In this document: positions 1-64,000 of the stretch, one piece after another
Position numbering within the stretch: position 1 is the first letter of the stretch
How the letters are laid out: every line of letters begins with the position of its first letter
NCBI GenBank assembly: GCA_964390595.1
Contig: CAYMIA010000001.1
Location: 59,981 to 123,980, forward strand
Direction: 5' to 3'
DNA length: 64,000 nt
Source: an uncultured Gammaproteobacteria bacterium
Lineage (GTDB): Bacteria > Patescibacteriota > Microgenomatia > Daviesbacterales > UBA10151
The notes under the pieces: generated by a model
Database searches by the model: none
Told to the model about the DNA's origin: nothing
Seen by the model: only the letters and a program-made list of their open reading frames with translations
Translations under genes and position numbers: made by a program

Positions 1-25
1 TTGTTTAAAAAATCATCAATGACTT

Positions 26-766
26 TCATACTACAAATTTTTCAAACCCACTGGTATAAGTTGCAATTCCATTGCTATCTATCGTATAACCTTCAAACCC
101 TTTTAAGTTTTCAATAAAATTAATTCCTTTCTCTCCCATAGCAAAGGCGGCTGTAGCGAACCGGTCAGCTTCATAAATATTTGGGCCAATTACTGTTAAA
201 CTAACAATATCACCAGAAGCTTTTTGACCCGATTTGGGATTGTATATGTGATGACCTCTTTCGTAGGTGCCTGAAGTTACTATCCCTTTATTTTTAGGGC
301 GAACCGCCTTAACAATCTCTTTGGTTTTAAAAGGATTTCTAATTCCAACTATCCAAGGTTTTTCAAATTTATTTCTACCAAAAGATTGAATATCTCCTCC
401 AGCATTGATATAAAAATTTTTAAATCCCTTCCTCTTTAAAATTCTGGATGCATTCCAAACAGCCCAGCCTTTAACTATGCCTGAAGGGTCATATTTGCTG
501 TTTTGTTTGATATTAAAAAAACCACTAGTTTCCTGATTGGTTTTTTCTGAAAGTTTGAAAACTTTTTTCATATCTTTACTAAATCTGGATTTTTTGATTT
601 GGCCTTTATTTATCAAAGTTATCTCACTGTTATTTTTATAAGTGCTAAATTTTTGATCAATGTATTTAAAGTAAGAATAAATCTGATCAATATCCGCTTC
701 AGTTACGAATTTGTCAACCACCTCAATAGTTATAGGCATACCCATCAAAATTCTTGTTACTTTCAT
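26..766 (-). CDS. apbE: ApbE-family FAD:protein FMN transferase (flavin transferase), short form
   Basis: 246-aa ORF. The N-terminal pattern MGMPITIEV...ADIDQIYSYFKYIDQKFSTYKNNSEITLIN and a central AGGDI motif are typical of ApbE. It lies 4 nt downstream of an FMN-binding-domain gene on the same strand. Confidence 0.7.
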   Translation of the reverse strand: MKVTRILMGMPITIEVVDKFVTEADIDQIYSYFKYIDQKFSTYKNNSEITLINKGQIKKSRFSKDMKKVFKLSEKTNQETSGFFNIKQNSKYDPSGIVKGWAVWNASRILKRKGFKNFYINAGGDIQSFGRNKFEKPWIVGIRNPFKTKEIVKAVRPKNKGIVTSGTYERGHHIYNPKSGQKASGDIVSLTVIGPNIYEADRFATAAFAMGEKGINFIENLKGFEGYTIDSNGIATYTSGFEKFVV

Positions 767-769
767 ACT

Positions 770-1240
770 TTAAACTTTTGCCTTATCAAGAGCTGATTGT
801 AGAGATTCTCTGAAGGCGCGGCTAGTTTGAGTAGCACCAGAAACTATGTCGATGTTAGCATTTTGGGCTTGAATTGCTTCTTGCTTAAGATATGGCATGG
901 CCTGAGTGTTAATTTCAACTGAAGTCCGCCTGTCATTTGGGTATTGTAAAAACTGAACATCAACAATCTTTCCTCCGTTAATAACGGTTTCGACTTGAAG
1001 ATTGCCATAATAAGCATCTGCAATATCACCTGTATATTGACCATCTTTGTATTGACCACTTACTGGTTGAGCTGTCATTACTGGGTGGGGGTTTGCTGTA
1101 GAAGGAACGCTAGTATCCTGGAGAGTGCTAATGTTTGGAGGTATTACTGTGCTAGTTCCATCTGAACCTTCAAGTCTTTGATGGAGCGAGTATGCAATAA
1201 AAGTTAGAATAACTGTAACAGATAAAAAAATCCTTTTCAT
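770..1240 (-). CDS. FMN-binding domain protein (flavinylation substrate), N-terminal membrane anchor/signal
   Basis: 156 aa with a hydrophobic N-terminus. It carries a DIVSGATQTS motif that matches the [S/T]GA[S/T] covalent-flavinylation threonine site of FMN_bind domains. It sits immediately upstream of apbE, which fits an operon. Confidence 0.65.
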   Translation of the reverse strand: MKRIFLSVTVILTFIAYSLHQRLEGSDGTSTVIPPNISTLQDTSVPSTANPHPVMTAQPVSGQYKDGQYTGDIADAYYGNLQVETVINGGKIVDVQFLQYPNDRRTSVEINTQAMPYLKQEAIQAQNANIDIVSGATQTSRAFRESLQSALDKAKV

Positions 1241-1370
1241 TTGGATATTTTAGATTATTTTTCCTTAAAAATAGCTGAGAGATAAAAATAATCTGTGAGC
1301 CGAATGACTCTCTATTTGAACCAACTCTAGCTTGGCTCGAGCATTTGAGACAAGTATATCAAAAGAGGAG

Positions 1371-1556
1371 CTAAAATTTTGTTCTGATATAGAAGAATAA
1401 CGACACACCAAATAAAAATGCAACAGCACCAGCAAATTTCATAGAAGATTCTGGATAAAGAAACACTAAGACACCAATAACTATGATTATTATTGACAAT
1501 CCTAACATATTCCGCTTAGCCTTCCTTTTTTGTTCAGGCATTAATTTAGTAGGCAT
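1371..1556 (-). CDS. small hydrophobic membrane protein (hypothetical)
   Basis: 61-aa ORF with two predicted TM segments and a KRKAKR basic stretch. No recognisable family. Confidence 0.3.
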   Translation of the reverse strand: MPTKLMPEQKRKAKRNMLGLSIIIIVIGVLVFLYPESSMKFAGAVAFLFGVSLFFYIRTKF

Positions 1557-1733
1557 AATTCCATGGTAGGTAACATTCGCTTAAAAGTCAAGAAGAATCA
1601 GCTGAGTTCGAATTACACTCGGGTATTCAGAGTTATGAAGCTAGTCCATGCTGATGAAGGATTAAGTTCAAACCGTGAGATTAGTCCATTATATCAGGCT
1701 ATTCGGGACATCGATAAACAAGATGTCCCATTC

Positions 1734-1807
1734 GGTGAGCCGAGTGGGATTCGAACCCACGACCAAGAGATTAAGAGTCTCCTGCTCTACCACTGAGCTA
1801 CCGGCCC
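1734..1807 (-). tRNA. tRNA-Lys (anticodon CUU)
   Basis: Folded by hand on the reverse complement. Acceptor stem GGGCCGG/TCGGCTC (two G-U pairs), D-arm GCTC-AGTGGTA-GAGC, anticodon stem GGAGA/TCTCT with loop CTCTTAA (anticodon CTT), T-arm GTGGG-TTCGAAT-CCCAC, discriminator A. Confidence 0.8.
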
Positions 1808-1814
1808 ATCATAA

Positions 1815-2093
1815 TTAGTCTTTTTTGTGAGCCTCTTCAGCTTTGGTTATCTGATCAGCCACGCTGACCTCTTCAATATCTTTGCCATCATCGTTATCTT
1901 TGTTATAAAGTCCAGCTTGATGAGCTTCATCAGCTACACTTCTGGTTTCAGTTATTTCAGGATTTGGAGCGCTGCCATCAAAATCACTTTCGTCTAAGTT
2001 TTCTGGATCAGCTTTAATTGCATTGGCTAAGCCAGAATCCTCCTCATAAGCTTCCTCATTTTCATCTTTAACATCGCTATAATCATCGCTCAT
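1815..2093 (-). CDS. highly acidic, low-complexity protein (hypothetical)
   Basis: The ORF track gives 117 aa. The likely true start is the internal Met MSDDYSD, which is preceded by a strong SD (AAAGGGGGTGA, 4 nt spacer), giving about 92 aa. The protein is D/E-rich and looks disordered. Confidence 0.45.
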   Translation of the reverse strand: MSDDYSDVKDENEEAYEEDSGLANAIKADPENLDESDFDGSAPNPEITETRSVADEAHQAGLYNKDNDDGKDIEEVSVADQITKAEEAHKKD

Positions 2094-2208
2094 AAAATCA
2101 CCCCCTTTGTTTGTGTATGATACAACAGAAGAGGAAACTTTTGAACTATGAATGCTAAATTGGTACAATGGGAGCAGTAAATGCGCCTAGTAGCGCATAT
2201 ATTTATAC

Positions 2209-2281
2209 GCGCCTGTGGCTCAATGGATAGAGCATTGGTCTTCGGAACCAAGGGTTGTGGGTTCGACTCCCGCCAGGCGCA
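2209..2281 (+). tRNA. tRNA-Arg (anticodon UCG)
   Basis: Acceptor stem GCGCCTG/CAGGCGC is a perfect 7 bp. D-arm GCTC-AATGGATA-GAGC, anticodon stem TTGGT/ACCAA with loop CTTCGGA (anticodon TCG), T-arm GTGGG-TTCGACT-CCCGC, discriminator A. Confidence 0.75.
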
Positions 2282-2287
2282 CAATTT

Positions 2288-2800
2288 ATGAAAAAGGCAA
2301 GAATTGGTTTAATAATAAGCGTTACTCTAGTTATTTCAGCTTTTTTAGGATATAGATATCTATCTAATTTTCGGCGTGTCTCAACAAATTACCATCCTGA
2401 TGATTTACAGAAGTCTCAAATAAATCCTCAAGACCTTAAATATGAGGTTATCCAAAAGGGTGAAGCCTTAGGTGTAGAAAGTTATTTAGTACTGGTTACA
2501 TCTAATGACCCAGCAGCGGTAAATCAGATTGCTTTGAATGTTAAGAAGCAGGAATGTAAGATGCCTTGTGATGTTCATTTATTTGACGAGAAACAAGCAA
2601 TTTTTACATATTTAGAATACGATAAATTAATGAAAAACAGAGAAACAACATCTGAGCAGAGGGATAAATGGAATAAGGAAAATTATATTTATATAGCAGA
2701 TCATTATGTAGGGACAATGAACTATAGTGCAGATAGCCTTTTTTCTAGTTATCCAAATAAAGATGTATATTATAAAGCACTTAAACAGGGTCAGATTTAA
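2288..2800 (+). CDS. membrane-anchored/secreted hypothetical protein
   Basis: The ORF track starts at 2255, inside the tRNA. The plausible start is Met MKKARIGLIISVTLV at 2288, which begins a signal/TM segment. No family recognised. Confidence 0.45.
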   Translation: MKKARIGLIISVTLVISAFLGYRYLSNFRRVSTNYHPDDLQKSQINPQDLKYEVIQKGEALGVESYLVLVTSNDPAAVNQIALNVKKQECKMPCDVHLFDEKQAIFTYLEYDKLMKNRETTSEQRDKWNKENYIYIADHYVGTMNYSADSLFSSYPNKDVYYKALKQGQI

Positions 2801-3335
2801 CTGAGTAGCTTAGTTCAGGTAAAACCTGGATATTGCCGCGGATGGCAGAGTTGAGGATGGTGGGTGCAAGTCTTGAGTTCTGATCAACACAGACCTCCAA
2901 ATATTCGCCGTAAAAAACTTTCTTGGTTCGAAAGCGGTCATACCTGAAGCCTTGTTCGGCGAGGTCTAGAAGCAGTTTTTGACTTGACGGAAGTTCAAAG
3001 TAATAAAAAAGTGCTCTCTCTCCTAGCTTTTCTTGATATTTTTGCATTCTTTCGGAGTTAAAGTTAATAAGTACTTGGGGATTGACTGGTTGGTATGTGA
3101 GCCAGGGTAGAGCGAGTTGTTTGCAAACTGGTGGCGAGCCAGGAAAGGCGGAGATATAGACCATAAAAGCATTTTCATCATTTGCAAGATCGGCAACTCT
3201 TTGATCCCACCTATCTCTAAGTTCGCTTTGATTAGGATTTGGTTTAACTTGACATTTCGGATCGATTGACGGAGCGAGTAGGTTGTAGTCTGGATGCACT
3301 AAAAAATCTATTTGTTCAATTCGTCTTAGGGGCAT
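2781..3335 (-). CDS. hypothetical protein
   Basis: 184-aa ORF with coding-like composition. It overlaps the next gene by 10 nt, which is operon-like. No motif recognised. Confidence 0.45.
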   Translation of the reverse strand: MPLRRIEQIDFLVHPDYNLLAPSIDPKCQVKPNPNQSELRDRWDQRVADLANDENAFMVYISAFPGSPPVCKQLALPWLTYQPVNPQVLINFNSERMQKYQEKLGERALFYYFELPSSQKLLLDLAEQGFRYDRFRTKKVFYGEYLEVCVDQNSRLAPTILNSAIRGNIQVLPELSYSVKSDPV

Positions 3336-3664
3336 TTGATTTGCAGTATATCATTTAAGGTGGTTTGGCTTTGAACTATTGTGGTATTGGGCAATTCAAT
3401 AACAGTCTTATAAATTGGATTCCAGAAGAAAAAACTATTAGGTGGAAGGGCATTTTTTAATTTGACTACTTGTTTTTGGTTATTTAAAATCACCACATCA
3501 ATTGGAATTTTTAAAAAAAGTGTGTGAATACCAAAGCGGGTATTAAAAATTAAAGTTTTGGGATTTGACTCTCTTAGCAGTCCAAATATTTGATCAAAAA
3601 AGCCCTTTGCCACTTTGGCGTCAGTTGCCAGAACTGTTTTTTTAGTCTCATTTAGTATTTTCAT
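3326..3664 (-). CDS. DUF192 (ACR, COG1430)-like small protein
   Basis: 112 aa. The GLLRE...NTRFGIHTLFLKIPIDVVIL pattern resembles the conserved DUF192 core (GLMxR ... FWMKNT..PLDiiF). Confidence 0.45.
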   Translation of the reverse strand: MKILNETKKTVLATDAKVAKGFFDQIFGLLRESNPKTLIFNTRFGIHTLFLKIPIDVVILNNQKQVVKLKNALPPNSFFFWNPIYKTVIELPNTTIVQSQTTLNDILQIKCP

Positions 3665-3727
3665 GATTCTATTTTACCCCTTTTCTTTTTCACAATACAT
3701 GGTAATATATTTAAGAGGTTATAGGAT

Positions 3728-4489
3728 ATGCCAAGAAAAAAGATTGAAATAACAGCGGCAATAACTAGAGGAAGAGGTTCCAAATCTGTTAGTTCAAAAG
3801 CTACCGCAAAAATTACAAGAAGTAGAAAACCTAAAGAAACTGAAGATTTTGATGAATTAACTGAGTCAACAGTTTCCAGAACTTCGTTTGCTAGTCTGTT
3901 TGCAAACCGGAAACGTGTTTATTTAGTTTCTGGAGTAATCGTAATTTTACTTCTTGGATATATTGCAGCCAAGTATTTGGTGGTTGCTTGGGTAGATAAA
4001 AAACCGCTGACCCGTTTTCAGTATTATTCTAGATTACAAGATAAATATGGCAAAGATACCCGTGAACAGCTAATTAGTGAGCAATTAATCTTAAATGAAG
4101 CAGATAAAAGGCATGTAAGCGTTACCTCCGCGGAAATCGACAATCAGGTTAAGACCATCGAGACTCAACAAGGCGGAGCTGATAAGCTAAAGCAAGCTTT
4201 AGACCAACAGGGTTTAACGGTGGATGAGTTAAGAAAGCAGGTAAAATTTCAATTACTGATTGAGAAGATGTTTGGTGGCGGAATCAATATTACTGAGCAA
4301 GATGTAGATAAGTACATGACTGATAATAAGGAATCTTTGCCTGAGATAAAACCAGAAGACGCTTCTGGTGCAGCCAAGTTACGCCAAGATATCCAAAGCC
4401 AGTTGAAGCAACAAAAGTTGTCAGAAGGCTTTAATGCCTGGTTAAAAGAAGCACTAGCTTCAAACCGGGTGAATCGGGTGGCTCTTTAG
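3728..4489 (+). CDS. SurA N-terminal-domain periplasmic chaperone-like protein (PpiD/PrsA-like, no PPIase domain evident)
   Basis: 253 aa. A basic N-terminus, then a TM anchor (YLVSGVIVILLLGYIAA), then a region (LTRFQYYSRLQDKYG...QLISEQLIL...DELRKQVKFQLLIEKMF) typical of SurA_N/PpiD chaperone domains. Confidence 0.5.
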   Translation: MPRKKIEITAAITRGRGSKSVSSKATAKITRSRKPKETEDFDELTESTVSRTSFASLFANRKRVYLVSGVIVILLLGYIAAKYLVVAWVDKKPLTRFQYYSRLQDKYGKDTREQLISEQLILNEADKRHVSVTSAEIDNQVKTIETQQGGADKLKQALDQQGLTVDELRKQVKFQLLIEKMFGGGINITEQDVDKYMTDNKESLPEIKPEDASGAAKLRQDIQSQLKQQKLSEGFNAWLKEALASNRVNRVAL

Positions 4490-4595
4490 AAATTTAACAG
4501 TGGGTATACTACATTCTTATAGGTTGACAAGTCACGCAAGGTCAATCTTGATTTTTAAGCGGTAAAGGCGTAATGTCTAGTTGGAGGTGATTTAG

Positions 4596-5003
4596 ATGAC
4601 AGATAATTTAAAGGTTAAAGGAGTTGAGAGTGTTTTATTGGGATCGGGTAATTCTAAACAGCTAGCAGATTTTTATAAAGATAAGGTGGGGTTAAAGCTA
4701 ACAACTGAGGCTACGATGGGTGAAGGGGATGAGGCGACTGATGTGTATGGATTTGACATGGAGAATGGAACAGGTTTATATATTATGAATCATTCAGAGG
4801 TCCATGGTAAGAATAATATGCCTGGAAGAGTGATGTTAAACATTGAGGTAGTTGGTCAGATCGAGGAGGCTGTTGAGCAATTGAAAGGGCGAGGAGTAGA
4901 GATGGTTGGAGAATTACATCACGTTGAAGGTTATGGCAAGATTGCGACTTTCGAAGACCCAGACGGAAATTATTTTCAATTGGTTCAAGTTAAAGAGATC
5001 TAA
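4596..5003 (+). CDS. VOC (glyoxalase/bleomycin-resistance fold) family protein
   Basis: 135 aa. The C-terminal ATFEDPDGNYFQLVQ is a hallmark VOC beta-strand motif. A GGAGGTG SD lies upstream. A paralog is present at 22644..23006. Confidence 0.6.
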   Translation: MTDNLKVKGVESVLLGSGNSKQLADFYKDKVGLKLTTEATMGEGDEATDVYGFDMENGTGLYIMNHSEVHGKNNMPGRVMLNIEVVGQIEEAVEQLKGRGVEMVGELHHVEGYGKIATFEDPDGNYFQLVQVKEI

Positions 5004-5012
5004 ATTAATCAG

Positions 5013-5651
5013 TTATTTAGCTTTGGAGGCAAGATCGGATAAATTACTGAGTAGGTCTATGAGTCTAATTCTGGTCTCTGGATCGGCTTTTTCTAGGGCA
5101 TATTTGAAACGATTCATAGCTTCTGTGTAGCGACGCGGACTATTTTCTGGGTCTGAAATATTGGTTTCATCTAATCCCTCGAGTTCAAGCCTAAGCTCGC
5201 TAATTCCAAGTTGATCTAAAACTCCGGCAGCGATTCCCTCACCTTCGAGAACCATTCCATAAAAGATGTGAAATGAGTTCATCTTAAGGTTTGGAATTTT
5301 TTGCCCTGCTTTTTTGGTAGTAGCCCAGGCTAATTCTAAAACTTTACTAGCTCTTGGAGTAAAGTGATCAGCCCCTGATGAAACATTTTCTCGTTCTCCA
5401 CCTTGGTAGGTAGAAAGTAAAAAAGAAGTCTCTCTTCTTACAGTCCAGGGAGTTATACCTAAACTTTGAAGAAATTTTCTTTCCCTAGTTTCCTCATGAT
5501 TACTTTTATCGCCGACAAACCCTAATAACAAATCTTCAGTTCCTACATAAATACAATTTCTATTTGTTGCCTCGAGTCTGGCCTGTTTTAAAAGACTGAT
5601 TCCGCTTTTGTCAATGTGAGCTGTTTCTAAATATGCATCTACATTTATCAC
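5013..5651 (-). CDS. Clp N-terminal (Clp_N repeat) domain protein
   Basis: 212 aa with two repeats resembling the ClpA/B N-domain motif (YVGTEDLLLGFV and HIFYGMVLEGEGIAAGVL). Confidence 0.5.
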   Translation of the reverse strand: MINVDAYLETAHIDKSGISLLKQARLEATNRNCIYVGTEDLLLGFVGDKSNHEETRERKFLQSLGITPWTVRRETSFLLSTYQGGERENVSSGADHFTPRASKVLELAWATTKKAGQKIPNLKMNSFHIFYGMVLEGEGIAAGVLDQLGISELRLELEGLDETNISDPENSPRRYTEAMNRFKYALEKADPETRIRLIDLLSNLSDLASKAK

Positions 5652-5698
5652 GGGGTTTATATTATAGGGTTATATAACATATGTCAAGAAGATCTCGA

Positions 5699-7132
5699 TC
5701 AGATTCTGCAAAATTGCATTGATGGTTCGAGCCATTTTCTTCCATTGGATTCAATTAATTGATCAGCCTCTTTTGGGCCCCAAGTTCCAGGCTTGTAAAT
5801 GAGAGGAATCTGGGAGCTTTTTGCATATTGATCAATGAAGGACCACTGGGCTTCAACCTCTTCAGCATCATTAAAAAAGGTTTGATCCCCTCGGATAACA
5901 TCGGAAATTAATCTTTCATATGGATCAGGGAGCCCGTGAAAGTTGCGGTCAACTGGATAGCAATATTGCATATATTCAGGGTTGAGTTTAATTTTGTGTC
6001 CAGGATGTTTGACCGCTACTTTTAAAACAATTCCTTCGTTCGGAGCTATTCTGTAAATTAAAATATTTGGTTCATCCACACTGCCTAGATTTTTAAACAA
6101 TCTGTTTTCTGGATTTTTGAATATAACGGAGATCTCTGTTACAGTTTGGGCTAATTTTTTACCAGCCCTGACATAGATCGGAACTCCTTTGAAACGGTTG
6201 TTATCAATTTCAGTTTTAAGCGCGTAGAAAGTATCTGTTTTTGAAGTAGGGGAGACGTTTTTTTCTTGACTATAGCCTTCGTATTGGCCCAGGATTAATT
6301 TTTTAGGATGGGGAATAAGTTCCTGTAAGATTTTTAATCTTTGTTTGGTGACTGCCTCATTGCTAAACTCGATTGGAGCATCCATTGCCGCAAAGGCGAT
6401 CATTTGAAGTTGATGATTTTGGCCAACATCTTTAAGGGAGCCCACAGTGTCAAAGTATCCACCCCGGTCGCCAATGCCAAAATCTTCAGAAGCAGTGACT
6501 TGAATATGATCGATAAATTCAGAGTTAATTAAGGGCTCGAAAACGCCATTCCCAAATCTAAAAGTTAAAATATTTTGAAGGGTTTCTTTACCAAGGTAGT
6601 GATCAAGCCGGTAGATCTGATCTTCAGAGAAATACTTCTTCAGTAGCTGATTTAACTTTTTGGCGGAACTTAAATCATTACCAATTGGCTTTTCAATCAT
6701 TAAACGGACAAAACCGGATCTTTGATGATTCATCTTGGCGCGTTGCAAGTTATCAAAGGCGTGATGATATAAATCCGGATAGGTTGCTAAATAATAGATG
6801 ACATTTTGTGACTTCAACTTAACTAAAAAGCCTTTTAATTTGACATAAAAATTGGGGTCATCGAGATGTCCGGGTAAGTAATGCATTTTCTTAACCAGCT
6901 TTTTTAAAATGGTTTCTTTAATAGGATGTTGGTGATGGCGGTTTTCTTTATTTAAAACTTGATGGATATACTTGGTAAATTCAGCTGGGGTTTGGGTGGA
7001 TCTAGCAATTCCGATAATGGAGATATTTGATGGCAGTAAATCCTTTTCAGCCATATCATAAAGAGCGGGAAGAAGTTTGATTTGAGCCAGATTTGAGGTA
7101 ATTCCAAAAATAACCAGGGTAAGCTTTTCCAT
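5699..7132 (-). CDS. zwf: glucose-6-phosphate 1-dehydrogenase
   Basis: 477 aa with the canonical G6PD active-site motif RLDHYLGKE, and EKPIGNDL upstream of it. Confidence 0.9.
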   Translation of the reverse strand: MEKLTLVIFGITSNLAQIKLLPALYDMAEKDLLPSNISIIGIARSTQTPAEFTKYIHQVLNKENRHHQHPIKETILKKLVKKMHYLPGHLDDPNFYVKLKGFLVKLKSQNVIYYLATYPDLYHHAFDNLQRAKMNHQRSGFVRLMIEKPIGNDLSSAKKLNQLLKKYFSEDQIYRLDHYLGKETLQNILTFRFGNGVFEPLINSEFIDHIQVTASEDFGIGDRGGYFDTVGSLKDVGQNHQLQMIAFAAMDAPIEFSNEAVTKQRLKILQELIPHPKKLILGQYEGYSQEKNVSPTSKTDTFYALKTEIDNNRFKGVPIYVRAGKKLAQTVTEISVIFKNPENRLFKNLGSVDEPNILIYRIAPNEGIVLKVAVKHPGHKIKLNPEYMQYCYPVDRNFHGLPDPYERLISDVIRGDQTFFNDAEEVEAQWSFIDQYAKSSQIPLIYKPGTWGPKEADQLIESNGRKWLEPSMQFCRI

Positions 7133-7252
7133 CAGAGATTAGGGTAATGTGTTGACATTAAAGTTGCAAGAGGTTAGTTAGTTCTACTTGACTTGATTTA
7201 TTGTTGCTGGCATACTCATTTCATGAGGCAAAGCCTCTTGTAGAATGCCACA

Positions 7253-7858
7253 ATGAAGATTGGTTCGACTAGAACTTTGGAAGAAAATAGAGAAGTTTTA
7301 AAGGATCCTGACTCGGTTGGTCCGGACCCAGTTTACTGGGTTTTTTCAGGTATCGAAACTGTACCTTGGGATAATATGACAGTTTTTGCTCCAGGGCGCT
7401 ATACTTCGACTTCGCTCAGTACCAATGGCGGCGGTGAGTATCCAAAGACTTTTGGGCATTATCATCCGGAGGATAGCAAAGATGAAGTTTATACTGTGAT
7501 TCACGGCGATGGCATATTCGTGATGCAAAAAAAGTTTTTTGATGAAAATGGTCAGTGGGTGGAGAATAAAGTTAGTGAGGTGGTGTTAATTTTCGCCAAA
7601 CATGGGGACGAGGTGGTTATCAAGCCAGAATGGGGTCATTCATGGAGCAATGTTGGTGATGATCCACTAATTACATCGGATAATTGGATTTGGGGTCATA
7701 CACCGGCTGATTATGAAGTAATTGGCAAAATGCATGGAATGGCCTATTACCTAATTGAAGAAGCGGGTGCTCCTAAAGCTGTGCCAAACCCAAACTACGC
7801 AGACTTACCTGAGCCACAATGGTTGAATGTCGAGCAGTTTAGTCAGAAATATGGTTAA
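7253..7858 (+). CDS. pgiA: cupin-type glucose-6-phosphate isomerase (archaeal-type cPGI)
   Basis: 201 aa. TSLSTNGGGEYPKTFGHYHPEDSKDEVYTV matches the cPGI signature T-x3-P-x3-G-x-E-x3-T-x-G-H-x-H-x6-11-E-x-Y. PEWGHSWSN matches the second motif P-x3-H-x3-N. It is divergent from zwf. Confidence 0.7.
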   Translation: MKIGSTRTLEENREVLKDPDSVGPDPVYWVFSGIETVPWDNMTVFAPGRYTSTSLSTNGGGEYPKTFGHYHPEDSKDEVYTVIHGDGIFVMQKKFFDENGQWVENKVSEVVLIFAKHGDEVVIKPEWGHSWSNVGDDPLITSDNWIWGHTPADYEVIGKMHGMAYYLIEEAGAPKAVPNPNYADLPEPQWLNVEQFSQKYG

Positions 7859-8507
7859 CTTTTTTGGTTTTAAGTAAGGGAATAGTTAGGCCAGCTAGTA
7901 TTCCAAAAGAACTACCCATTAAAAACCCACCTATCACGTCAGAGGTCCAATGTTCTCCCAAGTAAATCCGGGAGATCATCATTAAGATTAAACTGCCCAA
8001 AAGAATTGGTTGGATAATAGATTGGATTTTAGCTGGTGTTTTGAGATAGAAATAAACTATTAAAAAACAGATTAAAAAGGCTGTTCTGGTGACGTGCCCA
8101 GATGGATATGAATAGTTAGTATGAACAAACTCACTAGGAAAATGAAATTGAATGACGCCCCGGTAAAATAAAAAAGGGGGAGCTGGATGAAAGATAAATA
8201 ATTTACCATAAATCTCAACTACTAAAGCAATTGGGAGTAAGAATAGGCTGGCTGCAGCGACCCAAAATTTTTTAACTCCTAGAAAGATTAATAAGATCAG
8301 CCAAGCCACTCCAGTGATCTCTGCTGTTCCTAGTAGCGAAAGGATTGAAAAAGGTAGATCGAATTTTCGGGAGATATGATCTTGAAGGCGGACAGTGGTG
8401 TTAAAATCAAAAAAAACAAACCGGCCAGAGGCGACAAAGTAAGTAAAGACTAGAAAAAGAAAAAATAAGAAGAGGGCGATTAAAAAAAATGGTATTTTTT
8501 TGCCCAT
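7839..8507 (-). CDS. PAP2-family membrane phosphatase (phosphatidic acid phosphatase type 2 / undecaprenyl-PP phosphatase-like)
   Basis: 222 aa and polytopic. It carries the PAP2 motifs PSGH (YSYPSGHVTRTAF) and SRIYLGEHWTSD (SR-x5-H-x3-D). Confidence 0.7.
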   Translation of the reverse strand: MGKKIPFFLIALFLFFLFLVFTYFVASGRFVFFDFNTTVRLQDHISRKFDLPFSILSLLGTAEITGVAWLILLIFLGVKKFWVAAASLFLLPIALVVEIYGKLFIFHPAPPFLFYRGVIQFHFPSEFVHTNYSYPSGHVTRTAFLICFLIVYFYLKTPAKIQSIIQPILLGSLILMMISRIYLGEHWTSDVIGGFLMGSSFGILAGLTIPLLKTKKVNHISD

Positions 8508-8529
8508 CTAAATATCTTATCACAAATGC

Positions 8530-9294
8530 TTGTCTGCTTTGGCCTATTTGACGTATCATACAGTTATGAAAATAATCTGGATATTGCTCTTGGTTTTTGT
8601 TTTGGTGATCGCAGTTAATCTAAACCGGCTTTATGCTCAAATTTATGACCGGGTTTATATCCCTAGTCCTAACGACAAGGTGACTTACTTTTTGGGTCAA
8701 AAAAATGCTAAAAATGGTGTGGTTAAGTATGTCTCAATGGGAGATAGTTTAACTGCTGGTGTGGGAGTGGATTCGATCGAAAAAAGTTATCCCTACTTGG
8801 TCGCCAAAAAGATTTCTAAAGAGTTTCCGGATGTCGAACTGATTGATTTAGGGGTTCCAGGTGCGGGTGCCGATGATGTCTTTAGAGTTGAGCTACCGAT
8901 GGCCGTAAAGGAAAATCCTGATTACGTTACTCTTTTAGTTGGTATCAATGACATACACGATCATGTCTCAAAAGATAAGTTTAAAAAACAATATGAACAA
9001 ATTTTGGATACTCTCTTAAGTAAGACTACCGCAAAAATAGTTATTTTAAACGTGCCTTATTTAGGTGCGCCAAATTTGATTGTTTTTCCATACAGCAATT
9101 TTTATGATGGAGAGACCAGGCAGTTTAATTTGATAATTAAGCAGTTGGCTGAAAAAAAGAACCTCCCTTTGGTTGACTTATTTACATCTTCCAAGATATT
9201 TCAATCAGACCCAGCCAGATACTACAGCCCCGATCTTTTCCATCCAAATGAAGCTGGTTATAGAATTTGGGGAGACTTGATTAATGCCCGTTAA
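8530..9294 (+). CDS. SGNH/GDSL hydrolase (esterase/O-acetyl-transfer partner)
   Basis: 254 aa. Block I GDSLTAG, block III GINDI, block V DLFHPNEAGY (D-x-x-H). N-terminal TM anchor. Confidence 0.7.
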   Translation: MSALAYLTYHTVMKIIWILLLVFVLVIAVNLNRLYAQIYDRVYIPSPNDKVTYFLGQKNAKNGVVKYVSMGDSLTAGVGVDSIEKSYPYLVAKKISKEFPDVELIDLGVPGAGADDVFRVELPMAVKENPDYVTLLVGINDIHDHVSKDKFKKQYEQILDTLLSKTTAKIVILNVPYLGAPNLIVFPYSNFYDGETRQFNLIIKQLAEKKNLPLVDLFTSSKIFQSDPARYYSPDLFHPNEAGYRIWGDLINAR

Positions 9295-10333
9295 TGTAGT
9301 TGACGCTAAGTTACAGACAATATTTTTTTCTGGTCTGATAACTCTAATCCTCCTTTTTACACTCAGAAAAAAAATTAGTTTATCAGCTTTGGATATCGAT
9401 ACAACAACTGAGCTAAAAGGTTTGGCAATTTTGGCGATTGTTTTATCGCATATTGGATATTTTTTATCGACCGATCATGATTTTTTATTTCCACTGTCGA
9501 TTTTGGCAGGCTTAGGGGTCAATGTTTTTTTGTTTTTATCGGGATTTGGGCTGATGGTTTCATCAACAGAGAAGCCCCTGTCCATTCTTAATTTCTATTT
9601 AAAGCGGCTGCGGAAAATTTTTATTCCAATGTGGATTGTAATTACGGTTTTGTTTTTGGCCGATTTTTTTGTTTTAGGCCGGACCTACAAACCTCTGGAG
9701 ATTTTAAGTTCATATTTGGGGTTTTTTCCAAAGGCTGATTTGTACATCAATTTGAATGCACCTTTGTGGTATTTTTCCTTCATTCTATTTTATTATTTGC
9801 TTTTTCCAATAATCTTTCTCAAAAAATACCCGGTAGTCTCGGTAATTTTGATGATGGTTCTGAGCTTTATTTTTTCGAGGATGGTATTGCCAGTTGACTT
9901 TGGAGTAAACCAACTTTATAAGGTGCATTTTCTGGCTTTTCCATTAGGAATGTTACTGGCGATTTTCTCAAAAAGAATCACTAAAATCCCCAGTTTAATT
10001 TCATTTGTGCTCATACCTGTTTTTATTTTTGTTTTTGCCTATACAGCGATTAATTCTGGAGTAGGCCAGGGACTTGTGATTGAACAGGCAACTAGTTTAG
10101 TAACTTTATTTAGCTTACTCGGAGTGTTTATTTTAAAGAGGTGGCAGTTTAAATTTTTGATGCTTCTGGGAGTTTACTCATATGAGATCTATTTAATTCA
10201 CTGGCCACTTCTTTATAGGTATGATTGGTTGTATAAATTTTTGCCACCGGCGCTCGCGACTTTATTGTATATCTTTCTATTCCTAGCTTTAGGAGTCGTT
10301 TTGCAGAGATTAACTAGTAAACTTAAAGGTTAG
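9284..10333 (+). CDS. acyltransferase family 3 (membrane O-acyl/acetyltransferase)
   Basis: 349 aa with about 10 TM segments. The N-terminal LKGLAILAIVLSHIGYF is typical of AT3 proteins. It overlaps the SGNH gene by 11 nt. Confidence 0.7.
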   Translation: MPVNVVDAKLQTIFFSGLITLILLFTLRKKISLSALDIDTTTELKGLAILAIVLSHIGYFLSTDHDFLFPLSILAGLGVNVFLFLSGFGLMVSSTEKPLSILNFYLKRLRKIFIPMWIVITVLFLADFFVLGRTYKPLEILSSYLGFFPKADLYINLNAPLWYFSFILFYYLLFPIIFLKKYPVVSVILMMVLSFIFSRMVLPVDFGVNQLYKVHFLAFPLGMLLAIFSKRITKIPSLISFVLIPVFIFVFAYTAINSGVGQGLVIEQATSLVTLFSLLGVFILKRWQFKFLMLLGVYSYEIYLIHWPLLYRYDWLYKFLPPALATLLYIFLFLALGVVLQRLTSKLKG

Positions 10334-10398
10334 TTATTACTTATTCCTTACTCTGTTTTCAACCCGATCTTATATCAGTTTGATATGATTTTCTACAT

Positions 10399-10983
10399 AT
10401 GGGATTAATTAATGATCTGTCAATTATTAATATGATTTCCTGGCTCATTTTAGGACTCTCGGTTGGGTATATGACTCACTTAGTTGATGGTAGAGAGATT
10501 CGAGGAGGACTTATTGGATCGCTTTTAATGGGAGTTTTGGGTGCGGTCCTGGGAGGTTTTTTGGCTAATTTAATCTTTGGAGTTGGGATTGCTGGTTTTG
10601 ATGTGCCATCGCTGCTTTTTTCTATCGCTGGGGCGGTAATTTTGACGGTTTTTCAAAGGGTGTTTTCAAGTGAGATCCAATCGAATCCGGAAATTAAAGA
10701 AACGGGCGATTATGATCTGCCAGTTGATCAGGATAGTATCACCGAAGTTTATGAACAAGGTGACTTGGCTTACTTCTCTCAGGTGACACCGCTGAAAACG
10801 GATTACAGGTTAAATAACTACTTAAAGAGGGTCAGTTTTCCAGCGAGTAAAAGCGATTTAATTTCCTTTGCTGATCATGAGGATGCGAGTTACCAAACCT
10901 TAGAGACACTTGAGCAATTACCTGATCATATCTTTACGAGCGAAGAGGAATTAAGAAATTCGATCGATCAAATTAGATCATAA
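10399..10983 (+). CDS. GlsB/YeaQ/YmgE-family stress membrane protein fused to C-terminal DUF2795-like domain
   Basis: 194 aa. The N-terminal glycine-zipper TM region (GGLIGSLLMGVLGAVLGGFLANLIFG) is typical of transglycosylase-associated/YeaQ proteins. The C-terminus (YLKRVSFPASKSDLISFADHEDASYQTLETLEQLPD) resembles DUF2795. Confidence 0.5.
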   Translation: MGLINDLSIINMISWLILGLSVGYMTHLVDGREIRGGLIGSLLMGVLGAVLGGFLANLIFGVGIAGFDVPSLLFSIAGAVILTVFQRVFSSEIQSNPEIKETGDYDLPVDQDSITEVYEQGDLAYFSQVTPLKTDYRLNNYLKRVSFPASKSDLISFADHEDASYQTLETLEQLPDHIFTSEEELRNSIDQIRS

Positions 10984-11053
10984 CTTTACAGATCTCTTAC
11001 TCAAAAATTGCTTGCTTTTTATTTTTTATTGGTAGTATGGGGAGGAAAGTGAG

Positions 11054-11701
11054 GTGAGAGAGATGGCAAGAATGGTATTGGGTGTTTTTTCTCTTCGAGA
11101 TGAAGCTGAGATGGCAATCCGTGAGTTAGAGCGGGCGGGTTTTGATCCTAAGGATGTTTCTATTATCATGAAAAACCGTGAGGAAGCCCGGGAGATCTCG
11201 GATAATACCGAGGCTAATATCGCTGGAGGAGCGGTGACTGGAGCGACTGCTGGTGGCGCAATAGGCGCGCTTGCAGGTTTACTAATTGGGGTGGGGGCGA
11301 TAGCAGTGCCTGGTGTGGGAGCACTCTTAATTGGTGGCCCGATTGCGGCAGCGCTTGGCTTAACAGGGGCGGCGGCAGCGACTGCATCTGGTGCATTGAC
11401 TGGAGCTTTAGCTGGTGGTTTGATTGGCGGGTTACTTAGTTTGGGTGTGCCAGAAACTGATGCGAGAATCTATGAAGACCGTATTAAGGAGGGTGGTATC
11501 TTGCTTTTGGTGCCAGTTACCGACGGCAATACTGATGAGGCCAGAGAGATTCTGGAGACTAATGGGGCTGATCAGATTAAGATTGTGGGAGACTTAAAGA
11601 GCAGAAGAGGTGAATATGAAAGTCAGGGTTCACCGGCTTTTTATAGTGATGTTCCTAGAAAAAGAAGTGAGATTGATGAGTTTAATGAAGATGATATTTG
11701 A
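11054..11701 (+). CDS. general stress protein (YflT/GsiB-like N-domain) with glycine-zipper membrane segment
   Basis: 215 aa. The N-terminal VVGVFSLRDEAEMAIRELERAGFD...VSII resembles the YflT-type heat/stress-induced domain. An extensive G/A-rich glycine zipper follows. Confidence 0.45.
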   Translation: MREMARMVLGVFSLRDEAEMAIRELERAGFDPKDVSIIMKNREEAREISDNTEANIAGGAVTGATAGGAIGALAGLLIGVGAIAVPGVGALLIGGPIAAALGLTGAAAATASGALTGALAGGLIGGLLSLGVPETDARIYEDRIKEGGILLLVPVTDGNTDEAREILETNGADQIKIVGDLKSRRGEYESQGSPAFYSDVPRKRSEIDEFNEDDI

Positions 11702-11771
11702 TTAAACTCAGTACTTGATTAACAAACAGGGGGGAAGCCCTCTGTTTGTTATAGAAAGGAGGTGACTTTTA

Positions 11772-11972
11772 ATGAAAGATGTGCAAAAACGTAATCCCAA
11801 AATGGTTACACCTGCTGGAGAGGAAGATTACACAATGACTGACAAACCAGCAGATTCAGGGGTAATGACAGGACAAAATGATTGGGAACAATATAACGCT
11901 GAGGTTTCACCGGATGACAGTGAGGAAGAGACGTTGGTTGGTGATGAAGGTGAAGATGAAGATGCAGAGTAA
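11772..11972 (+). CDS. small acidic protein (hypothetical)
   Basis: 66 aa, D/E-rich. A GGAGGTGA SD lies upstream. Confidence 0.35.
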   Translation: MKDVQKRNPKMVTPAGEEDYTMTDKPADSGVMTGQNDWEQYNAEVSPDDSEEETLVGDEGEDEDAE

Positions 11973-11989
11973 TCTGGTATAGTTATTCT

Positions 11990-12568
11990 ATGACCGGACG
12001 AACTCATGATTTGGCAGCTTTTACAGCGCTGAATTTGGTAGTAGCTACAAATTCTCCAAGTCAGCTAACATTAGCAACGGCTTTGGTGGGATTAACTGCT
12101 AATTTAATAGGGGGGTTGGCTCCGGATATAGATCAACCAACTGCGGAGTTGTGGAATAGATTGCCAGCTGGCTCTATTTTTGGGCGGATTTTATCACCGA
12201 TTCTGGGGGGTCACCGTTTCATCTCTCATTCGATCCTAGGAATGATTATATTTGGCTTGGGGAGCAAGTATTTACTTAACCTACTGGCCGGTGTTTTATT
12301 GGTGGATATGCAGGTCGTCTGGATCTGTTTTATGATTGGATTTGTTTCTCATTTACTCATGGATACTTTAACCAGAGAGGGTGTACCATGGCTTTTTCCT
12401 TTGCCAGTTAGATTGGGGGTTCCGCCACTTCGAGCGCTTCGGATGAAAACAGGTGGTTTGTTGGAGAAGATGATGGTTTTTCCTGGATTAATACTGGCTA
12501 ATGCCTATATTTATTACCGATATTATCCACAATTTATGGAGTTTTTAAGACATACGATCAGGTACTGA
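11990..12568 (+). CDS. membrane-bound metal-dependent hydrolase (YdjM/DUF457 family)
   Basis: 192 aa. The N-terminal TGRTHD, then HRFISHS and VSHLLMD motifs, sit in a TM context characteristic of DUF457. Confidence 0.55.
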   Translation: MTGRTHDLAAFTALNLVVATNSPSQLTLATALVGLTANLIGGLAPDIDQPTAELWNRLPAGSIFGRILSPILGGHRFISHSILGMIIFGLGSKYLLNLLAGVLLVDMQVVWICFMIGFVSHLLMDTLTREGVPWLFPLPVRLGVPPLRALRMKTGGLLEKMMVFPGLILANAYIYYRYYPQFMEFLRHTIRY

Positions 12569-12654
12569 TTTATTACTATTTTCTTACCCAAGTTGGCAGA
12601 CAAATTTGTTAATTGATGATTAATCTAGAAATTTAGACTGGAGGTGAGATTGTT

Positions 12655-12789
12655 TTGGTAAAAGATTTATCTAGGAGGAATAAATTTAAGAAGAAGGAGA
12701 AGATAGCGATTGGTCAAGAACGCAATCCTTATGGAGAGACATTTTATAGTCAAGTTAGAGGATGGACAAAAAAGGCTAAAGGCCCTTAG
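12655..12789 (+). CDS. possible small basic protein (44 aa) with TTG start
   Basis: This ORF is not in the supplied track because it is under 60 aa. It follows a strong SD, GGAGGTGA, 7 nt upstream of TTG. Translation: (M)VKDLSRRNKFKKKEKIAIGQERNPYGETFYSQVRGWTKKAKGP. It sits in a gap of about 200 nt between genes. Confidence 0.25.
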   Translation: MVKDLSRRNKFKKKEKIAIGQERNPYGETFYSQVRGWTKKAKGP

Positions 12790-13915
12790 GGTTCCACATT
12801 GTGAGGTCTTCACCACCTAGCTTCCAGAAAACAAAGCTATTAATACCTAAGCTTTTAGCTAGAGAAATTTTTTTAAAGATACTAGTTTGGTCTTGAAACC
12901 AAACAGAGTGAGTATTATTTTGGGGATCAATATAAGAAAAATTTAGCTCCCCTGAATCTTTATCTCTGGTTGGATTAATATGATAGGTTTGAGCTTTGCC
13001 TATTAACTCAGTATAGGTTGAGCCAACCCCTTTTTTGCTGTCCCAGTCATAGCCATAATTTGGCAAACCAATAATAATTTTTTGGGGTGGAATGTTTTTT
13101 TGAGCATAGTTGATTGATGAGCGGAGATCCTCGAGTGGAGTAATTGGGCCTGGAGTTGAATTTTCGCTATGGAAATCATATGCCATCACTCTAATAAAAT
13201 CGGCCGACCTGCTCAAGTTTAAATAATCCTGACCCTTAGTGCCAATCCATTGATTATTTTCACCAGTTTGAGCGTGAACGGTGATGGAGAGGATTAGATT
13301 ATTGTGATGTAGCTGACTCGCTAGTTGGGAGACAAAACCGTTAAAATTTTCCTTATCGTCTGGGAGTATTTCCTCCCAATCTAGGTCCCAGCCATGAAAG
13401 CTAGCAGAAGTGGCGATGTTTGTTAGATCAGAAATTAGTTTTTGGCTGAGCTGCTTGTTATTTAAGAGTTTGTGGACTCGGGCTCCATCAAAGTCATTGC
13501 CGATAGAGGGAGTGACCAGGACGTTAGAGGACGCGGCGATGTTTAAAACTTCCTTTTTGTATTTAACAGCGAGCTCTTTAAGGGTGCCATCTGGTTCTAA
13601 TTTGTACCAAGCTGGGAGTATTTCGTTTAGGTTTTGGGAGGCGTTTTTAAATGAATTCAGAACACTGGCTTCATCCCAGGAGGGCAACCAGGCAGAGATA
13701 GTCGATTTCATAACTGGACTCATTGAAGTTTGAGTTACTGGAGAGGAGCTAATTATTTGAGGGGGTTGATTTAGCCATAATCTGGTAAAAAAAATTCCAC
13801 CTGAAATAACAATGATGGCAATTAGAATTGCCAGGTTTTTATTCATGTTATTTAACCCTTTTTTTACTGACGATTCGGCGGATTGATCGGCGGATTTTAC
13901 TGGTGCCGAGTACAC
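12776..13915 (-). CDS. glycoside hydrolase family 18 (chitinase-like) protein, membrane-anchored
   Basis: 379 aa. The GH18 catalytic motif D-x-x-D-x-D-x-E is present as HGWDLDWEE, and MAYDFH is also GH18-typical. N-terminal TM anchor. Confidence 0.7.
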   Translation of the reverse strand: MYSAPVKSADQSAESSVKKGLNNMNKNLAILIAIIVISGGIFFTRLWLNQPPQIISSSPVTQTSMSPVMKSTISAWLPSWDEASVLNSFKNASQNLNEILPAWYKLEPDGTLKELAVKYKKEVLNIAASSNVLVTPSIGNDFDGARVHKLLNNKQLSQKLISDLTNIATSASFHGWDLDWEEILPDDKENFNGFVSQLASQLHHNNLILSITVHAQTGENNQWIGTKGQDYLNLSRSADFIRVMAYDFHSENSTPGPITPLEDLRSSINYAQKNIPPQKIIIGLPNYGYDWDSKKGVGSTYTELIGKAQTYHINPTRDKDSGELNFSYIDPQNNTHSVWFQDQTSIFKKISLAKSLGINSFVFWKLGGEDLTMWNPKGL

Positions 13916-13938
13916 CTAAATGGAAAATAATCGAAAAA

Positions 13939-15039
13939 CTACTTACTGAATGGAAAGGCGTAGCCATAAAACCTCCTTTTGACTTGGTCTGTTTGTTCAC
14001 TATACCTTTTAGCCTTACCCCAGCTCATTGATAGATCAAAACTGAAAATAACCTTAATAAAACTTTTTAGAAAAACTAAACTGCTTAAGACTCTAAGTAA
14101 ATAAAAGAAGGGTAAGTAGCGAAAAATTAGCCAGTTGTGATGACGCTTACTAGTGAGAATTAGAGTGGGAGCGATAAATAAAATTAAGTCAATTAGTAGA
14201 GGAAATATTAATATGTGGGCCCGGTTGGTAATGACAAATGGGAGGAAAATTATCAAAGCAACTGAAAGAAGCCCGTTATACAGACCCTCGAGTGCCAGTA
14301 AGCCGACCTCTAAATCAAGCATTTGATTGCCCCAGGGGATGTTGTGTTTCCGGACGCATTGCCAAAAACCGGTATACCACCTGTCGATCTGTTTAAGAAA
14401 GTCAGTGATAGTTTTGGGATCTTGAGTAACTACGACTGAGCGATCGGTGTAGACGATTTGGCCTAAATTTTGGCGGTGAATTAAGAAAGTAAAGTCCATA
14501 TCCTCAGTCAGTGTTCCCGTTGGAATCTCTATTTTGTCAAAGATATCAGCCCGATAGATGGTTGAGCAACCTGGGCAAACTATAATGGCATTTTCAATAT
14601 TCTGGGCTGATTTATGAATGGTTTGGGCGACTTCATACTCCCAGAGCCGGTATGTAGTGATGGCGTTGTAGGTTTTGCCGATTACTTTTCCAACTACGCA
14701 AGCAATCTTTTTACCTTTAAATAAGGGCAGGCTGTTGTCTAGAAAAGATTTAGTAATTTTAGTATCGGCATCCATAGGCATTAAGTATTCATAATTTTTG
14801 GCTAACTTAAAATGCTTAATGGCTAGGTTCATAGCTGTTGCTTTGCCTTTGTTTGGGTTGAGGGTTAAGACATTAGAGACTAGTTTTTTAGCTTCCATTT
14901 CGGTGCCATCGATTGAACCATCATTGACAACGTAAATATCTTTTTTGTCAGCCACTTCGAGTAGTGACTTGATGGTATCGGCTATGACAGCTTCTTCATT
15001 GTGAGCTGGAACTAAAAAGGCGATCAGTCGTTTTTTCAT
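13939..15039 (-). CDS. processive family-2 glycosyltransferase (PNAG/chitin-synthase-like, IcaA/PgaC-like)
   Basis: 366 aa. GT2 motifs are present: VVNDGSIDGT, the DAD box PMDADT, TED (GTLTEDMD) and the Q-x-x-RW motif (KQIDRWYTG) that is diagnostic of processive beta-glycan synthases. C-terminal TM segments. Confidence 0.75.
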   Translation of the reverse strand: MKKRLIAFLVPAHNEEAVIADTIKSLLEVADKKDIYVVNDGSIDGTEMEAKKLVSNVLTLNPNKGKATAMNLAIKHFKLAKNYEYLMPMDADTKITKSFLDNSLPLFKGKKIACVVGKVIGKTYNAITTYRLWEYEVAQTIHKSAQNIENAIIVCPGCSTIYRADIFDKIEIPTGTLTEDMDFTFLIHRQNLGQIVYTDRSVVVTQDPKTITDFLKQIDRWYTGFWQCVRKHNIPWGNQMLDLEVGLLALEGLYNGLLSVALIIFLPFVITNRAHILIFPLLIDLILFIAPTLILTSKRHHNWLIFRYLPFFYLLRVLSSLVFLKSFIKVIFSFDLSMSWGKAKRYSEQTDQVKRRFYGYAFPFSK

Positions 15040-15905
15040 TTGCTGGCTGTTTGATTTAAGACCACTTGAAGAGCTTGAGTTGGTAGAACAACAGGTACAT
15101 TAGACTCTTTGATAACGTTTAGCATGTCGTTTAATTTGGCTGGAGTTGTGGCATAGTCAGTTGTGCCGTCATCAACTTGATGGAACATAATAATGAGCCA
15201 CTCGTTATTGGTTTTAGCGTGCTCAACCCAAGCTTTGATATATTCAGGAGTGGTAAATGAGTGAACTGCCTGAACATTTAAAGTGTATGGATCTTGAACT
15301 GGAAGTGGATTGTAGCCAACTCCAGAGCCGCGGAGAGAGACATAATATTTTTTGGCGATTTCATCAATTAAAGGAGTACCTGCTCCACAAGGGGTGACAA
15401 AGTTTTCAGCGGTGATGTTGTGGGCTAGCAGATCTTGTTTGGCTCCAGCTAATTCATCCTCAACTTGCTGGGCTGATAAATGATCTGGATTGCAGTTGTG
15501 AGTTCTGGTGTGAGAAGAGATCTCCCAGCCACTGCTTTGCATCTTTTCTACTTGAGCCCAACTCATATAGGAGGGTTGGCCCAGAAGTTTGGTTGGAACA
15601 GCCAGCGAGCCTTTGAGGTTTTTGTCTTCCATCATCGGAAAAGCAGTTGAATATTGAGAGAGCCAGGCATCATCAAACCAGAGGGTGATGAGCCCACCAC
15701 CACTCCATTTGATTTTTTCGTAGGCAGTTTTAGTTGGTTGCTGAACTTGGACCTGAGTTGGCTGAGTTATCTTAGGATCGAGAACGTCCCAGGTTGGATG
15801 GTGAACTGTGCCAACTAAGTAGCCAATAGCTAGCCATACACCAATGATTGGTACGATCAGCCAAGACAACATATGCATTTTTTCTGGGTTGAGTTTTTTA
15901 GTCAT
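15036..15905 (-). CDS. polysaccharide deacetylase (NodB homology domain; IcaB/PgaB-like)
   Basis: 289 aa with the NodB motifs TLWFDDAW (a TFDDG variant) and SHTRTH (H-S/T-x-x-H). N-terminal TM anchor. It overlaps the GT2 gene by 4 nt. Confidence 0.65.
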   Translation of the reverse strand: MTKKLNPEKMHMLSWLIVPIIGVWLAIGYLVGTVHHPTWDVLDPKITQPTQVQVQQPTKTAYEKIKWSGGGLITLWFDDAWLSQYSTAFPMMEDKNLKGSLAVPTKLLGQPSYMSWAQVEKMQSSGWEISSHTRTHNCNPDHLSAQQVEDELAGAKQDLLAHNITAENFVTPCGAGTPLIDEIAKKYYVSLRGSGVGYNPLPVQDPYTLNVQAVHSFTTPEYIKAWVEHAKTNNEWLIIMFHQVDDGTTDYATTPAKLNDMLNVIKESNVPVVLPTQALQVVLNQTASK

Positions 15906-17356
15906 TAAAACCGCCTTTTGTATATATAGAAATCTTTACTCTGAAAAGTCAAGGCATAATTTTCAGATAAGTTTTCAGCGACCAACTTGTGTATACCCTC
16001 GTGAGAGTCATCTCTGGATTCTTGATCTCCTTCTAGCTCGACATAGTTAAAGTAACCATCATGAAGGGCTTTGGTGTAAGCGCTCGCATCTTCTTTTTTG
16101 CTATAAGAAAACCAGTCAAATGTAGTGACATTGATTGGATGGTCATTCTCGTAGATATCCAAAACAGCGGCTGAGCCAACTTCGGCTAAAAGTTTATCAC
16201 CTGGTTTAATATGGCTTTGGAGGTAAGATGTAATCGGTGAGCTATCGGTCCATTGGTGATTAAAGCGTTGGCCATCTTGGTAGGAAAGAAACCAATAAAG
16301 CGCTAGTACTGTTGTAATATAGCCGACGAGAAGCGTTTTGAGGTATCGGCCTTTGAGGGAGGTGATTATATTACCTATTCCTAGCCCAGCGACAATTGAT
16401 CCGAAAGCGATACTCAAAAAGATATGTTTATCAAAAGTGCTTAGCCGGTGGATACCGATATGAAACAAGAGGGCTAATAATCCACCAAATGTTAAAATGC
16501 TCCATAGTTTATATTGTTTATGTAAAAACATACCGATTGTGCCAAGAGCATAAAAGCCCAACATGTAATAGGTGTTGGTCCAAAACATCTCTAATATCTG
16601 AAGTGGGCTGGCATATTGATTGGATTGGGTTTGATAGTAGGTAACAAGAGCAGTAAAGTTGGTTAAAAGGAAAAAAGTCATGGCGGCGATTAAGGGATAG
16701 AGAAAATAGTTTTTAAAGAACTTGAACTGGGTTGGGGTTTTTCTTAACTTAAAAAAGAAGGTTAGTACAATAAATGGTAGAAAAATCCCGCTAATAATTT
16801 TAAACATGATTGCAGCAAACAATGAGAGGCTGGAAAGTAAATAAAGTTTACCGGTGTTCCGGTCTGTTTTTTCAGCCAGCAAAAGCAAACCAATGCTTAG
16901 GAATAGAAAATAAAAGCTAGGCATATCATAAGTGGCTAAACGGCTAACATAATAGGCTGTAGCTGAGCCACCTACGACCGCAGCAGCGATGCTGGCTGTT
17001 AAGTAATTTTGAGAATCTCTTTTTTTGGTGAGAAATAAGGTGATCATAAAAATGGTTTCAATGGTCAAGATGCCAAAGAAAACGTTCAGCAGTCTCGATC
17101 CAACTATACCGCCGATGGTATAGGCCAGGCTAGTAATAGTTGGATAAGCCATTGGGTGACCAGCAACCCAGGCTGAGGGGTTATAAGTGACCCAGTCGCC
17201 TTGGAAGATTCCTAGCTTTCCTAGAACCACATAAATTGCTTCATCATTAAATGGAGAGTTGTAATTTAAGTTGATTACCCGGATTAGCAATGCAATTGCT
17301 AGAATTAGCAAAAGTGGCAAATAGGTGATTGGTAAAGGTAGTTTTATTCGGCCCAT
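15905..17356 (-). CDS. GT-C fold glycosyltransferase (ArnT/PMT-like, GT39/GT83-like)
   Basis: 483 aa with at least 11 TM segments. The first-loop FNDEAIYV (DE motif) is characteristic of ArnT/PMT-type GT-C enzymes. Confidence 0.6.
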   Translation of the reverse strand: MGRIKLPLPITYLPLLLILAIALLIRVINLNYNSPFNDEAIYVVLGKLGIFQGDWVTYNPSAWVAGHPMAYPTITSLAYTIGGIVGSRLLNVFFGILTIETIFMITLFLTKKRDSQNYLTASIAAAVVGGSATAYYVSRLATYDMPSFYFLFLSIGLLLLAEKTDRNTGKLYLLSSLSLFAAIMFKIISGIFLPFIVLTFFFKLRKTPTQFKFFKNYFLYPLIAAMTFFLLTNFTALVTYYQTQSNQYASPLQILEMFWTNTYYMLGFYALGTIGMFLHKQYKLWSILTFGGLLALLFHIGIHRLSTFDKHIFLSIAFGSIVAGLGIGNIITSLKGRYLKTLLVGYITTVLALYWFLSYQDGQRFNHQWTDSSPITSYLQSHIKPGDKLLAEVGSAAVLDIYENDHPINVTTFDWFSYSKKEDASAYTKALHDGYFNYVELEGDQESRDDSHEGIHKLVAENLSENYALTFQSKDFYIYKRRF

Positions 17357-17447
17357 AACAATTAATTACAATCGTATTGCTGCATAATACTATATCTGAT
17401 AGTATTTGTAAACTATTAAACTAAACTTACTTTGGTATACTAATTTA

Positions 17448-17951
17448 ATGGTAGCTTTTGGACATACGGCAGTGGGTGTTTTGATTGGAGTAACGACTGC
17501 CCATTTTGTAGCTGATTCTGATCCAGTTTTGGGAATGTCTCTGGCCTTTGGGGTGGGACTGGTATCACATTATTTGGCAGATTTTATTCCCCATGGTCAT
17601 TTTTTTACTGACACGACCAAGTACAAAAAATACGCCCTGCCAATCATTATTTTTGATTTGGGACTTGGCGGGGTAATATTTTTGGGGTTATCTTTTTTAA
17701 AGTTTGGGGTGAGTTGGCCCATGGTTTATATTATTTTGGCTGTTGTTGCATCAGAGTTGCCTGATGCATTAGACGCTTTTGTTTGGATGAAAATGATTAA
17801 GCCTAAGGGACTGATTGGCTTGGAGTATCAGCTGCATAGAGCGATGCATTGGCATGCTAGGCCAGATCCTGGTCTGCCGCTTGGCCTATATGATATTTGG
17901 CAGGTGGCAGTAATAATTGGTGCTTTTTTAGTGTTTAAAGTTATTTCTTAG
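17448..17951 (+). CDS. membrane protein (possible DUF457-like hydrolase)
   Basis: 167 aa and polytopic. An N-terminal His plus the SHYLADFIPHGH motif are loosely reminiscent of YdjM-type proteins. Confidence 0.35.
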   Translation: MVAFGHTAVGVLIGVTTAHFVADSDPVLGMSLAFGVGLVSHYLADFIPHGHFFTDTTKYKKYALPIIIFDLGLGGVIFLGLSFLKFGVSWPMVYIILAVVASELPDALDAFVWMKMIKPKGLIGLEYQLHRAMHWHARPDPGLPLGLYDIWQVAVIIGAFLVFKVIS

Positions 17952-17984
17952 GTAATTCTCAGCTAGCCTTGGTATAATTCGAGG

Positions 17985-18662
17985 ATGAGAATTTTAATAG
18001 TTGAAGATGAGCACAAGATCGCCCAGTCGATTAAAAAGGGGCTAGAACAGGAAGCTTACGCAGTTGATATAGCTTATGATGGGACTGAGGGACTCGATAT
18101 GGGTTTATCGGGAGATTTTGATTTGATAATTTTGGACCGGATGCTGCCAGGTTTGGATGGAATTCAGATCTGTCTCAAGTTGCGTGAAAGTGATATTCAT
18201 ATACCAATTCTAATGTTAACAGCTAGGGGGCAGGTTGAAGATCGGGTGGTGGGTTTGGATTCAGGGGCTGATGATTATTTAGTCAAACCTTTTGCATTTG
18301 AAGAGTTGCTAGCAAGAATTAGAGCATTAAAGAGGAGGCCAGTTGATAGTTTAGGGGTTAAGTTGCAAATGGCTGACTTGTCGCTTGATCCCGGCAAATT
18401 TGAGGTCGAAAGAGGTAAAAAATCAGTTAGGCTTTCTAATAAAGAGTTTGCTTTGCTTGAATATTTAATGAGACATCCCAATCAGATTCTCACCAAAGAG
18501 CAGATCATTAATCATGTTTGGGATTATGAGGCAGATGTGTTGTTTAATACAGTCGAGGTTTATATCGGTTATTTGAGAAATAAAATTGACCGGGCTTTTC
18601 CTAAAAGCCCAAACTTGATTAAGACCGTGAGAGGTTTTGGATACAAATTAACTGAAGGGTAA
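17985..18662 (+). CDS. OmpR-family two-component response regulator
   Basis: 225 aa with a receiver domain (MRILIVEDE...DLIILDRMLPGLDG) and a C-terminal winged-helix domain (Trans_reg_C). Confidence 0.9.
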   Translation: MRILIVEDEHKIAQSIKKGLEQEAYAVDIAYDGTEGLDMGLSGDFDLIILDRMLPGLDGIQICLKLRESDIHIPILMLTARGQVEDRVVGLDSGADDYLVKPFAFEELLARIRALKRRPVDSLGVKLQMADLSLDPGKFEVERGKKSVRLSNKEFALLEYLMRHPNQILTKEQIINHVWDYEADVLFNTVEVYIGYLRNKIDRAFPKSPNLIKTVRGFGYKLTEG

Positions 18663-18669
18663 TTTTGGA

Positions 18670-19689
18670 ATGTTTCAATCAGCTAGGTTTAAACTGACAT
18701 TTTGGTATATCTTAATTATCGCCTGCATTAGCGTTTTTTTTAGCGCCGCCTTTTACAAAACTTCAACCAAAGAGTTTGATAGAATAAAGCAGGTTGCTCA
18801 GTTCCGGATTGATCACGAAGAAGACCAATTTCTCCCTCCAGAGATTTTGGCGTTGAGGTTGGAGCAGAATCGGAACACCTTGAGTACAGTTGCGGAAGCT
18901 GAACGGCGGATATTGCTCTTTTTGGTGGTGATTAATCTGATCTTGCTTTTGGGCAGTGCTGGGGCGAGTTATTTTTTAGCTGGCCGGACACTTAAGCCAA
19001 TTCAAGAGATGGTAAATGAGCAGAATAGATTCATCAGCGATTCCTCTCATGAACTCCGAACTCCGCTGACTGCGCTTCGAAGTATGATCGAGGTTAATTT
19101 AAGAGCCAAGAAGTTATCAGTTAAAGAAGCCAGAGAGCTGCTTGTGAGTAATTTAGAAGAGGTGGTTAGTTTGCAGACTTTGGCAGAAAGTTTATTGCAG
19201 CTAACTCAGTTGGGAAGTAAGAATACTTATCAATTTAAAAAAATTAACTTAAGAAACTTGGGAGAAGAGGCGATTAAGAAAGTTCGACCTTTATCTAAAG
19301 AAAAAGATATTAAAATTGAGAACAAGCTGGAAGACCTGTCAGTTGAGGGAGAATATTTGAGCTTGCTTGAATTGTTTGTGATCTTTCTGGAAAATGCAAT
19401 TAAGTATAGCCACCCAGGCAGTGATATTATAGTTGATTTGGCTATTTTGGATCACACTGTCAAAATTAACTTCAAAGATCAAGGGATTGGCATAGAACCA
19501 TCGGAGTTGGCTCATATCTTTGACCGTTTTTATCGGGTTGATTCAGCCAGAAGTGGTAGTAAAGTGGGTGGTTTTGGGTTGGGGTTGTCAATTGCTAAAA
19601 AGATTGCTGAGCTTCACCAAGGGCAAATTGAGGTGGAAAGTAAGGTGGGTCAAGGGAGTAAATTTAGTGTCTTATTGCCTCTAAAATAG
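18670..19689 (+). CDS. sensor histidine kinase
   Basis: 339 aa with two TM segments. H-box SHELRTPLTALRS and HATPase G-boxes (GGFGLGLSIAKK). It starts 8 nt after the response regulator. Confidence 0.85.
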   Translation: MFQSARFKLTFWYILIIACISVFFSAAFYKTSTKEFDRIKQVAQFRIDHEEDQFLPPEILALRLEQNRNTLSTVAEAERRILLFLVVINLILLLGSAGASYFLAGRTLKPIQEMVNEQNRFISDSSHELRTPLTALRSMIEVNLRAKKLSVKEARELLVSNLEEVVSLQTLAESLLQLTQLGSKNTYQFKKINLRNLGEEAIKKVRPLSKEKDIKIENKLEDLSVEGEYLSLLELFVIFLENAIKYSHPGSDIIVDLAILDHTVKINFKDQGIGIEPSELAHIFDRFYRVDSARSGSKVGGFGLGLSIAKKIAELHQGQIEVESKVGQGSKFSVLLPLK

Positions 19690-19703
19690 ATCTTTACAGA
19701 AAC

Positions 19704-20696
19704 ATGTTTAGTGAACAAGGCCGGGTCATTTATCATCGCAGAAAAAGAAAAAGCAGATTTACCAAACTGATGCTGGTTCTGTTTGGATTTATTTTTGTTT
19801 TAGCGGTCTACTGGCTGTTTTTAAAAAGGCAGCCGGAGAGCTTGCCGCTTAGTTCGTCAGTTGGTTCATCTGAGCAAAATTTAGGTGGGGTTTCAGTTCT
19901 GTCTCTTTCGACTAACCGGCCGGAGAATCTTGACTCTGCGCTGTCGCAAGTAGTTCAAAAATCCCTTGAGGGTACCAGGGGAACTTACGCGGTAGCGATA
20001 AAGAATTTAAAAAATGGTGAGACGTATTTATACAACGAACATCGGGTTTTTGAGGCAGGCAGTTTATACAAACTTTGGGTAATGAATACGGTGATGGAAA
20101 AAATTAATCAGGGAGTATTGAAGGAGGATGATGTGCTGGAGGAGGATGTTCAGATATTAAATTCTGAATTCAGTATTGACCCAGAACTAGCTGAACAGAC
20201 AGAGGGGACAGTTTCCTTTACAGTGAATGATGCCTTAAAACAGATGATCACAATATCTCATAACTATGCCGCATTGATTTTAACAGCCAAAATTAGATTA
20301 TCAACTGTAGCCAAGTTCTTAGCGGATAATAATTTTAAAGAATCTCAGGTTGGTACCAATGGTGAAGCTCCAGTGACAACGGCGCTAGATATAATGCGCT
20401 ATTTAGAGAAATTGTATTTAGGGCAGCTCTCTGATAAGGAATCGACGGATAAGATGTTAAATTTGTTAAAGATGCAGCAGTTAAATGATAAGATTCCTAA
20501 ATATCTGCCGGTTGATACCATGGTCGCGCATAAAACTGGGGAGATTGGGCAATTTAGTCATGATGTTGGAATTGTTTACTCAAGTAAAGGGGACTATATT
20601 ATAGTTATTCTGTCAGAAAGCGACTACCCGCCAGGAGCCGAGGAGCGGATTGCTCAAGTCTCACAAGCAGTTTACCAATATTTTAATTCCAAATAA
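19704..20696 (+). CDS. class A beta-lactamase-like / penicillin-binding serine hydrolase
   Basis: 330 aa with an N-terminal TM anchor. It has the three active-site motifs S-x-x-K (SLYK), S-x-N (SHN) and KTG (HKTGEIG). Confidence 0.65.
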   Translation: MFSEQGRVIYHRRKRKSRFTKLMLVLFGFIFVLAVYWLFLKRQPESLPLSSSVGSSEQNLGGVSVLSLSTNRPENLDSALSQVVQKSLEGTRGTYAVAIKNLKNGETYLYNEHRVFEAGSLYKLWVMNTVMEKINQGVLKEDDVLEEDVQILNSEFSIDPELAEQTEGTVSFTVNDALKQMITISHNYAALILTAKIRLSTVAKFLADNNFKESQVGTNGEAPVTTALDIMRYLEKLYLGQLSDKESTDKMLNLLKMQQLNDKIPKYLPVDTMVAHKTGEIGQFSHDVGIVYSSKGDYIIVILSESDYPPGAEERIAQVSQAVYQYFNSK

Positions 20697-20701
20697 GTGG
20701 G

Positions 20702-21244
20702 CTATTTTTTTCTTAAGTTTAGTACAAGAAGCGAGATAACGCTTAACACTGACATAATTAAAAAGAGAGTGCTAAATCCAAAAAGAGTAATGACAAAGCC
20801 ACTTAAAATACCTGCTATGGCGACAGCAGAGTTGCTGATGACTCCCCAAAGGCTCCATTCTTTGAGGTGTTTTTTAGGGTCCAGATTCTCTGAGATTAAA
20901 GTTTGAAAAGAAGGTGAACCAATTCCTTCTGAGATACCAATTAGGACCTGGGCGATAAAAAGGGTAGTAATTGTGGGCTGAATGACAAGTGAAAACCAGG
21001 CGATTCCACGGATAATAAAGTTTAATCTAAGCAATTTCTCATGCAAACTAACTTTGTCTGTTAGCTTTAACATGAAGAATTGAACGATGGTGGTAACAAT
21101 GAATTTAAGCCCAAATAAGATTCCTGCGAGTTCAATATTGCCACCAATTTTGGTGACAAATACAGCATAAAGGGGAACAAACAAACTTTCTGCAAATACA
21201 AAAATGGTGTTGCTAATGACTAGATATCTTAGATAAAAGTTCAC
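20702..21244 (-). CDS. six-TM membrane protein (half-size MFS-like)
   Basis: 180 aa and polytopic. No strong motif. It could be a truncated or half transporter. Confidence 0.35.
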   Translation of the reverse strand: MNFYLRYLVISNTIFVFAESLFVPLYAVFVTKIGGNIELAGILFGLKFIVTTIVQFFMLKLTDKVSLHEKLLRLNFIIRGIAWFSLVIQPTITTLFIAQVLIGISEGIGSPSFQTLISENLDPKKHLKEWSLWGVISNSAVAIAGILSGFVITLFGFSTLFLIMSVLSVISLLVLNLRKK

Positions 21245-21261
21245 CTGAATTTAGTATAGCA

Positions 21262-21756
21262 TTAAGCAAGGCCAGTTTTTCCGAGGATTTCAACAGAAAT
21301 GACTTTTCTTCCCAGAGGTCGGTTAGTTCTAAAAGGAATGTTTTTTACAATTAGCTCTTCAACTATTAGATTACCTGAGCGAAGGACAGTTACCAATGGC
21401 AACTTGGCTAATAACTCTGGATCTGTACTTCTAAACTCTCCCAACTCTTTGGCTTGATTTATGATATCTAGTTTTTTTAAGGCGTTTCTAGTTGGTTTGT
21501 TGGTAACTACGCCGCTAAAGGGAACATCATGACCTGTAATACTAACGAGCTCTTTGAGTAAGAGGCTGGCGATACCTCGGCGGCGAAATCTTTTATCTGG
21601 AACTAGGAGGTCCTCTATTTCAATAACTCCATTCGGATTTAAATAGTACTCTAACACTCCGACAGTAATTTCATTGAAATCGGCCACGATTGAGGTATGT
21701 GGTGTATCAATATAGTGCCTGATTTGCAGGCTTTCCAAAAACTCCGTTCCAGCCAT
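21262..21756 (-). CDS. GNAT-family N-acetyltransferase
   Basis: 164 aa with acetyl-CoA motif A, RRRGIASLLLKEL (R-x-x-G-x-A). Confidence 0.7.
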   Translation of the reverse strand: MAGTEFLESLQIRHYIDTPHTSIVADFNEITVGVLEYYLNPNGVIEIEDLLVPDKRFRRRGIASLLLKELVSITGHDVPFSGVVTNKPTRNALKKLDIINQAKELGEFRSTDPELLAKLPLVTVLRSGNLIVEELIVKNIPFRTNRPLGRKVISVEILGKTGLA

Positions 21757-21817
21757 CTGGATATTATAGGTCGGTATACTTTGAATTACAAATATATGAA
21801 TTACTTTTTGGTATACT

Positions 21818-22261
21818 TTGGCAATGAGACTTATTACTTCTGAGCTTACTACTCGGATTGTTGCCGAAGTTTGTGATTTGCTGAATAAGAATGGTGTGTC
21901 CTACTTAGTCTATGGAAGTGTTGGGGTTAAACTTCTAATGGAGGAAGATTTGCAGGTGAATGATATTGACATAATAGTGATGGAGTCTGATTTTGAACAG
22001 CTAAAGCAGCTATTAAGAAAATCTTTTAACCCTATTTGGACTGGTTTTAGTATTCATGCTAATTCCACAGAATATTTGGGCTATGACGGTAAGCCATTTG
22101 ATATTTCATTTGATTCTTATGGGCATTATTTTGCAAAGTTAGGAGTGGATTTTAGTGCTAATGTGGATAAGGATGTTAATGGAGTGACTATTAAAATTAT
22201 GCCTCAGGAAACATTGCATAAGATTTATGAAAAATTTTCTAGTAAGTATAGAGGTCGGTGA
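21818..22261 (+). CDS. nucleotidyltransferase-fold protein (ANT/Lnu-like minimal NTase)
   Basis: 147 aa. YGSVGV...NDIDII matches the G[SG]-x9-13-D-x-D nucleotidyltransferase signature. Confidence 0.45.
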   Translation: MAMRLITSELTTRIVAEVCDLLNKNGVSYLVYGSVGVKLLMEEDLQVNDIDIIVMESDFEQLKQLLRKSFNPIWTGFSIHANSTEYLGYDGKPFDISFDSYGHYFAKLGVDFSANVDKDVNGVTIKIMPQETLHKIYEKFSSKYRGR

Positions 22262-22268
22262 GACTTAC

Positions 22269-22502
22269 TTATTCTGTAGGTTGTTCTTCGGTTTGTTCTG
22301 ATTCTGCTAAGGTTTGTTGCTCTGCCTGTTGCTCAGCTTCGGTCAGTTGAGTTTTTAGCTGATCAATTTGTTCTCTGTCTGCAGTGATTCGGTGTTCATA
22401 TTCATCAACATAGCCTTGATAGGTAGCTCTATTATTCTCAGCTTGTTGTTTATCTGCCTCAATAGTGCTGATTTGATCTTTTATAGAACCTGGATTGGCC
22501 AT
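22269..22502 (-). CDS. small coiled-coil protein (hypothetical)
   Basis: 77 aa, Q/E-rich with heptad-like repeats. Confidence 0.35.
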   Translation of the reverse strand: MANPGSIKDQISTIEADKQQAENNRATYQGYVDEYEHRITADREQIDQLKTQLTEAEQQAEQQTLAESEQTEEQPTE

Positions 22503-22643
22503 GCGTATATATTAATCTTGTTTTGCAAGCTTGGTATAAAGAAAGAGTAAAGAAAAGGTAAGAAAGGTTTTGATATACTCAAGTTATAGATTTTAAGAAT
22601 TTAGTAGATAAATTAATTAAAGAGACTGTTGAAGAGTATGAAA

Positions 22644-23006
22644 CTACTTTTTCTCTTCCCAGGGAGTCATGAGTTGGAAATAGTTGCCGTCAGGATCAGC
22701 GAGGGTAGCGACCCAGCCACCGCCCATTTCGTAAGGTTCTTTAACTGAAGTCGCACCTGCTTTGACCATGCGGTCGTATTCTTCTTTAACTTCCTTGGTT
22801 TCTAGATTGAACATGAATCTAGAGGGTTCTTTTGACTCACCCCTTACTTCTGAGTGTTCACCAACCATTAAAAAGCAGCCACCTACTGACCAACCAGCGC
22901 CACTATCGTCAGTGTAGTCTGCAGTTTTATCAAAGATTTTGCCATAAAACTCGGAGAGGACTTTGGGTTGTGAGCTGCCAATCATGATGGAATTTAAATT
23001 TAACAT
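22644..23006 (-). CDS. VOC (glyoxalase-fold) family protein
   Basis: 120 aa. The C-terminal LADPDGNYFQLM is the VOC hallmark. It is a paralog of 4596..5003. Confidence 0.6.
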   Translation of the reverse strand: MLNLNSIMIGSSQPKVLSEFYGKIFDKTADYTDDSGAGWSVGGCFLMVGEHSEVRGESKEPSRFMFNLETKEVKEEYDRMVKAGATSVKEPYEMGGGWVATLADPDGNYFQLMTPWEEKK

Positions 23007-23013
23007 AGTTTGA

Positions 23014-23787
23014 TTATACTACAGCTTGAGGTTTTTTGGAATGGTTCAAACTGTCAAGTCCCGCTCGAAGTCGGGCTGCACCCCCAAGTTGGACTTGGGC
23101 AAGAAGGAGTTGACTAACAAATTCAGGAGGAGTATCTGTTCGAAGAATCCAGGGTTCGAGTTGAGCAGAAGAAAAAGGTGGGTGACTCTCCTCGGGCACT
23201 AGGTGAGTCTTTAGAAGCGGGAGGATGCCTTCTTTTAGACGGCCTTGATGTCTGGCCTTCTGGTAAGCGTCACAGACAAATTTATAGCAAACTTCCGCGT
23301 CTTCGGTAAGTTTGTGCGTATCAGTATAGGGGCGTCTACCAGTAAAGACTAATTCCATGATCCAACCGCTTAAGATCTCTCCCAGTAAATTAAGTTTTAA
23401 TTCTGGGGCAACATCTCCTTGGACATCTTCTTGATGATGTTCGTCATCAATCCACCGACTGCCAATTACTCCTGTGCCTGGTAGGCGGCCATATAGTTCC
23501 ATTAATTTGGCCCGATAGTCTACTTTATGACCAATCATGACTTTTCTTAGGCCATCGACTAATTTAGGGGTTTCCCGGTTTTGCCAAGTAGTGGCAATGG
23601 TTTCTGTCATAAGGTTAACGCGGTCGTCATAGGGAAGATTCTCTAAGGCACTATCTAGTAGGAATAAAATGGGGTCGCTCCAACGAGGGTCTTTGTTACC
23701 AAATATGACTTGTCTTTCTGGTTTTTCTGCTGCTCTGTCTGGACCCATAGATAAATGTAAAATACACTTCTTTAAATTTTTTGTCAA
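23014..23787 (-). CDS. hypothetical protein in higher-GC block, divergent from radical SAM gene
   Basis: 257-aa ORF. The likely start is the internal Met MGPDRAAEK. It is W/R/P-rich and sampled GC is about 47% against 35-40% in the surroundings. No motif recognised. Confidence 0.45.
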   Translation of the reverse strand: MTKNLKKCILHLSMGPDRAAEKPERQVIFGNKDPRWSDPILFLLDSALENLPYDDRVNLMTETIATTWQNRETPKLVDGLRKVMIGHKVDYRAKLMELYGRLPGTGVIGSRWIDDEHHQEDVQGDVAPELKLNLLGEILSGWIMELVFTGRRPYTDTHKLTEDAEVCYKFVCDAYQKARHQGRLKEGILPLLKTHLVPEESHPPFSSAQLEPWILRTDTPPEFVSQLLLAQVQLGGAARLRAGLDSLNHSKKPQAVV

Positions 23788-23833
23788 GGTTAAATTAATG
23801 TGCTCTAGGTGGATGGTGTAAAATAGGTAAGTA

Positions 23834-24751
23834 ATGCAAGAAGTAGGTCAAAACTCAGGTTTGGATTACCAAAAAGGTACTGTTGTACCAATTTTAGATT
23901 TGGAGATTTCAGGAGAATGTAATTTGCATTGTCCGACTTGTTGGGGGACGCCACCAAGTATGAAGCAAGAACATGGGCTTTCAGAATGGTTGTCCTTAAT
24001 TGAAAAGCTAAAAGTTGAATATGGTTTAGAAAGTATTGCTTTGACTGGAGGGGAGCCTTTAATGGTGCCAGGAATTGATAGTTTTATAAAGGGTGCTAAA
24101 GCAGGCTTGGGGTTAAATGTTAATTTGCTGACTAATGCGGTCTTTTTAGGAGAACACTTTTTTAGCATCAGGCCCTACTTGGCCTCTATTTCTGTTCCAC
24201 TTGATGGTTCAAATGAGATGATTAACCGGAGGTCCAGGGGTAAAGATCATTTTTCAGTGGCACTGGATTGGATCTCACTAATTAGCGGGCAGCATCCAGG
24301 ACTACCCTTAAAAGTGGGAACTGTGGTATCTGGTGCAAACATCCAAGATGTGCCAAATATTGGAGAAGTTTTGTTAGATCAGGGATTTAGTCAGACTTGG
24401 AAATTATATCAAGCGACAGCTTTTGGAGCTGCGCAGGAAAGTAGGGTTTGGAAAACAAGAAGAGTGACAGATCAAGATTTTGAGCGATTAGTGGTAGAGA
24501 TGACAAGGAAATTTGCAGGTCAAATGAATGTAACTGGTCTGTCAACTGTAGAAGTGGGTGGATATTGCATAATAGTTAGACCAAATGGGAATGTGGTGAC
24601 TAATTCTTTAATTGATGGGACTGAGCATTTGCTTTTTGGCAATATTTTTGATGATACTGCAGGGGCCATGCGATCGATTGGTGAATATCATGTTAGGGAC
24701 CGCGGTGTCCAGAGAATGGCCACTTCTTATGGTTTCCAAGGGCTTCGCTAG
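23834..24751 (+). CDS. radical SAM enzyme (single [4Fe-4S] cluster, no SPASM/twitch Cys cluster)
   Basis: 305 aa. CNLHCPTCWG is the C-x3-C-x2-C cluster motif, and GGEPLMV is the SAM-binding glycine-rich motif. The C-terminal half carries only one Cys. Confidence 0.8.
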   Translation: MQEVGQNSGLDYQKGTVVPILDLEISGECNLHCPTCWGTPPSMKQEHGLSEWLSLIEKLKVEYGLESIALTGGEPLMVPGIDSFIKGAKAGLGLNVNLLTNAVFLGEHFFSIRPYLASISVPLDGSNEMINRRSRGKDHFSVALDWISLISGQHPGLPLKVGTVVSGANIQDVPNIGEVLLDQGFSQTWKLYQATAFGAAQESRVWKTRRVTDQDFERLVVEMTRKFAGQMNVTGLSTVEVGGYCIIVRPNGNVVTNSLIDGTEHLLFGNIFDDTAGAMRSIGEYHVRDRGVQRMATSYGFQGLR

Positions 24752-24770
24752 GGTGTGTTATTATCATTGA

Positions 24771-25397
24771 ATGGAAAAAGTGGCGATTGTTGGGAGTGGG
24801 GTCGTTGGAAAGACTCTAGCTCAAGGGTTTAAGAAGCACGGTTATGAGGTAATAATGGGTTCTAGAGATGGCCAGCCAGTTGAGGGGTTTGATGGAGAGT
24901 TTGGTAAATTTGAGGAGGTGGTCAAAGACGCTAAAATTGTAGTTTTGGCGGTTAAGGGTTCAGCCGCTGAAGAAGTGGTTTCGAGCTTGAAGGATAATTT
25001 ATCAGGAAAAGTGGTTATTGATACGACTAATCCAATTGCGCAGGAGCCACCAGAAAATGGGGTGTTGAGGTTTTTTACCTCTTTAGATAACTCTTTAATG
25101 GAGAGGTTGCAAAAAAAGGCTCCAGGGGCTTATTTTGTGAAAGCTTTTAATAGTGTTGGCAACGCAGTGATGGTTAATCCTGATTTTGGTGGAGAGACAC
25201 CTTCAATGTTTATCTGTGGTAACAGTGAAGAGGCTAAAAAAGAGGTGGGTCAGATTTTAGAAAAGTTTGGGTGGGAAGTTGAAGATATGGGAATGGTGGA
25301 ATCAGCTAGAGCAATTGAGCCTCTTTGCATCCTTTGGTGTATCCCTGGAATGCTTAAAAATGAATGGCTCCATGCCTTTAAGCATTTAAAGAAATAG
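24771..25397 (+). CDS. NADP-dependent oxidoreductase, F420-dependent NADP reductase/ProC-like Rossmann protein
   Basis: 208 aa with the N-terminal dinucleotide-binding motif KVAIVGSGVVGKTLAQGF. Its overall pattern resembles the NADP_oxidored_F420 family. Confidence 0.55.
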   Translation: MEKVAIVGSGVVGKTLAQGFKKHGYEVIMGSRDGQPVEGFDGEFGKFEEVVKDAKIVVLAVKGSAAEEVVSSLKDNLSGKVVIDTTNPIAQEPPENGVLRFFTSLDNSLMERLQKKAPGAYFVKAFNSVGNAVMVNPDFGGETPSMFICGNSEEAKKEVGQILEKFGWEVEDMGMVESARAIEPLCILWCIPGMLKNEWLHAFKHLKK

Positions 25398-25691
25398 TCA
25401 GTCTTTATTAGCGTCTTCTCAGAAGGCCAAGTAGGGGTGAACCAGCTCCAATCAAAAAGCCAAATTGATACCAAGCGGTATCTCTGGCGACATCATAAAC
25501 AGGAAATTGGGCTAATATCCCAAAAATATGCAAAATAAGTAGTGGCCAAGCAGTTAATCCATTCCAAAGTCCAAGTAAAATATTTTCTAACATTAGATCT
25601 ATTATACACTAGTGAACAACTGATTGAACTTGCATCACATTATCATCCTATAGTTGGTTATTTTCTTAATATTCTGGTAGTATAAGCACTT

Positions 25692-26564
25692 ATGAATAAT
25701 CTTGAGGTTGTTAATGGGGATCTTTTAGTCACAACAGGTACTGAAGCTCTTGCAGATAGAGTTGTAGTTATAGAAAATAGAACTCTGGTTTTGCCTGCTT
25801 TAATAAGAGAACAGATGCGGGATTTGGATAATTGGGTTGCTTCTGGAAAATATTCTGCTGAAATATTCGCAGTGGGTCTCTCTAAAACTAATCAAGACAG
25901 AATAGAAGTTGTAGAGCTAATTGCACCTGATCCAGAGAAAATTTTTAGAATAGATGGTTTTTTTATAACGCCTCAACAAAAAGAGCTCCAATATTTACTC
26001 AGCGATTGCCAAACCCTTGCTATAGCGTCAATGAGTAGTGGTATTTTTTTGTATGCTCGCGGAATTGAAGGAACTGGTAAAGGCATCTTTTTTGAGGGAG
26101 GTGCTAATGGATCAATTGAGTGGTCAATTATCGCCAGAGATTTGAGCCAATTATTTGATCAAGAATTGCCTACCAGTGTTGAGGAAGCAAGATCCTTAAC
26201 TCCCTTGGAAGCTGAAGTTGACTTAGATGGAGTGATGACCTTAAGCAGTGCTAGCATAACAAGAGGTTTCTTAAAAAAGGTAGATAATAGAGCCCAAGAG
26301 GTCGGTTTAAAGATTGGTTACACAGTTCATCACCATCCCAGCCTTCAATTGGCTGTGTTGGCTTTACGAGGTAAAGATTTTAGCAGAAGACAAGCATTTT
26401 ATGATGAGCTATTAACTTACTCCCCAGGAGATATTGATACAATGAAAAGACTTGGAGCTGATTTTTTTGAGATCAGAGCTTTAGGAAATCCTCAAAATCC
26501 ATTTGATCCAAATGTAGGTGTAACAAGTAGAATTTATAGAACTGGAAGTAGTAGAATAGATTAG
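25692..26564 (+). CDS. hypothetical protein
   Basis: 290-aa ORF. No motif recognised. Confidence 0.45.
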   Translation: MNNLEVVNGDLLVTTGTEALADRVVVIENRTLVLPALIREQMRDLDNWVASGKYSAEIFAVGLSKTNQDRIEVVELIAPDPEKIFRIDGFFITPQQKELQYLLSDCQTLAIASMSSGIFLYARGIEGTGKGIFFEGGANGSIEWSIIARDLSQLFDQELPTSVEEARSLTPLEAEVDLDGVMTLSSASITRGFLKKVDNRAQEVGLKIGYTVHHHPSLQLAVLALRGKDFSRRQAFYDELLTYSPGDIDTMKRLGADFFEIRALGNPQNPFDPNVGVTSRIYRTGSSRID

Positions 26565-27160
26565 TGAGAAAAATTATTGTATTAACTTTTATTACATTGG
26601 ATGGAGTTATGCAGGCGCCAGGTGGACCAACAGAAGATACCTCCGGTGGGTTTAAGTATGGTGGATGGACAGCTCCATATTTTGATGATTTTTCTGGTAA
26701 GATCATGGCTGAACAGATGAGTCAGCCTTTTGAGTTGTTGCTGGGAAGAATTACATTTGAGATATTTGCTTCTTATTGGCCAGAGCATGAGAAAGATTGG
26801 CCAGGCATCAATAAGGTAACAAAGTATGTGCTATCAAATACACTCACCAAACATGAATGGAGAAATTCAGTCTTTATGGGTGGTGATGTGGTGGAAAAGA
26901 TCAAAGAGCTAAAAAAGAAAAAAGGACCAGACCTGCAAGTTTATGGGAGCAGTAATCTGATTCAGACCTTATTGAAGCATGACTTAGTTGATGAATTTTG
27001 GCTGAAAATATTTCCTCTGACCTTGGGGGAAGGAAAAAGATTGTTTGGTGAAGGGACTATTCCAGCAGCTTTCACCTTAGAAGAATCTAAAACTTCACCC
27101 AGTGGAGTAATCTTTGCTAACTACAAGCGGGCTGGCAAAGTTAAAACAGGATCATTTTAA
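26564..27160 (+). CDS. dihydrofolate reductase-like (RibD C-terminal domain, YwjB-like) protein
   Basis: 198 aa. KIIVLTFITLDGVMQAPGG...GRITFEIFASYWPE...VYGSSNLIQTLLKHDLVDEF is typical of the RibD_C/DHFR-like family. Confidence 0.7.
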   Translation: MRKIIVLTFITLDGVMQAPGGPTEDTSGGFKYGGWTAPYFDDFSGKIMAEQMSQPFELLLGRITFEIFASYWPEHEKDWPGINKVTKYVLSNTLTKHEWRNSVFMGGDVVEKIKELKKKKGPDLQVYGSSNLIQTLLKHDLVDEFWLKIFPLTLGEGKRLFGEGTIPAAFTLEESKTSPSGVIFANYKRAGKVKTGSF

Positions 27161-27232
27161 AGAAGGGTAAATAATACAAAAACAAGAAGGTCTATTTATG
27201 AAATTCCTAATTTCACCTGATATACTTTAATA

Positions 27233-27544
27233 ATGCCAACTGCGGCTGAAGAATTTCTAAGCATAATTAATGAAACTGTACCAAATGCCACTCCTGGTAT
27301 AGCTTATGGTATGGATTGTTTTATGTATAAAGGAAAACCAGTAGGGTCTTTAGTAGAAGCTAAAAAACACATTGGATTTTATCCGATGAGTGGTAGTATT
27401 GTAGAACAGTTTAAGGAAGAGCTTAAAGAATATTCAACTTCTAAAGGAACTGTTAGATTTCCATTAGGAAAACCTTTACCAAAAGGGATTATAAAAAAGA
27501 TGCTTTTGGCCAGAATTAAAGAGATAGATGAATCCCTGGGGTGA
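27233..27544 (+). CDS. DUF1801 (YdhG-like) domain protein
   Basis: 103 aa. The pattern GIAYGMDCFMYKGKPV...GFYPMSG matches DUF1801. A paralog is at 52639..53040. Confidence 0.55.
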   Translation: MPTAAEEFLSIINETVPNATPGIAYGMDCFMYKGKPVGSLVEAKKHIGFYPMSGSIVEQFKEELKEYSTSKGTVRFPLGKPLPKGIIKKMLLARIKEIDESLG

Positions 27545-27640
27545 TTGGTTGGATGTAGCTTGTACCTAACTCAAGAAATTTTAATCCCTTGATAATTATT
27601 TCTGCTTGATTATAATATCTTGATCTGCCTTATCATATAA

Positions 27641-28399
27641 ATGGCAACATTCACCACCAAAGAAATTGATATTCATGCTTTTCAAGCAGGGATATTTATG
27701 GCAGAGGCAGACTTAATTTCCCCTGTCGTGGTCGAGGAAACAGAGCATCCAGATATACCTCAAAGACTAGAGGATTTCTATGCAGCAATGAAGCGCCATC
27801 TTGATCACTGGTCTTCTTATGCTAGTGCAGCAGGAATTGGTCAATACTCACTGGTAACAGGTCAACCTGCTGGAGCTTTAGCCAGAGTCGATTCATACTT
27901 TAGAAACCCTACTGGAAGAGAAATGTTCGAGGATTTTCATAATTTTGGGGAACAGGTGATGGGTCCAGCTGTATTAGAAACCACTGATGAGCAAAGAGAA
28001 CAATTTAAAAATAATCTGGTCTTTAACTTCCTTGGCGAAGATTTTTACTTTGTCGGACCTCCTCGACTAAGGCGAACAGTTTTTTTAACTAGAGTCTTTC
28101 CTGGGAGTCTTCCACCTGATATCTCAGAATTCATCAGAGATATCGAAGGTATCAGTCAAGCTGATGAAATGATGACAACTCAAGGTTATCATCTATTTCA
28201 TGCGATAGATGGAAGGATGATGCATTTACCGTTTAGAGAAGCTACGGATTATGATCCGACAAAATTGACTTACTTTGGACAAATGAGAATGGAACGGAAA
28301 AGACTACTATTTTATCCACCAGATGAAAATAGGGTTGTTGATTTTACTCAAGCTTTCAGGAGAACCGCGTCTGACACTGGGGTGAGCGACGGGATTTGA
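27641..28399 (+). CDS. hypothetical protein
   Basis: 252-aa ORF. Its last codons overlap the 3' end of tRNA-His on the opposite strand. No motif recognised. Confidence 0.4.
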   Translation: MATFTTKEIDIHAFQAGIFMAEADLISPVVVEETEHPDIPQRLEDFYAAMKRHLDHWSSYASAAGIGQYSLVTGQPAGALARVDSYFRNPTGREMFEDFHNFGEQVMGPAVLETTDEQREQFKNNLVFNFLGEDFYFVGPPRLRRTVFLTRVFPGSLPPDISEFIRDIEGISQADEMMTTQGYHLFHAIDGRMMHLPFREATDYDPTKLTYFGQMRMERKRLLFYPPDENRVVDFTQAFRRTASDTGVSDGI

Positions 28400-28453
28400 A
28401 CCCGCGGCCATCGGTACCACAAACCGGCGCTCTACCACTGAGCTACGCCCACC
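28378..28453 (-). tRNA. tRNA-His (anticodon GUG) with encoded G-1 and CCA
   Basis: Hand fold on the reverse complement. Extra 5' G(-1), acceptor GTGGGCG/CGCTCAC (one G-U pair), discriminator C, encoded CCA, D-arm GCTC-AGTGGTA-GAGC, anticodon loop TTGTGGT (anticodon GTG), T-arm GCGGG-TTCAAAT-CCCGT. Confidence 0.8.
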
Positions 28454-28614
28454 AAGCGCAGGGATCATTCGGACAACCGCTGTACTAAACTATAAAGTCT
28501 TTACTGCCGAATAATCCAGCCCAAGCTAATATCAGCAACTAACTTAGTTGGAACTGTTTTAAAGTTTGGACTGTCGATATTTTAGCAGGAATTTGGAGTT
28601 TTCTCCAGTTGGGG

Positions 28615-29334
28615 TTAGGAACTATGGAGTTCTTGGAATTGAGCTCGCCACTTAATTACTTCGGGTCCTTCATCCATCCAGTTGTATTGGGAGGTGCTTA
28701 AAAAAGCTCTACGGCCTTGCTGGCGTCTTTCTTTGACCTCAGGAGATAGGAATGCCTCAGCTCTATTTTCTGCTTCAGTCATCCTTCGTCCTAATTCAAC
28801 CAACTCGGGATCAAGCACAAGAGTTCTTAGGTATTCAGCGTACCATTCCACCCATTTTTCGCGTTCTTCTAGAAGAGGCTTTTCAACCTCTGGGGCTTCT
28901 GCTTTATTAAAGAGACCTTCCCTACCTTTAGGTTCCCAACCAAACATTTGACCATAAAAATTGAGTGGCTCAGCGTATTTTCTAACTACATCTCCACTAA
29001 CAGTCAAATGTAGCTGGTCCCAATAATGTAAGATATATCTTCGACCGGTTTCGGTGACTATGCCAAATTTTAAAAGGGTATTTAGGCGGTGAGAGCCGAT
29101 AAGTTTGTAGTCAGATCGATCTCTTCTGCCAGTTTCTTCTAAAGCTTTATAACCTTCATCTAGAACATCTGAAAAGTCTCCATTAAGTAATTGCTCTGCC
29201 CTTATACTTTTTAGCCTAGCTAGTTCTGGGTTAGCTAAATCGGGGACCAAACCAAAAAGGCTGCGGAGTTCGCAGTTTCTTTCAATAGGTGTCATGCTGG
29301 CATATTGTTCTTTAAATCTATCTACTCTGCTCAT
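28615..29334 (-). CDS. hypothetical protein (R/E-rich)
   Basis: 239-aa ORF on the other side of tRNA-His. Its composition is richer in GC than the flanks. No motif recognised. Confidence 0.45.
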   Translation of the reverse strand: MSRVDRFKEQYASMTPIERNCELRSLFGLVPDLANPELARLKSIRAEQLLNGDFSDVLDEGYKALEETGRRDRSDYKLIGSHRLNTLLKFGIVTETGRRYILHYWDQLHLTVSGDVVRKYAEPLNFYGQMFGWEPKGREGLFNKAEAPEVEKPLLEEREKWVEWYAEYLRTLVLDPELVELGRRMTEAENRAEAFLSPEVKERRQQGRRAFLSTSQYNWMDEGPEVIKWRAQFQELHSS

Positions 29335-29394
29335 TGAGGATGAATACTAACAGAGACTTAGGAGCAAAATCAAGCATTAATGAGGTGGTTTTGA

Positions 29395-31134
29395 TTAATT
29401 AGAGAAGGGAAGCAGTTTCCAGAGTTGGATGGGGTTTAAGATTGCAGAGGGGACATCGGGGGAAAGGGTGCCAAAGTCTAGGGTGTTGGTGCCAGCATGG
29501 AGGACTTGGTGGATAGTTTTGGGTTTGTAGAAAGGTTTGTTAATGGTGAAATCATAAGCATATTCTGGTAAAAGATTTGTGTTTTGAATAAGCTGGGATT
29601 GACCAGTGGAGCTGAGGAAAATTTGTAAGACAGTTTTACCTAAAGTTGAGGCGATATTTAAGAGAAACTCCCCTGAGTGATTTTTCTTCCATTCTAAATC
29701 AGCTTTAATCTCTAAACTAACAGGGGCATCAACATGAGTACCAAATTTTAAAACTGGGTTATCAAAGATCTGTTCATCTTTAAAGAGATTAATTAAAATT
29801 TGATAATCTCCTCCCTGAGGGGCTTTGATAGATAGATTGAAGGTATATTCTTCTCCAGGTTTGACCTGAGTTTCTTTGGGCAGTTGCGCTGGGGAGATCT
29901 CTAAATCTTGAGAGGAACCAGTGGCGAACAGTTTAACTTGCCCATATTCATTCCAGGTTGATTGACCAACATTTTTAAAAGTTAGGGGAATGGTATAAGT
30001 TTTTTTCTCAACTAAACCATGATAAATCTCTCCTTTAACCAGCTCAGCTTTGTATTCTTGAATGGGGGTACCATTTTGTTTGGGGATATCGCGTAAGGTC
30101 TCAAATTGGGGATAAAACTGAGTACCCAGTACATTTGGATCTGAGGGCTGGGCAGCGATTTTTTTGAATGAAAAGTGGTCAAATGGAGCCTCTTGATAGG
30201 TGAGTAAAAATGGGGTGACAGCCACAATATCTGAATGATTCCAAATTGATTCAAAAGCAGTTTTATAGTACTGGCTGACTTCACTAGCATCTGGAAGGGT
30301 GTGGTCTGGAGTTAAGCCTTCAGAGTGTTTCCAACCAGTTTCAGTGATAAAAATGGGTAAAGTTTTTTTAACTCCCAGTTTTTTTAATAGATCTTGCTCC
30401 CATTGCCAGGTGTGAATGGTGCCTCGGCCAGTGATATTGGGAGGTGAAGCAAAGCCTGGATTTGGGTAAGAGTGCGAGTCCCAACCATCTAGTTTGGCAA
30501 AGATTCCGGGAACTGCTTGGTCCATTTGTTCTAAGAAGCTAATCTCTTCTTGATAAGCAGGTAACTTTTGAGGAGCTGAGGCGTCGAGCCCAGCGTTTAA
30601 GATAAAAAAATCTGAGCTTTTAGATTTAAAAGCCTCAATAGTTTGGTTGAGAGTTTTGGCATAGTCTTTAGCATCAACAGTGTTACCCCATTCGGTGGCA
30701 TGATTGGGTTCATTATAGGCGATTACATAGCGGTTTTTGACTGGCCAGTTTAAGGAATCTAGGAAATTGGCCCAATCAATGGCATCTTGGGTCTCTGGAC
30801 GCTTCCAAAAATCTCCCTCTGGTTTGGTGGCCAGACGGACGATTGGGATTAAATGTTGCTGTCTTAAATGATCAAAAAATTGCTGCCATTTTAACTGATT
30901 TTTGTCACCTGATTGGATGACTACAGTAATATAACCCCAGTCACCACCTGAGGAATTAACTAGCTCTTTGGCGCTATCAATTTCATCATTGGTTGGGGAG
31001 ATAATATGAATTCCAAATTTGTTGTTAGAAACTGAGAGTGGATTAACTACTGCCTGAGTTGAACTAGGCAGAAATAGAAAGTAAAGAGCCAGAAGCGCTA
31101 CGAAGAGCGATATACGAAGAGCGATATACGACAT
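29395..31134 (-). CDS. secreted clan GH-A glycoside hydrolase (GH5-like) with C-terminal beta-sandwich domains
   Basis: 579 aa with a signal peptide (MSYIALRISLFVALLALYFLFLPSSTQA). NEPN (AYNEPNHATEWG) is the acid/base motif. ITETGW is a candidate nucleophile Glu. About 250 aa of C-terminal non-catalytic region follow. Confidence 0.55.
   Translation of the reverse strand: MSYIALRISLFVALLALYFLFLPSSTQAVVNPLSVSNNKFGIHIISPTNDEIDSAKELVNSSGGDWGYITVVIQSGDKNQLKWQQFFDHLRQQHLIPIVRLATKPEGDFWKRPETQDAIDWANFLDSLNWPVKNRYVIAYNEPNHATEWGNTVDAKDYAKTLNQTIEAFKSKSSDFFILNAGLDASAPQKLPAYQEEISFLEQMDQAVPGIFAKLDGWDSHSYPNPGFASPPNITGRGTIHTWQWEQDLLKKLGVKKTLPIFITETGWKHSEGLTPDHTLPDASEVSQYYKTAFESIWNHSDIVAVTPFLLTYQEAPFDHFSFKKIAAQPSDPNVLGTQFYPQFETLRDIPKQNGTPIQEYKAELVKGEIYHGLVEKKTYTIPLTFKNVGQSTWNEYGQVKLFATGSSQDLEISPAQLPKETQVKPGEEYTFNLSIKAPQGGDYQILINLFKDEQIFDNPVLKFGTHVDAPVSLEIKADLEWKKNHSGEFLLNIASTLGKTVLQIFLSSTGQSQLIQNTNLLPEYAYDFTINKPFYKPKTIHQVLHAGTNTLDFGTLSPDVPSAILNPIQLWKLLPFSN
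31101..31128. repeat. perfect 14-bp tandem duplication (cgaagagcgatata x2) inside the signal-peptide codons of the glycosidase gene
   Basis: Read directly from the sequence: cgaagagcgatata cgaagagcgatata. The unit length is not a multiple of 3, so the copy number sets the reading frame. Confidence 0.85.
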
Positions 31135-31462
31135 GCGCTTTGGTATTTTACCACCTTGCCTTAAGATTTACACAATTCTCTCTTGACTTTGGGTTTTGTT
31201 TGGGTCAATAATAGGGCTTGATGTTGGAGCTTTCTGAGCCTATTAATGTGTGGTGCTTTTTCAAGGGTACAACTGTTCAGCCATACATATTTTTTTGGAA
31301 AAAGAGAAAAATTAAGATTGATACTATTAACTTAGTCCACACCAGCAAAGATGGTGCCTCGCTACTTTACTTTTTTTCAGTTTCCGCTGGTAATAACTTT
31401 TACAGACTAAAGTTTGATCTTTTCAAATTAAAATGGTCTCTAGAAGCCTTGGAGGAAGGCGA

Positions 31463-32785
31463 ATGAGAACTATCTTTCATATTGACTTCAATAGCTACTT
31501 TGCGACTGTGGAGCAGCAGGCTAATCCGAGGCTTCGGGGCAAGCCTATTGGAGTGACGGGGGGAGATCGGATGAGCCGGACAGTCATTGGAGCGGCTTCA
31601 GTTGAGGCTAAAAAGTTTGGGGTTAAAACTGGGATGAGTATTCCTGAGGCTTTAAAGTTTTGTCCCCAGATAATTTTGGTTAAAGGAGATTCAGATAAAT
31701 ATTTAGCTTGTACCAAGCGGTTTTTAAATATTTTAAAAGATTACTCGCCTTTTCTAGAGGTTTTTTCAATTGATGAGTGCTTTTTAGAGATGCCAGTTTG
31801 TCATTCTGGGATACTTCCGAAGAATATACCCTTCACTGAAGTTCAGGGTGACAAAGGGGATCTTCAGGGAGACAGTTTTAGAAAGTTTATCGGTGTTGCT
31901 GAGGAGATTAAACAGCGAATTAGAGAGGAAGTTGGAGAATGGATTAGTTGTTCAGTGGGAATTTCATACAACAAGTTAATGGCGAAGTTGGCAGGATCAC
32001 TTTATAAACCAGATGGATTGGTGGTGGTTGAAGACCCGGAAGCAGCGATGAGAGTTTTAGATCGGGTGGAGTTAGATGATGTTTGTGGGATTGGTTTTAG
32101 AATTAAAGCCAGGTTGAATAATATGGGAGTCAGAAATTTTGCTCAGCTAAGACAGGTGCCCTTGGAGAGCTTGTTAGCTTCATTTAAAAGTTATGGGCAG
32201 ATTTTGTATAACATGGCCCGCGGTATTGATGACTCAGAGATAACCCCATTTTATGAAAAAGAAGAGGTCAAATCAGTTGGGCATAGACACACCATCAACC
32301 ATGATACCAATGATCCTGAAGAGATCAAGCAGATTTTACTCAAACTGACTGAGCTAATAGCCAGGAGACTGAGGGAAAAGAGACTTTTAGGTAGAACTGT
32401 GGTCTGTTTTTACAGAGCAGCCTTTGATAAAAACTTTTTTGAGGCGACAGGGCACCGGTTTAATGGAGATGGGATGCAAACAACTATTGAGTTAACTCAG
32501 GATGGGTTAGATATTTTTAAAGCCGCGTGGAAGGTTTTTGAAAAAATTTGGGATTTAGAACCAATTAGAATGGTTGGAGTATCTGTTTCTAATTTAACTC
32601 CAGAAAGACCTAGAACTTTGAGTTTTTTACCTGAAATTAAAAGAAGGGAGGTTATTACCAGTGCACTAGACAAAATTAACAATAAATACGGCGAGTTTAC
32701 GCTACAAAGAGGGGTGCTGCTTAATTCAGTCAGAGTCTATCGAAAACCTAACCCGTTTTTATCAGATCGCAGATTCAAATTGTAA
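31463..32785 (+). CDS. dinB: Y-family DNA polymerase IV
   Basis: The ORF track starts at 31433, but the likely start is Met MRTIFHIDFNSYFATVEQ. This matches DinB motif I (DxDxFFAxVE). FSIDECFLE matches motif II (SIDEAFLD). Confidence 0.8.
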   Translation: MRTIFHIDFNSYFATVEQQANPRLRGKPIGVTGGDRMSRTVIGAASVEAKKFGVKTGMSIPEALKFCPQIILVKGDSDKYLACTKRFLNILKDYSPFLEVFSIDECFLEMPVCHSGILPKNIPFTEVQGDKGDLQGDSFRKFIGVAEEIKQRIREEVGEWISCSVGISYNKLMAKLAGSLYKPDGLVVVEDPEAAMRVLDRVELDDVCGIGFRIKARLNNMGVRNFAQLRQVPLESLLASFKSYGQILYNMARGIDDSEITPFYEKEEVKSVGHRHTINHDTNDPEEIKQILLKLTELIARRLREKRLLGRTVVCFYRAAFDKNFFEATGHRFNGDGMQTTIELTQDGLDIFKAAWKVFEKIWDLEPIRMVGVSVSNLTPERPRTLSFLPEIKRREVITSALDKINNKYGEFTLQRGVLLNSVRVYRKPNPFLSDRRFKL

Positions 32786-32803
32786 AATGATATACTAACA
32801 AAC

Positions 32804-33748
32804 ATGAAAGCATTAGTAGCTGGGGGAGCTGGGTTTTTGGGATCGCACCTATGTGATAAATTACTTGAGCGAGGATATGACGTAATTTGTGTTGATAATC
32901 TACTCACTGGCTCAGAAAAAAATATTGAACACCTCAAAGATAATCCTAAATTTCAATTTATCAACCATGATGTGATTGAAAATTTGCCTGAGATACTTTC
33001 TGCCAATTTAGTTTTCCACTTAGCCTCCCCAGCCTCTCCTAACCATCATAGCCCGAAGAGTTATCACGTACTTTGGGAAGAAACGATGCAAGTCAATACA
33101 ACTGGAACTTGGAATTTAGCCGAGTTTGCACTGAAAAATGGTGCTAAATTTTTATTTGCCTCTACCTCTGAAGCGTACGGTGATCCACTCGAACATCCGC
33201 AAAAAGAGACCTACCGTGGTAACGTCTCAACAACTGGACCCCGCTCAGTCTATGATGAAGCAAAGCGCTTTGGGGAAACAGTGACTGCTGCATTTACTCG
33301 CTCAAAAGGGTTACAAGGAAAGATTATCCGCATTTTTAATACGTATGGGCCAAGAATGGCACGAGATGACGGCAGGTTGGTAATCGAGTTTGTGCGAGCA
33401 GCTTTAAAAGGTGAACCGCTACCAATCTTTGGGGATGGAAAACAAACACGCTCATTCTGTTACGTCTCAGATTTGATCGATGGGATCATCGCTGTTATGG
33501 AGAGTGACAAAACAAATGGGGAAGTAGTCAATTTAGGAAACCCTGGTGAGTTCACAGTTTTAGAGTTCACCGAAGTTGTTAAAACAGTTACCAATTCAAA
33601 TTCACAGGTGGTTTTTAAAGAATCCTTACCTAAAGATGATCCATTAAAAAGAAAACCAGATATTACAAAAGCGAGAGAGCTACTTAATTGGGAACCAAAA
33701 ATTCATTTAGAAGAAGGCTTGAAAAAATTAATTGTTTCACTTCAATGA
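32804..33748 (+). CDS. UDP-glucuronate decarboxylase (UDP-xylose synthase)-like NAD-dependent epimerase/dehydratase
   Basis: 314 aa with GxxGxxG (VAGGAGFLGSH). SEAYGDPLEHPQKETY matches the UXS/ArnA-decarboxylase signature around the catalytic Y-x3-K. Confidence 0.75.
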   Translation: MKALVAGGAGFLGSHLCDKLLERGYDVICVDNLLTGSEKNIEHLKDNPKFQFINHDVIENLPEILSANLVFHLASPASPNHHSPKSYHVLWEETMQVNTTGTWNLAEFALKNGAKFLFASTSEAYGDPLEHPQKETYRGNVSTTGPRSVYDEAKRFGETVTAAFTRSKGLQGKIIRIFNTYGPRMARDDGRLVIEFVRAALKGEPLPIFGDGKQTRSFCYVSDLIDGIIAVMESDKTNGEVVNLGNPGEFTVLEFTEVVKTVTNSNSQVVFKESLPKDDPLKRKPDITKARELLNWEPKIHLEEGLKKLIVSLQ

Positions 33749-36165
33749 TGTTTTTCTGCATCAAGGATCGCCAGGGTTGTTTTCAAAACTGTATCTGGAT
33801 TTAGAGAAATACTGTCAATTCCAAGGCGGACTAAAAATTTAGCAAAATCTGGATAGTCAGAGGGTGCCTGACCACAGATGCCAATATACTTGTGACGTTT
33901 TTTAGCAATTTTGACAACTTCAGTGATTAAATCTTTAACAGCTGCGTTATTTTCATTAGCAATTGATGAGAGCTCAGAGTTGTCACGGTCAATTCCAAGG
34001 GTTAGTTGAGTCAGGTCATTTGAGCCAATACTATAACCATCAAAGATCTTTAAGAACTGATCCGCTAAGATGACATCGGCTGGAATTTCACACATCATAT
34101 AGACTTTAAGTCCATCCTCACCTCTTTTTAAATTATATTTATACATTGTTTGGAGCACTTTTTTGCCTTCGTCGACTGTCCGGCAAAATGGAATCATGAC
34201 GATTAGGTTTTTAAGTCCCCATTTTTCCCTGACAATTTTGATAGCCTGGCACTCAAGTCCAAAGGCAGCTTCAAACTCAGGGTCATAATACCTGGAAGCC
34301 CCGCGCCAACCAATCATAGGATTTTCTTCTTTGGGTTCAAAATCAGCTCCGCCAACTAGCGAGGCGTATTCATTGGTTTTGAAATCTGAAAAACGGACGA
34401 TAACTGGGCTGGGATAAAAAGCGGCCGAGATTTTAGCGATACCTTGAGCTAGTTTTTGGACATAAAAATCCACTTTATCGTCATAGCCTTTAGTTAAGTG
34501 GTCGATCTGTTTTTTGGTCTGATCATTTAGTTTATCGAAATTTAGCAAAGCGAGGGGGTGAATTTTGATCTGGGAGGCGATAATAAATTCTTCGCGGGCG
34601 AGGCCAACGCCATCATTTGGTAGAAATGATGATTTAAAGGCTTCGTTGGGTGAACCAACATTGATCATGATTTTAGTTTTAGGATTTTTGAGGTGTTTGA
34701 GGTTATATTGTTTAACTTCCCATTTGCATTCTCCGTCGTAAACAATTCCCTCAGTGCCTGATGAACAATCGATAGTGATCATTTGTCCATGCTTGATGAC
34801 TTTAGTGGCTTCCTGGGTTCCAACTATGCAGGGAATACCTAATTCCCGTGAAACAATAGCCGCATGGGAGGTGCGTCCACCTTCATTGGTGACAATTGCT
34901 GAAGCAATTTTCATGATTGGTTCCCAATCAGGATCGGTAATTTTGGTGACTAAAACTTCACCTTGGTTGAATTTATCAATATCCTTGGCCGAATTAATAA
35001 TATTGGCTCGGCCTGAGGCAATTTTAGTGCCTACAGCTGAACCTTTGATCAGTGGTTTGGTCGTCTCTTTCATCTGGTAGCTTTCAATTGTTTGGGAGTC
35101 TTTGTTGCCATGGATTGTTTCGGGGCGGGCTTGAACGATGAATAACTTACCAGTCAGACCATCTTTAGCCCATTCAGTATCCATCGGTTTTTTATAATGG
35201 TTCTCAATAATAACTGCCCAACTGGCCAGCTTGAGGATTTCAGTATCTGTGAGCGTAAATTGGGTTTGTTTTTCTTCCGGAGTGCTGATTAGTTTGGTAT
35301 CTTTGCCATTTTCACCATAAATTAAGCTTTGCTTTTTAGTCCCCAAGTTTTTAGTGATTATTGCGGGGAAACCTTTTTGTAGCGTTGGTTTAAAAATCTC
35401 ATATTCATCTGGGATTACTTCTCCTTGAACAACTAACTCACCCAAACCCCAGGAAGAGTTAATGACAACCACATTTTTAAAACCAGTGTCTGGGTCAAGT
35501 GTAAACATCACCCCTGAACAAGCTTTATCTGAGCGGATCATTTTTTGGACTCCAACCGACAGATACGCGCTTAAGTGGTCAAACTTTTTGTCGACCCGGT
35601 AGGAAATCGCGCGGTCTGTAAAAAGTGAGGCAAAACATTCCTTGACTGCCTCGATTAACTCACTCTTGCCTTTAACATTCAAGAAGGTGGCTTGTTGACC
35701 AGCAAAGCTGGCGTCGGGTAGATCTTCAGCTGTAGCAGAGGAGCGGACTGCTACATCAACATCTTTAGTACTATATTGTTTGGATAGTTGGGCATAAAAG
35801 TCACCGATCTGAATTTCTAAATCCTCAGGAACTGTTGATTCACTAATCATTTTTCTGACTGAAGCGCCTTTAGATTGAAGATTTTTGATATCAGTGGTAT
35901 CTAAATCTGAAAGCTCTTGTTTGATTTTAGAGGTTAAATCATTTTTTTCTAGAAAGAGCTGATAAGCAGTAGCTGTAATAGCAAAGCCATTGGGGATATT
36001 GACTCCTTTTTTAACTAGTCTTTGGTACATCTCGCCCAAAGAGGCATTTTTACCGCCAACTAATGGAACATCTTTAATGGTCAGCTCTTTAAACCAGAGA
36101 ACTTTTTTATGCTTTCGGGAGAGGAATTTAAGCATCTTAAATCTATTATGAAACTTAAAGGTCAA
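33742..36165 (-). CDS. ppsA: phosphoenolpyruvate synthase (pyruvate, water dikinase)
   Basis: 807 aa. The PEP-utilizing enzyme phospho-His motif GGRTSHAAIVSRELGIPCIVG is present, with an N-terminal ATP-grasp and a C-terminal PEP-binding TIM domain. Confidence 0.9.
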   Translation of the reverse strand: MTFKFHNRFKMLKFLSRKHKKVLWFKELTIKDVPLVGGKNASLGEMYQRLVKKGVNIPNGFAITATAYQLFLEKNDLTSKIKQELSDLDTTDIKNLQSKGASVRKMISESTVPEDLEIQIGDFYAQLSKQYSTKDVDVAVRSSATAEDLPDASFAGQQATFLNVKGKSELIEAVKECFASLFTDRAISYRVDKKFDHLSAYLSVGVQKMIRSDKACSGVMFTLDPDTGFKNVVVINSSWGLGELVVQGEVIPDEYEIFKPTLQKGFPAIITKNLGTKKQSLIYGENGKDTKLISTPEEKQTQFTLTDTEILKLASWAVIIENHYKKPMDTEWAKDGLTGKLFIVQARPETIHGNKDSQTIESYQMKETTKPLIKGSAVGTKIASGRANIINSAKDIDKFNQGEVLVTKITDPDWEPIMKIASAIVTNEGGRTSHAAIVSRELGIPCIVGTQEATKVIKHGQMITIDCSSGTEGIVYDGECKWEVKQYNLKHLKNPKTKIMINVGSPNEAFKSSFLPNDGVGLAREEFIIASQIKIHPLALLNFDKLNDQTKKQIDHLTKGYDDKVDFYVQKLAQGIAKISAAFYPSPVIVRFSDFKTNEYASLVGGADFEPKEENPMIGWRGASRYYDPEFEAAFGLECQAIKIVREKWGLKNLIVMIPFCRTVDEGKKVLQTMYKYNLKRGEDGLKVYMMCEIPADVILADQFLKIFDGYSIGSNDLTQLTLGIDRDNSELSSIANENNAAVKDLITEVVKIAKKRHKYIGICGQAPSDYPDFAKFLVRLGIDSISLNPDTVLKTTLAILDAEKHH

Positions 36166-36170
36166 AATAG

Positions 36171-36701
36171 CTAGTGAATTGACTGGACTGCTTGTTTGAT
36201 CAAATTTTTAACTTGGTTAATATCGCTTGAAGCATCAATTTTGATCAGCTTGCTCTGAGACTTATAATGGTTTAGTAACGGAGTGGTTTCTTGATGATAG
36301 ACGAGTAATCTTTTTTCGATAATTTCGGGTTGATCGTCAATCCTTTTTCTGCTAAGTAGTCTTTGTTCTAAAGTTGAGTCTGGTACATCTAAAAAAATGC
36401 ACAGATCGATTTGAGGGTCAAAGACCGACAGTTGGGATAACCGGCGGGGGTAGCTATCTAAGATGACATCTCCAGGAGTTTGACTGAGGGCGGTTTTAAC
36501 CAGTTTAGCCATTTGTTTGTCGTCAACTAAATGACCAGAGAGCATTAATTCCTTAAATTCGTTGGCCTCCGGACTATTTTTTTTGATCTCGGACCTGATT
36601 AGACCGCCAGTTTGGATGAGAGAAAACCCAAGTTCTTCTGAAAGGAGCTTAGCTTGAGTTGTTTTACCTGAACCGATCGGTCCAGTGATTAAAATATTCA
36701 T
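36171..36701 (-). CDS. adk: adenylate kinase (short, lid-less form)
   Basis: 176 aa. The P-loop ILITGPIGSGKTTQAKLL and the overall pattern resemble short AdK. Confidence 0.7.
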   Translation of the reverse strand: MNILITGPIGSGKTTQAKLLSEELGFSLIQTGGLIRSEIKKNSPEANEFKELMLSGHLVDDKQMAKLVKTALSQTPGDVILDSYPRRLSQLSVFDPQIDLCIFLDVPDSTLEQRLLSRKRIDDQPEIIEKRLLVYHQETTPLLNHYKSQSKLIKIDASSDINQVKNLIKQAVQSIH

Positions 36702-38110
36702 TAAATTGTGACAATCTTGATAATATCAGTCGATCCGGAAAGGCCAACTGTGGAACCAGTAACGACGACGACATGGTCGCCTTTTTTGGCAAAACCGTTG
36801 TTGACAACTGTGGTAATCGATTTCTCCAAAAATTTATCAAAGCTACCTGTTGGTTCAGTGACAACGGAGCGGATACCCCAGACCAGAGCAAGCTGGTTCA
36901 TAGTTTTTTCATCATGGGCGACTGCCACTATTTGAGCATTAGGTCTAAAGGACGAGAGGAGGCGGACTGTTTGGCCAGTGGCTGTTGGAACAACGATGGC
37001 TTTGGCATTAATCCTAAAGGCGATGGAGGCGGCAGATGAGACCAGGGCGTTGTGGGATAACCATTCTTTGGCGATATTTTCCCAGTTTATTTTAATATAT
37101 TGGTTGTACTCAGGGTTGCTTTCAACTGACAGAATAATATCTTTCATGGTTTGGACTGATTCAACTGGGTACTTACCAGCTGATGTTTCAGCGGAGAGCA
37201 TAACTGCATCAACTTGATCTAATACCGCATTAGCTACATCCGAGACTTCAGCCCGGGTGGGGCGGGGGTTTTCAGTCATTGATTCGAGCATTTGGGTGGC
37301 TACAAAAACTGGTTTTTGGTTTTGTCTGCAAAGCCGGATCATCTTTTGTTGGGCGATTGGGACCTCAGCTGCAGGGATTTCAATTCCTAGATCCCCCCGG
37401 GCCACCATGATGACATCAACCTCTTTGATAATCTCCTCAATGTTTTCAATCGCCGCCTTGGTTTCAATTTTGGCGATAATTAAAGCTTTGCTACCGGCTT
37501 TTTTAATTAATTTGCGGGCATCTTTAATATCTTCTGGGCTCTGAACAAAAGACAGAGCGATGTAGTCAGCATCCTCCTTTAAACCGAATTCCAGATCTTC
37601 TTGATCTTTTTGAGTTAGAGCAGCGCCTTTAATTATAGTATCCGGCACATTAATACCTTTGTTAGAGGAGAACCAGCCATCGTTTAGAGCATCGCATTCA
37701 AAAGCATGTCCCTTAACTGCGGATACTTTTAATCCGACTAGTCCATCATTGATATAAACTCTTTGCCCCTTTTTCATATGCGGAGCTAAGTCAAACTGGA
37801 TGGGGATCTCGCCTTCAATTGGATTGAGAGCAAATTGAATTTTTTGACCTTTTTTGACCTCAACTTTTTCACTGAGTGCACCCAGTCTGAGCTTTGGGCC
37901 TTGTAGGTCAACCATGACTGCAAGCGGTTTGCCAAGTTCTTTAGAGATCTTTCTGGCATTTTTGAGCCGCTGTCTTTGTTCTGCCTGGGTTCCATGAGAC
38001 ATATTTAGCCGGGCCACATTCATGCCAGCTTGAGCTAGCTTCTTCATGCAGTCATAATCACCGCTGGCTGGACCGATGGTACAAACTATTTTGGTTTTTT
38101 TGTGAGTCAT
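36701..38110 (-). CDS. pyk: pyruvate kinase
   Basis: 469 aa. The N-terminal TKIVCTIGPAS...MNVARLNMSHG and the typical PK barrel motifs are present. Confidence 0.9.
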   Translation of the reverse strand: MTHKKTKIVCTIGPASGDYDCMKKLAQAGMNVARLNMSHGTQAEQRQRLKNARKISKELGKPLAVMVDLQGPKLRLGALSEKVEVKKGQKIQFALNPIEGEIPIQFDLAPHMKKGQRVYINDGLVGLKVSAVKGHAFECDALNDGWFSSNKGINVPDTIIKGAALTQKDQEDLEFGLKEDADYIALSFVQSPEDIKDARKLIKKAGSKALIIAKIETKAAIENIEEIIKEVDVIMVARGDLGIEIPAAEVPIAQQKMIRLCRQNQKPVFVATQMLESMTENPRPTRAEVSDVANAVLDQVDAVMLSAETSAGKYPVESVQTMKDIILSVESNPEYNQYIKINWENIAKEWLSHNALVSSAASIAFRINAKAIVVPTATGQTVRLLSSFRPNAQIVAVAHDEKTMNQLALVWGIRSVVTEPTGSFDKFLEKSITTVVNNGFAKKGDHVVVVTGSTVGLSGSTDIIKIVTI

Positions 38111-38178
38111 GTTTAGCCTGAAATTAGTATATAATATTGAGCTGGGGAATAATACCAGGTTGGATTAGTGAAGTCAAA

Positions 38179-38670
38179 CTATAGGGCTTGATCGGCTGAT
38201 TTGGTAAAGAACCTCGAGATTTTAGAGGTAAGGCAACCAGCTGCTCCTGCTAGTAATACCAATATGAGTCCTCCAATTACTGGACTTCCATCGATGATGC
38301 CGGCGTAAAAGCCGCCATCAGAGTAAGATTGGCTTCTTTGTGCTTCATGCCAGGGGTCTTTAATCGCTTGGAAATATTGGGGCGTACCAGCTTCTAAGCT
38401 GATTACCGTTTCAGTACCCGCTATTGTGAGTACACCCGCTACAGCTCCGGAGGCAGATCCCACTCTAAATTCATGATATGACCGTTGTCGCCGTTGACAC
38501 CTCGCTTTATCTTGTTGGTCCTGTTGGTCTTGAATTGCCTTAAGATTGGGTCTAGTATCAACAGATTGAAGTCTTGCAAAGCCAGATTGGGAATCAGGGG
38601 CATAGATAGGAAAACTTAGACTATCCAGTCTATCAAGGCGGTTCACAAAAATTATTATACTACTGTACAA
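38179..38670 (-). CDS. hypothetical protein with C-terminal TM segment
   Basis: 163-aa ORF. The N-terminus is Q/D/R-rich low complexity. Weak coding evidence. Confidence 0.3.
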   Translation of the reverse strand: MYSSIIIFVNRLDRLDSLSFPIYAPDSQSGFARLQSVDTRPNLKAIQDQQDQQDKARCQRRQRSYHEFRVGSASGAVAGVLTIAGTETVISLEAGTPQYFQAIKDPWHEAQRSQSYSDGGFYAGIIDGSPVIGGLILVLLAGAAGCLTSKISRFFTKSADQAL

Positions 38671-38695
38671 GTATTTCAGTCAAAAAGTATAATTT

Positions 38696-39886
38696 TTGAA
38701 GATGGATCAATTGGAAAAGTTGGAAAAAGAAATCCCCAAGCCAGTTTGGTACTTGAGTGTAATTAGTTTCTTTAATGACATCTCTTCAGAGATGCTCTAT
38801 CCGGTGATGCCGATTTTTTTAACTCAGGTTTTGGGGGCGCCAGTTTTTGTGGTGGGATTGATAGAAGGTGTAGCTGAAGGGCTATCTTCAATTTTTAGAA
38901 CAGTTTTTGGCTATCTGTCGGATAAATATCAAAGGCGTGAGCCCTTTGTCATTTTAGGGTATAGTTCATCAGCTATTGCCAAGGTGATCATCGCTCTTTC
39001 ATATTCTTGGCCTTTGGTCTTTTTGGGTAGATTTGTTGACCGGATGGGCAAAGGGATGCGGACTGCACCTAGAGATGTGATGCTTCTTGATGCCTCAAAA
39101 GCTAAAAACCGGGGGTTTATTTTTGGATTTCACCGGTCAGCTGATTCGGCTGGAGCTTTTTTGGGTCCAATCATCACCTTAATCTTGCTAGCTTCATTTA
39201 ACAATAATATTAGGCTGGTTTTGCTTTTGGCAACAATTCCAGCTTTTTGCAGTTTATTTTTCTTTTTATTTTTGAAAGAAGCGAGGAGGACTCACCCTGG
39301 GCCTGCTAAATTTAACCTATCACTTTCTCTGCATAAAATGCCAAAGGAATTTAGGATTTTTTTACTTGGGACTGCTTTGTTTTCTTTGGGGAATAGCTCA
39401 GATAGTTTTTTAATCCTAAAATCTCAAAGTTTAGGTTTGTCCCTGACTTTAATTATTTCAGCCTACATCTTATACAACTTGGTTTATGCACTGGTTTCAA
39501 CTCCGGCTGGAGTGATCTCAGATAAGATTGGTCGAAAAAGAATCTTTATGGTTGGGATCTTAATTTACAGCTTAGTTTATTTAGGTTTTGCGATTAACCA
39601 TAATCCGATTTTGGTTTGGCCGCTGTTTGCTATTTATGGCTTTTACATAGCGATGACAGATGGGGTAGGAAAGGCGCTGATTGGCGGGTTAGTTAGCCAT
39701 GAAATTTCAGGAACAGCGTACGGGGTTTATAATACGGTTTTGTCGATTTTTCTGTTTTTATCTTCCTTTCTAGCTGGCTGGTTTTGGAGCCTAATTTCGC
39801 CTCAAGCCCCTTTTTATTTTGCTAGCGCTTGTGCACTTTTAGCTTTCCTGGTTTTTTTCTTCGTTCCTGAGAAGCGAGCCATTTAA
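38696..39886 (+). CDS. MFS transporter
   Basis: 396 aa with 12 TM segments. MFS motif A-like GRFVDRMGKGMRTAPRD. Confidence 0.8.
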   Translation: MKMDQLEKLEKEIPKPVWYLSVISFFNDISSEMLYPVMPIFLTQVLGAPVFVVGLIEGVAEGLSSIFRTVFGYLSDKYQRREPFVILGYSSSAIAKVIIALSYSWPLVFLGRFVDRMGKGMRTAPRDVMLLDASKAKNRGFIFGFHRSADSAGAFLGPIITLILLASFNNNIRLVLLLATIPAFCSLFFFLFLKEARRTHPGPAKFNLSLSLHKMPKEFRIFLLGTALFSLGNSSDSFLILKSQSLGLSLTLIISAYILYNLVYALVSTPAGVISDKIGRKRIFMVGILIYSLVYLGFAINHNPILVWPLFAIYGFYIAMTDGVGKALIGGLVSHEISGTAYGVYNTVLSIFLFLSSFLAGWFWSLISPQAPFYFASACALLAFLVFFFVPEKRAI

Positions 39887-39951
39887 CTTAAACTTTGATA
39901 AAACCATCCCAAATTGATAAAATACAGATGCCCGAATGGTTCATGCGATTT

Positions 39952-40024
39952 GCCCCCATAGCTCAGTGGATAGAGCAGGACGGTTCTAACGTCAAGGCCG
40001 CAGGTTCGAATCCTGCTGGGGGTA
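39952..40024 (+). tRNA. tRNA-Arg (anticodon UCU)
   Basis: Acceptor GCCCCCA/TGGGGGT, D-arm GCTC-AGTGGATA-GAGC, anticodon stem GGACG/CGTCA (27-43 mismatch) with loop GTTCTAA (anticodon TCT), T-arm GCAGG-TTCGAAT-CCTGC. The layout matches E. coli argU. G32 is unusual. Confidence 0.65.
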
Positions 40025-40086
40025 CTGATTCAAAGTTATTCCAAAAATGTTTTTTTGAGGAGTTTATTGTATAATTTCGCATTGAT

Positions 40087-40866
40087 ATGTCATTAATGCC
40101 AGAGAGTTCAGAAGAAACGCCGACTGCAGATTCCGCAGAAAGATATTTAAGAACTAGTCCGGTTACCCGAGACTTATTGTTTGAAAGTCGAGCCTTTAGG
40201 GGATCGGAAAAAGACGCTTCATTAATTTTTAAAACATTACCAGCTTATTCTCTTAGGTATAGCATGGAATATTATGGCAGAGCTTACAAAGATTCTTTTG
40301 CTTTCCCAACCGCTTTTTTCCAACTGGCTGAAAGAATCGGATTTAATATTTCGTACAAAGAGACCCCTAATAGAGATCGGGACGAGTTTAGGTGGTTAGA
40401 GGCATTTGCTGTTTATGTGGATTCTGAAGAGACAAGAAAGGCTTTAGTGGGGTTACAGTTTTCTTACTGGAAGTATGACATATATGAGATTCTCCATGGA
40501 ATTTCCCAGAGATCTCCTTCTGCACTTGAAGATTTGGCACTAGGTAATTACGAATCTCTTATTAGAAACGCTAATATCGAATATAGATTATTACCGGCTA
40601 ATTATCCAAGTATCGAACTGCTTGCAAAGCGCTCCTTTTTGGTCGCATATCAAAGAAATATGGATAGAAGAATTCTGGCTGTACAACACGGTTTAGCTCT
40701 TAGAGAACCAGATAGCCTAGACCTTCGACATAGAGAGCTTGTGCAGCGTTTTTTGGATGAAGGCTTATCTCCTTTAACGCCAATGGAGTTTGAGGCACTT
40801 GTATTTTATGTTGCTCAACATGTTTTTGTACGTGAGCCGCATTATGGACCCCCTAAGAATTTATAG
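40087..40866 (+). CDS. hypothetical protein
   Basis: 259-aa ORF immediately downstream of tRNA-Arg(UCU). No motif recognised. Confidence 0.45.
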   Translation: MSLMPESSEETPTADSAERYLRTSPVTRDLLFESRAFRGSEKDASLIFKTLPAYSLRYSMEYYGRAYKDSFAFPTAFFQLAERIGFNISYKETPNRDRDEFRWLEAFAVYVDSEETRKALVGLQFSYWKYDIYEILHGISQRSPSALEDLALGNYESLIRNANIEYRLLPANYPSIELLAKRSFLVAYQRNMDRRILAVQHGLALREPDSLDLRHRELVQRFLDEGLSPLTPMEFEALVFYVAQHVFVREPHYGPPKNL

Positions 40867-40994
40867 GATTTACTCGATTTCTTCATTGATTTTGGTACCC
40901 TTGGTGAGATCTTTTAAAAAAGTCTGACTTGTGAAGAAGAATTAATTTCTTGCTTAATCCTTACTTTAGTAGCTTATAAGCTTGAAACCTCTCT

Positions 40995-42236
40995 TTGCCT
41001 ACATCCCACTTTGTTAGAGTGGGGTTTTGGCTAATCGGTTATAATAAGAAGGTGCTTAAAAAGTATTTTTTGATTTTGATAATTCTGTCAATTTTAATTG
41101 TGTTTGTGGCAGTAATTATTAAGACCAGGGTGGGGGATTTAAGGCCAGTTATCTTACCTGCCAAGTCAGTGATGACCAGTCAAAAAGCCTCGATTTTAAT
41201 TGGAGACCAACCTAGTATTCCGCTGCAAATTAGTGATAGTTTTAAAATTGGAGTTTTTGCTAAGGATTTAGGTGCTCCGAGAGATTTGCAGCTTTCACCT
41301 GGGGGAACAATGCTTGCTTCTATTCCCAGTAAGGGAGAGATCGTGGCTTTGCCAGATAAAAACAATGACGGTCGTTCCGATGAGACAAAAATCATTATCT
41401 CTAATCTAAAAAATCCTCATGGGATAGCTTTTTTTAACAATAAGCTGTTTGTGGCCCAGGAAACTGAATTGGATAGATATAATTTTGATGAGGGTAGTCT
41501 GACTGCGACTTTAGATAAAAAACTGTTTAATATTCCAGTTGGAGGGAGGCATACGAGCCGGACTATTGAATTTAATTCCAAGGGAGAGATGTTTGTTTCG
41601 ATTGGGTCAACTTGTGATGTTTGTATGGAGAGAAATGCTTGGAATGGCGCGGTGATAGTATCTAATGCGGAGGGGATAGGTCCTAAAGTTTATTCTTCAG
41701 GGCTCCGGAATGCAGTTTTTATAAAGTTAAATCCAAAGAGTGACTCGGTTTGGGGAGTGGAGATGGGGCGGGATTATTTGGGTGATAATTTGCCCCCAGA
41801 TGAGATTAATATCCTGAGGGAAGGTGGTAATTTTGGCTGGCCTTATTGTTATGGTGATAAAACTCATGACGATTCTTTCGATCCGAGAAATAGCCATGGA
41901 TGTAGCGATACAATCGCGCCAGTTTTTAAAATTCAAGCTCACTCCGCGCCTTTGGGTCTAAATTTTATTAACTCAGCTCAGTTTCCAGCTGACTGGCAAG
42001 GAGACTTACTGGTTTCCTTTCATGGATCATGGAATAGATCAGTTCCAACTGGTTTTAAAGTAGTCCATATGAAAGTTTCTGGAGAAAATATTTTGTCTCA
42101 GGAAGATTTTTTAACTGGATTTTTACAAGGGAGCAATACCTTGGGTAGGCCAGTCGATTTAGAATTTGATAAAGAAGGCAGTTTATTTATTAGTGATGAT
42201 AAAGCTGGTGCTGTTTATAAAGTAATTAAGAAGTAG
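40995..42236 (+). CDS. PQQ-dependent sugar (glucose/sorbosone) dehydrogenase-like beta-propeller protein, membrane-anchored
   Basis: 413 aa with an N-terminal TM segment. NPHGIAF, GWPYCYGD and the overall beta-propeller pattern are typical of the GSDH/sorbosone dehydrogenase family. Confidence 0.6.
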   Translation: MPTSHFVRVGFWLIGYNKKVLKKYFLILIILSILIVFVAVIIKTRVGDLRPVILPAKSVMTSQKASILIGDQPSIPLQISDSFKIGVFAKDLGAPRDLQLSPGGTMLASIPSKGEIVALPDKNNDGRSDETKIIISNLKNPHGIAFFNNKLFVAQETELDRYNFDEGSLTATLDKKLFNIPVGGRHTSRTIEFNSKGEMFVSIGSTCDVCMERNAWNGAVIVSNAEGIGPKVYSSGLRNAVFIKLNPKSDSVWGVEMGRDYLGDNLPPDEINILREGGNFGWPYCYGDKTHDDSFDPRNSHGCSDTIAPVFKIQAHSAPLGLNFINSAQFPADWQGDLLVSFHGSWNRSVPTGFKVVHMKVSGENILSQEDFLTGFLQGSNTLGRPVDLEFDKEGSLFISDDKAGAVYKVIKK

Positions 42237-42627
42237 CTAGAATTTGTTGGTGGGTTTTTTTAAGCTGTTCACTGGTCGCCATTTTAGCAGGTTTTTTTAG
42301 ATCTCCTTCTTGATCCACTGGGATTAGATGGACATGGACATGGGGTGCTTCTAGGCCCATTACCAAAACACCAATGCGTCCGGATTTAGGTTTAAGAGTT
42401 TTTTGAAGTAGTTTAGAAACTTTTTTAGTAGCAATAAAAAGATCGCCAATCTCTTTGTCTCCGATATCAAAAAGGTAAGGGTCGTGTTTTTTGGGGATAA
42501 CTAAGGTATGACCCTCTTTAACAGGTTGAATCGTTAAAAAGGCTAAATAATCTTGATCTTCCCAGACTTTATAGCTAGGGATTTCATTTTTGATGATTTT
42601 ACAGAATACGCAATCTTCAAGAGACAT
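42226..42627 (-). CDS. HIT-family nucleotide hydrolase/transferase
   Basis: 133 aa with the histidine triad HVHVHLIP. N-terminal CVFCKI. Confidence 0.85.
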   Translation of the reverse strand: MSLEDCVFCKIIKNEIPSYKVWEDQDYLAFLTIQPVKEGHTLVIPKKHDPYLFDIGDKEIGDLFIATKKVSKLLQKTLKPKSGRIGVLVMGLEAPHVHVHLIPVDQEGDLKKPAKMATSEQLKKTHQQILATS

Positions 42628-43052
42628 TAGGATAGGTCAATTCCAGCAGCTTTGAGAACTTCAGCTTCTTCAAGGTAGTTTTGAGTAATCCAATCGGTAG
42701 TCTTTTGGTGTTTTTCTTCGCCTTCACCCCAAGTGTCTTCGCCCTTTTTTTCCATATCCTCAAGGTTTTGATAATAGTCAGGCATTTCAACTAGATGAGC
42801 GATCGCAATTTTGCCAGCAGTTTCGTAAGAATCATTGTGAACTTTGGTGATCCCACCAGTCTCTTCGGCATAGAGGTTACCATGTTCCATCTCTTCTTTG
42901 ACACCTTGTCTGAATTCACCTAAATCAAATTTAGTAAAATCTACTCCAATAGCAAGACCTACCTCATAAGCTTTTTTTAAAGTTAAATCGGGAAAACTTT
43001 TATAAGATTTAGAATAAAAATCATACTTGCGCATGGGCTTATTAAAGCACAT
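42627..43052 (-). CDS. hypothetical protein (EMEHG-motif small protein)
   Basis: 141 aa. The conserved-looking core VGLAIGVDFTKFDLGEFRQGVKEEMEHG is something I recall from small proteins of phage/CPR origin, possibly a DUF family, but I am not certain. Confidence 0.4.
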   Translation of the reverse strand: MCFNKPMRKYDFYSKSYKSFPDLTLKKAYEVGLAIGVDFTKFDLGEFRQGVKEEMEHGNLYAEETGGITKVHNDSYETAGKIAIAHLVEMPDYYQNLEDMEKKGEDTWGEGEEKHQKTTDWITQNYLEEAEVLKAAGIDLS

Positions 43053-43217
43053 TTAGATCAAAAAAGATAGTGCTTATTGTAGATTTTTCAGCCTTGTTGA
43101 GTTATCATTATTAGTTAACTGTGCTTTTTCTGCTAATGGCAGAGATCGCTCGGGTTGGGGGATTCGGCAGTGCGCTATGATGGGTAGTACAGAGGTTGTC
43201 CGAATCGCCCATGTTTT

Positions 43218-43289
43218 CGGGGTGTAGTTCATCGGTAGAACGCTCGCTTTGGGAGCGAGAAGTAGTGGGTTCAATTCCCTCCACCCCGA
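43218..43289 (+). tRNA. tRNA-Pro (anticodon UGG)
   Basis: Acceptor CGGGGTG/CACCCCG is a perfect 7 bp. D-arm GTTC-ATCGGTA-GAAC, anticodon stem CTCGC/GCGAG is perfect with loop TTTGGGA (anticodon TGG, G37). T-arm GTGGG-TTCAATT-CCCTC has one U-U mismatch. Confidence 0.7.
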
Positions 43290-43341
43290 CACTTTAATTC
43301 TTACCCTTAATTTACCCGATGATGATATAATCTTGGCCACG

Positions 43342-44103
43342 ATGAGTAAACTATTGAAGGGAAGAGATTTTTGGAATCAATCAGCGGCTGATTTTTCATC
43401 TGATCAAACTTTGGGAAGAAAATTTGTTTTGGATCCCGCGCTACTTAAGGTGATTGGAGATGTTTCAGGCAAAAAAGTTCTTGATTTGGGCTGTGGATAT
43501 GGCAGACTAACGAATTTACTAGCTTCCAAGGGTGGTATTTGTACAGGTATAGATTATTCAGAAAAATTAATTGAAATAGCTCAAGCTTCTGCTAAAAATC
43601 AAGGCTTGGGGGTTGATTTTCAAGTAATGGATGCAACTGAAATAGGTGACTTGGAAGGGGAATTTGATCTAATCTTGATCTCCATTCTTTTTCCCCACTT
43701 ACCAGATTACAAAAGAGCCTTAAGTTTGGCTAGGGGAATAAAAAATCTGGCCAAATCGGATGCCTATTTAATAATTGGTGAGCCTCATCCAGCCTTTGAT
43801 TATTATATGAGAAATAGGTTAGCAAGTGGAGATTTTGAATACTTTAATAGCGGGTTAGGATATGATTTTAAGATGGAGCTGGGGGCGACTGCTCTAGAGT
43901 CTGAGGCTTATCATTGGACTCTGGCTGATTATTCTAAGTTAATTGATGAGTCTGGATTTTTAATTGAAAAAATAATTGAATCAGAACCTCTGCCTGAAGG
44001 TAGGAAGATAAATCCGGATTGGTTTCAACAAAAAAGTAAATATCCCTCTTATATCATTTTTAAATGCGTTCAAAAATCCCAGCGAACTGATCTTGATAGA
44101 TAG
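43342..44103 (+). CDS. class I SAM-dependent methyltransferase
   Basis: The ORF track starts at 43249, inside the tRNA. The likely start is Met MSKLLKGRDF. Motif I is VLDLGCGYGRLT. Confidence 0.7.
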   Translation: MSKLLKGRDFWNQSAADFSSDQTLGRKFVLDPALLKVIGDVSGKKVLDLGCGYGRLTNLLASKGGICTGIDYSEKLIEIAQASAKNQGLGVDFQVMDATEIGDLEGEFDLILISILFPHLPDYKRALSLARGIKNLAKSDAYLIIGEPHPAFDYYMRNRLASGDFEYFNSGLGYDFKMELGATALESEAYHWTLADYSKLIDESGFLIEKIIESEPLPEGRKINPDWFQQKSKYPSYIIFKCVQKSQRTDLDR

Positions 44104-45505
44104 ATTTCCACTTACCTTCTGAGACTAGTTGCTCTAGCCTTTGATACATTGGTTTGCTGGTAGACATATAAACCAAGTTATAATCTGAGTTGTTAATATC
44201 TTGCCAATTTTGCTCTAGCGGATAGTACTCTGCAAAAGCGCTGTAACCTTTGTCATCTTGCCAAAGATGCATTCTTCCATCAATGGATGGTTTGATATTG
44301 GGGTAATTCCAGATCAACCAGCCTCCAAAATCATAAGCAGTCAGCAGATTGTTTTTTTGAGGATAGTTGGACAGAATCTCAGCTGATTTAGGGGAACAAT
44401 AGCTAAATTCAAAACAATATCTATCCCAATTCATGCTAGCAAATTGCTGGAAGGGAAGTTTAAATAAGATCACGACCACCAAAACTAAAGCCAGGAGGAT
44501 GGTTGCACCAATAGTTTGAAATTTTTTGGTATCTGGTTGTAAAAAATGAACTATGGGTAGTAGTAGTGGAATGGACAGATAGTAAAAAGGCCAAGCGTAG
44601 CGGCGTATAAAAAAGGTCATTAAAAAGACTATCACTGATACTCCAATGATGGGTAATATTTTTTTGTATTGATTGGTGAAAAAAATAGCAATCAGGCTAA
44701 ACAGGAGCAATGTGGCATAAATAATGTGGTTCCACCAAAGCTGTGATAAAGAGATAAAAGGGAGCCATTCAGCGATATATTTTTGCCAAGGGTTGGCAAA
44801 ATGATGCAAACTTTCTTGATAGATGCTAATTCCAAATGGATTAATTAGGGTAGCTAAGCCAGAGAAAACAAATGTGACTGCGGCTATAATCAAAGACTTA
44901 GTGGCTAATTCCTTTTCTTCTAGGTCAGTAAAAAAGATTAGCTCAACCACTTTGAATACTAGCCAGCAAAAAAATAGGCCCAGCCCAAGTAGGTACTCAC
45001 CATGAATGTTGCTCCAGATTAAAAAAACCGGTATTAATACGAGAGTCCATTTAGGGTTGACTTTATTTAGGCGGTTCAGAACAAATAAAAGCACACTGAT
45101 TAAAAACATGGAGAGTAGTTGACCTCGAAAAGAGACAGAATTCAGAGGATCTTCAATATAGAGAAGGATTGGAAAAAGAAACGCCTGTTCAAAAAAAGTT
45201 AGGCGGAAAGCCAAAGACACAAATAAAAAGGTTAGAGTGATTACAACTGCAGCAAGCAGGGTTAGTCCCAAAAATCCAAGTAGGTGATAGGCACCATAAG
45301 TAAAAAGGTCAGTTAACCAGGAGCTGTTAACCCAATGGTAATCAGGCATCATGGTAGAAAAAGTATTATCTCTGAGCAGGTTGCCGTGCGCAAAGAAATA
45401 TTCACCATATTTAAGATGCCAGCCTAAATCAATGTCATGAGGTACATTAAGGGCAGCTAGAAAAACTATTAAAAAGGGAAATAACCCCAAAAACAACTTC
45501 TTCAT
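44060..45505 (-). CDS. polytopic membrane protein (possible GT-C-type glycosyltransferase/polymerase-like)
   Basis: 481 aa with at least 12 TM segments. No diagnostic motif. The glycosyltransferase guess rests only on the topology. Confidence 0.4.
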   Translation of the reverse strand: MKKLFLGLFPFLIVFLAALNVPHDIDLGWHLKYGEYFFAHGNLLRDNTFSTMMPDYHWVNSSWLTDLFTYGAYHLLGFLGLTLLAAVVITLTFLFVSLAFRLTFFEQAFLFPILLYIEDPLNSVSFRGQLLSMFLISVLLFVLNRLNKVNPKWTLVLIPVFLIWSNIHGEYLLGLGLFFCWLVFKVVELIFFTDLEEKELATKSLIIAAVTFVFSGLATLINPFGISIYQESLHHFANPWQKYIAEWLPFISLSQLWWNHIIYATLLLFSLIAIFFTNQYKKILPIIGVSVIVFLMTFFIRRYAWPFYYLSIPLLLPIVHFLQPDTKKFQTIGATILLALVLVVVILFKLPFQQFASMNWDRYCFEFSYCSPKSAEILSNYPQKNNLLTAYDFGGWLIWNYPNIKPSIDGRMHLWQDDKGYSAFAEYYPLEQNWQDINNSDYNLVYMSTSKPMYQRLEQLVSEGKWKSIYQDQFAGIFERI

Positions 45506-45684
45506 TTTCCTGCAGAGTATAGCATGATTAATTTAAAAAAAAGACCCCATTGCTGAGGTCTTTCCCGAGAAATATTTATTGCTAAATCTTCCCTGACTCC
45601 ACAACTTGCGCCGTAGAGCTAATTTATATATATCCTTTTTTGCTAACTTTGTCAAGAATAAGTTGTGCGAACCCCACAAGGCTG

Positions 45685-45766
45685 TGCTGGCGGTGGGATT
45701 CGAACCCACAAGGTCTAAGACCATTGGATTTTAAGTCCAACGTGTATACCATTCCACCACGCCAGC
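45685..45766 (-). tRNA. tRNA-Leu (anticodon UAA), class II with long variable arm
   Basis: Acceptor GCTGGCG/CGCCAGC is perfect. Anticodon stem TTGGA/TCCAA with loop CTTAAAA (anticodon TAA). Variable arm GGTC-TTA-GACC. T-arm GTGGG-TTCGAAT-CCCAC. Discriminator A. Confidence 0.8.
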
Positions 45767-45814
45767 GGATTTGGAGCCATTGTAGCAAATAAACTACTCT
45801 GTTACAATTTTAAA

Positions 45815-46723
45815 GTGAAACGAGTAAAAAAGACCAAGCGGCCAACAAATTACTTTACTTTAGTGCTGCTAATAGCATTTTCAACAGCTTTAGCGCTTCT
45901 TCTAATTGTAATAATTAGTAAAAAGCCAGGTAGTGGATTAAAAAATACAGTCCAAGCTAAAGTTGCCCCAGTAGTTGTTAAAAAACCTGTAGCGCTAGTA
46001 AAAAAAGTTGCCGCCAATTCAGCTGCAACCATCCCTCAAAATTATGGCCGATCAGTCTCTGTGCCTATTTTGATGTATCACTATATAGGCAATAATCCTA
46101 ACTCAGCCGATAAAGCCCGGGATGTATTATCCACAGCGCCAGATAAATTTGATGAACAGATGGGTTATTTAGCTAAAAATGGCTTTAATCCGATTACTTT
46201 TGATACTTTGTATAGTGCCTTAAAGGGAACTGGAGGTTTACCAAGTAAACCAATTATTCTGACCTTTGATGATGGTTACACAGATTTTTATATTAATGCT
46301 TATCCAATTTTGCAAAAAAATGGCTTTAAAGCCGTGTCTTTTATTCCTACCGGACTGATGAATCAGGGGTATTATTTAACCTGGGACCAGATCAAAGAGA
46401 TGGATTCAGGAGGATTGATTCAATTTGAAGCCCACACCATCAATCATCTCAACTTGGCAACTTTAAGCCCAGATCAGATGAAATATCAAATAGTCGAAGG
46501 AAAAAAGCAGCTTGAAGAACATTTGGGTCATCCAGTTGGCTTTTTTGCATATCCTTATGGTGTTTCAAATGCAGTTGCTTGGCAGATTGTCAAAGAGGCT
46601 GGGTTTTTAGCTGCGGTGGGGACTTGGTATGGAACAGTCGAGTCGGAGGGAAATTTAGTAAATATGCCTAGAATAAGAATATCAGGCGGCTTGAGCCTTG
46701 ATGAGTTTGCAAAAAGAATCTGA
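45815..46723 (+). CDS. secreted polysaccharide deacetylase (NodB domain)
   Basis: 302 aa with an N-terminal TM/signal. NodB motif 1 is ILTFDDGYTDFY. A His motif sits downstream (EAHTINHL). Confidence 0.7.
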   Translation: MKRVKKTKRPTNYFTLVLLIAFSTALALLLIVIISKKPGSGLKNTVQAKVAPVVVKKPVALVKKVAANSAATIPQNYGRSVSVPILMYHYIGNNPNSADKARDVLSTAPDKFDEQMGYLAKNGFNPITFDTLYSALKGTGGLPSKPIILTFDDGYTDFYINAYPILQKNGFKAVSFIPTGLMNQGYYLTWDQIKEMDSGGLIQFEAHTINHLNLATLSPDQMKYQIVEGKKQLEEHLGHPVGFFAYPYGVSNAVAWQIVKEAGFLAAVGTWYGTVESEGNLVNMPRIRISGGLSLDEFAKRI

Positions 46724-46747
46724 CCGCCGGATATTTATCTTTTGGAC

Positions 46748-46999
46748 TTAATCTTGTCTTGGTCTAGCTTCATTGACAACAATTTTCCGACCATCTAAAT
46801 CGGAATCATTGAGACTTTTGATCGCCTCATCTGCTTCTGCATCGTTAGCCATTTCGACAAACCCAAAGCCACGGCTTCTGCCGGTTGCTTTATCCATCAA
46901 TACAGTTGCGGATACGACTGTACCGAATTTAGAAAAAAGATCATTCAATTGTTGATTATTAACTGCCCAAGGAAGGGATCCAACAAATAACTTTTTAAT
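46748..46999 (-). CDS. RRM-type RNA-binding protein (Rbp-like), apparently AUU-initiated
   Basis: The ORF track gives a 66-aa fragment from a TTG. Extending upstream in frame yields a complete RRM: RNP2 KLFVGSLPW is followed by RNP1 RGFGFVEM. The only in-frame start before RNP2 is ATT (46997-46999), preceded by SD GGTGAG with a 5-nt spacer. An in-frame TGA lies just upstream of the ATT. Confidence 0.55.
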   Translation of the reverse strand: MKKLFVGSLPWAVNNQQLNDLFSKFGTVVSATVLMDKATGRSRGFGFVEMANDAEADEAIKSLNDSDLDGRKIVVNEARPRQD

Positions 47000-47063
47000 A
47001 AAAACTCACCACCTTACTAAAATTGTGAATTAAATTCACGGGTTAAGCTTACCTTAATACTTG

Positions 47064-48770
47064 CTAGAAATCAATTGGTTTATTTTGCGAGAGTTGGTTT
47101 AGAACATACTGAGTTTGAGGGGTGGGAGAAAGTAGATAGGAGTTTTGAGCGGCTTTGAGGGCGGAGGGTTGGTCATTTAATTTGTAATTGATCAAGGCTA
47201 GTAAAAACCAAAGCTTGGGGTTGTTTGGTAATTTTTTTAAAGAGCCCTCAGCATATACTTTAGCTTTTTGAATATCGCCATGAAAAAGTTCTAAGTTGGT
47301 TCTATTTTCATGAGCCAAATAGTAATCAGAGAGGGAGAGAGTTTTTTGATAGAGTTCTTGGGCTTTGGCGTAATAACCTTCTTTTTCATAAACTGCGCCT
47401 AAATTATTGTAGGCAAAGTGCCACTTAGGTTGCAGAGCAATTGAGCGCTCAAAATGCTTTTTAGCCTCAGAAAACTGCCCTGCTCTAAAGAGTTCAACTC
47501 CTAAATTATTTTCTAAATCAAAGCTATTTTGAGAAATTTTTAGGTCATGACTGTAAAGAGTTAGGCCATCGACCCAATTGGTGTTGCGGATTAAATTCCG
47601 GGTGGTTAAGCCAGCTATAGCGATTAAAACTAAAGCCAGGATTGCTGGAATTAGTTTGGGTTTGAAGTTTAAGAGTGAATTTAGAAGTGCTGCCAAGATA
47701 AAAATTATTCCCACAAAGGGTGCGTAATACCAGCGTTCAGCGACTGTCATATCCAGGGGAAAGATATTGGAGATCAGACCAAAACTAACCCCAAACCAGA
47801 TCAGACCAAATAGCGCCAGTTTTGAGTGAGTTTTATAAATATAGAAGCAGAGTAATCCCAGAAGAGTTAGCAAAATAAAGAGTTGCAAGAAGAAGTGGGG
47901 AAAGTTGGGTTGCAGGACCAAAAAGTGTTGAGAGATAGCCAGATTTTTAGGGAAAATGGTATTAGATAGGTAAAACATTAGTTCGGAAGGGATGGTTAAT
48001 AATCTGGTAATCAAGCTGGCGTCAGAGATAGGAGCAAACTCAGGCGAACGGAACGGAGTATGAACTAAAATCAGGCGGATAAATAGATAGATAATTAGTG
48101 TTGAGGTTAAAGTCAGGAATAGAGCCTGGCGGGAAGTTTTTTTAAATATCAATAAAAATGCGGCCAGGATGGGAAAAATAACTACTGATGATTCTTTGAG
48201 GAAGGTGCCAGAAAGTAAAAGTAAGGCAATTGAAGCGAGAATTTTCCAGTTAAAAGTTTGGTTTTTGATTATTAGATAGAGCGCTGATAGGTTGAAAAAA
48301 GTATACATGACCTCAGATGAGGCTGCTATATAGGAGACAGCTTCATTGATAGCTGGGTGGACAGCAAATATTAGAGCACCAACTAAGCTAACTGACTGAG
48401 AAATTTTTGTTTTGGGAAGAAGTAGGGATAGAATTTTAAAGATTAAAATAGCGTTGAGGAGGTGAAAAGTGAGCTGGAAAAGATGAAAACCCCAGGCATT
48501 AGCTCCCCAAATTGCATAATTTAGCATGTAGGAGAGCGTTAGAAAGGGCCTGAAAAACCAACCAGAGAGTCCAGCTCCTCCAGTTGAAAAGGTTGCTCCT
48601 GAAAAGATTTGGTTAATATTGCCCAGATTTTGAATAATGGCATTGTTGACAATTTGTTCTTCATCATCCCAGACAAAACCGTTAAAAAGGATGTTAAAAT
48701 AGGCCAAACTGCTAACTATACAGATTAAAATAACCGCTTTTTTAGGGGTTAGGGCTTGGAGAAGCTTCAT
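47064..48770 (-). CDS. GT-C-type (PMT/TMTC-like) membrane glycosyltransferase domain fused to C-terminal TPR repeats
   Basis: 568 aa. The N-terminal polytopic domain has FVWDDEE (DE motif) in the first loop. The C-terminal 150 aa or so carry TPR-like repeats (AYNNLGAVYEKEGYYAKAQELYQK). Confidence 0.55.
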   Translation of the reverse strand: MKLLQALTPKKAVILICIVSSLAYFNILFNGFVWDDEEQIVNNAIIQNLGNINQIFSGATFSTGGAGLSGWFFRPFLTLSYMLNYAIWGANAWGFHLFQLTFHLLNAILIFKILSLLLPKTKISQSVSLVGALIFAVHPAINEAVSYIAASSEVMYTFFNLSALYLIIKNQTFNWKILASIALLLLSGTFLKESSVVIFPILAAFLLIFKKTSRQALFLTLTSTLIIYLFIRLILVHTPFRSPEFAPISDASLITRLLTIPSELMFYLSNTIFPKNLAISQHFLVLQPNFPHFFLQLFILLTLLGLLCFYIYKTHSKLALFGLIWFGVSFGLISNIFPLDMTVAERWYYAPFVGIIFILAALLNSLLNFKPKLIPAILALVLIAIAGLTTRNLIRNTNWVDGLTLYSHDLKISQNSFDLENNLGVELFRAGQFSEAKKHFERSIALQPKWHFAYNNLGAVYEKEGYYAKAQELYQKTLSLSDYYLAHENRTNLELFHGDIQKAKVYAEGSLKKLPNNPKLWFLLALINYKLNDQPSALKAAQNSYLLSPTPQTQYVLNQLSQNKPIDF

Positions 48771-48862
48771 TTGTTTTAATAATACTAGCAGCTAGTAACC
48801 AAAGACCAGTAGCTAATTCACCCTCTTGTAATTTTCACACACTATCCTATATATTAAAGCTT

Positions 48863-49327
48863 ATGGATCCAGATGATACAGATGTGACAGACGGCGAGTT
48901 AGTTTCTACTCCAGCTACAACTCAGGTGAGTGGGGGAGAGATTTTAATGAATATGGAGGGGCTGATTAAAAATTATATCGCCTCGATTGATAAGCTGCAG
49001 GAAGAATCTAAAAAGTTAAAGGAGATGTTGGATGATATCTTTAATAATGACCCAACTTTTAAGCAACACTCAGATGAGGCTAAAGAAGCAGCTAAAAAGA
49101 AACAAACGACCAAGAGTGAGATATTAAAGCGTCCACAAGCGGCTGAACTTAATGAAAAAGTTAAATCAATGAAGTCTCAGGTTAGCGAACAACAAACATC
49201 GCTATCTGATTATTTGCAGCAATATGCTCAAATGGCGGGGGTAAATGAGATTGAAGATGATTCAGGAACTGTTAGAGAGATCGTTTATACTGCCAAATTG
49301 GTCAGAAAAAGTGATTTTAGGCCTTAA
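48863..49327 (+). CDS. hypothetical protein (charged, coiled-coil-like)
   Basis: 154-aa ORF. No motif recognised. Confidence 0.4.
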   Translation: MDPDDTDVTDGELVSTPATTQVSGGEILMNMEGLIKNYIASIDKLQEESKKLKEMLDDIFNNDPTFKQHSDEAKEAAKKKQTTKSEILKRPQAAELNEKVKSMKSQVSEQQTSLSDYLQQYAQMAGVNEIEDDSGTVREIVYTAKLVRKSDFRP

Positions 49328-49971
49328 AGTTCAGAGATCTCTGAAGTTAAATTTACTCCATCAAAGATTAATTTAAATTCCACTGGTTTGGTTTTGTTAT
49401 TGGTAATATACAAATTTTGATTCGCACTGGCGCTTGGGTTGCCAGGGTTATCAAATATAGCTACACCATATTCTCTAGGAACTTGGGGGATAACTGCGAA
49501 GTTGTGGTTGGTGGGAGCTATGGCGATTAGATTGGCGTCTTTGGCTGACCAATAAATTAATGAGGCTAAATGACAAACACCATCACCCATTAAGTAACCA
49601 TCGGATTTAAATCCCTCAAGGCCATTAAAGTGCGCGGTAGTAGTTCGGGCTATTTTGCCTTTAAATTCTGGGTAAACATCTTCATGGAAGGCGAAGACTT
49701 CATTAGGTTGTAGTACAAAGCTATAGGTTGCAGATTTTCTAACTTCTTCCCAGTTGGGAGTTCTGGTTTTGGGAAGTCCATTAAGATAGTTAGCGGTCAG
49801 TAAAATGTTATCTTTAAAAACATCACTAACTGATTTAACAGGATAGCGGTTATCTAAAGAGATCGTGTGTGAGGCTAAAACCTGAGGTTGATGGGTAGGC
49901 ATTAGGCTTCCAAAGGTAGTTACCTGGAACATAGATAAGGTTGCGAATGTGATTAAAGCAGGTATTATCAT
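49324..49971 (-). CDS. VanW-like domain protein
   Basis: 215 aa with an N-terminal TM/signal. GDGVCHLASLIYWSA resembles the VanW core GGGVCQ(V)STTLY motif. Confidence 0.5.
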   Translation of the reverse strand: MIIPALITFATLSMFQVTTFGSLMPTHQPQVLASHTISLDNRYPVKSVSDVFKDNILLTANYLNGLPKTRTPNWEEVRKSATYSFVLQPNEVFAFHEDVYPEFKGKIARTTTAHFNGLEGFKSDGYLMGDGVCHLASLIYWSAKDANLIAIAPTNHNFAVIPQVPREYGVAIFDNPGNPSASANQNLYITNNKTKPVEFKLIFDGVNLTSEISEL

Positions 49972-50041
49972 AGTATTAAAAAAGCCTCCTTTTGGGAGAC
50001 CATTGCTTGGTATTATAGCATACTATGGGATTAGAAGCAAA

Positions 50042-50809
50042 TTATGGAGAAGGAGGACTTAGGGTAAGGGCAGCTTCTTGCAATGTAAGAAACCAATCCT
50101 GAAGCGACTGATCAATTTTATCTCCAGTTAGCCTAAACATTGCTTCCTGATCGGTCACCCGAAAAGAAAATATCTCGTTATTAAAACCAGCCCTGGGATA
50201 TTCCCATCTGGCTAGCATCGGTTTGTAGCCTGCATTAAGCATGACTTCCAGAGTATTTCTTCTAAAAGCATTGAGCGTGGTGGGCTCAGGATATTGTTCT
50301 CCCCAAACTAGTCCTACCAGGTGGGCTCGTGGCCCCTTTAGATCAATTTCCATGAGCATTTGCCTTAGAGCTGCATCTCGTAGGCTAGCATAGCCGGTAG
50401 GCCATCTATCTGATTCTTCTACTAAAGCAAAATTATTCTCATAGCCAGAATTGATCATTCGCGAGACTTTAAATGGCTTGATCCGTCTCCGAAAACAGGT
50501 AACAACATATTGCATTAGCTCATCTTCTGAATGATTTTGATTAGGATCGGGCCAAGCTAGTCCGTCAGCAAGAAATTGGACTCCGCCACTGTCTGGCATA
50601 ATGAGTCTCTTTCCAGGCGTGTGTTTATGGCTGATGGCTTGAACGAAGAGTTCAGTGGCTTTATCAGGAGAGACAGTCAGTTCAAAGATATCTTTTTCTG
50701 GCATAGACCTTTTATATATCCTTATAAGCTGGTTGTCAAGGGCTCTTTCTTTCAATTCAACCTCTAGTTTGTTAAAATTATCATCACATTGCGGGGACCA
50801 GCCTCGCAT
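50042..50809 (-). CDS. hypothetical protein (compositionally richer than surroundings)
   Basis: 255-aa ORF, W/R/P-rich. A sampled stretch is about 43% GC. It directly abuts the tRNA-Gln/GIY-YIG mosaic. Confidence 0.45.
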   Translation of the reverse strand: MRGWSPQCDDNFNKLEVELKERALDNQLIRIYKRSMPEKDIFELTVSPDKATELFVQAISHKHTPGKRLIMPDSGGVQFLADGLAWPDPNQNHSEDELMQYVVTCFRRRIKPFKVSRMINSGYENNFALVEESDRWPTGYASLRDAALRQMLMEIDLKGPRAHLVGLVWGEQYPEPTTLNAFRRNTLEVMLNAGYKPMLARWEYPRAGFNNEIFSFRVTDQEAMFRLTGDKIDQSLQDWFLTLQEAALTLSPPSP

Positions 50810-50820
50810 AGCTTAGCTAG

Positions 50821-50848
50821 GCGGGTCGTTAGCAACGGTAGGATAGCG
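50821..50848 (+). repeat. degenerate copy of tRNA-Gln 5' half (acceptor + D arm)
   Basis: GCGGGTCGTTAGCAACGGTAGGATAGCG aligns with the 5' portion of the intact tRNA-Gln 200 nt downstream (GCGGGATCGTTCAACGGTAGGACAGTAG) at about 80% identity. Confidence 0.4.
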
Positions 50849-50850
50849 AA

Positions 50851-51000
50851 ATGAAATACGTGGTATATGTCTTGTTAAGTAAGGTTAATGAAAAAAGTTA
50901 TGTGGGACTGACAAATAATTTAGAAAGAAGATTAGTGGAACATAATACAGGTAGAAGCTACTATACTAAGAGATATATGCCTTGGGAAGAAGATTTTTAA
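50851..51000 (+). pseudogene. GIY-YIG nuclease-family gene, C-terminally truncated (49 aa)
   Basis: Translation MKYVVYVLLSKVNEKSYVGLTNNLERRLVEHNTGRSYYTKRYMPWEEDF* carries the GIY...YVG and R-x-x-EHN-G core of small GIY-YIG (YhbQ-like) nucleases. It stops where full-length members continue. It is not in the supplied ORF track because it is under 60 aa. Confidence 0.6.
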
Positions 51001-51019
51001 AGAGTTTTTTAACTTAAAT

Positions 51020-51090
51020 TGCGGGATCGTTCAACGGTAGGACAGTAGACTTTGGATCTGCTTATCATGGTTCGAATCCATGTCCCGCAG
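51020..51090 (+). tRNA. tRNA-Gln (anticodon UUG)
   Basis: Acceptor TGCGGGA/TCCCGCA with U1-A72. D-arm GTTC-AACGGTA-GGAC. Anticodon stem GTAGA/TCTGC with loop CTTTGGA (anticodon TTG). T-arm CATGG-TTCGAAT-CCATG is perfect. Discriminator G, as in bacterial tRNA-Gln. Confidence 0.7.
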
Positions 51091-51202
51091 CTCGGTTTGA
51101 AAACTTGCCCTTGCGGTAAGTTTCTCAAAGCGATCTGGGACTGGGGATTCTAACTCGCGTCATCTCCACCAAGCGGGTTCGGCTATCCGCTAGTCAGCGG
51201 AT

Positions 51203-51221
51203 TGGGTGTATTATCCATGTC
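51203..51221 (+). repeat. 19-bp direct repeat TGGGTGTATTATCCATGTC (copy 1; overlaps a duplicate of the tRNA-Gln 3' end)
   Basis: Exact 19-mer found again at 52265..52283. Copy 1 continues CCGCAGC, which reproduces the tRNA-Gln 3' acceptor. Confidence 0.6.
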
Positions 51222-51282
51222 CCGCAGCACTAGGGAAAAGGCTTTCACAAAGCCATTATCAATCTTTGACCGTTCCCCCCGG

Positions 51283-51801
51283 TCACTTTTGTGTCTTACC
51301 TAAAATATCAAAACGGATAATGCCAACCAGCACAGACGTTAAGATAAATAGTTCTGTTAGCATACCCGCGTATGATCCGACGATAAAGTTATAGAAAAAC
51401 CATAATGGTCTTGGAATGAGCATAATAAAGCGAATCGTTTTCGGATTCTTTTGCCAGACTGCAATCGCTCCAAATATTTGGGCAATAATAGGAAGGAAAT
51501 CAGTGGTAGTTTTTGCCGTAAACAAACCAACAGCAATATAACATGCAATAAAAATATATGGCCAGAATTTTTGTTTTGCCCATTTTTCTGTTTCTTTTTT
51601 ATAAGAAACAAAGACTACACAAACTTCAATTAAATTCATTAGGGCGCCAATCCATGCCTTAAGTAAGCTGTAATGAACGACAAACAGCAGCAGTCCGACG
51701 AACATGAGGAGGAGAATGGTAACCCGTTTTTTCTTCTGAAATGAGAGAATGACAAAAATAAGTGCTAAAAAACCTATTCCTTGAATAAGTAATTGATTCA
51801 T
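51283..51801 (-). CDS. YgjV-like inner-membrane protein
   Basis: 172 aa with 5-6 TM segments. The size and pattern resemble YgjV-family proteins. Weak. Confidence 0.4.
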   Translation of the reverse strand: MNQLLIQGIGFLALIFVILSFQKKKRVTILLLMFVGLLLFVVHYSLLKAWIGALMNLIEVCVVFVSYKKETEKWAKQKFWPYIFIACYIAVGLFTAKTTTDFLPIIAQIFGAIAVWQKNPKTIRFIMLIPRPLWFFYNFIVGSYAGMLTELFILTSVLVGIIRFDILGKTQK

Positions 51802-51991
51802 GAATTTATTATAGCAACAATATTTATCTAAATGGTTTTATTTTAGACAGTCGTATAATAAGTTCCGACATAGTCAACTAGTGCCAGCCCTTCGACTGTG
51901 CTCAGGGCCATGGCCATGAATTCAAATGGCCATAACTGACTAGGATAGCCTTGGAGGGAGAAGGTCTTGAGCGAGTCAAACGAGTCGAAAG

Positions 51992-52260
51992 ATGTATTAT
52001 TTTTATATCCTACGTTGTTCAGATAACTCTCTTTATTGTGGAATGACTTCAAATTTAGATAAAAGAATTAAGGAGCATAATTCAGGTACTGCAAGGGTGC
52101 AAAATATTTGCGAGCTAAGAAACCTGTCCATTTAGTTCACCAGGAGATTTATCCTAATATAAAAACTGCAATGAATAGGGAGTTGCAGGTAAAAAAATGG
52201 ACAAAAGCTAAAAAGGAATCTTTGATTAGTGGTGATTTAGAATTATTAAAGAAACTTTAA
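51992..52260 (+). pseudogene. GIY-YIG nuclease-family gene, full-length but frameshifted (-1 near 52085-52095)
   Basis: Frame A reads MYYFYILRCSDNSLYCGMTSNLDKRIKEHNSGT...* and stops at 52133. The -1 frame continues CKGAKYLRAKKPVHLVHQEIYPNIKTAMNRELQVKKWTKAKKESLISGDLELLKKL*, which matches the C-terminal half of YhbQ-like GIY-YIG proteins. Confidence 0.6.
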
Positions 52261-52264
52261 GAAA

Positions 52265-52283
52265 TGGGTGTATTATCCATGTC
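52265..52283 (+). repeat. 19-bp direct repeat TGGGTGTATTATCCATGTC (copy 2)
   Basis: Exact match to 51203..51221. It lies immediately after the stop of the second GIY-YIG gene. Confidence 0.6.
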
Positions 52284-52596
52284 TACCACGAAGTGACAAG
52301 CTTTGCTTATTGAGCACATATTGTACAGAAGAGCTGATTGGTTTATCTGTTCGGTGAATACAGCCAAGCCAACAACAAGGCCGGCGCATCCCTTCTTTAA
52401 GTTCGATGAGGACTCTTTCAACATGCTGCTTTCTGGTTTCCTGCTTTTTAACGAAGGTCGCCCAGCAGATCCATTCATTGCGCGCAAGTGGGGTAAGGCT
52501 TTCCCATGCTGTGAGAGCTTTTGAGTCAGAAGTCAAAGCTTCCCGTAAATCCGCTGGAACTTTGTGCACAGTACCGCTTGAAATATTTTTAGTCAT
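52273..52596 (-). CDS. YdeI/OmpD-associated family protein
   Basis: 107 aa. LREALTSDSKALTAWESLTPLARNEWICWATFVKKQETRKQHVERVLIEL matches the conserved pattern of this family (AW..LTP..R.EWI.W...AK..ETR..R). Confidence 0.55.
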   Translation of the reverse strand: MTKNISSGTVHKVPADLREALTSDSKALTAWESLTPLARNEWICWATFVKKQETRKQHVERVLIELKEGMRRPCCWLGCIHRTDKPISSSVQYVLNKQSLSLRGRHG

Positions 52597-52638
52597 AGGA
52601 TCTTTAGAAGAATTATAACAAATTATCTATATCGCCAA

Positions 52639-53040
52639 CTAGGGTTTTGGTTTGTTCTTATCTTTCTGATTAAGTTCTACTGCATTACGGATGAGGTCTT
52701 TGAAGGCGGTTTTGTTAATCTTGTCTCCCTCGTTAATAACGATGGCGCGGTAACTATTTAGAAGACCTTTTGGGTCTTTGAGAGATGATCCTTTCGCGAA
52801 GGTCAGCCGGAGATGGTTCTTGTAGGTCTCGCCGGTGCAAATCATTCCGTCATGAGACCAGACTGGAATTCCATCAGGATTTGAGGGCTTTTTCCATTTA
52901 ACTTCTTCGGTTCCCTCAGGATCAGCCTGTTTGATTAAAGCGCGAAGCTGTGCTAGTCTTTTGCCACGCCAATCAGTTAACTTCATAATTATGGCATTTA
53001 TCTGTTCATCTACAGACCTGTCTTTTGAGGAAGAATTCAT
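52639..53040 (-). CDS. DUF1801 (YdhG-like) domain protein
   Basis: 133 aa. The MKLTDWRGKRLAQLRALI...VKWKKPS...PVWSHDGMICTGETYKNHLRLTF pattern matches DUF1801. Confidence 0.55.
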   Translation of the reverse strand: MNSSSKDRSVDEQINAIIMKLTDWRGKRLAQLRALIKQADPEGTEEVKWKKPSNPDGIPVWSHDGMICTGETYKNHLRLTFAKGSSLKDPKGLLNSYRAIVINEGDKINKTAFKDLIRNAVELNQKDKNKPKP

Positions 53041-53128
53041 TATAGGTACACTCTACCATATAAAGTTGCTAGCATCTAATTTGACTAGCTGAAACCCATA
53101 TTTACTTGTTAATTTAGGTCATGTATAG

Positions 53129-54649
53129 TTGTGTCAGTTAATCATGACTACCATACAGAGGGTTGATTTCCGCATTGAAAAACTGCAACAATCATTGAAG
53201 TTCTCCCGGGACATTATAGATACTGTCCGTGAACCATTCATAGTACTTGATTCTAAGTTGAGAGTTATGACTGCAAATCCAGCTTTTTACCGCACCTTTA
53301 GAGTTTTAAAAAAAGATACAGAAAAAAAACTCATATACCATTTGGGTGCTAACCAATGGCAGATACCAGAGCTCCGGAAGCTGCTTGAGTCAATTCTTCC
53401 AAAACGTACCACTTTTAAAAATTTTGAAGTTGTGCATAATTTTCCTACCATCGGGCAAAAAATAATGCTTTTAAACGCCCGTAGGATTGACCATGTCGAC
53501 CTCATTTTACTGGCAATTGAAGATGTTACGGAGCGTAGGCAACTGGCAGATAGACTGCACGAAAGTGAGAGACAATTCCGGACATTGATTGAAAAAAGTG
53601 CTGACGCAATTGCACTAGTTAATCCGGAAGGGAAAGTAATTTATGCTAGTCCTTCAACAAAAAATGTCTTAGGTTATTCCGAGAAGGAATTGCAGGGTTT
53701 CACAAATCCATTTGAGCTCGTTCCGCCCGATGATAAAAAAACCGTTACCAAACTATTTGAGGACCTTCTGAAGAAGCCAAGTGGTACAGTCATAGCTGAA
53801 TATCAGGTTAGGCATAAAGGCGGAACACATATCTGGATTGAATCGATTATGACGAACTTGTTACGTGACCCTAATGTCAATGCAATTGTCTTAAATTATA
53901 GGGATATTACCCACCGAAAAGAGCTTGAGAGTCAAAAAGATGACTTTATCGGTATTGCCAGCCATGAGCTAAAAACGCCCGTAACCAGTATTAAAGCATA
54001 TACCCAAATACTCCAAAAACGGTTCGAAAAGCAGGGAGATGAAATAGCAACCCAAAACCTTTCCAAAATGGATGCCCAAATAAACAAATTAAATACTCTT
54101 ATTAGTGATTTGTTAGATGTGACCAAAATTGAGACAGGCAAAATAGTTTTTAATATGCGGTCTTTTGATTTTGATAGCTTGATACGAGAAACAGTGGACG
54201 ATGTAAGACTCACAATTGATAAACATAAGATCTTGGTTAGGGGTAAAACCAGACGGAAAGTTTTTGCAGATAGAGAACGGATTGGATTGGTGCTGGTAAA
54301 CCTTTTGACCAATGCTATTAAGTACTCTCCTAATGCAGTAAGAGTCATTGTCCAACTGTCAGCAGATAAAAGATTGGTTACTGTTGGTGTGCAGGATTTT
54401 GGTATCGGTATTGAAAAAGCCAAACAGGACAAAGTTTTTCAACGCTTCTATCGGGTAACAGGACCTAATGGAAATACTTATCCTGGCCTAGGGCTTGGTT
54501 TGTACATAGCATCTGAGATAATAAAGCGCCATAATGGGAAGATGTGGCTTAAAAGCCAAGCTGGTAAGGGTTCAACCTTTTATTTCTCAATTCCCATCCG
54601 AAAAAAAACAGGGGTACAAAATAAAATAAAAGAAGATATTGAAACATGA
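53129..54649 (+). CDS. PAS-domain sensor histidine kinase (cytoplasmic)
   Basis: 506 aa with two PAS-like segments. H-box ASHELKTPVTSI. HATPase N/G boxes (LVNLLTNAIKYS, GLGLGLYIA). Confidence 0.85.
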   Translation: MCQLIMTTIQRVDFRIEKLQQSLKFSRDIIDTVREPFIVLDSKLRVMTANPAFYRTFRVLKKDTEKKLIYHLGANQWQIPELRKLLESILPKRTTFKNFEVVHNFPTIGQKIMLLNARRIDHVDLILLAIEDVTERRQLADRLHESERQFRTLIEKSADAIALVNPEGKVIYASPSTKNVLGYSEKELQGFTNPFELVPPDDKKTVTKLFEDLLKKPSGTVIAEYQVRHKGGTHIWIESIMTNLLRDPNVNAIVLNYRDITHRKELESQKDDFIGIASHELKTPVTSIKAYTQILQKRFEKQGDEIATQNLSKMDAQINKLNTLISDLLDVTKIETGKIVFNMRSFDFDSLIRETVDDVRLTIDKHKILVRGKTRRKVFADRERIGLVLVNLLTNAIKYSPNAVRVIVQLSADKRLVTVGVQDFGIGIEKAKQDKVFQRFYRVTGPNGNTYPGLGLGLYIASEIIKRHNGKMWLKSQAGKGSTFYFSIPIRKKTGVQNKIKEDIET

Positions 54650-55038
54650 GAAAAAAAGGTAAAAGTCTGGAGCGAGGTCGTAGGGTGTTGGTTGCAGATG
54701 ATGATCTGGCAATTTTGGATGTTATAAAACAGATCTTGGAGGAGGTAGGTTATGAGGTAAAAACCACAGTAAATGGTGAGACTGTTAGAACAATGCACCA
54801 GGAATTACCCGATTTACTTTTACTTGATATCTGGATGTCAGGAACCGATGGGCGAAATATTTGTAAACAGCTAAAAAACCAAAAATCAACAAAGCAGATT
54901 CCGATTGTTATGATTTCAGCAAATAAGGATATAAAAGTAATTGCCAAGGAGGCAGGCGCAGATGACTTTTTAGTTAAGCCATTTGAGATGAATGATTTAC
55001 TGAATATGGTGGCTAAGTATATTGGTACTGTTGATTAG
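54646..55038 (+). CDS. stand-alone response-regulator receiver (CheY-like)
   Basis: 130 aa with VLVADDDLAILDVI and LLLDIWMSGTDG (phospho-acceptor Asp). The conserved K is in LVKPF. It overlaps the histidine kinase gene by 4 nt. Confidence 0.85.
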   Translation: MRKKGKSLERGRRVLVADDDLAILDVIKQILEEVGYEVKTTVNGETVRTMHQELPDLLLLDIWMSGTDGRNICKQLKNQKSTKQIPIVMISANKDIKVIAKEAGADDFLVKPFEMNDLLNMVAKYIGTVD

Positions 55039-55076
55039 CAAAAATGTTTTGATTAATTATGGAGAAGAAACCAGTT

Positions 55077-55691
55077 TTAGGATAAGGCGTCTATTTGTCT
55101 TAGTCCATAGGTATATCTTTGTTCCTTAATATTACCAACGCTGTGGAATTGTTGGCCATCAAGGGGAGCAAAACCAGGAGCTCGCATTAGGACTACCATA
55201 CCAGGTATAGTCTCAATTTTTTGAATGTAAGGGCTGAATCTATCAAAATAAGTATAGAAGTCAGCTTCCCCCGCTAGAGCGATAACAGCAACTAAATTAA
55301 TGTAACGGGCTTTATCGAGATGGGTGGTAATACCTATTGAATTAGGTGGATGTTTTTGCAGAACTTGGGCGTTCAATCTTAACGGCGTAGTAAAGGGATA
55401 ACGGTCCAGAAGCCTAAATTGGTAATCTAACTCAGTTTGAAGGGCGTCTTTTAGAATGAAGAATAAACTATCATCAGGAAAATTTTCAAATGAAGCAAGT
55501 TGCTGTCTAACCTCGGTGGGTTTGCCTAGATTCACATATTCCGTCGCATCCAGGTAAGAATAACCTTGAGCTTCTTCAAGAAGTTGCCTCCTGATAGGTT
55601 CGGATAAAATCATCATGTTACTGGCACCAGTAGTGCTTAAGTCATGAACTATGCGTTCAGCATCAATATTTTGGCGAAGCAGAATTTCCAT
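55077..55691 (-). CDS. hypothetical protein
   Basis: 204-aa ORF. No motif recognised. Confidence 0.4.
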   Translation of the reverse strand: MEILLRQNIDAERIVHDLSTTGASNMMILSEPIRRQLLEEAQGYSYLDATEYVNLGKPTEVRQQLASFENFPDDSLFFILKDALQTELDYQFRLLDRYPFTTPLRLNAQVLQKHPPNSIGITTHLDKARYINLVAVIALAGEADFYTYFDRFSPYIQKIETIPGMVVLMRAPGFAPLDGQQFHSVGNIKEQRYTYGLRQIDALS

Positions 55692-55726
55692 TTTGAGTAG
55701 TATAACACTCGGCTGAGGGGGATGGT

Positions 55727-57043
55727 TTAGAAGAAGGCGATTGGAGTGCCTATTTTGTCAGTACTAAATTTTTTAACTATAATATTTCCGCTCTTAACGT
55801 CGATAACTTCCCAATTATAACCATAAGGTTTAACTAGTGATAAACTGTAATACAAAAGGTATTCCTCATTTGTAGAAAAAATGACGGTTTGGGGTACATC
55901 ATTAAGATAAGCAGTTCGATTTGTGTCAGAATTATCGGTCAGGCCAGTACTCGATACTAATCTGCCATCCTGTGAGTAAATGTTTAATCTCTCGTCATTG
56001 GGGACTGGTTGAGATTTCAAAAATAGTGCTAGATATTTATTAGTTGGTGACCAAACTCCTCCCGGAACTAGCTCAAATCTAAAATTTGGAGGATTATCTA
56101 AGTTGATTTGAGTTTTAGGTTTAGCTAAGTCAGCAAGTGAATATATTTTTATGGTTCGAGAGGAATCTAAGTCGCCTTGATTACTGAGGGAGATTACATT
56201 TTCCTTGCTTGGACTAAAAACTTCTTTGTGGTTAGGATCAATTAGCGGTATGTCAGTTTTTTTATTTAAATCAAACAGATAATATTTCTGATCAGTATGC
56301 CCAATGTTTTGATTATAAGTTACTATGTTTTCGCTTTGATCATAATAAAGATTTCCCAGAATTGGGGCGTTTTTCTTAAATAATATTTTGGGGACGAGGG
56401 TGGTAGCATCCATTACCCCAACGGCTCTTTCGGTTACTGTTGAGGAATTGATGTTTGGATCATTGCTAGCCACGAAAACCAGACTTTGGTTATTTGATGA
56501 CCAACCAGCAAAGAGGATATTTGAATAGCCAGTGGCTTGAATGACCTTGGGGGTATTTAATTGTTTTAAATTTGTGCCATCAACGTTAGCGATATACTGA
56601 TCAGCTCTTAAGTTACTGGGGTCAGTAATATTTTTCATGGCAAAAATTAGTATTTTGGAGCTATCTGGAGAAGCAACTGCACTAATATATGTGTCTTTAT
56701 CTGGTACTAAGTTAGTGTTAAATGTCTGGATATTTTCTCCTTTGGTATCAGAAATTTGCAGGGTTGATCCGGGCTTTCTTGTGGAGAATAGGATCTTATT
56801 TTGAAAGGCTAAATGTGGTGGAATAGTTGGTATAGGAGCTTGGGTTGGTAGCACCTCGGTGTGGTTGGCAGTTTTTGGTTGATTATTTTTTTGACCAATT
56901 AGTTCAGGGTGAGAGTTCTTGATATACAAAGATCCACCCACTATTCCAGCTGACAGAACTCCGATGATTAACAAGAAGATCAGGGTAGCAAATCCTTTTT
57001 GGTGCATTAGTATTAGTTTTGCACAATCAGTCAATAAATCCAA
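55727..57043 (-). CDS. secreted WD40-like/TolB-like beta-propeller protein
   Basis: 438 aa with an N-terminal TM/signal. Repeated beta-strand-rich segments with a periodic YxS/DG..I pattern. The call rests on composition and periodicity only. Confidence 0.4.
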   Translation of the reverse strand: MDLLTDCAKLILMHQKGFATLIFLLIIGVLSAGIVGGSLYIKNSHPELIGQKNNQPKTANHTEVLPTQAPIPTIPPHLAFQNKILFSTRKPGSTLQISDTKGENIQTFNTNLVPDKDTYISAVASPDSSKILIFAMKNITDPSNLRADQYIANVDGTNLKQLNTPKVIQATGYSNILFAGWSSNNQSLVFVASNDPNINSSTVTERAVGVMDATTLVPKILFKKNAPILGNLYYDQSENIVTYNQNIGHTDQKYYLFDLNKKTDIPLIDPNHKEVFSPSKENVISLSNQGDLDSSRTIKIYSLADLAKPKTQINLDNPPNFRFELVPGGVWSPTNKYLALFLKSQPVPNDERLNIYSQDGRLVSSTGLTDNSDTNRTAYLNDVPQTVIFSTNEEYLLYYSLSLVKPYGYNWEVIDVKSGNIIVKKFSTDKIGTPIAFF

Positions 57044-57093
57044 GCAGATGGTTTGAATGACCTACTAGATGGTATAATGCCGCCAGTAATTAG

Positions 57094-57648
57094 ATGACAA
57101 AAAGATTGATGCAAACTTTTAAATATTGGTTGCCGCTGGCGTTTGCTACCACGGCCGTTTCTGGTTTAGTTTATGCTACTGTTCAGCAAAATTATAGGCA
57201 ATCAGCTAATGATCCCCAAATTCAAATGGCAGAGGATGCTGCTGCATTGCTGTCAAATGGGATCGATCCTAAAAGTTTGGTAGCTGAGAATAAAGTGGAG
57301 ATATCCAAGAGCTTGGCTCCATATATCATAATTTTTGACAGCCAAGGAGTGGTTTTAGCCTCTTCTGGACAACTGGATGGAAGAGTACCAACTCCTCCTA
57401 GAGGTGTGCTCCAATCTGCAACTAGCAAATCGGAGAATAGAGTAACATGGCAGCCTAGAGATGATGTTAGGGGGGCCGCTGTAGTGACCCGTTTTGAGGG
57501 AACAACTTCAGCTGGTTTCGTTTTGGCGAGCCGCTCGCTCCGGGAAGTTGAAGTTCGGGAAAACCGGTTAACATTTACAGTCGCTGTTGCCTGGGTTGTC
57601 ACCATGCTAGGAAGTTTGCTCTTGATATTTTTTCTTTCGGTCTTCTAG
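57094..57648 (+). CDS. membrane-anchored hypothetical protein (N- and C-terminal TM)
   Basis: 184-aa ORF immediately upstream of the primase-like gene. No motif recognised. Confidence 0.4.
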   Translation: MTKRLMQTFKYWLPLAFATTAVSGLVYATVQQNYRQSANDPQIQMAEDAAALLSNGIDPKSLVAENKVEISKSLAPYIIIFDSQGVVLASSGQLDGRVPTPPRGVLQSATSKSENRVTWQPRDDVRGAAVVTRFEGTTSAGFVLASRSLREVEVRENRLTFTVAVAWVVTMLGSLLLIFFLSVF

Positions 57649-57760
57649 TTTCAGGATTGATATAGTTTAGACGTCTTGTATTTTTATTCAATAACTTCTA
57701 CTTTAAAGGTGTATTTACAACTCTGCTGCCCGCAAGTTATTCTAAATTATGGGGTAATTT

Positions 57761-60556
57761 ATGACTATGATAGAGGGCAAACACAAAGACCTTTGGGGTC
57801 ACCAAGTCGCATTTGATACCGCTTTATTGGAGCGGGTTCCAAACCCCTCCCGCAGATTTCAGGATTGGGTAGAGTCGGCTATGCATGATTACAAAAAGGT
57901 GGTTATTCCTGCAGACAGTGAGACCGGAAAACCAACCGAGCGGATAGTTAATAGCAGCAGGGTTGATATAGCGGTTAGTGCAATTATTCAAAAAGGGTTG
58001 GCAGATAGCGCTTTGGAGGCGTTAAGTTATCTCAATGGGATGCTCGCCGATTTTAAACCAACTACTTCCCGGATCGCTAAGCAAGATTTTGACAGACGGG
58101 GAAATTCAGAGAAATGGCGGTTGATAAGAGAGAAGGTTGGGGAAACACCTAAACCCAAAACTGATACCACTCACAGACAACATGGGACTTTTGGGCATGT
58201 CGCTATCGCTGATATTTTGGCGAATATCATGACCAATAAGGAATCAGCTGTTCAGCCCAATTTGCCGCTTGTTTTAGATGGACAGCTGTCGTTACCAGGA
58301 GATTTTGGGGTTCCAAAAAGGGTGATTGATTGGGACTATATGACTGAGTTGGATCAATATCTGGGGGAACTGCGAACAATATTAGACCAAAATACTGATG
58401 GAAAGTTGACTTTTACTCGGGCAACTTTAGCGAATTTTGTAGGGAATAGGTTAAGTGAGCATTTAAGGTCAGTCTATGGAAATGAGCATATGGATAAGAT
58501 TAGATTCAATGGCGATCCAGGCCGGAATCATTTAACTGTATATACTTTGGCAATTTGGGGTGGCGCAGCTAAGTTCGCTTTAGGTTCAGATGCCCGGATA
58601 CTTTTTTCCGAGCTAGCTCCATGGAATGAAAAAGCCCACACTTTTAAAGGACGGCCGGTCAATGTTGGGCGGATGGATGCGGTTGAACTGACTAGTTTAA
58701 GTGGTCAACCTTTGTCAAATGAACAACTCAGAAGAGCCAGGCAAATTGTTCGGGAGCACCCTCGTAATACAGAGGAACTGTTACGTCATTTAATGGGTAC
58801 TTTTAATGGTAGTCTGGATCTTAGTCAAGATCTCAGGATCATTGATTTTAAAATGGGTTTCGGAGATGGTTCACAAAAAAATCAAGTTATCTATGCCAAT
58901 CAAATTGCGGAGGGGCCATTTCCAGATCATGCCCGTCAAATTCGTGATTACGCGAGCAATGCGACACTTGCAGCTTATGAAGTTATCCGGCAAGAAGGCC
59001 GGCCAGTCCCGGAAAACTGGTGGGACTTGGAGGCGTTTAATTTTGCCTCTTTGTGTTATTTTTTGCACAGTGATGATGAACCAGTTGATCATTGTGAAAT
59101 TGTGACTCCAGACCAAAAGAGAGAATATGCCGAGAGAAGAGCAGACAGGTTGCCTGTTGTGCAAAGAAAGGCTGATATTAGAGATACAGATAATTTTGTG
59201 GCTAATTATTTGGTTGGAGTGTTAGAAAATAGGGCGGTAACGCTACCGGTTCGGGCCTTGCCAATGCAAATGGAGGGTGTAACTGCGGTTTCAGAGATCG
59301 ACCGGCTATATGAAAGCCGCCGGGTTTTTGTTGATGGTCAAAGGATTGTGGAAGAAGTTGGGGGTAGAAACAGCCGGTTTAGGGTGATGCATGTCGATAC
59401 CCTAATTAAGGCGATTAACAGTGGAGATATCGAGACAGGTTATTTTGGTCTCGACCGTGGCGGAATGATTAAATGTTTTTTGCCTGAGCATGGAGGAGAA
59501 GATGATACACCTTCTCTATATTTGTCGATTGACAGGGGAACTTTTAAATGTTTTGGCCGGTGTTCAGGTATCCCGCCTTTTAGAGGAGGTGGCCGGTTTG
59601 CTATGGATTCTATTCCAGAGAATTTGCCAGAGATATCTGAGCAGTTTAGGTCTAAATACTTTAGGGGAGAGCGGGCATCAGGAACTGAACCAGACCAAGA
59701 TCACTTGAAATTTATGCGAGATGCTCAGGAGGTTTTTACCCGGGCTTTTAGAGATAGCCCAGCTCAGGATTATTTGACCCAAGTTAGGAAAATTGATGCT
59801 GATTTAGCGGCTGCTTATGGAGTAGGCTTTGCTACTGTCGGATCAATTAGACAACTGCTTGAAGCCTATGATTTGGACTCTCTTATTAGATATGGACTAG
59901 TTGGTTACTCGGAGTATAAAGGTAGGCGGGGGAGTTTGTATGGATTGTTGAAATATAAAGGTTATAGCGATGCAGACATTGTCAAGGAACACCTGGTGAA
60001 GAAAGGCATCATTGATAATCATTATCCTTATTTTATTTTGGATCAAACTGCGACTTTCCCCTTAACTTTAGATGCTTCCCGGATCAATAGTTTTTATGGC
60101 CGAACCGTTAATGAAACAAATAAGCGGTTTGCTCACCGAAAATTAAGGTTGGCCGACCATGGTGGCTTTAATATGGGCGTTTTAGAGAGCGGTTACGATG
60201 AACTAATTATGGTGGAGGCGCCCATTGATGGCTTAAGTTTTATTCAAATGGGTTTAGAAAATACAGCCGCATTAATTGGAGTGAATAATGAATTTATCTT
60301 AAGGCAAGTGGCTAAATCAGGCAAAGCTCTGGCTTTTTCATTAGACAACGATCCAACAGGCCGGGATGTGACGGCTCATCTGATATCGCATATGGGCCAT
60401 ATTAATCCGTCGCTTCGAACCCGAGACTTTACAGCGGCGTTGAATGACGCTTTTTACGAAGGACTATGGAGTAATCCAGTCAATTGGAAAGATGCTAATC
60501 ATTTGTTAACAAATTATGGACCGGATGTTCTGTCAAATATGCGTCTCGCCGCTTAA
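57761..60556 (+). CDS. DnaG-type primase core (zinc-binding domain + RNA-polymerase/Toprim domain) fused to a 560-aa N-terminal domain of unknown function
   Basis: 931 aa. Around aa 560-600 there is a CHC2-like zinc finger (IKCFLPEHGGEDDTPSLYLSIDRGTFKCFGRCSG). The DnaG linker follows (AQDYLTQVRKIDADLAAAYGVGFA). Next is the RPD N-subdomain (ILDQTATFPLTLDASRINSFYGRTVNETNKRFAHRKL). Last is Toprim (DELIMVEAPIDGLS ... FSLDNDPTGRD). The first 560 aa have no match I can recognise. No C-terminal DnaB-binding domain. Confidence 0.7.
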   Translation: MTMIEGKHKDLWGHQVAFDTALLERVPNPSRRFQDWVESAMHDYKKVVIPADSETGKPTERIVNSSRVDIAVSAIIQKGLADSALEALSYLNGMLADFKPTTSRIAKQDFDRRGNSEKWRLIREKVGETPKPKTDTTHRQHGTFGHVAIADILANIMTNKESAVQPNLPLVLDGQLSLPGDFGVPKRVIDWDYMTELDQYLGELRTILDQNTDGKLTFTRATLANFVGNRLSEHLRSVYGNEHMDKIRFNGDPGRNHLTVYTLAIWGGAAKFALGSDARILFSELAPWNEKAHTFKGRPVNVGRMDAVELTSLSGQPLSNEQLRRARQIVREHPRNTEELLRHLMGTFNGSLDLSQDLRIIDFKMGFGDGSQKNQVIYANQIAEGPFPDHARQIRDYASNATLAAYEVIRQEGRPVPENWWDLEAFNFASLCYFLHSDDEPVDHCEIVTPDQKREYAERRADRLPVVQRKADIRDTDNFVANYLVGVLENRAVTLPVRALPMQMEGVTAVSEIDRLYESRRVFVDGQRIVEEVGGRNSRFRVMHVDTLIKAINSGDIETGYFGLDRGGMIKCFLPEHGGEDDTPSLYLSIDRGTFKCFGRCSGIPPFRGGGRFAMDSIPENLPEISEQFRSKYFRGERASGTEPDQDHLKFMRDAQEVFTRAFRDSPAQDYLTQVRKIDADLAAAYGVGFATVGSIRQLLEAYDLDSLIRYGLVGYSEYKGRRGSLYGLLKYKGYSDADIVKEHLVKKGIIDNHYPYFILDQTATFPLTLDASRINSFYGRTVNETNKRFAHRKLRLADHGGFNMGVLESGYDELIMVEAPIDGLSFIQMGLENTAALIGVNNEFILRQVAKSGKALAFSLDNDPTGRDVTAHLISHMGHINPSLRTRDFTAALNDAFYEGLWSNPVNWKDANHLLTNYGPDVLSNMRLAA

Positions 60557-60572
60557 ATGTCTATTTAGTATA

Positions 60573-60601
60573 TTGACTAAATATTTCTTACCCCTTAGTA
60601 T
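60573..60601 (+). promoter_or_regulatory. sigma70-like promoter (TTGACT - 17 nt - TAGTAT)
   Basis: Near-consensus -35 and -10 hexamers with a 17-nt spacer. The next plus-strand gene starts 200 nt downstream at 60803, preceded by a strong SD (GAGAGGAGGTGA). Confidence 0.3.
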
Positions 60602-60802
60602 CGTAGAGAGGTTAAGCTAGGTGTTGCGACTAGAGCCTGTTTATCCCTTTTGACTAAACTATTACCATGAATTTACTGCCCCATAATTGTACTATTTTCT
60701 TTAATTCTCTTACAAATTCCTTCCTACTAAATTCGAATATCACTAGTATTTGTGTCTTTTTAACAAATACTATAGCTGATATCGAGAGGAGGTGAAATAA
60801 AA

Positions 60803-61408
60803 ATGAAATTAGGATATAAAGTTGGTGCGATGTTATCAACTGGAGCCTTGCTGGCTTCTGTTTTTGCTCCAGTAGCTTTTGCTAGCAGTGATGTGACCGT
60901 TTCAGGAAATGGTGCAGGTTCAACAAGTATTGTTAATGTATCCGGTGGAACTAGCGGTGGTGGAAGTGTTACTCAAACTAATAACACAACCGTGCTAACT
61001 ACGGTCAATGCTTCAAGCAACACAGGTTATAACCAATCTAATGCTAATACTGGTGGGGGTGTAAGCACTACTACCGGATCCGCTACAACAGGCGTTAACG
61101 TTTCAGTTGCAGGTGGTACAAATGTGGCAACAGGTACTGATTGTGGTTGCGCAACAAACACCAATACAGTCAATGTTCTTGGTAATGGAGCTGGATCTCT
61201 CAATTTAGTTAATATTTGGGGGAGTAAAAAAGGTTCTTCAACTAAACAAACAAATAATGTATTTGTTGGTGTGGGAGTAAATGCAGGATCAAATACTGGT
61301 TACAACCAGTCAAATGCAAATACCGGACCTGGTGGAGTCACCACAGCAACTGGTGGATCTACAACTGGTGTAGGAGTTAATGTGACGGGTTCAACAAACG
61401 TCCATTAA
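60803..61408 (+). CDS. secreted Asn/Gly/Thr-rich tandem-repeat protein (two repeats of about 85 aa)
   Basis: 201 aa with signal peptide MKLGYKVGAMLSTGALLASVFAPVAFA. Repeat 1: VSGNGAGSTSIVNVSGG...NASSNTGYNQSNANTGGG...VNVSVAGGTNV. Repeat 2: VLGNGAGSLNLVNIWG...NAGSNTGYNQSNANTGPGG...VNVTGSTNV. Confidence 0.55.
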   Translation: MKLGYKVGAMLSTGALLASVFAPVAFASSDVTVSGNGAGSTSIVNVSGGTSGGGSVTQTNNTTVLTTVNASSNTGYNQSNANTGGGVSTTTGSATTGVNVSVAGGTNVATGTDCGCATNTNTVNVLGNGAGSLNLVNIWGSKKGSSTKQTNNVFVGVGVNAGSNTGYNQSNANTGPGGVTTATGGSTTGVGVNVTGSTNVH

Positions 61409-61427
61409 ATCTTTTAGTTTTTCAAAT

Positions 61428-61460
61428 AAAAGCCCCTTGGGATTCAGGGGGCTTTTTTAT
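61428..61460. terminator. rho-independent terminator (likely bidirectional)
   Basis: AAAGCCCC-ttgggattca-GGGGGCTTTTTTATT: a GC stem followed by a T-run. It lies between convergent genes (60803..61408 + and 61470..62054 -). Confidence 0.6.
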
Positions 61461-61469
61461 TCCCGAGGA

Positions 61470-62054
61470 CTATTTTTGATCAGCAAAAACTAGTAGCCTT
61501 TTAAATGAGGTACCAATTGGAGTACAGGTTTGTAAAATAAGTTGATGGGGGGATTTTGAGGTTAGAAACTCGATCTGATCTGGCCAAACAACTTTTTTGT
61601 CAGTTACTTTATAACTATATTCCTGGCCATCTTTGTATAAATTAATACTATCACCATTTTGAAGCTGTCCTAACTTAAGAAAGATGGTATTAATATAAGT
61701 TAAGCGCCAAGGGGCATTTGAAGAATGAGCAAATAAATAGATCGTGCCGGCATCTCCAGGTAGAGCTGTTCCTTTGGCTTGAGCGACGCCTTTTTCCAGG
61801 GCAGCGTTGTATTCTGACTCATTCCAAGGATTGACATCTGGGATAACTTTGGCTTCGGCCTGAATCTTGGGTATAGAGATGAAATAACCCTGATTAGGGA
61901 GATGGGGATTTAATCTAGGTGGAAAGAGATAAATTTTGATGACCGGAAGGTAGATTAAAAATATTCCTAGCACAGCTGCTAGCATGAGGGTATTTCCCAA
62001 CAATTGAATGGGACTTTTTTTAACCCTTTTTCTGCTTGCGGAGGATTTATTCAT
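61470..62054 (-). CDS. sortase (transpeptidase)
   Basis: 194 aa with an N-terminal TM anchor. Catalytic His context (IYLFAHSS) and TLxTC motif (LILQTCTP). Confidence 0.75.
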   Translation of the reverse strand: MNKSSASRKRVKKSPIQLLGNTLMLAAVLGIFLIYLPVIKIYLFPPRLNPHLPNQGYFISIPKIQAEAKVIPDVNPWNESEYNAALEKGVAQAKGTALPGDAGTIYLFAHSSNAPWRLTYINTIFLKLGQLQNGDSINLYKDGQEYSYKVTDKKVVWPDQIEFLTSKSPHQLILQTCTPIGTSFKRLLVFADQK

Positions 62055-62068
62055 TAAGTAGGAGAATT

Positions 62069-63265
62069 TTAGCGCCGTGCTCTGGCATATGCAACCCAGC
62101 CAGAAGGGGTTGAAGAATTTAGTCTTAAATGTAGACCAATGAAGAATAGACAGGCAAATAAAAGACTAAGGATTAATAACTCGTTGTTTCCAGTAGAGGG
62201 GAGAATCAGACCCGTCGTAGTTCCAAGTACAGATGGGCTTCCTCCTGAAGAAGAGCTGCCTGAATTTGTTGTGGTAGTAGTGGTGTTGGTTGTAGTAGTA
62301 GTTGGTGGTGTTGTTCCGCCCGAAGGGGGTGAACCAGGGGGAATGGATCCGCCTGGAGGTGGGGGAGGAGTTGTTGACTGGCAACAGGCAATAACAATCT
62401 GGCTCCCATTTAAATTAAAATTAGCAATAATAGTGTCTAGCATAATATTGCCAGTGTTTATCCAAACAGATCCGTTATTATTTGATGCAGTGTTTCCTCC
62501 GGTGTTGGCGTTGTAGAAAATATTGTTCTTAAGTATTAAGTTGTTAATAACTGAGATCGTATTATTGGAATTGTTATTTGTGATGACATTATTTTTTGAT
62601 CCAGAACCATTGCCGGATATTTTGATATCTGATATGGTCGAATCTGAGGAAGGAATGGAGATAGCGGACTGATTGATGTTGGTGTTAATAATTTGATTGT
62701 TAGCCGAGATATTGCCCGTATTAATGGAAACACTTCCATTGTTATTGTTGGCATTGTTTGAACCAGTATTAGCCGATCCGGAGATGTTGTTTTGAATAGC
62801 AGCTGTTTGATTGGTAGTCACAGTAGTTTGAGCTGTTTGATTGACTTGAATGCTGTTTTGGGAGTTTGAGCCATTGCTTGTCACTGCAACAGATGTATTT
62901 GCAGAAGTCGGGCAACAGTTTTGCTGAACTGTCGAAGTATTGAGATGATCGTTGCTGACTGTGGTATTGGAAGTTGAAGCACCAGTTTGTATTTGCGTCG
63001 AGAGCGGCTGGCTACCGGAGGAATTTGCTGTGTTGTTTGACGCGGTATTCGCTCCAGTATCAGAAGTCCCAGAAATATTGTTATTGATCGAAGATTGGTT
63101 AGATTGACTGGTAGTTGACGAGCTAGGTTGAGAGACAGTCACTTGAGTATCTGAGTTTGATCCATTGCCAGAAACCACAATTTCCTCAGCGAATACCACC
63201 TTAGGAGAACCAACAAAAAGTAATATAGATAGAATATTTACAATAATTAGAAGTCTGCTCTTCAT
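62069..63265 (-). CDS. LPXTG-anchored Asn/Ser/Thr-rich repeat surface protein (sortase substrate)
   Basis: 398 aa with a signal peptide. Repetitive SGNGS...ANTG.NTASNN motifs. A Pro/Thr-rich stalk (PPPPPGGSIPPGSPPSGGTTPPTTTTT) is followed by LPSTG, a hydrophobic segment and a basic tail (ARARR). Confidence 0.7.
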   Translation of the reverse strand: MKSRLLIIVNILSILLFVGSPKVVFAEEIVVSGNGSNSDTQVTVSQPSSSTTSQSNQSSINNNISGTSDTGANTASNNTANSSGSQPLSTQIQTGASTSNTTVSNDHLNTSTVQQNCCPTSANTSVAVTSNGSNSQNSIQVNQTAQTTVTTNQTAAIQNNISGSANTGSNNANNNNGSVSINTGNISANNQIINTNINQSAISIPSSDSTISDIKISGNGSGSKNNVITNNNSNNTISVINNLILKNNIFYNANTGGNTASNNNGSVWINTGNIMLDTIIANFNLNGSQIVIACCQSTTPPPPPGGSIPPGSPPSGGTTPPTTTTTNTTTTTTNSGSSSSGGSPSVLGTTTGLILPSTGNNELLILSLLFACLFFIGLHLRLNSSTPSGWVAYARARR

Positions 63266-63275
63266 TCTAATTTTT

Positions 63276-64000
63276 TTATTTCTTTTTAATAAAACTGATT
63301 AAATTAATAATTTTTTTACCAAAAACTAAGAAGATAATTATAGGTAAGGAGACAACCAACCAAGCTAAGTTAACTGTCATTTTGGAATTTTCAGAGTTTA
63401 TTAGGCCACCTGCTAGAGGATTATTTGAGCTTTTGTAACCAGCTATTTGGACGTTATTGATGCTGCTCGCACCTAAGACATTATTTGGTGATGAGGCATT
63501 TCCAGCTGAGACTGTCGTTTGAGTTTTAGTAATACCGATGACCGTCGTAACAGGTGCAGGATTTGGAGTAGATAATACGACAACTGTGTTGGTGCCAGCT
63601 CCGTTTGAGTTGTTTTGTTGGCCACCCTGAGGTGGGTTTTGGCTGCTAGAGTTGGCGGTTTGGTTGGTGGTTTGTTTTTTCATGCCTGGAGTAACGAAGT
63701 CGCCAATCCAACTTCCGAAGACATTGACAACGGTTACAATTAACCGACCATTACCTTTGATATTGTTGTTGACGAAGTTGACAATGTTGGCGACAATTTT
63801 GGCATTTCCAGTAGTGATTGTAGAGTCACCGCCGGTGTTGTTGTTAGCTTGGTTATTACCAGTATTGGCTGAGAGATTTAAGTTATTGGAAACTTTAGCG
63901 CTGTTTGTTTGGGTGAGTGTGCTGTTGCCATTTTGATTGATGTTGGTGGTATTCTGCGAACTAGCTCCGTTTCCGCTGTTGGTCGCATTGACATTGCCAT
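63276..64000 (-). CDS. Asn/Thr/Gly-rich surface protein, 5'-partial (continues beyond window)
   Basis: The ORF track starts at Met 63683, but the frame stays open upstream to the window edge (...SNNLNLSANTGNNQANNNTGGDSTITTGNAKIVANIV...GSWIGDFVTPGMKKQTTNQ...). C-terminal TM plus KKK. The motif family is the same as the two neighbouring repeat proteins. Confidence 0.5.
   Translation of the reverse strand, partial: GNVNATNSGNGASSQNTTNINQNGNSTLTQTNSAKVSNNLNLSANTGNNQANNNTGGDSTITTGNAKIVANIVNFVNNNIKGNGRLIVTVVNVFGSWIGDFVTPGMKKQTTNQTANSSSQNPPQGGQQNNSNGAGTNTVVVLSTPNPAPVTTVIGITKTQTTVSAGNASSPNNVLGASSINNVQIAGYKSSNNPLAGGLINSENSKMTVNLAWLVVSLPIIIFLVFGKKIINLISFIKKK

Follow-up and report, generated by a model that had tools for sequence, protein, structure and literature searches.

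Genes and layout of the locus

The window analysed here, a 64,000-nucleotide stretch of DNA from an uncultured CPR bacterium, carries four adjacent genes on the minus strand, with open reading frames at exactly the coordinates given in the original prediction of an envelope polysaccharide locus:

15905..17356, minus strand: GT-C-fold membrane glycosyltransferase, ArnT/PMT/ALG/OST-like, 483 aa (open reading frame at the predicted position)
15036..15905, minus strand: CE4 (NodB-fold) de-N-acetylase, 289 aa (PF01522, 3e-11)
13939..15039, minus strand: minimal membrane-embedded GT2 of the processive-synthase class, 366 aa (PF00535, PF13641, PF13632)
12776..13846, minus strand: GH18 glycoside hydrolase, 356 aa from the ATG at 13846 (PF00704, 2e-33)
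12776..13915, minus strand: the same GH18 reading frame, open to a GTG at 13915, 379 aa
17384..17412, minus strand: sigma-70-like promoter candidate, TTTACA-17-TATTAT, 10/12 (promoter-like site score)

The packing is operon-like. Gaps or overlaps of 0-4 nt had been described throughout, which holds for the GT-C/CE4 (1-nt overlap) and CE4/GT2 (4-nt overlap) junctions but not between GT2 and GH18, which are separated by 23 nt if the GTG is taken as the start and by 92 nt if ATG 13846 is. The latter codon is preceded by an AAGGG-like RBS and is the start in the public gene call, since a 356-aa product is on record. The promoter candidate sits 28 nt ahead of the start codon of the GT-C, within a 91-nt divergent intergenic region, and is the top-scoring promoter-like site in 12400-18000; the total count of such sites in that interval is not above the shuffled expectation, and therefore only its position backs the candidate. 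A single transcription unit, as originally proposed, is plausible from the shared direction of the genes, the start/stop overlaps at two junctions and this weak candidate promoter upstream of the first gene. The claim that all four products are membrane-anchored is likewise supported by hydropathy and by models. Other wall-related genes near the module in the window encode a split SGNH + AT3 acyltransferase, a PAP2 phosphatase and a class-A beta-lactamase-like protein, and a second, canonical CE4 lies elsewhere in it (45815-46723; PF01522, 9e-29).

Fold and catalytic residues of the four enzymes

The GT2 has no N-terminal TM; its cytosolic GT-A domain is joined by an interface helix bearing QxxRW, a TM hairpin (residues 240-272 and 275-300), another hydrophobic helix, the third, at 303-331, and a basic tail in which W340...R345 is conserved. 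With a hairpin and one further hydrophobic helix, it is without the channel-lining flanking TM pairs of HAS and BcsA, and may be unable to translocate a polymer alone, as NodC cannot. The DAD, TED and QxxRW motifs reported previously can be read in the sequence (D90-A-D92, T178-E-D180, Q217-I-D-R-W221) and are conserved across orthologs; DAD, ED, QxxRW and the C-terminal W...R are kept even in divergent clades. Its best NCBIfam match is PgaC_IcaA (1.7e-23; 83 bits against an equivalog cut-off of 422), and it falls below every curated equivalog cut-off. PgaC_IcaA matches 42 of the 43 members of the GT2 clade (best 1e-34), in which NodC ranks second or third among the curated families, and Chitin_synth_2, which scores 20 bits on the module GT2 against a Pfam threshold of 27, is matched in nearly all GT2 homologs. 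In profile searches against the PDB, full-length alignment including ED, QxxRW and the TM helices was obtained only to BcsA and HAS, whereas GtrB (5ekp) and DPMS (5mlz) matched over residues ~6-115 only. Foldseek comparison of the AF2 model (pLDDT 90) returned Chlorella virus HAS (TM 0.72, E ~1e-14), then BcsA and chitin synthases, with GtrB and DPMS absent from the top 50 fold matches; PcManGT (6yv7), a GT2 of 'minimal cellulose-synthase-like' type that has been linked to the assembly of N-glycans, also resembles the enzyme in size and fold (TMt 0.67). Profile, fold and curated-family comparisons support grouping the GT2 with the processive membrane synthases (HAS/BcsA/chitin-synthase/PgaC class) and not with the polyprenyl-phosphate sugar transferases of dolichol/undecaprenyl-phosphate type, a possibility raised in the original prediction.

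The CE4 is predicted to have an N-in single TM anchor (residues 16-34) and an extracytoplasmic catalytic domain. Its FDD and HxxxH motifs are present as described (F77-D78-D79, H132-x3-H136), and 17 orthologs show no variation at the catalytic/metal residues D78, D79, H132, H136, R192 and H242. PplD from Streptococcus pyogenes (6dq3) was the best profile match in the PDB (1.5e-10), followed by BpsB/PgaB (5bu6) and IcaB (4wcj), and ArnD was not among these matches; the enzyme is nearer to this group than to PdaA- and PgdA-type enzymes. These nearest solved relatives act on GlcNAc in exported polymers. PplD, to which similarity is modest, shares the N-terminal TM helix and extracellular catalytic domain and de-N-acetylates wall-polysaccharide GlcNAc (PMC8807736). 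It differs in acting on the single GlcNAc-1-P linkage unit of a rhamnopolysaccharide, in not being encoded with a synthase-type GT2, GH18 or GT-C, and, by alignment, in the place of the catalytic His motif, which is near the N-terminus in PplD and C-terminal in the module CE4 (H242).

For the GH18, an N-in single TM anchor and an extracytoplasmic (beta/alpha)8 domain are predicted. The domain assignment stands, but the 'DxDxDxE' string once read in it does not: the motif is HGWDLDWE (DxDxE), in which His replaces the first Asp of the canonical DxxDxDxE, and the catalytic D179-x-E181 (numbered from the GTG start) is intact. Across 24 orthologs, conservation is at least 92% for D179 and for E181, D177 varies, and the loss of catalytic residues that would have spoken against the GH18 or CE4 is not seen on ortholog alignment. 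The best relatives in the PDB are the Bacillus spore peptidoglycan hydrolases YdhD (3cz8; 6e-36) and YaaH/SleL (4s3k/4s3j; ~1e-31), the best sequence matches spanning 6e-36 to 2e-30, with which the (beta/alpha)8 core and D-x-E are shared. Unlike them, the module enzyme has no LysM domains, is TM-anchored, comes from a non-sporulating CPR lineage and is strictly linked to GT2 and GT-C; it also retains the 'D2' Asp (DLDWE) missing from YdhD (TIDFE) and YaaH (HFDFE). The domain search gave a weak GH85 (ENGase) match as well.

The GT-C has ~11-13 TM helices followed by a ~110-aa C-terminal extracytoplasmic alpha/beta domain, and D38-E39, directly after TM1, is invariant in the ortholog comparison. 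ArnT is its top Foldseek match, and PMT_2 matches were also obtained.

Conservation and comparison with known systems

The module is conserved in Microgenomates-type CPR genomes, and the co-occurrence expected in related genomes was found in both directions. Around 28 GT-C-anchored loci, GH18 and GT2 are each present in 24 and CE4 in 20, while a PIG-L de-N-acetylase with WbqC occurs in exactly the six complete loci without CE4, a complementary replacement of the deacetylase. In the reciprocal GT2-anchored set from metagenomes, GT-C was found in 23/23, CE4 in 22/23 and GH18 in 19/22. The four-gene arrangement is more than chance, because dozens of genomes at species level and metagenome contigs conserve it. 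PIG-L is the deacetylase type of a divergent clade, in which the GT-C and GH18 ORFs overlap and a UDP-sugar dehydrogenase, a NAD epimerase/dehydratase and, in one locus (L024), a DegT aminotransferase are found. Loci without GT-C are of two kinds: sister minimal GT2s paired with CE4 alone, so that the GT2 + deacetylase unit is autonomous, and loci in which a TM-[DUF2334/CE4]-GH18 fusion protein (P0233, P0235) is encoded directly downstream of a minimal GT2. The two-way co-occurrence together with these GT-C-less pairs and fusions indicates that GT2, deacetylase and GH18 serve one common GlcNAc glycan, to which the GT-C is a lineage-specific add-on. The conserved-neighbourhood comparison revealed no flippase, ABC transporter or GtrB-type GT2 conserved in the module, which fits synthase-coupled export.

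The original prediction had invoked the logic of the PNAG systems icaADBC/pgaABCD. Common to both are a membrane GT2 with D, D, D and QxxRW (best curated match PgaC_IcaA), an extracytoplasmic CE4 with BpsB/PgaB and IcaB among its near relatives, and a synthase-dependent scheme that lacks Wzx/Wzy and ABC transporters; the sister GT2+CE4 pairs resemble icaA/icaB units reduced to a minimum. The parallel is nevertheless over-stated: the GT2 lies far below the PgaC/IcaA threshold and has no N-terminal TM helices, the module has no PgaD/IcaD-like small partner, PgaA porin or IcaC, and the hydrolase does not fit, being a GH18 where PgaB has a GH153 domain and dispersin is a GH20. To our knowledge no PNAG system includes a GH18 or a dedicated GT-C, and the GT-C had rightly been called foreign to such systems. 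The make, de-N-acetylate and trim trio itself was borne out, all three enzymes being catalytically intact and their co-occurrence strongly conserved, and as GT2 (QxxRW class), CE4 and GH18 it matches the beta-1,4-GlcNAc triad of chitin synthase, deacetylase and chitinase and of NodC-NodB; chitin synthases are among the fold matches, NodC is a leading curated family and the GH18 D-x-E is intact. It differs from those systems in a Chitin_synth_2 match below the Pfam threshold, a GT2 far smaller than chitin synthases, a GH18 of the YdhD/YaaH subgroup and not of the classical chitinases, the absence of a NodA-type acyltransferase, and the gathering of all the enzymes with a GT-C in one bacterial operon. 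No known system explains the role of the ArnT/PMT-like GT-C.

Proposed pathway and alternatives

With somewhat better than even confidence, we interpret the locus as a self-contained envelope-glycan module producing a synthase-type, partly de-N-acetylated poly-GlcNAc, chitin/chitosan-like, with an additional outer-face GT-C. At the cytoplasmic face of the membrane, the truncated GT2, of the inverting synthase class (HAS, BcsA, chitin synthase, PgaC, NodC), would use UDP-GlcNAc to lengthen a beta-linked GlcNAc chain that reaches the outer face, presumably exported by this minimal enzyme. Outside the cell, the TM-anchored CE4 would strip a fraction of the N-acetyl groups to give a cationic, chitosan-like polymer, and the TM-anchored GH18 would cut or remodel the chain at remaining GlcNAc residues. 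At the same face the GT-C would most likely draw on a polyprenyl-phosphate carrier, produced by genes elsewhere in the genome, and transfer its sugar to the polymer or its wall acceptor; further glycosylation of the polymer, as first suggested, may be the function of the GT-C. The identity of the sugar as GlcNAc, and the linkage, are suggested by family resemblance. GH18 chemistry requires beta-1,4-linked GlcNAc at subsite -1 for substrate-assisted catalysis, and because the GH18 works on this linkage the polymer is probably chitin/chitosan-like and not beta-1,6 PNAG. Against this model, the GT2 and CE4 lean towards PNAG (beta-1,6) enzymes, whose linkage GH18 is not known to cleave, and the nearest GH18 relatives act on peptidoglycan. 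The cytoplasmic PIG-L of the divergent clade would act on lipid-linked or soluble GlcNAc and not on an exported polymer, and the universally co-inherited GT-C is given a vague role that needs a lipid-linked donor from outside the module.

It is conceivable, although we consider it unlikely, that the product is instead a lipid-linked chito-oligosaccharide. A polyprenyl-(pyro)phosphate primer would be extended by the minimal GT2 into a short GlcNAc chain, and the GlcNAc nearest the anchor would lose its acetyl group, to CE4 on the outside or to PIG-L on the inside. Like an O-antigen ligase or oligosaccharyltransferase, the GT-C would ligate the glycan en bloc to wall, lipid or protein, and the GH18 would edit chain length or trim in the manner of an ENGase. 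Since the self-contained module conserves neither another donor-making enzyme nor a flippase, the GT2 product is the simplest candidate GT-C substrate. The likeness of the GT2 to PcManGT, the weak GH85 matches and the GT-C/GH18 overlap in the divergent clade point the same way, as does the substrate of characterised relatives of both deacetylase types, a GlcNAc sitting directly on its phosphate or lipid anchor (the GlcNAc-1-P linkage unit for PplD; GlcNAc-PI, by the Pfam name, for PIG-L). However, no priming phosphoglycosyl transferase (WecA/TagO type) was found in the module, the GT-C has no demonstrated WWDYG-type OST motif, its D-E after TM1 and PMT_2 matches indicate an ArnT/PMT-type user of monophosphate-monosaccharide donors, and GT2+CE4 and GT2+CE4-GH18 units occur with no GT-C nearby. 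It is also hard to see peptidoglycan maintenance as the common theme, with a PgdA-like CE4 and a SleL/YaaH-like N-acetylglucosaminidase GH18 acting on own or host peptidoglycan beside GT2 and GT-C wall-glycosylation enzymes with different substrates, and we regard this as very improbable. The YdhD, YaaH and cortical-lytic enzyme relatives of the GH18, the annotation of its homologs as 'spore germination protein YaaH' and the wall-related genes nearby agree with such a role, but the window already carries a separate canonical CE4, the module CE4 is closer to PplD/PgaB/IcaB, and unrelated substrates are hard to square with strict two-way co-inheritance with a synthase-type GT2 and with GT2-adjacent CE4-GH18 fusions.

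The combination of GT2, NodB-fold deacylase and ArnT-like GT-C also parallels ArnC/ArnD/ArnT (PMC12690121) and the GT-A/flippase/GT-C wall-glycosylation systems of Gram-positives (PMC13390465). In a relay of this kind, which we think quite doubtful here, the GT2 would make polyprenyl-phosphate-GlcNAc, the deacetylase would convert it to polyprenyl-phosphate-GlcN and the GT-C would place cationic GlcN on an envelope acceptor (peptidoglycan, teichoic-acid-like polymer or protein), the GH18 being an unrelated wall hydrolase. The ArnT/PMT fold of the GT-C with its acidic motif after TM1, ArnT as its top match, and a deacetylase that is always there while its family switches between CE4 and PIG-L all agree with it; the dehydrogenase, epimerase/dehydratase and DegT of the divergent clade recall Ugd/ArnA/ArnB, and a cationic amino sugar on the envelope is a likely outcome in either case. 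Polyprenyl-phosphate GT2s (ArnC, GtrB, DPMS), however, share a DADLQ motif and a layout of two juxtamembrane and two TM helices (PMC12690121), whereas the module GT2 has DADT with invariant ED and QxxRW, aligns over its full length with BcsA/HAS and resembles GtrB and DPMS only at residues ~6-115, outside the top 50 folds; the GT2 is therefore not of the polyprenyl-phosphate type, which speaks against the relay. Moreover, the module conserves no flippase of the GtrA/ArnEF type, its CE4 lies outside the cytoplasm and has its closest relatives in PplD/PgaB/IcaB and not in ArnD, and the GH18, the best-conserved partner of the GT-C with no counterpart in Arn/Gtr systems, is left unexplained together with the CE4-GH18 fusions.

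The observation of a four-gene envelope polysaccharide locus is confirmed and its interpretation is partly supported, the identity and linkage of the polymer being proposed from the families of its enzymes. Our analysis indicates that four adjacent genes of an uncultured CPR bacterium most likely make, de-acetylate and trim a chitin/chitosan-like surface polymer.

Organization, conservation and surroundings of the module

The four genes lie co-directionally on the minus strand, exactly where the original prediction had placed them:

15905-17356, minus strand: GT-C, an ArnT/PMT-like membrane glycosyltransferase (483 aa)
15036-15905, minus strand: CE4, a NodB-fold de-N-acetylase with a single domain (289 aa)
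13939-15039, minus strand: GT2 (366 aa)
12776-13915 from a GTG, minus strand: GH18 (356-aa product from the ATG at 13846)

The 0-4 nt gaps or overlaps expected between them hold for the first two junctions, which overlap by 1 and 4 nt, but not for that between GT2 and GH18, which is without overlap and leaves 23 nt to the GTG or 92 nt to the ATG at 13846. The latter is preceded by an AAGGG-like ribosome binding site and was chosen in the public gene call, as the recorded product of 356 aa shows. Of the promoter-like sites in the region, the best (10/12 matches) is found 28 nt ahead of GT-C; a scan of the region gave promoter-like and terminator counts not clearly above shuffled expectation. 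GC content stays at about 0.36-0.44 across the window, and the module does not stand out as a compositional island. Every 2-kb bin except the first has a positive GC skew and the cumulative curve climbs steadily (1-64000), so the window lies within one replichore; transcription of the module runs against the G-rich strand.

All four proteins are singletons when clustered at 90% identity, and by the source names of homologs the window belongs to Patescibacteria/CPR of the Microgenomates type (Woesebacteria, Shapirobacteria, WWE3, Gottesmanbacteria). Of 41 species-representative loci anchored on GT-C, the 27 closer relatives were counted together with the window, and GT-C was accompanied by GH18 in 24/28, by GT2 in 24/28 and by CE4 in 20/28, the missing partners being mostly due to truncated contigs. 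When metagenome orthologs of GT2 (at least 45% identity, with enough flanking sequence) served as the anchor, 23/23 had GT-C, 22/23 had CE4 and 19/22 had GH18. The predicted linkage of the four genes across related genomes is thus borne out from either anchor. Across the 28 loci the module has no conserved flippase, ABC transporter, GtrB-type GT2 or primer enzyme.

A divergent version of the module occurs in six complete loci (Curtiss-, Levy- and Chisholmbacteria types; L017, L021, L023, L024, L025 and L027, for example L024 104-8678). These lack CE4, and all six carry a PIG-L GlcNAc de-N-acetylase and WbqC, together with a variant of the PF13632 GT2 that has an N-terminal TM helix, and nucleotide-sugar enzymes; in these loci the ORF of GT-C overlaps that of GH18. 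Also encoded are a UDP-sugar dehydrogenase and an NAD epimerase/dehydratase, with a DegT aminotransferase in L024, which suggests that this clade makes a polymer of modified sugars (amino or uronic). More distant GT-C relatives sit in other contexts; one (L028) adjoins a short GT2 ORF that appears DPMS-like from a reading of the sequence only.

A sister clade of minimal GT2s (32-40% identity) is accompanied by GT-C or GH18 in 0/11 cases, often with a CE4 directly downstream in an IcaA/IcaB-like two-gene unit. Three of its loci (L109 3048-6255, L111 5929-8947 and L090 5917-8925) encode GT2, a small secreted protein, a short YkuD-like ORF and CE4, and differ in GC content (0.39-0.60); judged by N-terminal sequence only, their neighbours appear to resemble QueD, ClpS and small heat-shock proteins, which would be in keeping with an origin from proteobacteria or phage. 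In two further loci (L122 3140-5997 and L123 1920-4777) a minimal GT2 is followed by an overlapping gene for a 618-aa fusion of a TM anchor, a DUF2334/CE4-type deacetylase and a GH18 that is 45% identical to the GH18 of the window, and no GT-C lies near either fusion. The complementarity of CE4 and PIG-L, the sister pairs and these fusions together argue that GT2, the de-N-acetylase and GH18 act on one GlcNAc-containing glycan, and that GT-C is a lineage-specific addition and not a requirement of the GlcNAc chemistry.

Other genes in the window include:

5699-7132 (minus strand), 7253-7858 (plus strand) and 33742-38110 (minus strand): central-carbon genes
7839-8507, minus strand: PAP2-family phosphatase (PF01569, 3e-15), about 4 kb from the module
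8530-9294, plus strand: TM-anchored SGNH/GDSL hydrolase (PF13472, 6e-31)
9284-10333, plus strand: AT3 acyltransferase (PF01757, 2e-27), overlapping the SGNH gene
10399-10983, plus strand: small stress-type membrane protein with DUF2795 and Transgly_assoc
11054-11701, plus strand: YflT-like small stress-type membrane protein with a Gly/Ala-rich TM region
11990-12568, plus strand: YdjM-family membrane hydrolase (PF04307, 1e-23), adjoining the module
17985-20696, plus strand, divergent from the module: OmpR-type response regulator, histidine kinase and class-A beta-lactamase-like/Beta-lactamase2 protein (PF13354, 9e-41)

The SGNH and AT3 proteins look like a split OatA/OafA-type glycan O-acetyltransferase; the pair lies about 2.5 kb from the module and is not conserved beside it in other loci. 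Between this pair and the module sit the DUF2795 and YflT-like genes, and a relative of the YflT-like ORF is also found near the module in locus L006. The YdjM-family gene recurs, though not universally, near the module in L026 (5299-5847) and beside the GT2 and CE4-GH18 fusion in L122 (7564-8130). Three other loci (L011, L019 and L022) also have a response regulator, with or without a histidine kinase, no more than a few kb from the module, and this system could regulate the module in response to envelope stress. The PAP2 protein could be an undecaprenyl-pyrophosphate phosphatase that recycles lipid carrier. The central-carbon set (glucose-6-phosphate dehydrogenase, cupin-type glucose-6-phosphate isomerase, pyruvate phosphate dikinase and pyruvate kinase) is ordinary chromosomal context and not a mobile element.

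The four proteins

GT2 matches PF00535, PF13641 and PF13632. The residues D40, D90-A-D92, E179-D180 and Q217-x-x-R220-W221 are either invariant or conserved to at least 92%, and a C-terminal W...R motif is also conserved in the family. In a profile search of the PDB, full-length alignments were obtained only to BcsA (residues 7-306) and hyaluronan synthase (HAS; 21-320), whereas GtrB (5ekp) and DPMS (5mlz) aligned to the N-terminal half only (GT2 residues ~4-115). The structural model (pLDDT 90) has Chlorella virus HAS as its best Foldseek match (TM 0.72), followed by BcsA and chitin synthases, and neither 5ekp nor 5mlz is among the top 50 fold matches. Polyprenyl-phosphate GT2s such as ArnC, GtrB and DPMS carry a DADLQ motif and a layout of two juxtamembrane and two TM helices (PMC12690121); the metal motif of the GT2 family here is DADT, not DADLQ. 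Motifs, profile and fold agree in placing GT2 in the processive synthase class (BcsA/HAS), as predicted, and not among the polyprenyl-phosphate transferases. Across the clade the best curated family is PgaC/IcaA, then XrtG-associated GT2 and NodC, all far below cut-off; against the PgaC/IcaA model TIGR03937, GT2 scores 83 bits where the cut-off is 422.

The GT-A domain of GT2 begins at residue 4 and hydrophobic helices occur only at 240-331, so that the membrane part comprises one TM hairpin, a third hydrophobic helix and a basic tail, without an N-terminal TM helix. The translocation channels of HAS and BcsA are built from at least six TM helices, and GT2 does not contain a complete channel of this kind; oligomerization or a partner protein could make up for it.

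CE4 matches PF01522, with D78, D79, H132, H136, R192 and H242 invariant across orthologs, and is predicted to have an N-in TM anchor with the catalytic domain outside. Its nearest solved relative by profile is PplD (6DQ3), then BpsB/PgaB and IcaB; ArnD is not among its profile matches to solved structures, and the protein has no GH153-like C-terminal domain. PplD has the same layout of TM helix and ectodomain and de-N-acetylates GlcNAc of a wall polysaccharide (PMC8807736). The window holds a second, more canonical CE4 (45815-46723, plus strand; PF01522, 9e-29) that shares 32% identity with the module CE4 in a stretch of about 105 aa and is likely a peptidoglycan deacetylase, so the module CE4 is not the only NodB enzyme of the cell.

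GH18 (PF00704, 2e-33) is likewise predicted to be TM-anchored with its catalytic domain outside. The predicted DxDxDxE motif stands in its essential D-x-E, but the actual motif is HGWDLDWE, in which the first Asp of DxxDxDxE is replaced by His; in 24 orthologs the conservation of D179 and E181 is 92% or more, while D177 is present in the window protein but variable. On alignment the catalytic residues of both CE4 and GH18 are thus intact. The nearest solved relatives of GH18 are YdhD, YaaH and SleL rather than classical chitinases. GH18 enzymes act by substrate-assisted catalysis on beta-1,4-linked GlcNAc, as in chitin, the chitobiose core and peptidoglycan.

GT-C has the multi-TM core and conserved N-terminal module of the GT-C fold. 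Immediately behind TM1, its first extracytoplasmic loop carries D38-E39 (NSPFNDEAIY), a motif that is the same in all 46 sequences and, judged by position and not by residue-level superposition, is inferred to be equivalent to the catalytic residues of PMT/ArnT. The window protein gave no match in Pfam or NCBIfam and none in the PDB by phmmer, nor did the 46-sequence profile match the PDB; with direct searches empty, its identity was settled only by structure prediction and by Pfam matches of homologs (PF13231, PMT_2, in 29/46 and PF02366 in 5/46), and the fold scores leave its subclass undistinguished. The subfamily comprises about 110 clusters at 50% identity and no fusions were found in it, the longer homologs (P0062, P0015 and P0039) having loop insertions or N-terminal extensions. 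A 465-aa protein beside the CE4-GH18 fusion in L122 was considered as a GT-C and rejected; it gives a weak ADH_N match. No donor-making enzyme for GT-C is conserved among the module ORFs of the 28 loci, no second GT2 was detected in the window (E<1e-3), and no WecA- or GtrA-like gene lies among the annotated neighbours (about 20 kb annotated in detail).

A putative poly-GlcNAc pathway and its alternatives

Our data somewhat favour a synthase-type poly-GlcNAc pathway, in which GT2 would polymerize GlcNAc, CE4 would remove part of the N-acetyl groups outside the cell and GH18 would cut or remodel the chain. As pure inference, GT-C might take a sugar from a polyprenyl-phosphate donor synthesized elsewhere and add it, or it might join the polymer to an acceptor. 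Since GH18 chemistry acts on beta-1,4-GlcNAc, a chitin/chitosan-like product would be favoured over beta-1,6 PNAG, though the affinities of GT2 and CE4 lean towards PNAG. The weak points of this pathway are the channel-poor GT2 and the cytoplasmic PIG-L of the divergent clade, which hint at lipid-linked intermediates.

Such an intermediate is central to an unlikely alternative, a lipid-linked chito-oligosaccharide for which GT-C is the ligase or OST-like transferase. It would account for the module being self-contained, and it agrees with the OST-like fold matches, with the resemblance of GT2 to the minimal PcManGT and with the action of deacetylase relatives on anchor-proximal GlcNAc; however, the module lacks a primer enzyme, and the D-E motif and PMT_2 affinity of GT-C indicate monosaccharide donors. 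An Arn/Gtr-like relay was seriously considered, its gene logic being attractive in that Arn shares the set of GT2, NodB-fold protein and GT-C. It was down-weighted and now appears quite improbable, because GT2 is of another type (DADT instead of DADLQ, ED and QxxRW retained, GtrB/DPMS resemblance confined to the N-terminal half), neither a GtrA nor an ArnE/F flippase is conserved among the ORFs of the 28 loci, though one may be encoded elsewhere, and CE4 lies outside the cell and is not ArnD-like; GH18 would also be left unexplained. That the genes form a peptidoglycan maintenance cluster is highly improbable: the sole point in its favour is that the nearest relatives of GH18 act on peptidoglycan, and against it stand the strict linkage of GH18 and CE4 to a synthase GT2 and the CE4-GH18 fusions beside GT2.

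A bolder proposal, which we also regard as unlikely, is that a minimal synthase is coupled to GT-C and GH18, which would together be a new kind of pair for handling glycans outside the cytoplasm. One version predicts that the channel-less GT2 docks on the 11-13-TM GT-C, which would provide the translocation path and then covalently transfer or decorate the emerging chitosan-like chain. The other predicts that GT-C ligates a lipid-primed GlcN/GlcNAc chain to the wall or to a surface protein, with GH18 setting its length.

Relation to known systems and significance for Patescibacteria

The original prediction likened the module to PNAG and chitin enzyme systems, and it works like both but belongs to neither. 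As in ica/pga, a GT2 is paired with an extracytoplasmic CE4 having an intact metal/catalytic site. Unlike ica/pga, its GT2 scores below the PgaC/IcaA equivalog threshold and lacks the N-terminal TM helices of that synthase, no PgaD/IcaD-like small TM partner is conserved across the 28 loci, and the hydrolase is a GH18 and not the beta-1,6-specific GH153 of PgaB or a GH20 dispersin. The module resembles triads of chitin synthase, deacetylase and chitinase in its working, although GT2 falls below the chitin synthase HMM threshold; with Arn it shares the GT2, NodB-fold and GT-C gene set but has a GT2 of a different type. No known PNAG system has a dedicated GT-C, in line with the view that this protein lies outside them, and we know of no described precedent for an ArnT/PMT-like GT-C obligately associated with a synthase-type GT2. 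No description of the module was found in the searchable literature, which is weak evidence as most subscription journals fell outside the search. We describe it as a CPR-specific, widely conserved putative poly-GlcNAc module with a dedicated GT-C.

The ~350-aa PgaC-like GT2s without an N-terminal TM helix offer a compact model for the minimal membrane needs of a processive GT2. Identifying the donor and acceptor of GT-C would widen the known ways in which synthase-dependent polysaccharides are modified or anchored; if GT-C is a conduit or ligase, a polysaccharide made by a synthase would be anchored in a way not described before. The envelope and host attachment of CPR/Patescibacteria, ultra-small episymbionts most of which are uncultured, are poorly understood. 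That many lineages of Microgenomates have kept the module in spite of genome reduction suggests that it probably has a central place in their surface. Should the module make a partly de-N-acetylated poly-GlcNAc, this polymer would be cationic and adhesive and detectable by lectins or chitin-binding probes in enrichment cultures, and such a surface polymer could mediate attachment of these ultra-small episymbionts to their hosts.

Follow-up and report, generated by a model that had tools for sequence, protein, structure and literature searches.

A rare viperin-related radical SAM protein, probably nucleotide-modifying, encoded in a Patescibacteriota contig

In a 64,000-nucleotide stretch of the contig CAYMIA010000001.1 (hereafter the window) we found that the gene at 23834..24751 on the plus strand encodes a radical SAM enzyme of 305 amino acids (aa) with a viperin-like fold and a single [4Fe-4S] site. 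It belongs to a rare, uncharacterised subgroup of viperin relatives and is probably nucleotide-modifying. The chances are slightly better than even that the protein is a functional enzyme of viperin architecture that acts on a nucleotide, and that its family is a sister of the antiviral viperins and lies outside them. The practical outcome for the window is that the gene can be annotated as viperin-like instead of unknown.

Motifs, fold and pocket of the radical SAM protein

The translation contains the cluster motif CNLHCPTC, with C29-x3-C33-x2-C36 encoded at 23918..23941, and the SAM-binding GGE motif in GGEPLM at residues 72-77 (G72-G73-E74-P75, codons at 24047..24058, both on the plus strand). 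The three cysteines are invariant in 91 of 91 relatives and align to C84/C88/C91 of mouse viperin, while G72-G73-E74-P75 aligns to viperin G125-G126-E127-P128. With these motifs (CxxxCxxC and GGE) and a Pfam Radical_SAM (PF04055) score of 46.1 bits against a cutoff of 29.5, the protein is a member of the radical SAM superfamily, in agreement with an earlier sequence-only reading of the region. As only four cysteines are present in the whole protein (residues 29, 33, 36 and 245), there is no second cluster, and on this point too that reading was right.

The same reading had found the protein unplaceable among known families. This was partly supported, as the protein stays below the family cutoffs given here but has a viperin-related placement. 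Membership of viperin or pVip (RSAD2; PADLOC models PDLC02903-5) was tested with NCBIfam NF038283, for which the curated cutoff at equivalog level is 180 bits. The protein scored 68.4 bits with this model, far below the cutoff. Kinase-linked relatives reached 85-103 bits with it, and the best E-value among the 91 relatives was 2.5e-46, which we estimate to be still <180 bits. The MoaA model gave 46.4 bits against a cutoff of 284, and by family HMM cutoff and small barrel the protein falls outside QueE and the NrdG-PflA activases. No match to SPASM/twitch (PF13186) was detected and the SPASM-family NCBIfam scores were all at least 350 bits under their cutoffs; that the protein is a peptide-modifying maturase of the RiPP type, acting on the product of a small neighbouring gene, we regard as highly improbable.

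The fold that characterises viperins, a partial barrel with a C-terminal extension that closes the active site, is present in the protein, and its identity to solved viperins is only 17-19%. Three residues of the viperin pocket are kept, namely R135 (mouse R194), K160 (K220) and K190 (K247), whereas six positions are altered (D22, E24, S67, G162, T188 and L259). In mouse viperin numbering the six differences are N77D, H79E, K120S/G, N222G, R245V/T and a variable Y302, with D22/E24 forming an invariant acidic pair where viperin has N77/H79. We take mouse viperin N77, H79, K120, R194, R245 and Y302 to be nucleotide- or triphosphate-binding residues; the roles of K220, N222, K247, S124 and C314/K319 are documented in published papers. 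The residue of the beta-8 loop that stabilises the nucleobase is C314/K319 in the mouse, and in most prokaryotic viperins the C314 position is taken by a conserved Asn. In the hhalign alignment N270 of our protein pairs with mouse N313, immediately ahead of C314, in the end part where confidence is low. This position is N in seven of nine clade members and D in the other two, and N in 72 of 91 members of the family. Past residue 270 no reliable alignment of the C-terminal nucleobase loop was obtained, and the conserved C-terminal motifs of viperin are unalignable.

The architecture is that of viperin, a partial (beta-alpha)6 barrel plus C-terminal extension with one [4Fe-4S] cluster and without an auxiliary cluster. 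In the mechanism that we propose, the cluster would cleave SAM to a 5'-deoxyadenosyl radical, and this radical would attack the ribose of a bound nucleotide, or of a metabolite that contains one, and remove a hydrogen from it. R135, K160 and K190, the phosphate-binding residues kept from viperin, would hold this substrate, and a dehydration-type rearrangement as in viperin would then follow. Because D22/E24 replace N77/H79 and the K120, N222, R245 and Y302 positions are changed, the substrate or product is probably unlike the CTP/ddhCTP of viperin. The score of 68 bits against 180, the six pocket changes and the absence of a nucleotide kinase from the window count against this explanation, as does the unreliable alignment of the C-terminal loop. 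Fusion or adjacency to class II HMG-CoA reductase (HMGR) in relatives could mean that the substrate is related to CoA or isoprenoids instead of being a free nucleotide.

Neighbouring genes and composition of the region

The gene downstream (24771..25397, plus strand) encodes an NADP(H)-dependent oxidoreductase of 208 aa of the FNO/NpdG/STEAP-N-terminal family. It starts 19 nt after the stop of the radical SAM gene, and the spacer (24752..24770) contains no terminator-like site in the sequence or in a terminator scan. The two genes are probably co-transcribed. The protein scored 64 bits with PF03807 (cutoff 21.6) and its nearest PDB chain is 3dtt, 'NADP oxidoreductase' (E = 9e-20). The co-directional Rossmann NADP reductase of the earlier reading was thus confirmed. 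Like F420H2:NADP+ oxidoreductase, NpdG and STEAP it has an F420_oxidored domain with an N-terminal GxGxxG Rossmann motif, and it is similar over its full length to PDB 3dtt, 4huj and the STEAP3/4 reductase domains. With the NpdG model TIGR01915 it scored 62.1 bits, below the equivalog cutoff of 149.8. More than 8000 homologues exist, many at 62-66% identity. A search for linkage to the radical SAM gene from the reductase side gave none, and the reductase homologues stand alone in the loci L051-L053. The reductase is no conserved partner of the radical SAM protein. It might reduce the product of the latter, or the adjacency may be fortuitous.

On the other side lies a divergent ORFan (23014..23787, minus strand), which is 257 aa long from a TTG codon. 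Translation more likely begins at the ATG at 23748 (244 aa), as it does in the database copy. A glyoxalase-family gene on the same strand (22644-23006) follows 7 nt after it. The divergent intergenic region between the ATG start of the ORFan and the radical SAM gene (23749..23833) contains a sigma-70-like site on the minus strand (TTGACA-17-TATTTT, 23787-23759), which is a consensus match only, promoter-like sites being no commoner here than in shuffled sequence. No match to the ORFan was found in Pfam, NCBIfam, PADLOC or PHROG, phmmer gave no meaningful PDB match, and the sole match among 5.8 billion protein clusters was the protein itself, as fits its earlier description as unrecognisable. 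It had also been called W/R/P-rich, which its composition does not bear out (W 1.9%, R 6.2%, P 6.6%; the commonest residue, at 14%, is Leu). The GC content by codon position is coding-like (GC1 > GC2 > GC3), and a single-sequence AF2 model was all-helical and unreliable (pLDDT 46). The ORFan has no demonstrable connection to the radical SAM gene.

Beyond the reductase gene, at a distance of 3 kb downstream, lies a tRNA-His gene, and small accessory and unrecognised genes abound in the surrounding 20.7-29.3 kb. The sequence-only reading had suggested horizontal acquisition of a small module marked by higher GC, which is taken here as the recent joint arrival of the ORFan, the radical SAM gene and the reductase gene. 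The tight gene packing, the tRNA-His gene, the accessory surroundings and a slightly raised GC (0.424, where the window averages 0.397) agree with such an origin. However, the GC signal is weak (z = 1.7, with 6% of stretches of the same size as GC-rich), the GC3 of the genes (0.33-0.38) is no higher than in their neighbours, and the tetranucleotide distance is unremarkable, as 16% of stretches deviate as much; none of the three measures deviated significantly. Over 20-29.5 kb and around tRNA-His only short direct or inverted repeats at chance level and no att-like repeats were seen, and a scan of ten genes from 21.2 to 29.3 kb showed no integrase. Considering composition, repeats or integrase, and donor synteny, the region does not qualify as a recently acquired genomic island. 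The three genes occur together only in this organism and their phyletic patterns are wholly different (an ORFan, about a dozen clusters, and >8000 homologues). As synteny is lacking, the acquired module is largely refuted and in our opinion very unlikely, and it should not be propagated in annotation.

Relatives, gene contexts and candidate functions

About a dozen clusters make up the family that the homologue search yielded, the lineage occurs in Patescibacteria and DPANN archaea, and the best homologues point to Patescibacteria as the source of the window. The broader family is covered by 467 representatives. Close homologues share 52-69% identity and are rare and patchy across bacteria and archaea. 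In viral contigs and JGI metagenomes no relative exceeded 34% identity, the best being 33% in metagenome contigs and, in viral contigs, 34% along a short segment. The gene context differs in every genome compared; among the contexts of eight close or intermediate homologues, and in a tblastn that compared every window neighbour with all loci, no window neighbour recurs. Between L001 and L002 the same locus differs in that the radical SAM gene is flipped and a kinase-like gene inserted. An integrase adjoins the homologue in L005, and a NACHT/STAND NTPase is encoded near that in L006. One close homologue has an AAA_28/AAA_18 neighbour, cytidylate-kinase-like and guanylate kinase genes neighbour the broader family, and TIR-radical SAM fusions occur among its members. 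A methyltransferase beside the close homologues L004 and L056 was considered as a recurrent partner and rejected, the two methyltransferases not being similar to each other.

Deeper-branching members of the subgroup have other partners, which are absent beside the window gene. A class II HMGR gene adjoins the homologue in L006 and two adjoin that in L050, and JGI, ENA and Logan data contain a radical SAM-HMGR fusion (P0027) with UbiA and carotenoid genes nearby. An NMNAT-like transferase is kept in all three lineages, and the NUDIX genes of L006 and L048 are 60% identical. These radical SAM proteins share the signature residues of the window protein. In this genome the radical SAM gene would be an orphan from which the subgroup partners are missing.

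As a refinement of our best explanation, the protein could be a stand-alone antiviral effector resembling pVip, which upon infection would make a chain-terminating nucleotide analogue that poisons viral polymerases. This is possible but doubtful. The PADLOC pVip models match the protein, and its rare, patchy spread, the context that changes from genome to genome as with defence genes, the rearranged L001/L002 locus, the integrase and NTPase neighbours, the TIR fusions and the nucleotide kinases flanking the broader family are all consistent with it, as is the precedent of Ophion OpnA (bioRxiv 10.1101/2025.09.30.679545). On the other hand, the protein is below the viperin cutoff with an altered pocket, no kinase or recognisable defence gene is nearby in the window, and PADLOC matched no other scanned protein. 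Moreover, the HMGR, NMNAT-like and NUDIX partners look metabolic, the viral contigs contain no close relative, and no defence-island context has been demonstrated. These same partners raise another tentative possibility, that the enzyme works in biosynthesis with a nicotinamide-cofactor-dependent reductase on a nucleotide- or CoA-linked metabolite related to cofactors, lipids or isoprenoids, the ancestral class II HMGR having been replaced here by the NpdG-like reductase in a non-orthologous displacement. The fusion P0027 and its UbiA and carotenoid neighbours, the HMGR genes of L006 and L050, the shared NMNAT-like and NUDIX genes and the common signature residues argue for this, and so does the window reductase 19 nt downstream in the same orientation. 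However, the NpdG-like reductase has no relation to HMGR and lies beside no other radical SAM homologue, in five close homologues no reductase gene is adjacent, and the HMGR, NMNAT and NUDIX genes of DPANN archaea may be housekeeping genes clustered by chance.

A broader reading that we consider unlikely, though worth stating, is that the protein represents an undescribed sister lineage of viperin that is spread among ultra-small Patescibacteria and DPANN archaea. As native partners it would have a class II HMGR, which is fused to it in some cases, a NUDIX hydrolase and an enzyme resembling NMN-adenylyltransferase. Together they would produce or process a CoA-type nucleotide or a modified dinucleotide (adenine or nicotinamide), and here the unrelated NADPH reductase would substitute for HMGR. 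If so, the product might for example be an NAD or CoA analogue with a didehydro- or deoxy-ribose, and radical nucleotide chemistry would extend beyond ddhNTP synthesis. Patescibacteria and DPANN archaea have minimal metabolism, and either a defence or a cofactor-salvage role would be informative there.

Comparison with known systems

Viperins are among the few immune enzymes that humans share with bacteria and archaea, and the nucleotide analogues that they make are natural antivirals. They are frequently, but not universally, linked to nucleotide kinases, whereas none is found near the radical SAM gene in the window. Of the partners of the subgroup, class II HMGR, an NMNAT-like transferase and NUDIX, none to our knowledge is a described viperin partner. 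A viperin sister lineage whose substrate pocket is altered would widen the known chemistry of the scaffold, from which new nucleotide analogues could result; this would be of special note because of these fused or adjacent partners.

MoaA (GTP 3',8-cyclase), the usual outgroup of viperins, requires a second, C-terminal [4Fe-4S] cluster (three Cys) that binds GTP, and our protein, with a single Cys outside the SAM motif, lacks the cysteines for one. Ophion OpnA is a viperin-related but distinct defence radical SAM protein of a three-gene anti-jumbo-phage system, in which the Gammaproteobacterial enzyme is accompanied by the nucleotide-metabolism partners PHP and PRTase (bioRxiv 10.1101/2025.09.30.679545). 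Compared by description only, OpnA differs from the window gene in its partners, as neither PHP nor PRTase is present in the window. A relative from the subgroup (P0028) nevertheless resembles Ophion in having a phosphoribosyltransferase gene directly upstream.

Viperin as the nearest known family

The gene at 23834-24751 (+ strand) encodes a 305-aa radical SAM protein that a sequence-only reading had left without a family. Its motifs CNLHCPTC (C29, C33, C36) and GGEPLM were present as that reading described, and the protein scored above the Pfam Radical_SAM threshold (46 bits vs 29.5). As it contains only four cysteines (29, 33, 36 and 245), it has no auxiliary cluster, in agreement with the earlier remark that a second Cys cluster is missing. 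Viperin was consistently its nearest known family. The top NCBIfam match, at 68 bits and covering positions 8-246 of a 281-position model, was NF038283 ('viperin family antiviral radical SAM protein'), which outranked SPASM maturases, MoaA, PqqE and NrdG, and PADLOC returned three prokaryotic viperin (pVip) models only (best E = 5.5e-21). The AlphaFold2 model, made with 12 homologues as input, was confident (pLDDT 86, pTM 0.87), and its top 12 Foldseek matches in the PDB were all viperins or viperin-like enzymes, the first being mouse viperin with CTP (6q2p; TM 0.78/0.81, 302 columns, 18% identity). Profile-profile comparison of the close clade, formed by the nearest homologues, with three verified viperin sequences gave 97.2% probability over 223 columns.

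This clade comprised ten clusters at 41-69% identity among 5.8 billion protein clusters; the gene is carried by 3 of 185,579 species representatives, and JGI metagenome and viral contigs gave no match above 34% identity. Its members come from Patescibacteria, one unclassified bacterium and one archaeon (with archaeal ribosomal protein genes at the locus), and the relative P0026, 43% identical, is from 'Candidatus ainarchaeum'. The window protein is a radical SAM enzyme with one cluster, built on a viperin scaffold and kept under selection across bacteria and archaea.

An exhaustive profile search (E ≤ 1e-30) gave a broader family of 467 representatives, mostly 275-300 aa and matched over their full length. 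All 91 sampled members matched the NCBIfam and PADLOC viperin models, which in both libraries surpassed every other family by E-value, the ten context-resolved members reaching 85-103 bits only (viperin cutoff 180). The family profile matched viperin best among PDB chains (118 bits; SkfB 97, BlsE 85, MoaA 81). Based on these model scores and this ranking, the broader family is a putative sister family related to viperin that has no NCBIfam model of its own. MoaA was the outgroup in published viperin phylogenies, in the available text of which no such sister group is described.

Genomic setting of the locus

The sequence-only reading had proposed that three genes in a GC-richer block form a small, horizontally acquired module. 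All three ORFs were found where it had placed them. The downstream gene (24771-25397, + strand, 208 aa) indeed encodes a Rossmann NADP oxidoreductase, of the F420_oxidored/NpdG/STEAP-N-terminal family (PF03807, 64 bits; PDB 3dtt, E = 9e-20). Its ATG lies 19 nt past the radical SAM stop codon, a terminator scan found no terminator-like site in this gap, and the two genes are probably co-transcribed. Across 22400-25800 the scan gave 9 such sites vs 2.8 ± 1.6 in shuffled sequence, most of them within coding regions. The divergent 257-aa protein (23014-23787, - strand) was as unrecognisable as reported: Pfam, NCBIfam, PADLOC and PHROGs gave no match, and the PDB no meaningful one. Its sole match among the 5.8 billion clusters was its own database copy, which has 244 aa and starts at the ATG at 23748. 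Contrary to what had been stated, its composition is not particularly W/R/P-rich. A glyoxalase-family gene lies on the same strand, 7 nt beyond its end. The window holds two glyoxalase-family paralogues (4596-5003 and 22644-23006), about 18 kb apart and 34% identical over 127 residues. The stretch 20700-29340 is crowded with small accessory or unrecognised genes (GNAT, aminoglycoside-nucleotidyltransferase-like, glyoxalase, RibD_C), including four proteins without a family match (257, 290, 252 and 239 aa).

The GC content of the three-gene region was slightly raised (0.424 vs a window mean of 0.397), but the excess was weak (z = 1.7, with an sd of 0.016 among equal-size windows), and 6% of such windows were at least as GC-rich. 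Its tetranucleotide usage was ordinary, with 16% of windows equally far from the window average, and the GC3 of the three genes (0.33-0.38) was not above that of the flanking histidine kinase, beta-lactamase-like and 579-aa genes (0.36-0.42). Elsewhere in the window, the strongest tetranucleotide deviation (60200-61800) and the highest 1-kb GC (0.459, 11000-12000) exceed those of the flagged region. No att-like repeats were found flanking the region, none of 10 genes scanned at 21.2-29.3 kb was an integrase, and tRNA-His (28378-28452, - strand) showed no tie to the locus. The 3' end of this tRNA gene is overlapped by about 20 nt by the 252-aa ORF (27641-28399).

The three-gene arrangement recurred only in contigs of the same organism (L007-L009). 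On one of them (L007:2345-2887) the reductase is called as 180 aa only, with 100% identity across 87% of the query length, which suggests a 5'-end sequence difference or another start call in that sample. The close homologues sit in unrelated contexts: flanked by an AIRS-domain gene and a conserved hypothetical gene (L001/L010 and L002, the latter with flipped orientation and an inserted AAA_28/AAA_18 kinase-like gene), within a sugar-nucleotide and glycosyltransferase cluster (L004), past a ribosomal operon and adjoining an integrase in an archaeon (L005), or adjoining a methyltransferase (L056). The L002 record is labelled Gammaproteobacteria, yet the locus is syntenic with the Patescibacteria contigs L001 and L010. 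Its radical SAM protein P0004 (349 aa, L002:593-2253) has an aberrant C-terminal tail and an overlap of about 140 nt with the convergent kinase-like gene, so that the gene has probably suffered a frameshift or is decaying.

When each of the window neighbours was searched by tblastn in the full set of retrieved loci, none recurred. The reductase family is very large: at least 8000 proteins match at E ≤ 1e-10, hundreds of them at 62-66% identity, and Nitrososphaera/Thermoproteota and 3-Mb genomes are among the sources. Homologues of the reductase are solitary genes in contexts unrelated to this one. As neighbours do not recur and reductase homologues are solitary, the three genes are not a conserved unit. 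The closest named reductase relatives (62-66% identity) belong to Nitrososphaera/Thermoproteota archaea and to bacteria with large genomes rather than to Patescibacteria, so the reductase gene itself may have been acquired separately and earlier. The claims of a three-gene module and of its horizontal transfer were removed for the window.

Partner genes in more distant relatives

Deeper-branching relatives and the broader family have other partners, none of which is encoded anywhere in the window's 64 kb or next to a close homologue. P0027, recorded by JGI, ENA and Logan, is a radical SAM protein fused to an HMG-CoA reductase (HMGR) domain, and the genes of P0026 and P0010 are followed by two and one HMGR genes, respectively. 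The HMGRs are class II, with two copies passing TIGR00532 and two just under its cutoff. All three loci encode mutually homologous nucleotidyltransferases, with archaeal NMN adenylyltransferase as top NCBIfam match (66-80 bits vs a 127-bit cutoff). This module of NMNAT-like, radical SAM and class II HMGR genes (L048:5529-9620, L049, L050:1284-5263 and L006:5321-8588) spans three divergent lineages, one a DPANN archaeon. L006 and L048/L049 add a NUDIX gene (60% identical between L006 and L048). In L048 the module adjoins type IV secretion genes (TrbC, TrbL, TraC, TraG-like), UbiA and carotenoid genes. The module, found in other genomes, is the more interesting lead.

In five loci of the broader family (L016, L018, L021, L025 and L027; e.g. 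L018:6971-9733) the radical SAM gene is directly followed by a pentapeptide-repeat protein gene, with an ion-channel domain (Ion_trans_2) in the L018 copy, and after that often comes a cytidylate-kinase-like or guanylate kinase gene. The arrangement resembles a viperin-like system of three genes that is new to description; its radical SAM proteins reach only 85-103 bits vs the viperin cutoff of 180. Cytidylate-kinase-like genes were neighbours in 3 loci; guanylate kinase, NUDIX, cytidylyltransferase-like and QueC genes were also found, as were TIR and NUDIX fusions to the radical SAM domain.

Predicted chemistry and relation to known systems

At 68 bits, the protein falls far below the 180-bit cutoff of canonical viperin. 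Mouse viperin residues were numbered by adding 44 to their index in the deposited chains, by which C84/C88/C91 fall correctly. Mapped onto the clade, the cluster and SAM motifs are retained, as are T100/N101 (viperin S157/N158), D124 (D182), R135 (R194), K160 (K220), K190 (K247), Q193 (Q250) and N270 (N313). However, N77 and H79 are replaced by D22 and E24, both invariant in the clade, and further replacements are H93 to G38, K120 to S/G67, N222 to G162, R245 to V/T188 and Y302 to variable residues. Apart from C314/K319 and K220/N222/K247/S124, the roles of the viperin residues are those we take them to have in viperin-CTP structures. The picture from this mapping is of a viperin scaffold that would keep part of the phosphate-binding set in a less basic, remodelled pocket. 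The C314 position is a nucleobase-stabilising Asn in most prokaryotic viperins (Shomar et al., bioRxiv 10.1101/2023.09.13.557418). N270 aligns one residue ahead of it in a low-confidence part of the alignment, past which none was possible, and is thus only a lead as a candidate counterpart.

In the proposed reaction, SAM would be cleaved to a 5'-deoxyadenosyl radical, which would remove hydrogen from the ribose of a nucleotide, or of a metabolite that contains one, bound through R135, K160 and K190; a dehydration-type step, as in viperin, would follow. Because D22 and E24 are invariant and the pocket has lost three basic or polar residues, the enzyme probably acts on something other than viperin's CTP. 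The nucleotide-centred partners of the relatives (kinases, NMNAT-like, NUDIX, phosphoribosyltransferase) support a nucleotide substrate. Relatives have a class II HMGR either fused to the protein or encoded next to it, and here an NADPH reductase is probably co-transcribed; this recurring association with nicotinamide-dependent reductases suggests a possible subsequent reduction. Coupling of the window reductase to the radical SAM product is speculative, as this enzyme is no relative of HMGR and its pairing with the radical SAM gene is not conserved. The window protein and the module radical SAM proteins probably catalyse the same reaction, judged from their common signature residues (D22, E24, W37-G38-x-P40, G-x-Y244-C245, R249-P-N-G, N257, E264, R294 and Y299). 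Overall, we lean slightly towards viperin-like nucleotide chemistry. Within that reading, a metabolic role and a role in defence can each be put forward only tentatively, with equal weight.

The gene's annotation is corrected to viperin-like: its product falls outside the curated viperin family and belongs to a rare subgroup whose partners are unusual. Among the relatives, P0028 has a phosphoribosyltransferase gene directly upstream and three other radical SAM genes around it, giving a cluster of four radical SAM genes (L054:4132-8943), two of them with SPASM matches. This cluster is reminiscent of Ophion, which pairs a radical SAM protein with a phosphoribosyltransferase and whose OpnA offers a recent example of a radical SAM protein that acts in defence and is related to viperin yet distinct from it (bioRxiv 10.1101/2025.09.30.679545).

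What the first reader, a model, noticed from the sequence alone, without database searches (positions are those of the whole stretch)
46748..47010. Complete RRM RNA-binding protein is only encodable from an AUU start codon (with good SD); ATG/GTG/TTG starts would delete RNP2
The annotated ORF (TTG at 46948) begins in the middle of an RRM (NDLFSKFG...RGFGFVEM). Reading upstream in the same frame gives the missing beta1/RNP2 element KLFVGSLPW, and the intact 83-aa product resembles cyanobacterial and Gram-positive Rbp proteins. The frame closes with TGA just upstream. The only candidate initiator before RNP2 is ATT at 46997-46999, sitting 5 nt downstream of GGTGAG. AUU initiation is rare (infC is the textbook case) and is usually autoregulatory.
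Basis: seen in the sequence. Interest (0 to 1): 0.5.

Follow-up and report, generated by a model that had tools for sequence, protein, structure and literature searches.

The report
Conserved AUU-start RRM RNA-binding protein gene
A small RNA-binding protein gene in this uncultivated (Daviesbacteria-like) bacterium really does begin at the rare start codon AUU, as it does in at least nine related genomes. Standard gene callers therefore truncate or mis-extend it, and the weak start probably throttles how much protein is made.

Summary
On the minus strand the frame reads TGA GTT TTT ATT(46999-46997) AAA AAG TTA TTT GTT GGA and runs to TAA (46750-46748). Only the ATT start gives a complete RRM: 83 aa, with Pfam RRM_1 profile positions 1-69. 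The database call from TTG 46948 gives 66 aa and loses beta1/RNP2.

ATT is not a base-call error or a pseudogene lesion.
- Nine other assemblies of orthologs, some syntenic, carry ATT at the same codon.
- Six orthologs carry TTG there and one carries ATG.
- All have the same extended Shine-Dalgarno, (A)AGG(T/C)GGTGA, 5-9 nt upstream.
- The spacer varies in length, so the SD falls in all three frames. The GGTGGTGA block is therefore non-coding, and the in-frame GTG that most gene callers pick in relatives ("MITIKKLFVG") is inside the SD.
- Codons 2-17 are under purifying selection.
- Two GenBank orthologs are already annotated with M on this ATT.

The most likely mechanism is SD-anchored initiation by fMet-tRNA on AUU. 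This would be inefficient and IF3-sensitive, and would cap or condition expression, as in infC, pcnB and S. aureus cvfC1/ccpN. Autoregulation of the infC type is not supported. I rate it a new member of a known kind, of moderate interest.

The parts
46748..46999 (-). Complete coding sequence of a single-domain RRM RNA-binding protein: 83 codons plus the TAA stop. Start is ATT 46999-46997; stop is TAA 46750-46748.
   Evidence: Translation. Pfam RRM_1 82.5 bits over profile 1-69/70. NCBIfam NF058537 Rbp_regulator 111.6 bits, above the cutoff of 100. 73-82% identical to Daviesbacteria-type orthologs.
46997..46999 (-). ATT (AUU) initiation codon.
   Evidence: It is the only initiator-class codon between the in-frame TGA and RNP2. 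ATT sits at the aligned codon in L001-L005, L081, L166, L167 and L169. TTG sits there in L006/L082, L009, L086, L163-165, L168 and L170. ATG sits there in L171/172.
47006..47015 (-). Extended Shine-Dalgarno AAGGTGGTGA. Its last three bases are the in-frame TGA that closes the frame upstream.
   Evidence: Duplex energy with a generic 16S 3' tail is -13.2 kcal/mol, among the strongest SDs at gene starts in the window. GG(T/C)GGTGA is nearly invariant in 15 orthologs. It falls in all three reading frames relative to the start (spacers of 5, 6, 7, 8 and 9 nt), so it is not coding.
47000..47005 (-). 6-nt spacer GTTTTT between the SD and ATT.
   Evidence: Other strong-SD genes in the window have 4-7 nt after GGTGA. 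Ortholog spacers are GTATTA (L001), GTTTCT (L166) and GTATAT (L169). All three are 6 nt, have TGA in frame, and are not homopolymers.
46973..46990 (-). RNP2 hexamer LFVGSL (beta1). It is lost if translation starts at TTG 46948.
   Evidence: Translation and Pfam coverage. For codons 2-17, dN is 0.05-0.29 against dS 0.8-1.9 (dS too saturated to estimate in four comparisons), and the variable sites by codon position number 8/6/15 of 16.
46850..46873 (-). RNP1 octamer RGFGFVEM (beta3).
   Evidence: Translation. Invariant in all 16 aligned orthologs.
46946..46948 (-). TTG used as the start by the public or mechanical annotation (66-aa truncated product). It is an internal Leu18 codon.
   Evidence: the ORF listing. 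P0028 is identical to the 66-aa ORF. No SD precedes it (-2.6 kcal/mol).
47046..47074 (-). Putative promoter, inferred with low confidence: TTGATT (47074-47069), 17 nt, TAAGCT (47051-47046). It overlaps the stop codon of the upstream TPR gene (TAG 47066-47064).
   Evidence: Read from the sequence. Orthologs have TTGATT/TTGCAT/TTGACT followed by a TATAAT-like hexamer at the head of their leaders. The strict consensus scan did not report it, because the -10 hexamer matches only 3/6.
47025..47039 (-). Palindrome GTGAATTTAATTCAC. It would form a hairpin at or near the 5' end of the short leader.
   Evidence: Predicted 6-bp hairpin. Not conserved in orthologs.

Best explanation
The gene at 46999-46748 (minus strand) encodes a full-length 83-aa single-RRM RNA-binding protein, and its translation starts at AUU.

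The proposed mechanism is as follows. The 30S subunit is anchored by an extended Shine-Dalgarno (AAGGUGGUGA, a 9/10 match to the anti-SD complement). This places the AUU 6 nt downstream in the P site. Initiator fMet-tRNA reads AUU with a third-position mismatch, so the protein begins fMet-Lys-Lys-Leu-Phe-Val-Gly. AUU is a non-canonical start that IF3 discriminates against. Initiation is therefore expected to run at a fraction of what AUG would give: roughly 5-10% in E. coli and S. aureus reporters. The strong SD plus weak codon then sets a capped output that responds to IF3, ppGpp and growth state for an abundant-type RNA binder.

What is shown: the position of the start, the conservation of ATT and of the SD, the coding constraint on the N-terminus, and family membership. 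What is inferred: decoding by fMet-tRNA, reduced efficiency, IF3 sensitivity, and any regulatory purpose.
For: (1) Only ATT can open the complete domain.
(2) Nine other assemblies have ATT at the aligned codon. Their third-position identity to each other is only 38-68%, yet the start-codon third base is T in 10/10. Ile codon usage in the window is only 53% ATT.
(3) In six further orthologs the aligned codon is TTG, always TTG although TTG is only 17.5% of Leu codons. In one it is ATG.
(4) In L163-165 the spacer is 7 nt and the upstream frame reads *IGGEYF. In L001, L166, L169 and the window the spacer is 6 nt and the TGA of the SD is in frame. In both cases no upstream start is possible, and the start must be the aligned codon.
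(5) GG(T/C)GGTGA is nearly invariant, while the 'residues' between it and the start vary widely (T, I, H, S, Y, N, F, Q, L).
(6) Codons 2-17 have dN far below dS.
(7) Orthology is supported by synteny: RRM gene, convergent Polysacc_deac_1 gene, tRNA-Leu; in L168 also the upstream TPR protein.
(8) GenBank proteins MBI2011194.1 and MBI2595710.1 begin with M on the ATT of L005 and L169.
(9) There is precedent. Conserved AUU/AUA starts with extended SDs in S. aureus cvfC1 and ccpN give about 10% of AUG (PMC13009471). AUU mRNAs are less active, especially at low temperature and under ppGpp (PMC5499595).
Against: There is no direct evidence of expression or of the N-terminus: no proteomics, ribosome profiling or reads.

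The 16S 3' end of this organism is not in the window, so SD complementarity uses a generic anti-SD.

Most genes in the window have weak or no SD, so SD-independent initiation exists in this genome.

In the 5-nt-spacer orthologs (L002-L005, L081, L167) a GTG lies in frame inside the SD, so a GTG start cannot be formally excluded for those loci.

ATG occurs in one related lineage (L171), so a weak start is not obligatory for the family. The regulatory reading could therefore be over-interpretation of a tolerated state.
Confidence: 0.85

Rival explanations
1. Base-call or assembly error, or a recent inactivating mutation: the true start is ATG and the window carries ATG->ATT (a pseudogene or artefact).
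For: ATT is one substitution from ATG. One related ortholog (L171/L172) has ATG at this codon behind the same SD. MAG assemblies do contain errors.
Against: ATT is present at the same codon in nine other assemblies from different studies and sources (GenBank MAGs, TPA assemblies, JGI/ENA/Logan contigs). Their synonymous sites are near saturation. 68 of the 120 closest 90%-identity protein clusters have Ile at this position. The coding sequence, including codons 2-17, is under purifying selection.
Confidence: 0.03
2. The real start in this gene family is the GTG inside 'GGTGA', giving MITIKKLFVG / MSFIKKLFVG as most databases annotate. On this view the window (T5 run against T4 in 'GTG AGT TTT ATT' relatives) carries a +1 homopolymer error or frameshift that puts TGA in frame.
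For: 68 of 120 close homologs are called this way. The window spacer GTTTTT differs from the 'MSFIKK' type by one T.
Against: The distance from GGTGA to the aligned codon is 5, 6, 7, 8 or 9 nt in different orthologs, so GTG is in frame in only one class. The 6-nt class includes the non-homopolymer spacers GTATTA, GTTTCT and GTATAT. The 7-nt class (L163-165) reads *IGGEYF-TTG. No SD precedes the GTG, whereas GGTGGTGA is itself a near-perfect SD correctly spaced for ATT/TTG/ATG. The intervening 'residues' are unconstrained.
Confidence: 0.04
3. The annotated 66-aa product from TTG 46948 is the real protein (an N-terminally truncated RRM), and the upstream in-frame similarity is a relic.
For: It is the first canonical start. 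It is the public call for this genome (P0028).
Against: It would remove beta1/RNP2, since Pfam covers only profile 16-69. There is no SD before the TTG (-2.6 kcal/mol). The 16 upstream codons show dN 0.05-0.29 against dS of about 0.8-1.9 and third-position-biased variation. Orthologs keep KKLFVGSLPW nearly invariant.
Confidence: 0.03
4. AUU is the genuine start but has no regulatory purpose. It is a nearly neutral, tolerated state that drifts among ATG, ATT and TTG because the very strong SD and the A-rich downstream codons keep output adequate.
For: All three codons occur at the same position in related lineages, and ATT and TTG lineages are interleaved by sequence similarity. Non-ATG starts are common in bacterial RRM genes generally; a rough tally of the fetched loci gives ATG 106, GTG 29, TTG 26, ATT 9. 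No conserved structure or IF3 link was found.
Against: ATT is the majority state among the closest 120 clusters. It is retained across lineages whose synonymous sites are saturated, and always as ATT rather than ATC or ATA. The path from ATT to TTG needs an ATG or a non-start intermediate, yet ATG was found in only 1 of 17 distinct Daviesbacteria-type loci. Experimentally, AUU costs about 90% of output (PMC13009471), which is unlikely to be neutral.
Confidence: 0.3

Closest known systems
S. aureus cvfC1 (AUU) and ccpN (AUA): conserved non-canonical start codons with extended SD (Nat Commun 2026, PMC13009471)
   Same: A non-canonical AUN start conserved across related species. It is preceded by a strong, extended, conserved SD at proper spacing. 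The gene encodes a small regulatory or nucleic-acid-binding protein that standard annotation misses or mis-calls.
   Different: Those sites were mapped by retapamulin ribosome profiling and quantified at about 10% of AUG. Here the evidence is comparative only. The phylum (Patescibacteria/CPR) and the gene family (RRM) are different. Here ATT alternates with TTG and ATG among relatives.
E. coli infC (IF3) AUU start and pcnB AUU start
   Same: Chromosomal genes that genuinely initiate at AUU. IF3 discriminates against the codon, which lowers and conditions expression.
   Different: infC is autoregulatory because its product is the discriminating factor. The product here is an RRM protein, so that loop does not exist. 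pcnB is simply expression-limited, which is the nearer analogy. infC is not in the window.
Bacterial single-RRM Rbp proteins: cyanobacterial Rbp1-3, Bacteroides RbpA/B/C (PMC13370968, PMC11697453), H. pylori 12RNP2 (PDB 2ki2)
   Same: An RRM_1 domain of 80-100 aa with canonical RNP2 and RNP1. It matches NCBIfam Rbp_regulator above the cutoff. Orthologs appear to have leaders of about 100 nt, like the 120-155-nt 5' UTRs of the Bacteroides rbp genes, which undergo negative auto- and cross-regulation.
   Different: The window protein has no C-terminal Gly-rich tail. The window's own leader is short (64-nt intergenic region). Cold induction, targets and feedback are untested. In the two Bacteroides papers read here, a search found no discussion of the rbp genes' own start codons.

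Membership tests
RRM_1 (Pfam PF00076) / NCBIfam NF058537 Rbp_regulator single-domain bacterial RNA-binding proteins | Full-length match to the family profile above the curated cutoff | tested here: met
   RRM_1 82.5 bits (cutoff 20.7), profile 1-69/70. NF058537 111.6 bits (cutoff 100), profile 2-79/79.
RRM_1 (Pfam PF00076) / NCBIfam NF058537 Rbp_regulator single-domain bacterial RNA-binding proteins | RNP2 hexamer on beta1 and RNP1 octamer on beta3 | tested here: met
   LFVGSL (residues 4-9) and RGFGFVEM (residues 43-50) in the ATT-started product. RNP2 is absent from the TTG-started product.
RRM_1 (Pfam PF00076) / NCBIfam NF058537 Rbp_regulator single-domain bacterial RNA-binding proteins | beta-alpha-beta-beta-alpha-beta fold and single-stranded RNA binding | not tested
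   Only sequence similarity to solved RRMs was checked (PABP, cS22, hnRNP A1, H. pylori 2ki2). No structure prediction or binding assay was run.
Genes with a conserved non-canonical (AUU/AUA/AUC) initiation codon and extended SD (infC, pcnB, cvfC1, ccpN type) | No canonical in-frame start can produce the complete conserved protein | tested here: met
   An in-frame TGA lies 2 codons upstream of ATT. The first ATG/GTG/TTG is at codon 18, inside the domain.
Genes with a conserved non-canonical (AUU/AUA/AUC) initiation codon and extended SD (infC, pcnB, cvfC1, ccpN type) | The non-canonical codon is conserved in orthologs from other genomes | tested here: met
   ATT in nine other assemblies. TTG (six) or ATG (one) at the same codon elsewhere. 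68 of 120 clusters have Ile there.
Genes with a conserved non-canonical (AUU/AUA/AUC) initiation codon and extended SD (infC, pcnB, cvfC1, ccpN type) | Strong or extended SD at functional spacing, conserved with the start | tested here: met
   AAGGTGGTGA, -13.2 kcal/mol, 6-nt spacer. GG(T/C)GGTGA is nearly invariant in orthologs. Caveat: a generic anti-SD was assumed.
Genes with a conserved non-canonical (AUU/AUA/AUC) initiation codon and extended SD (infC, pcnB, cvfC1, ccpN type) | Initiation at the codon shown experimentally (ribosome profiling, toeprint, N-terminal peptide), with reduced efficiency relative to AUG | not testable with these tools
   No expression data are available for this uncultivated organism.
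infC-type autoregulation through the AUU codon | The gene product is itself the factor (IF3) that discriminates against its own AUU start | tested here: not met
   The product is an RRM protein, not IF3. No IF3 homolog is in the window. The gene may be IF3-responsive but is not autoregulated in the infC sense.
Cold-shock-like Rbp genes with a long regulatory 5' UTR (Bacteroides rbpA-C, cyanobacterial rbp) | Long (>100 nt) 5' UTR mediating feedback or thermal control | tested here: inconclusive
   The window has only 64 nt between the upstream stop and ATT. Orthologs have leaders of about 95-110 nt, judged from promoter-like hexamers, that are rich in CTAG/YTAGT repeats. They show no conserved secondary structure and no Rfam match.

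The most novel reading that the evidence does not exclude
In Daviesbacteria (CPR), the rbp gene is held on a weak AUU (or UUG) start behind a near-perfect extended SD as a deliberate translational valve. Output would track IF3, ppGpp, temperature or growth state. In most orthologs this would be combined with an unstructured leader of about 100 nt carrying 4-6 YUAGU repeats, which would be the RRM protein's own single-strand binding sites. [quoted passage not shown]
Probability: 0.2. Interest if true: 0.6.

Novelty: new member of a known kind. Interest (0 to 1): 0.5.

Why it matters
Well-documented, conserved AUU-initiated bacterial genes are few: infC, pcnB, and recently cvfC1 and ccpN. This adds a gene family and a phylum (CPR/Patescibacteria) in which AUU is the majority state across a clade.

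The case also exposes a systematic annotation error. Most public versions of these proteins are either extended from a GTG that lies inside the Shine-Dalgarno sequence, or truncated so that RNP2 is missing.

It gives a testable handle on how a probable global RNA-binding protein is dosed in organisms that cannot be cultured. It is also a clean comparative example (ATT/TTG/ATG at one codon behind a fixed SD) for studying selection on start-codon strength.

Tried and rejected
- Exact look-ups of the window's 66-aa ORF and of P0028 in the contig index found nothing. The source contig could not be retrieved, although P0028 (NCBI, 131.8-kb contig) matches the ORF.
- TGA recoding (code 25) was rejected. 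TGA ends 6 of 24 long ORFs, and no start lies further upstream.
- A GTG-in-SD start plus a frameshift was rejected on spacer-length variation.
- A mini-ORF, GTG GTG AGT TTT TAT TAA (47012-46995), has a stop that overlaps ATT and could in principle allow termination-reinitiation. I set it aside because its GTG has no SD, the overlap follows trivially from 'ATT AAA', and the 5- and 7-nt-spacer orthologs lack it.
- Rfam found no family in the window near the gene or in 13 ortholog loci, other than tRNAs.
- RNAalifold on 15 leaders gave 0 pairs. The window-specific hairpins are not conserved, so there is no support for a thermosensor.
- The strict promoter scan found no minus-strand promoter. The promoter listed in parts is inferred by eye from orthologs.
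- No IF3 gene was found in the window for comparing start codons (the query sequence was recalled from memory).
- No CTAG cluster like the ortholog leaders exists elsewhere in the window.
- Literature searches for RRM in Patescibacteria and for ATT starts in CPR returned nothing.

Full report
**1.

On the minus strand the frame reads TAA TTC ACA ATT TTA GTA AGG TGG TGA(47008-47006) GTT TTT ATT(46999-46997) AAA AAG TTA TTT GTT GGA TCC CTT CCT TGG ... TAA(46750-46748). There is no ATG, GTG or TTG between the in-frame TGA and the RNP2 element LFVGSL (46990-46973). The first canonical start is TTG 46948, which gives the mechanical 66-aa ORF. That ORF is identical to the public protein P0028 from a 131.8-kb NCBI contig.

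Pfam RRM_1 covers profile positions 1-69 of 70 in the 83-aa ATT-started product (82.5 bits). It covers only 16-69 in the 66-aa product. NCBIfam NF058537 'Rbp_regulator' is matched above its cutoff (111.6 against 100).

TGA is a normal stop here, ending 6 of 24 long ORFs. Reading through it would not expose another start.

**2. The signal in front of the ATT**

AAGGTGGTGA (47015-47006) matches the ideal anti-SD complement AAGGAGGTGA at 9 of 10 positions. Against a generic 16S 3' tail it pairs at -13.2 kcal/mol. The region before TTG 46948 pairs at only -2.6 kcal/mol.

Most genes in this window have weak or no SD. Only a handful have stronger ones: a glyoxalase, a YflT-domain protein and three unknowns. 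In those genes the start follows GGTGA by 4-7 nt. The ATT follows by 6 nt.

**3. Comparative evidence**

The closest homologs are 'RNA-binding protein [Candidatus Daviesbacteria bacterium]', at 73-82% identity. I retrieved DNA for 171 related loci from genome and metagenome collections and from exact-protein look-ups.

Codon aligned to the window's ATT:

| Codon | Loci |
|---|---|
| ATT | L001-L005, L081, L166, L167, L169 (nine other assemblies) |
| TTG | L006/L082, L009, L086, L163-165, L168, L170 |
| ATG | L171/L172 |

All of these carry GG(T/C)GGTGA or a close variant just upstream.

Orthology is backed by synteny. A convergent polysaccharide deacetylase gene and a tRNA-Leu lie downstream, and in L168 the TPR membrane protein lies upstream, as in the window.

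**4. A rival that had to be excluded**

68 of the 120 closest 90%-identity clusters are annotated as M-I-x-I-K-K-LFVG or similar. Their callers started at the GTG inside GGTGA, which lies in frame when the spacer is 5 nt. One could then argue that GTG is the true start and that the window, with a T5 run, has a frameshift.

The DNA rules this out.
- The distance from GGTGA to the aligned codon is 5 nt in L002-L005, L009, L081 and L167.
- It is 6 nt in the window, L001 (GTATTA), L166 (GTTTCT) and L169 (GTATAT). In these the TGA is in frame and the spacers are not homopolymers.
- It is 7 nt in L163-165, where the upstream frame reads *IGGEYF.
- It is 8 nt in L171 and 9 nt in L168.

The GGTGGTGA block therefore sits in all three frames. 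The 'residues' between it and the start are unconstrained (T/I/H/S/Y/N/F/Q/L), and nothing SD-like precedes the GTG. The block is the ribosome-binding site, not coding sequence, and the start is the aligned ATT/TTG/ATG.

**5. The N-terminus is translated**

I compared the window with 15 orthologs over the 16 codons between ATT and the annotated TTG.
- dN is 0.05-0.29 against dS 0.8-1.9; dS was too saturated to estimate in four of the comparisons.
- Variable sites by codon position number 8, 6 and 15 of 16.

Third-position identity among the ATT loci is only 38-68%. Yet the start codon is ATT in 10/10, although Ile usage is 53% ATT, 32% ATC and 15% ATA. Leu at that codon is always TTG, although TTG is 17.5% of Leu codons. 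This is the behaviour of an initiation codon, not a sense codon.

**6. Not entirely unnoticed**

GenBank proteins MBI2011194.1 (P0066, the L005 locus) and MBI2595710.1 (P0002, the L169 locus) start with M exactly on the ATT. NCBI's annotation has thus already accepted this start in two orthologs. This genome and most other database entries carry truncated or extended calls. I found no paper describing it.

**7. Mechanism**

Shown: the position of the start, the conserved extended SD and its spacing, ATT conservation, and coding constraint.

Inferred from established knowledge:
- fMet-tRNA decodes AUU in the P site.
- IF3 discriminates against AUU-class codons (infC, pcnB).
- Output is about 5-10% of AUG. 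S. aureus cvfC1 AUU and ccpN AUA, both with conserved extended SDs, give about 10% (PMC13009471).
- AUU mRNAs compete poorly, especially at low temperature and with ppGpp (PMC5499595).

The likeliest function is a cap on translation of a strongly ribosome-recruiting mRNA, possibly conditional on IF3 or growth state.

ATT, TTG and ATG lineages are interleaved, and ATG exists in one lineage. A nearly neutral 'tolerated weak start' therefore remains a serious alternative for the purpose, though not for the fact, of AUU initiation.

**8. Leader**

Orthologs have promoter-like hexamers (TTGATT/TTGCAT ... TATAAT-like) about 100-110 nt upstream. Their leaders are rich in CTAG/YTAGT: 2.9 CTAG per 100 nt, against 0.19 in flanking DNA and 0.35 in the window's intergenic DNA. 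They have no conserved secondary structure and no Rfam match.

Bacterial RRM proteins bind single-stranded RNA. The Bacteroides rbp genes have 5' UTRs of 120-155 nt with negative auto- and cross-regulation (PMC13370968, PMC11697453). Self-binding is therefore a reasonable but untested idea.

The window itself has only 64 nt between the upstream stop and ATT. It keeps just TTAGTAAGG next to the SD, and has two non-conserved predicted hairpins.

**9. Verdict**

This is a real AUU-initiated gene that is mis-called in public data. It is a new member of a known kind, namely conserved non-canonical starts with extended SDs, in a new phylum and gene family. The AUU state predominates across a clade. 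Interest is moderate (0.5). Confidence that AUU is the start is about 0.85. Confidence in a regulatory purpose is much lower.

Noticed in passing
L001, L002-L005, L009, L081, L163, L166, L167, L169-L171: about 100 nt upstream of the RRM start (e.g. L169:1390-1490). In the window only 47024-47016 (TTTTAGTAA) and 47068-47058.: Ortholog leaders carry 2-5 CTAG and up to 9 TAG per 98 nt, as repeated YTAGT / GCTAGCGACTAGAT motifs. This is about 8-15 times background. They have no conserved secondary structure and no Rfam match. These could be single-strand binding sites for the RRM protein or another regulator. The window's leader has largely lost them.
   Followed up: partly
window 46991-47040 (minus strand): The window's own translation initiation region is predicted to form two hairpins (z = -2.4). 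One is GUGAAU/AUUCAC at the likely 5' end. The other is an 11-bp A-U/G-U stem pairing UUUUAGUAAGG with UUUUAUUAAAA. It would bury the AUU and the 5' part of the SD and leave UGGUGAGU in the loop. It is not conserved in orthologs.
   Followed up: partly
P0003, P0009, P0011, P0015... (68 of the 120 closest clusters); P0037, P0055, P0065, P0118, P0119, P0028: Public annotation of this gene family is systematically wrong. N-termini are extended by 3-4 or more residues from a GTG or TTG inside or upstream of the SD (MITIKK, MVITIKK, MLRLSNTRLAVITIKK). Others are truncated to MGSLPW or MNDLFS, which removes part or all of RNP2.
   Followed up: yes
L018, L019, L021, L083-L085, L088, L090, L094, L100, L106, L107, L111, L112, L120-L122, L124, L129, L130, L140, L143, L145; also L008, L012, L013, L087-L098, L104: Non-ATG starts are frequent in bacterial single-RRM genes generally. 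An Ignavibacteria-like group uses GTG (GAGGT..GTG AGT ACT AAG). Another Microgenomates group uses TTG two codons upstream (TTG AAT AAC). A rough tally over the fetched loci gives ATG 106, GTG 29, TTG 26, ATT 9.
   Followed up: partly
window, whole; strong SDs at 4583, 11758, 11040-11060, 60788 (+) and 2105 (-): Most genes in the window have little or no SD complementarity. A few have long GGAGGTGA-type SDs: glyoxalase 4596-5003, YflT-domain protein 11063-11701, and unknowns at 60803-61408, 1815-2093(-) and 11772-11972. SD use looks selective in this genome.
   Followed up: partly
window 12640-12789 (+): An unannotated-looking small ORF. GGAGGTGA (12640-12647), then 7 nt, then TTG 12655, then 44 Lys-rich codons (MVKDLSRRNKFKKKEKIAIGQERNPYGETFYSQVRGWTKKAKGP) up to TAG 12787-12789. 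It lies in the gap before the convergent gene at 12776-13915.
   Followed up: no
L001, L002, L007, L008, L010, L025 (record titles): Several TPA MAG records titled 'uncultured Gammaproteobacteria bacterium' carry Daviesbacteria- or Patescibacteria-type RRM loci, with the same SD, leader and synteny as the Daviesbacteria MAGs. This suggests mislabelled taxonomy in those assemblies.
   Followed up: no
window 45685-45766 (-), 45815-46723 (+), 47064-48770 (-): The neighbourhood around the RRM gene is conserved in several orthologs. It comprises tRNA-Leu(UAA), a convergent polysaccharide deacetylase (24 nt separate the two stop codons, with no terminator found between them), and a TPR membrane protein upstream (also seen in L168).
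   Followed up: partly
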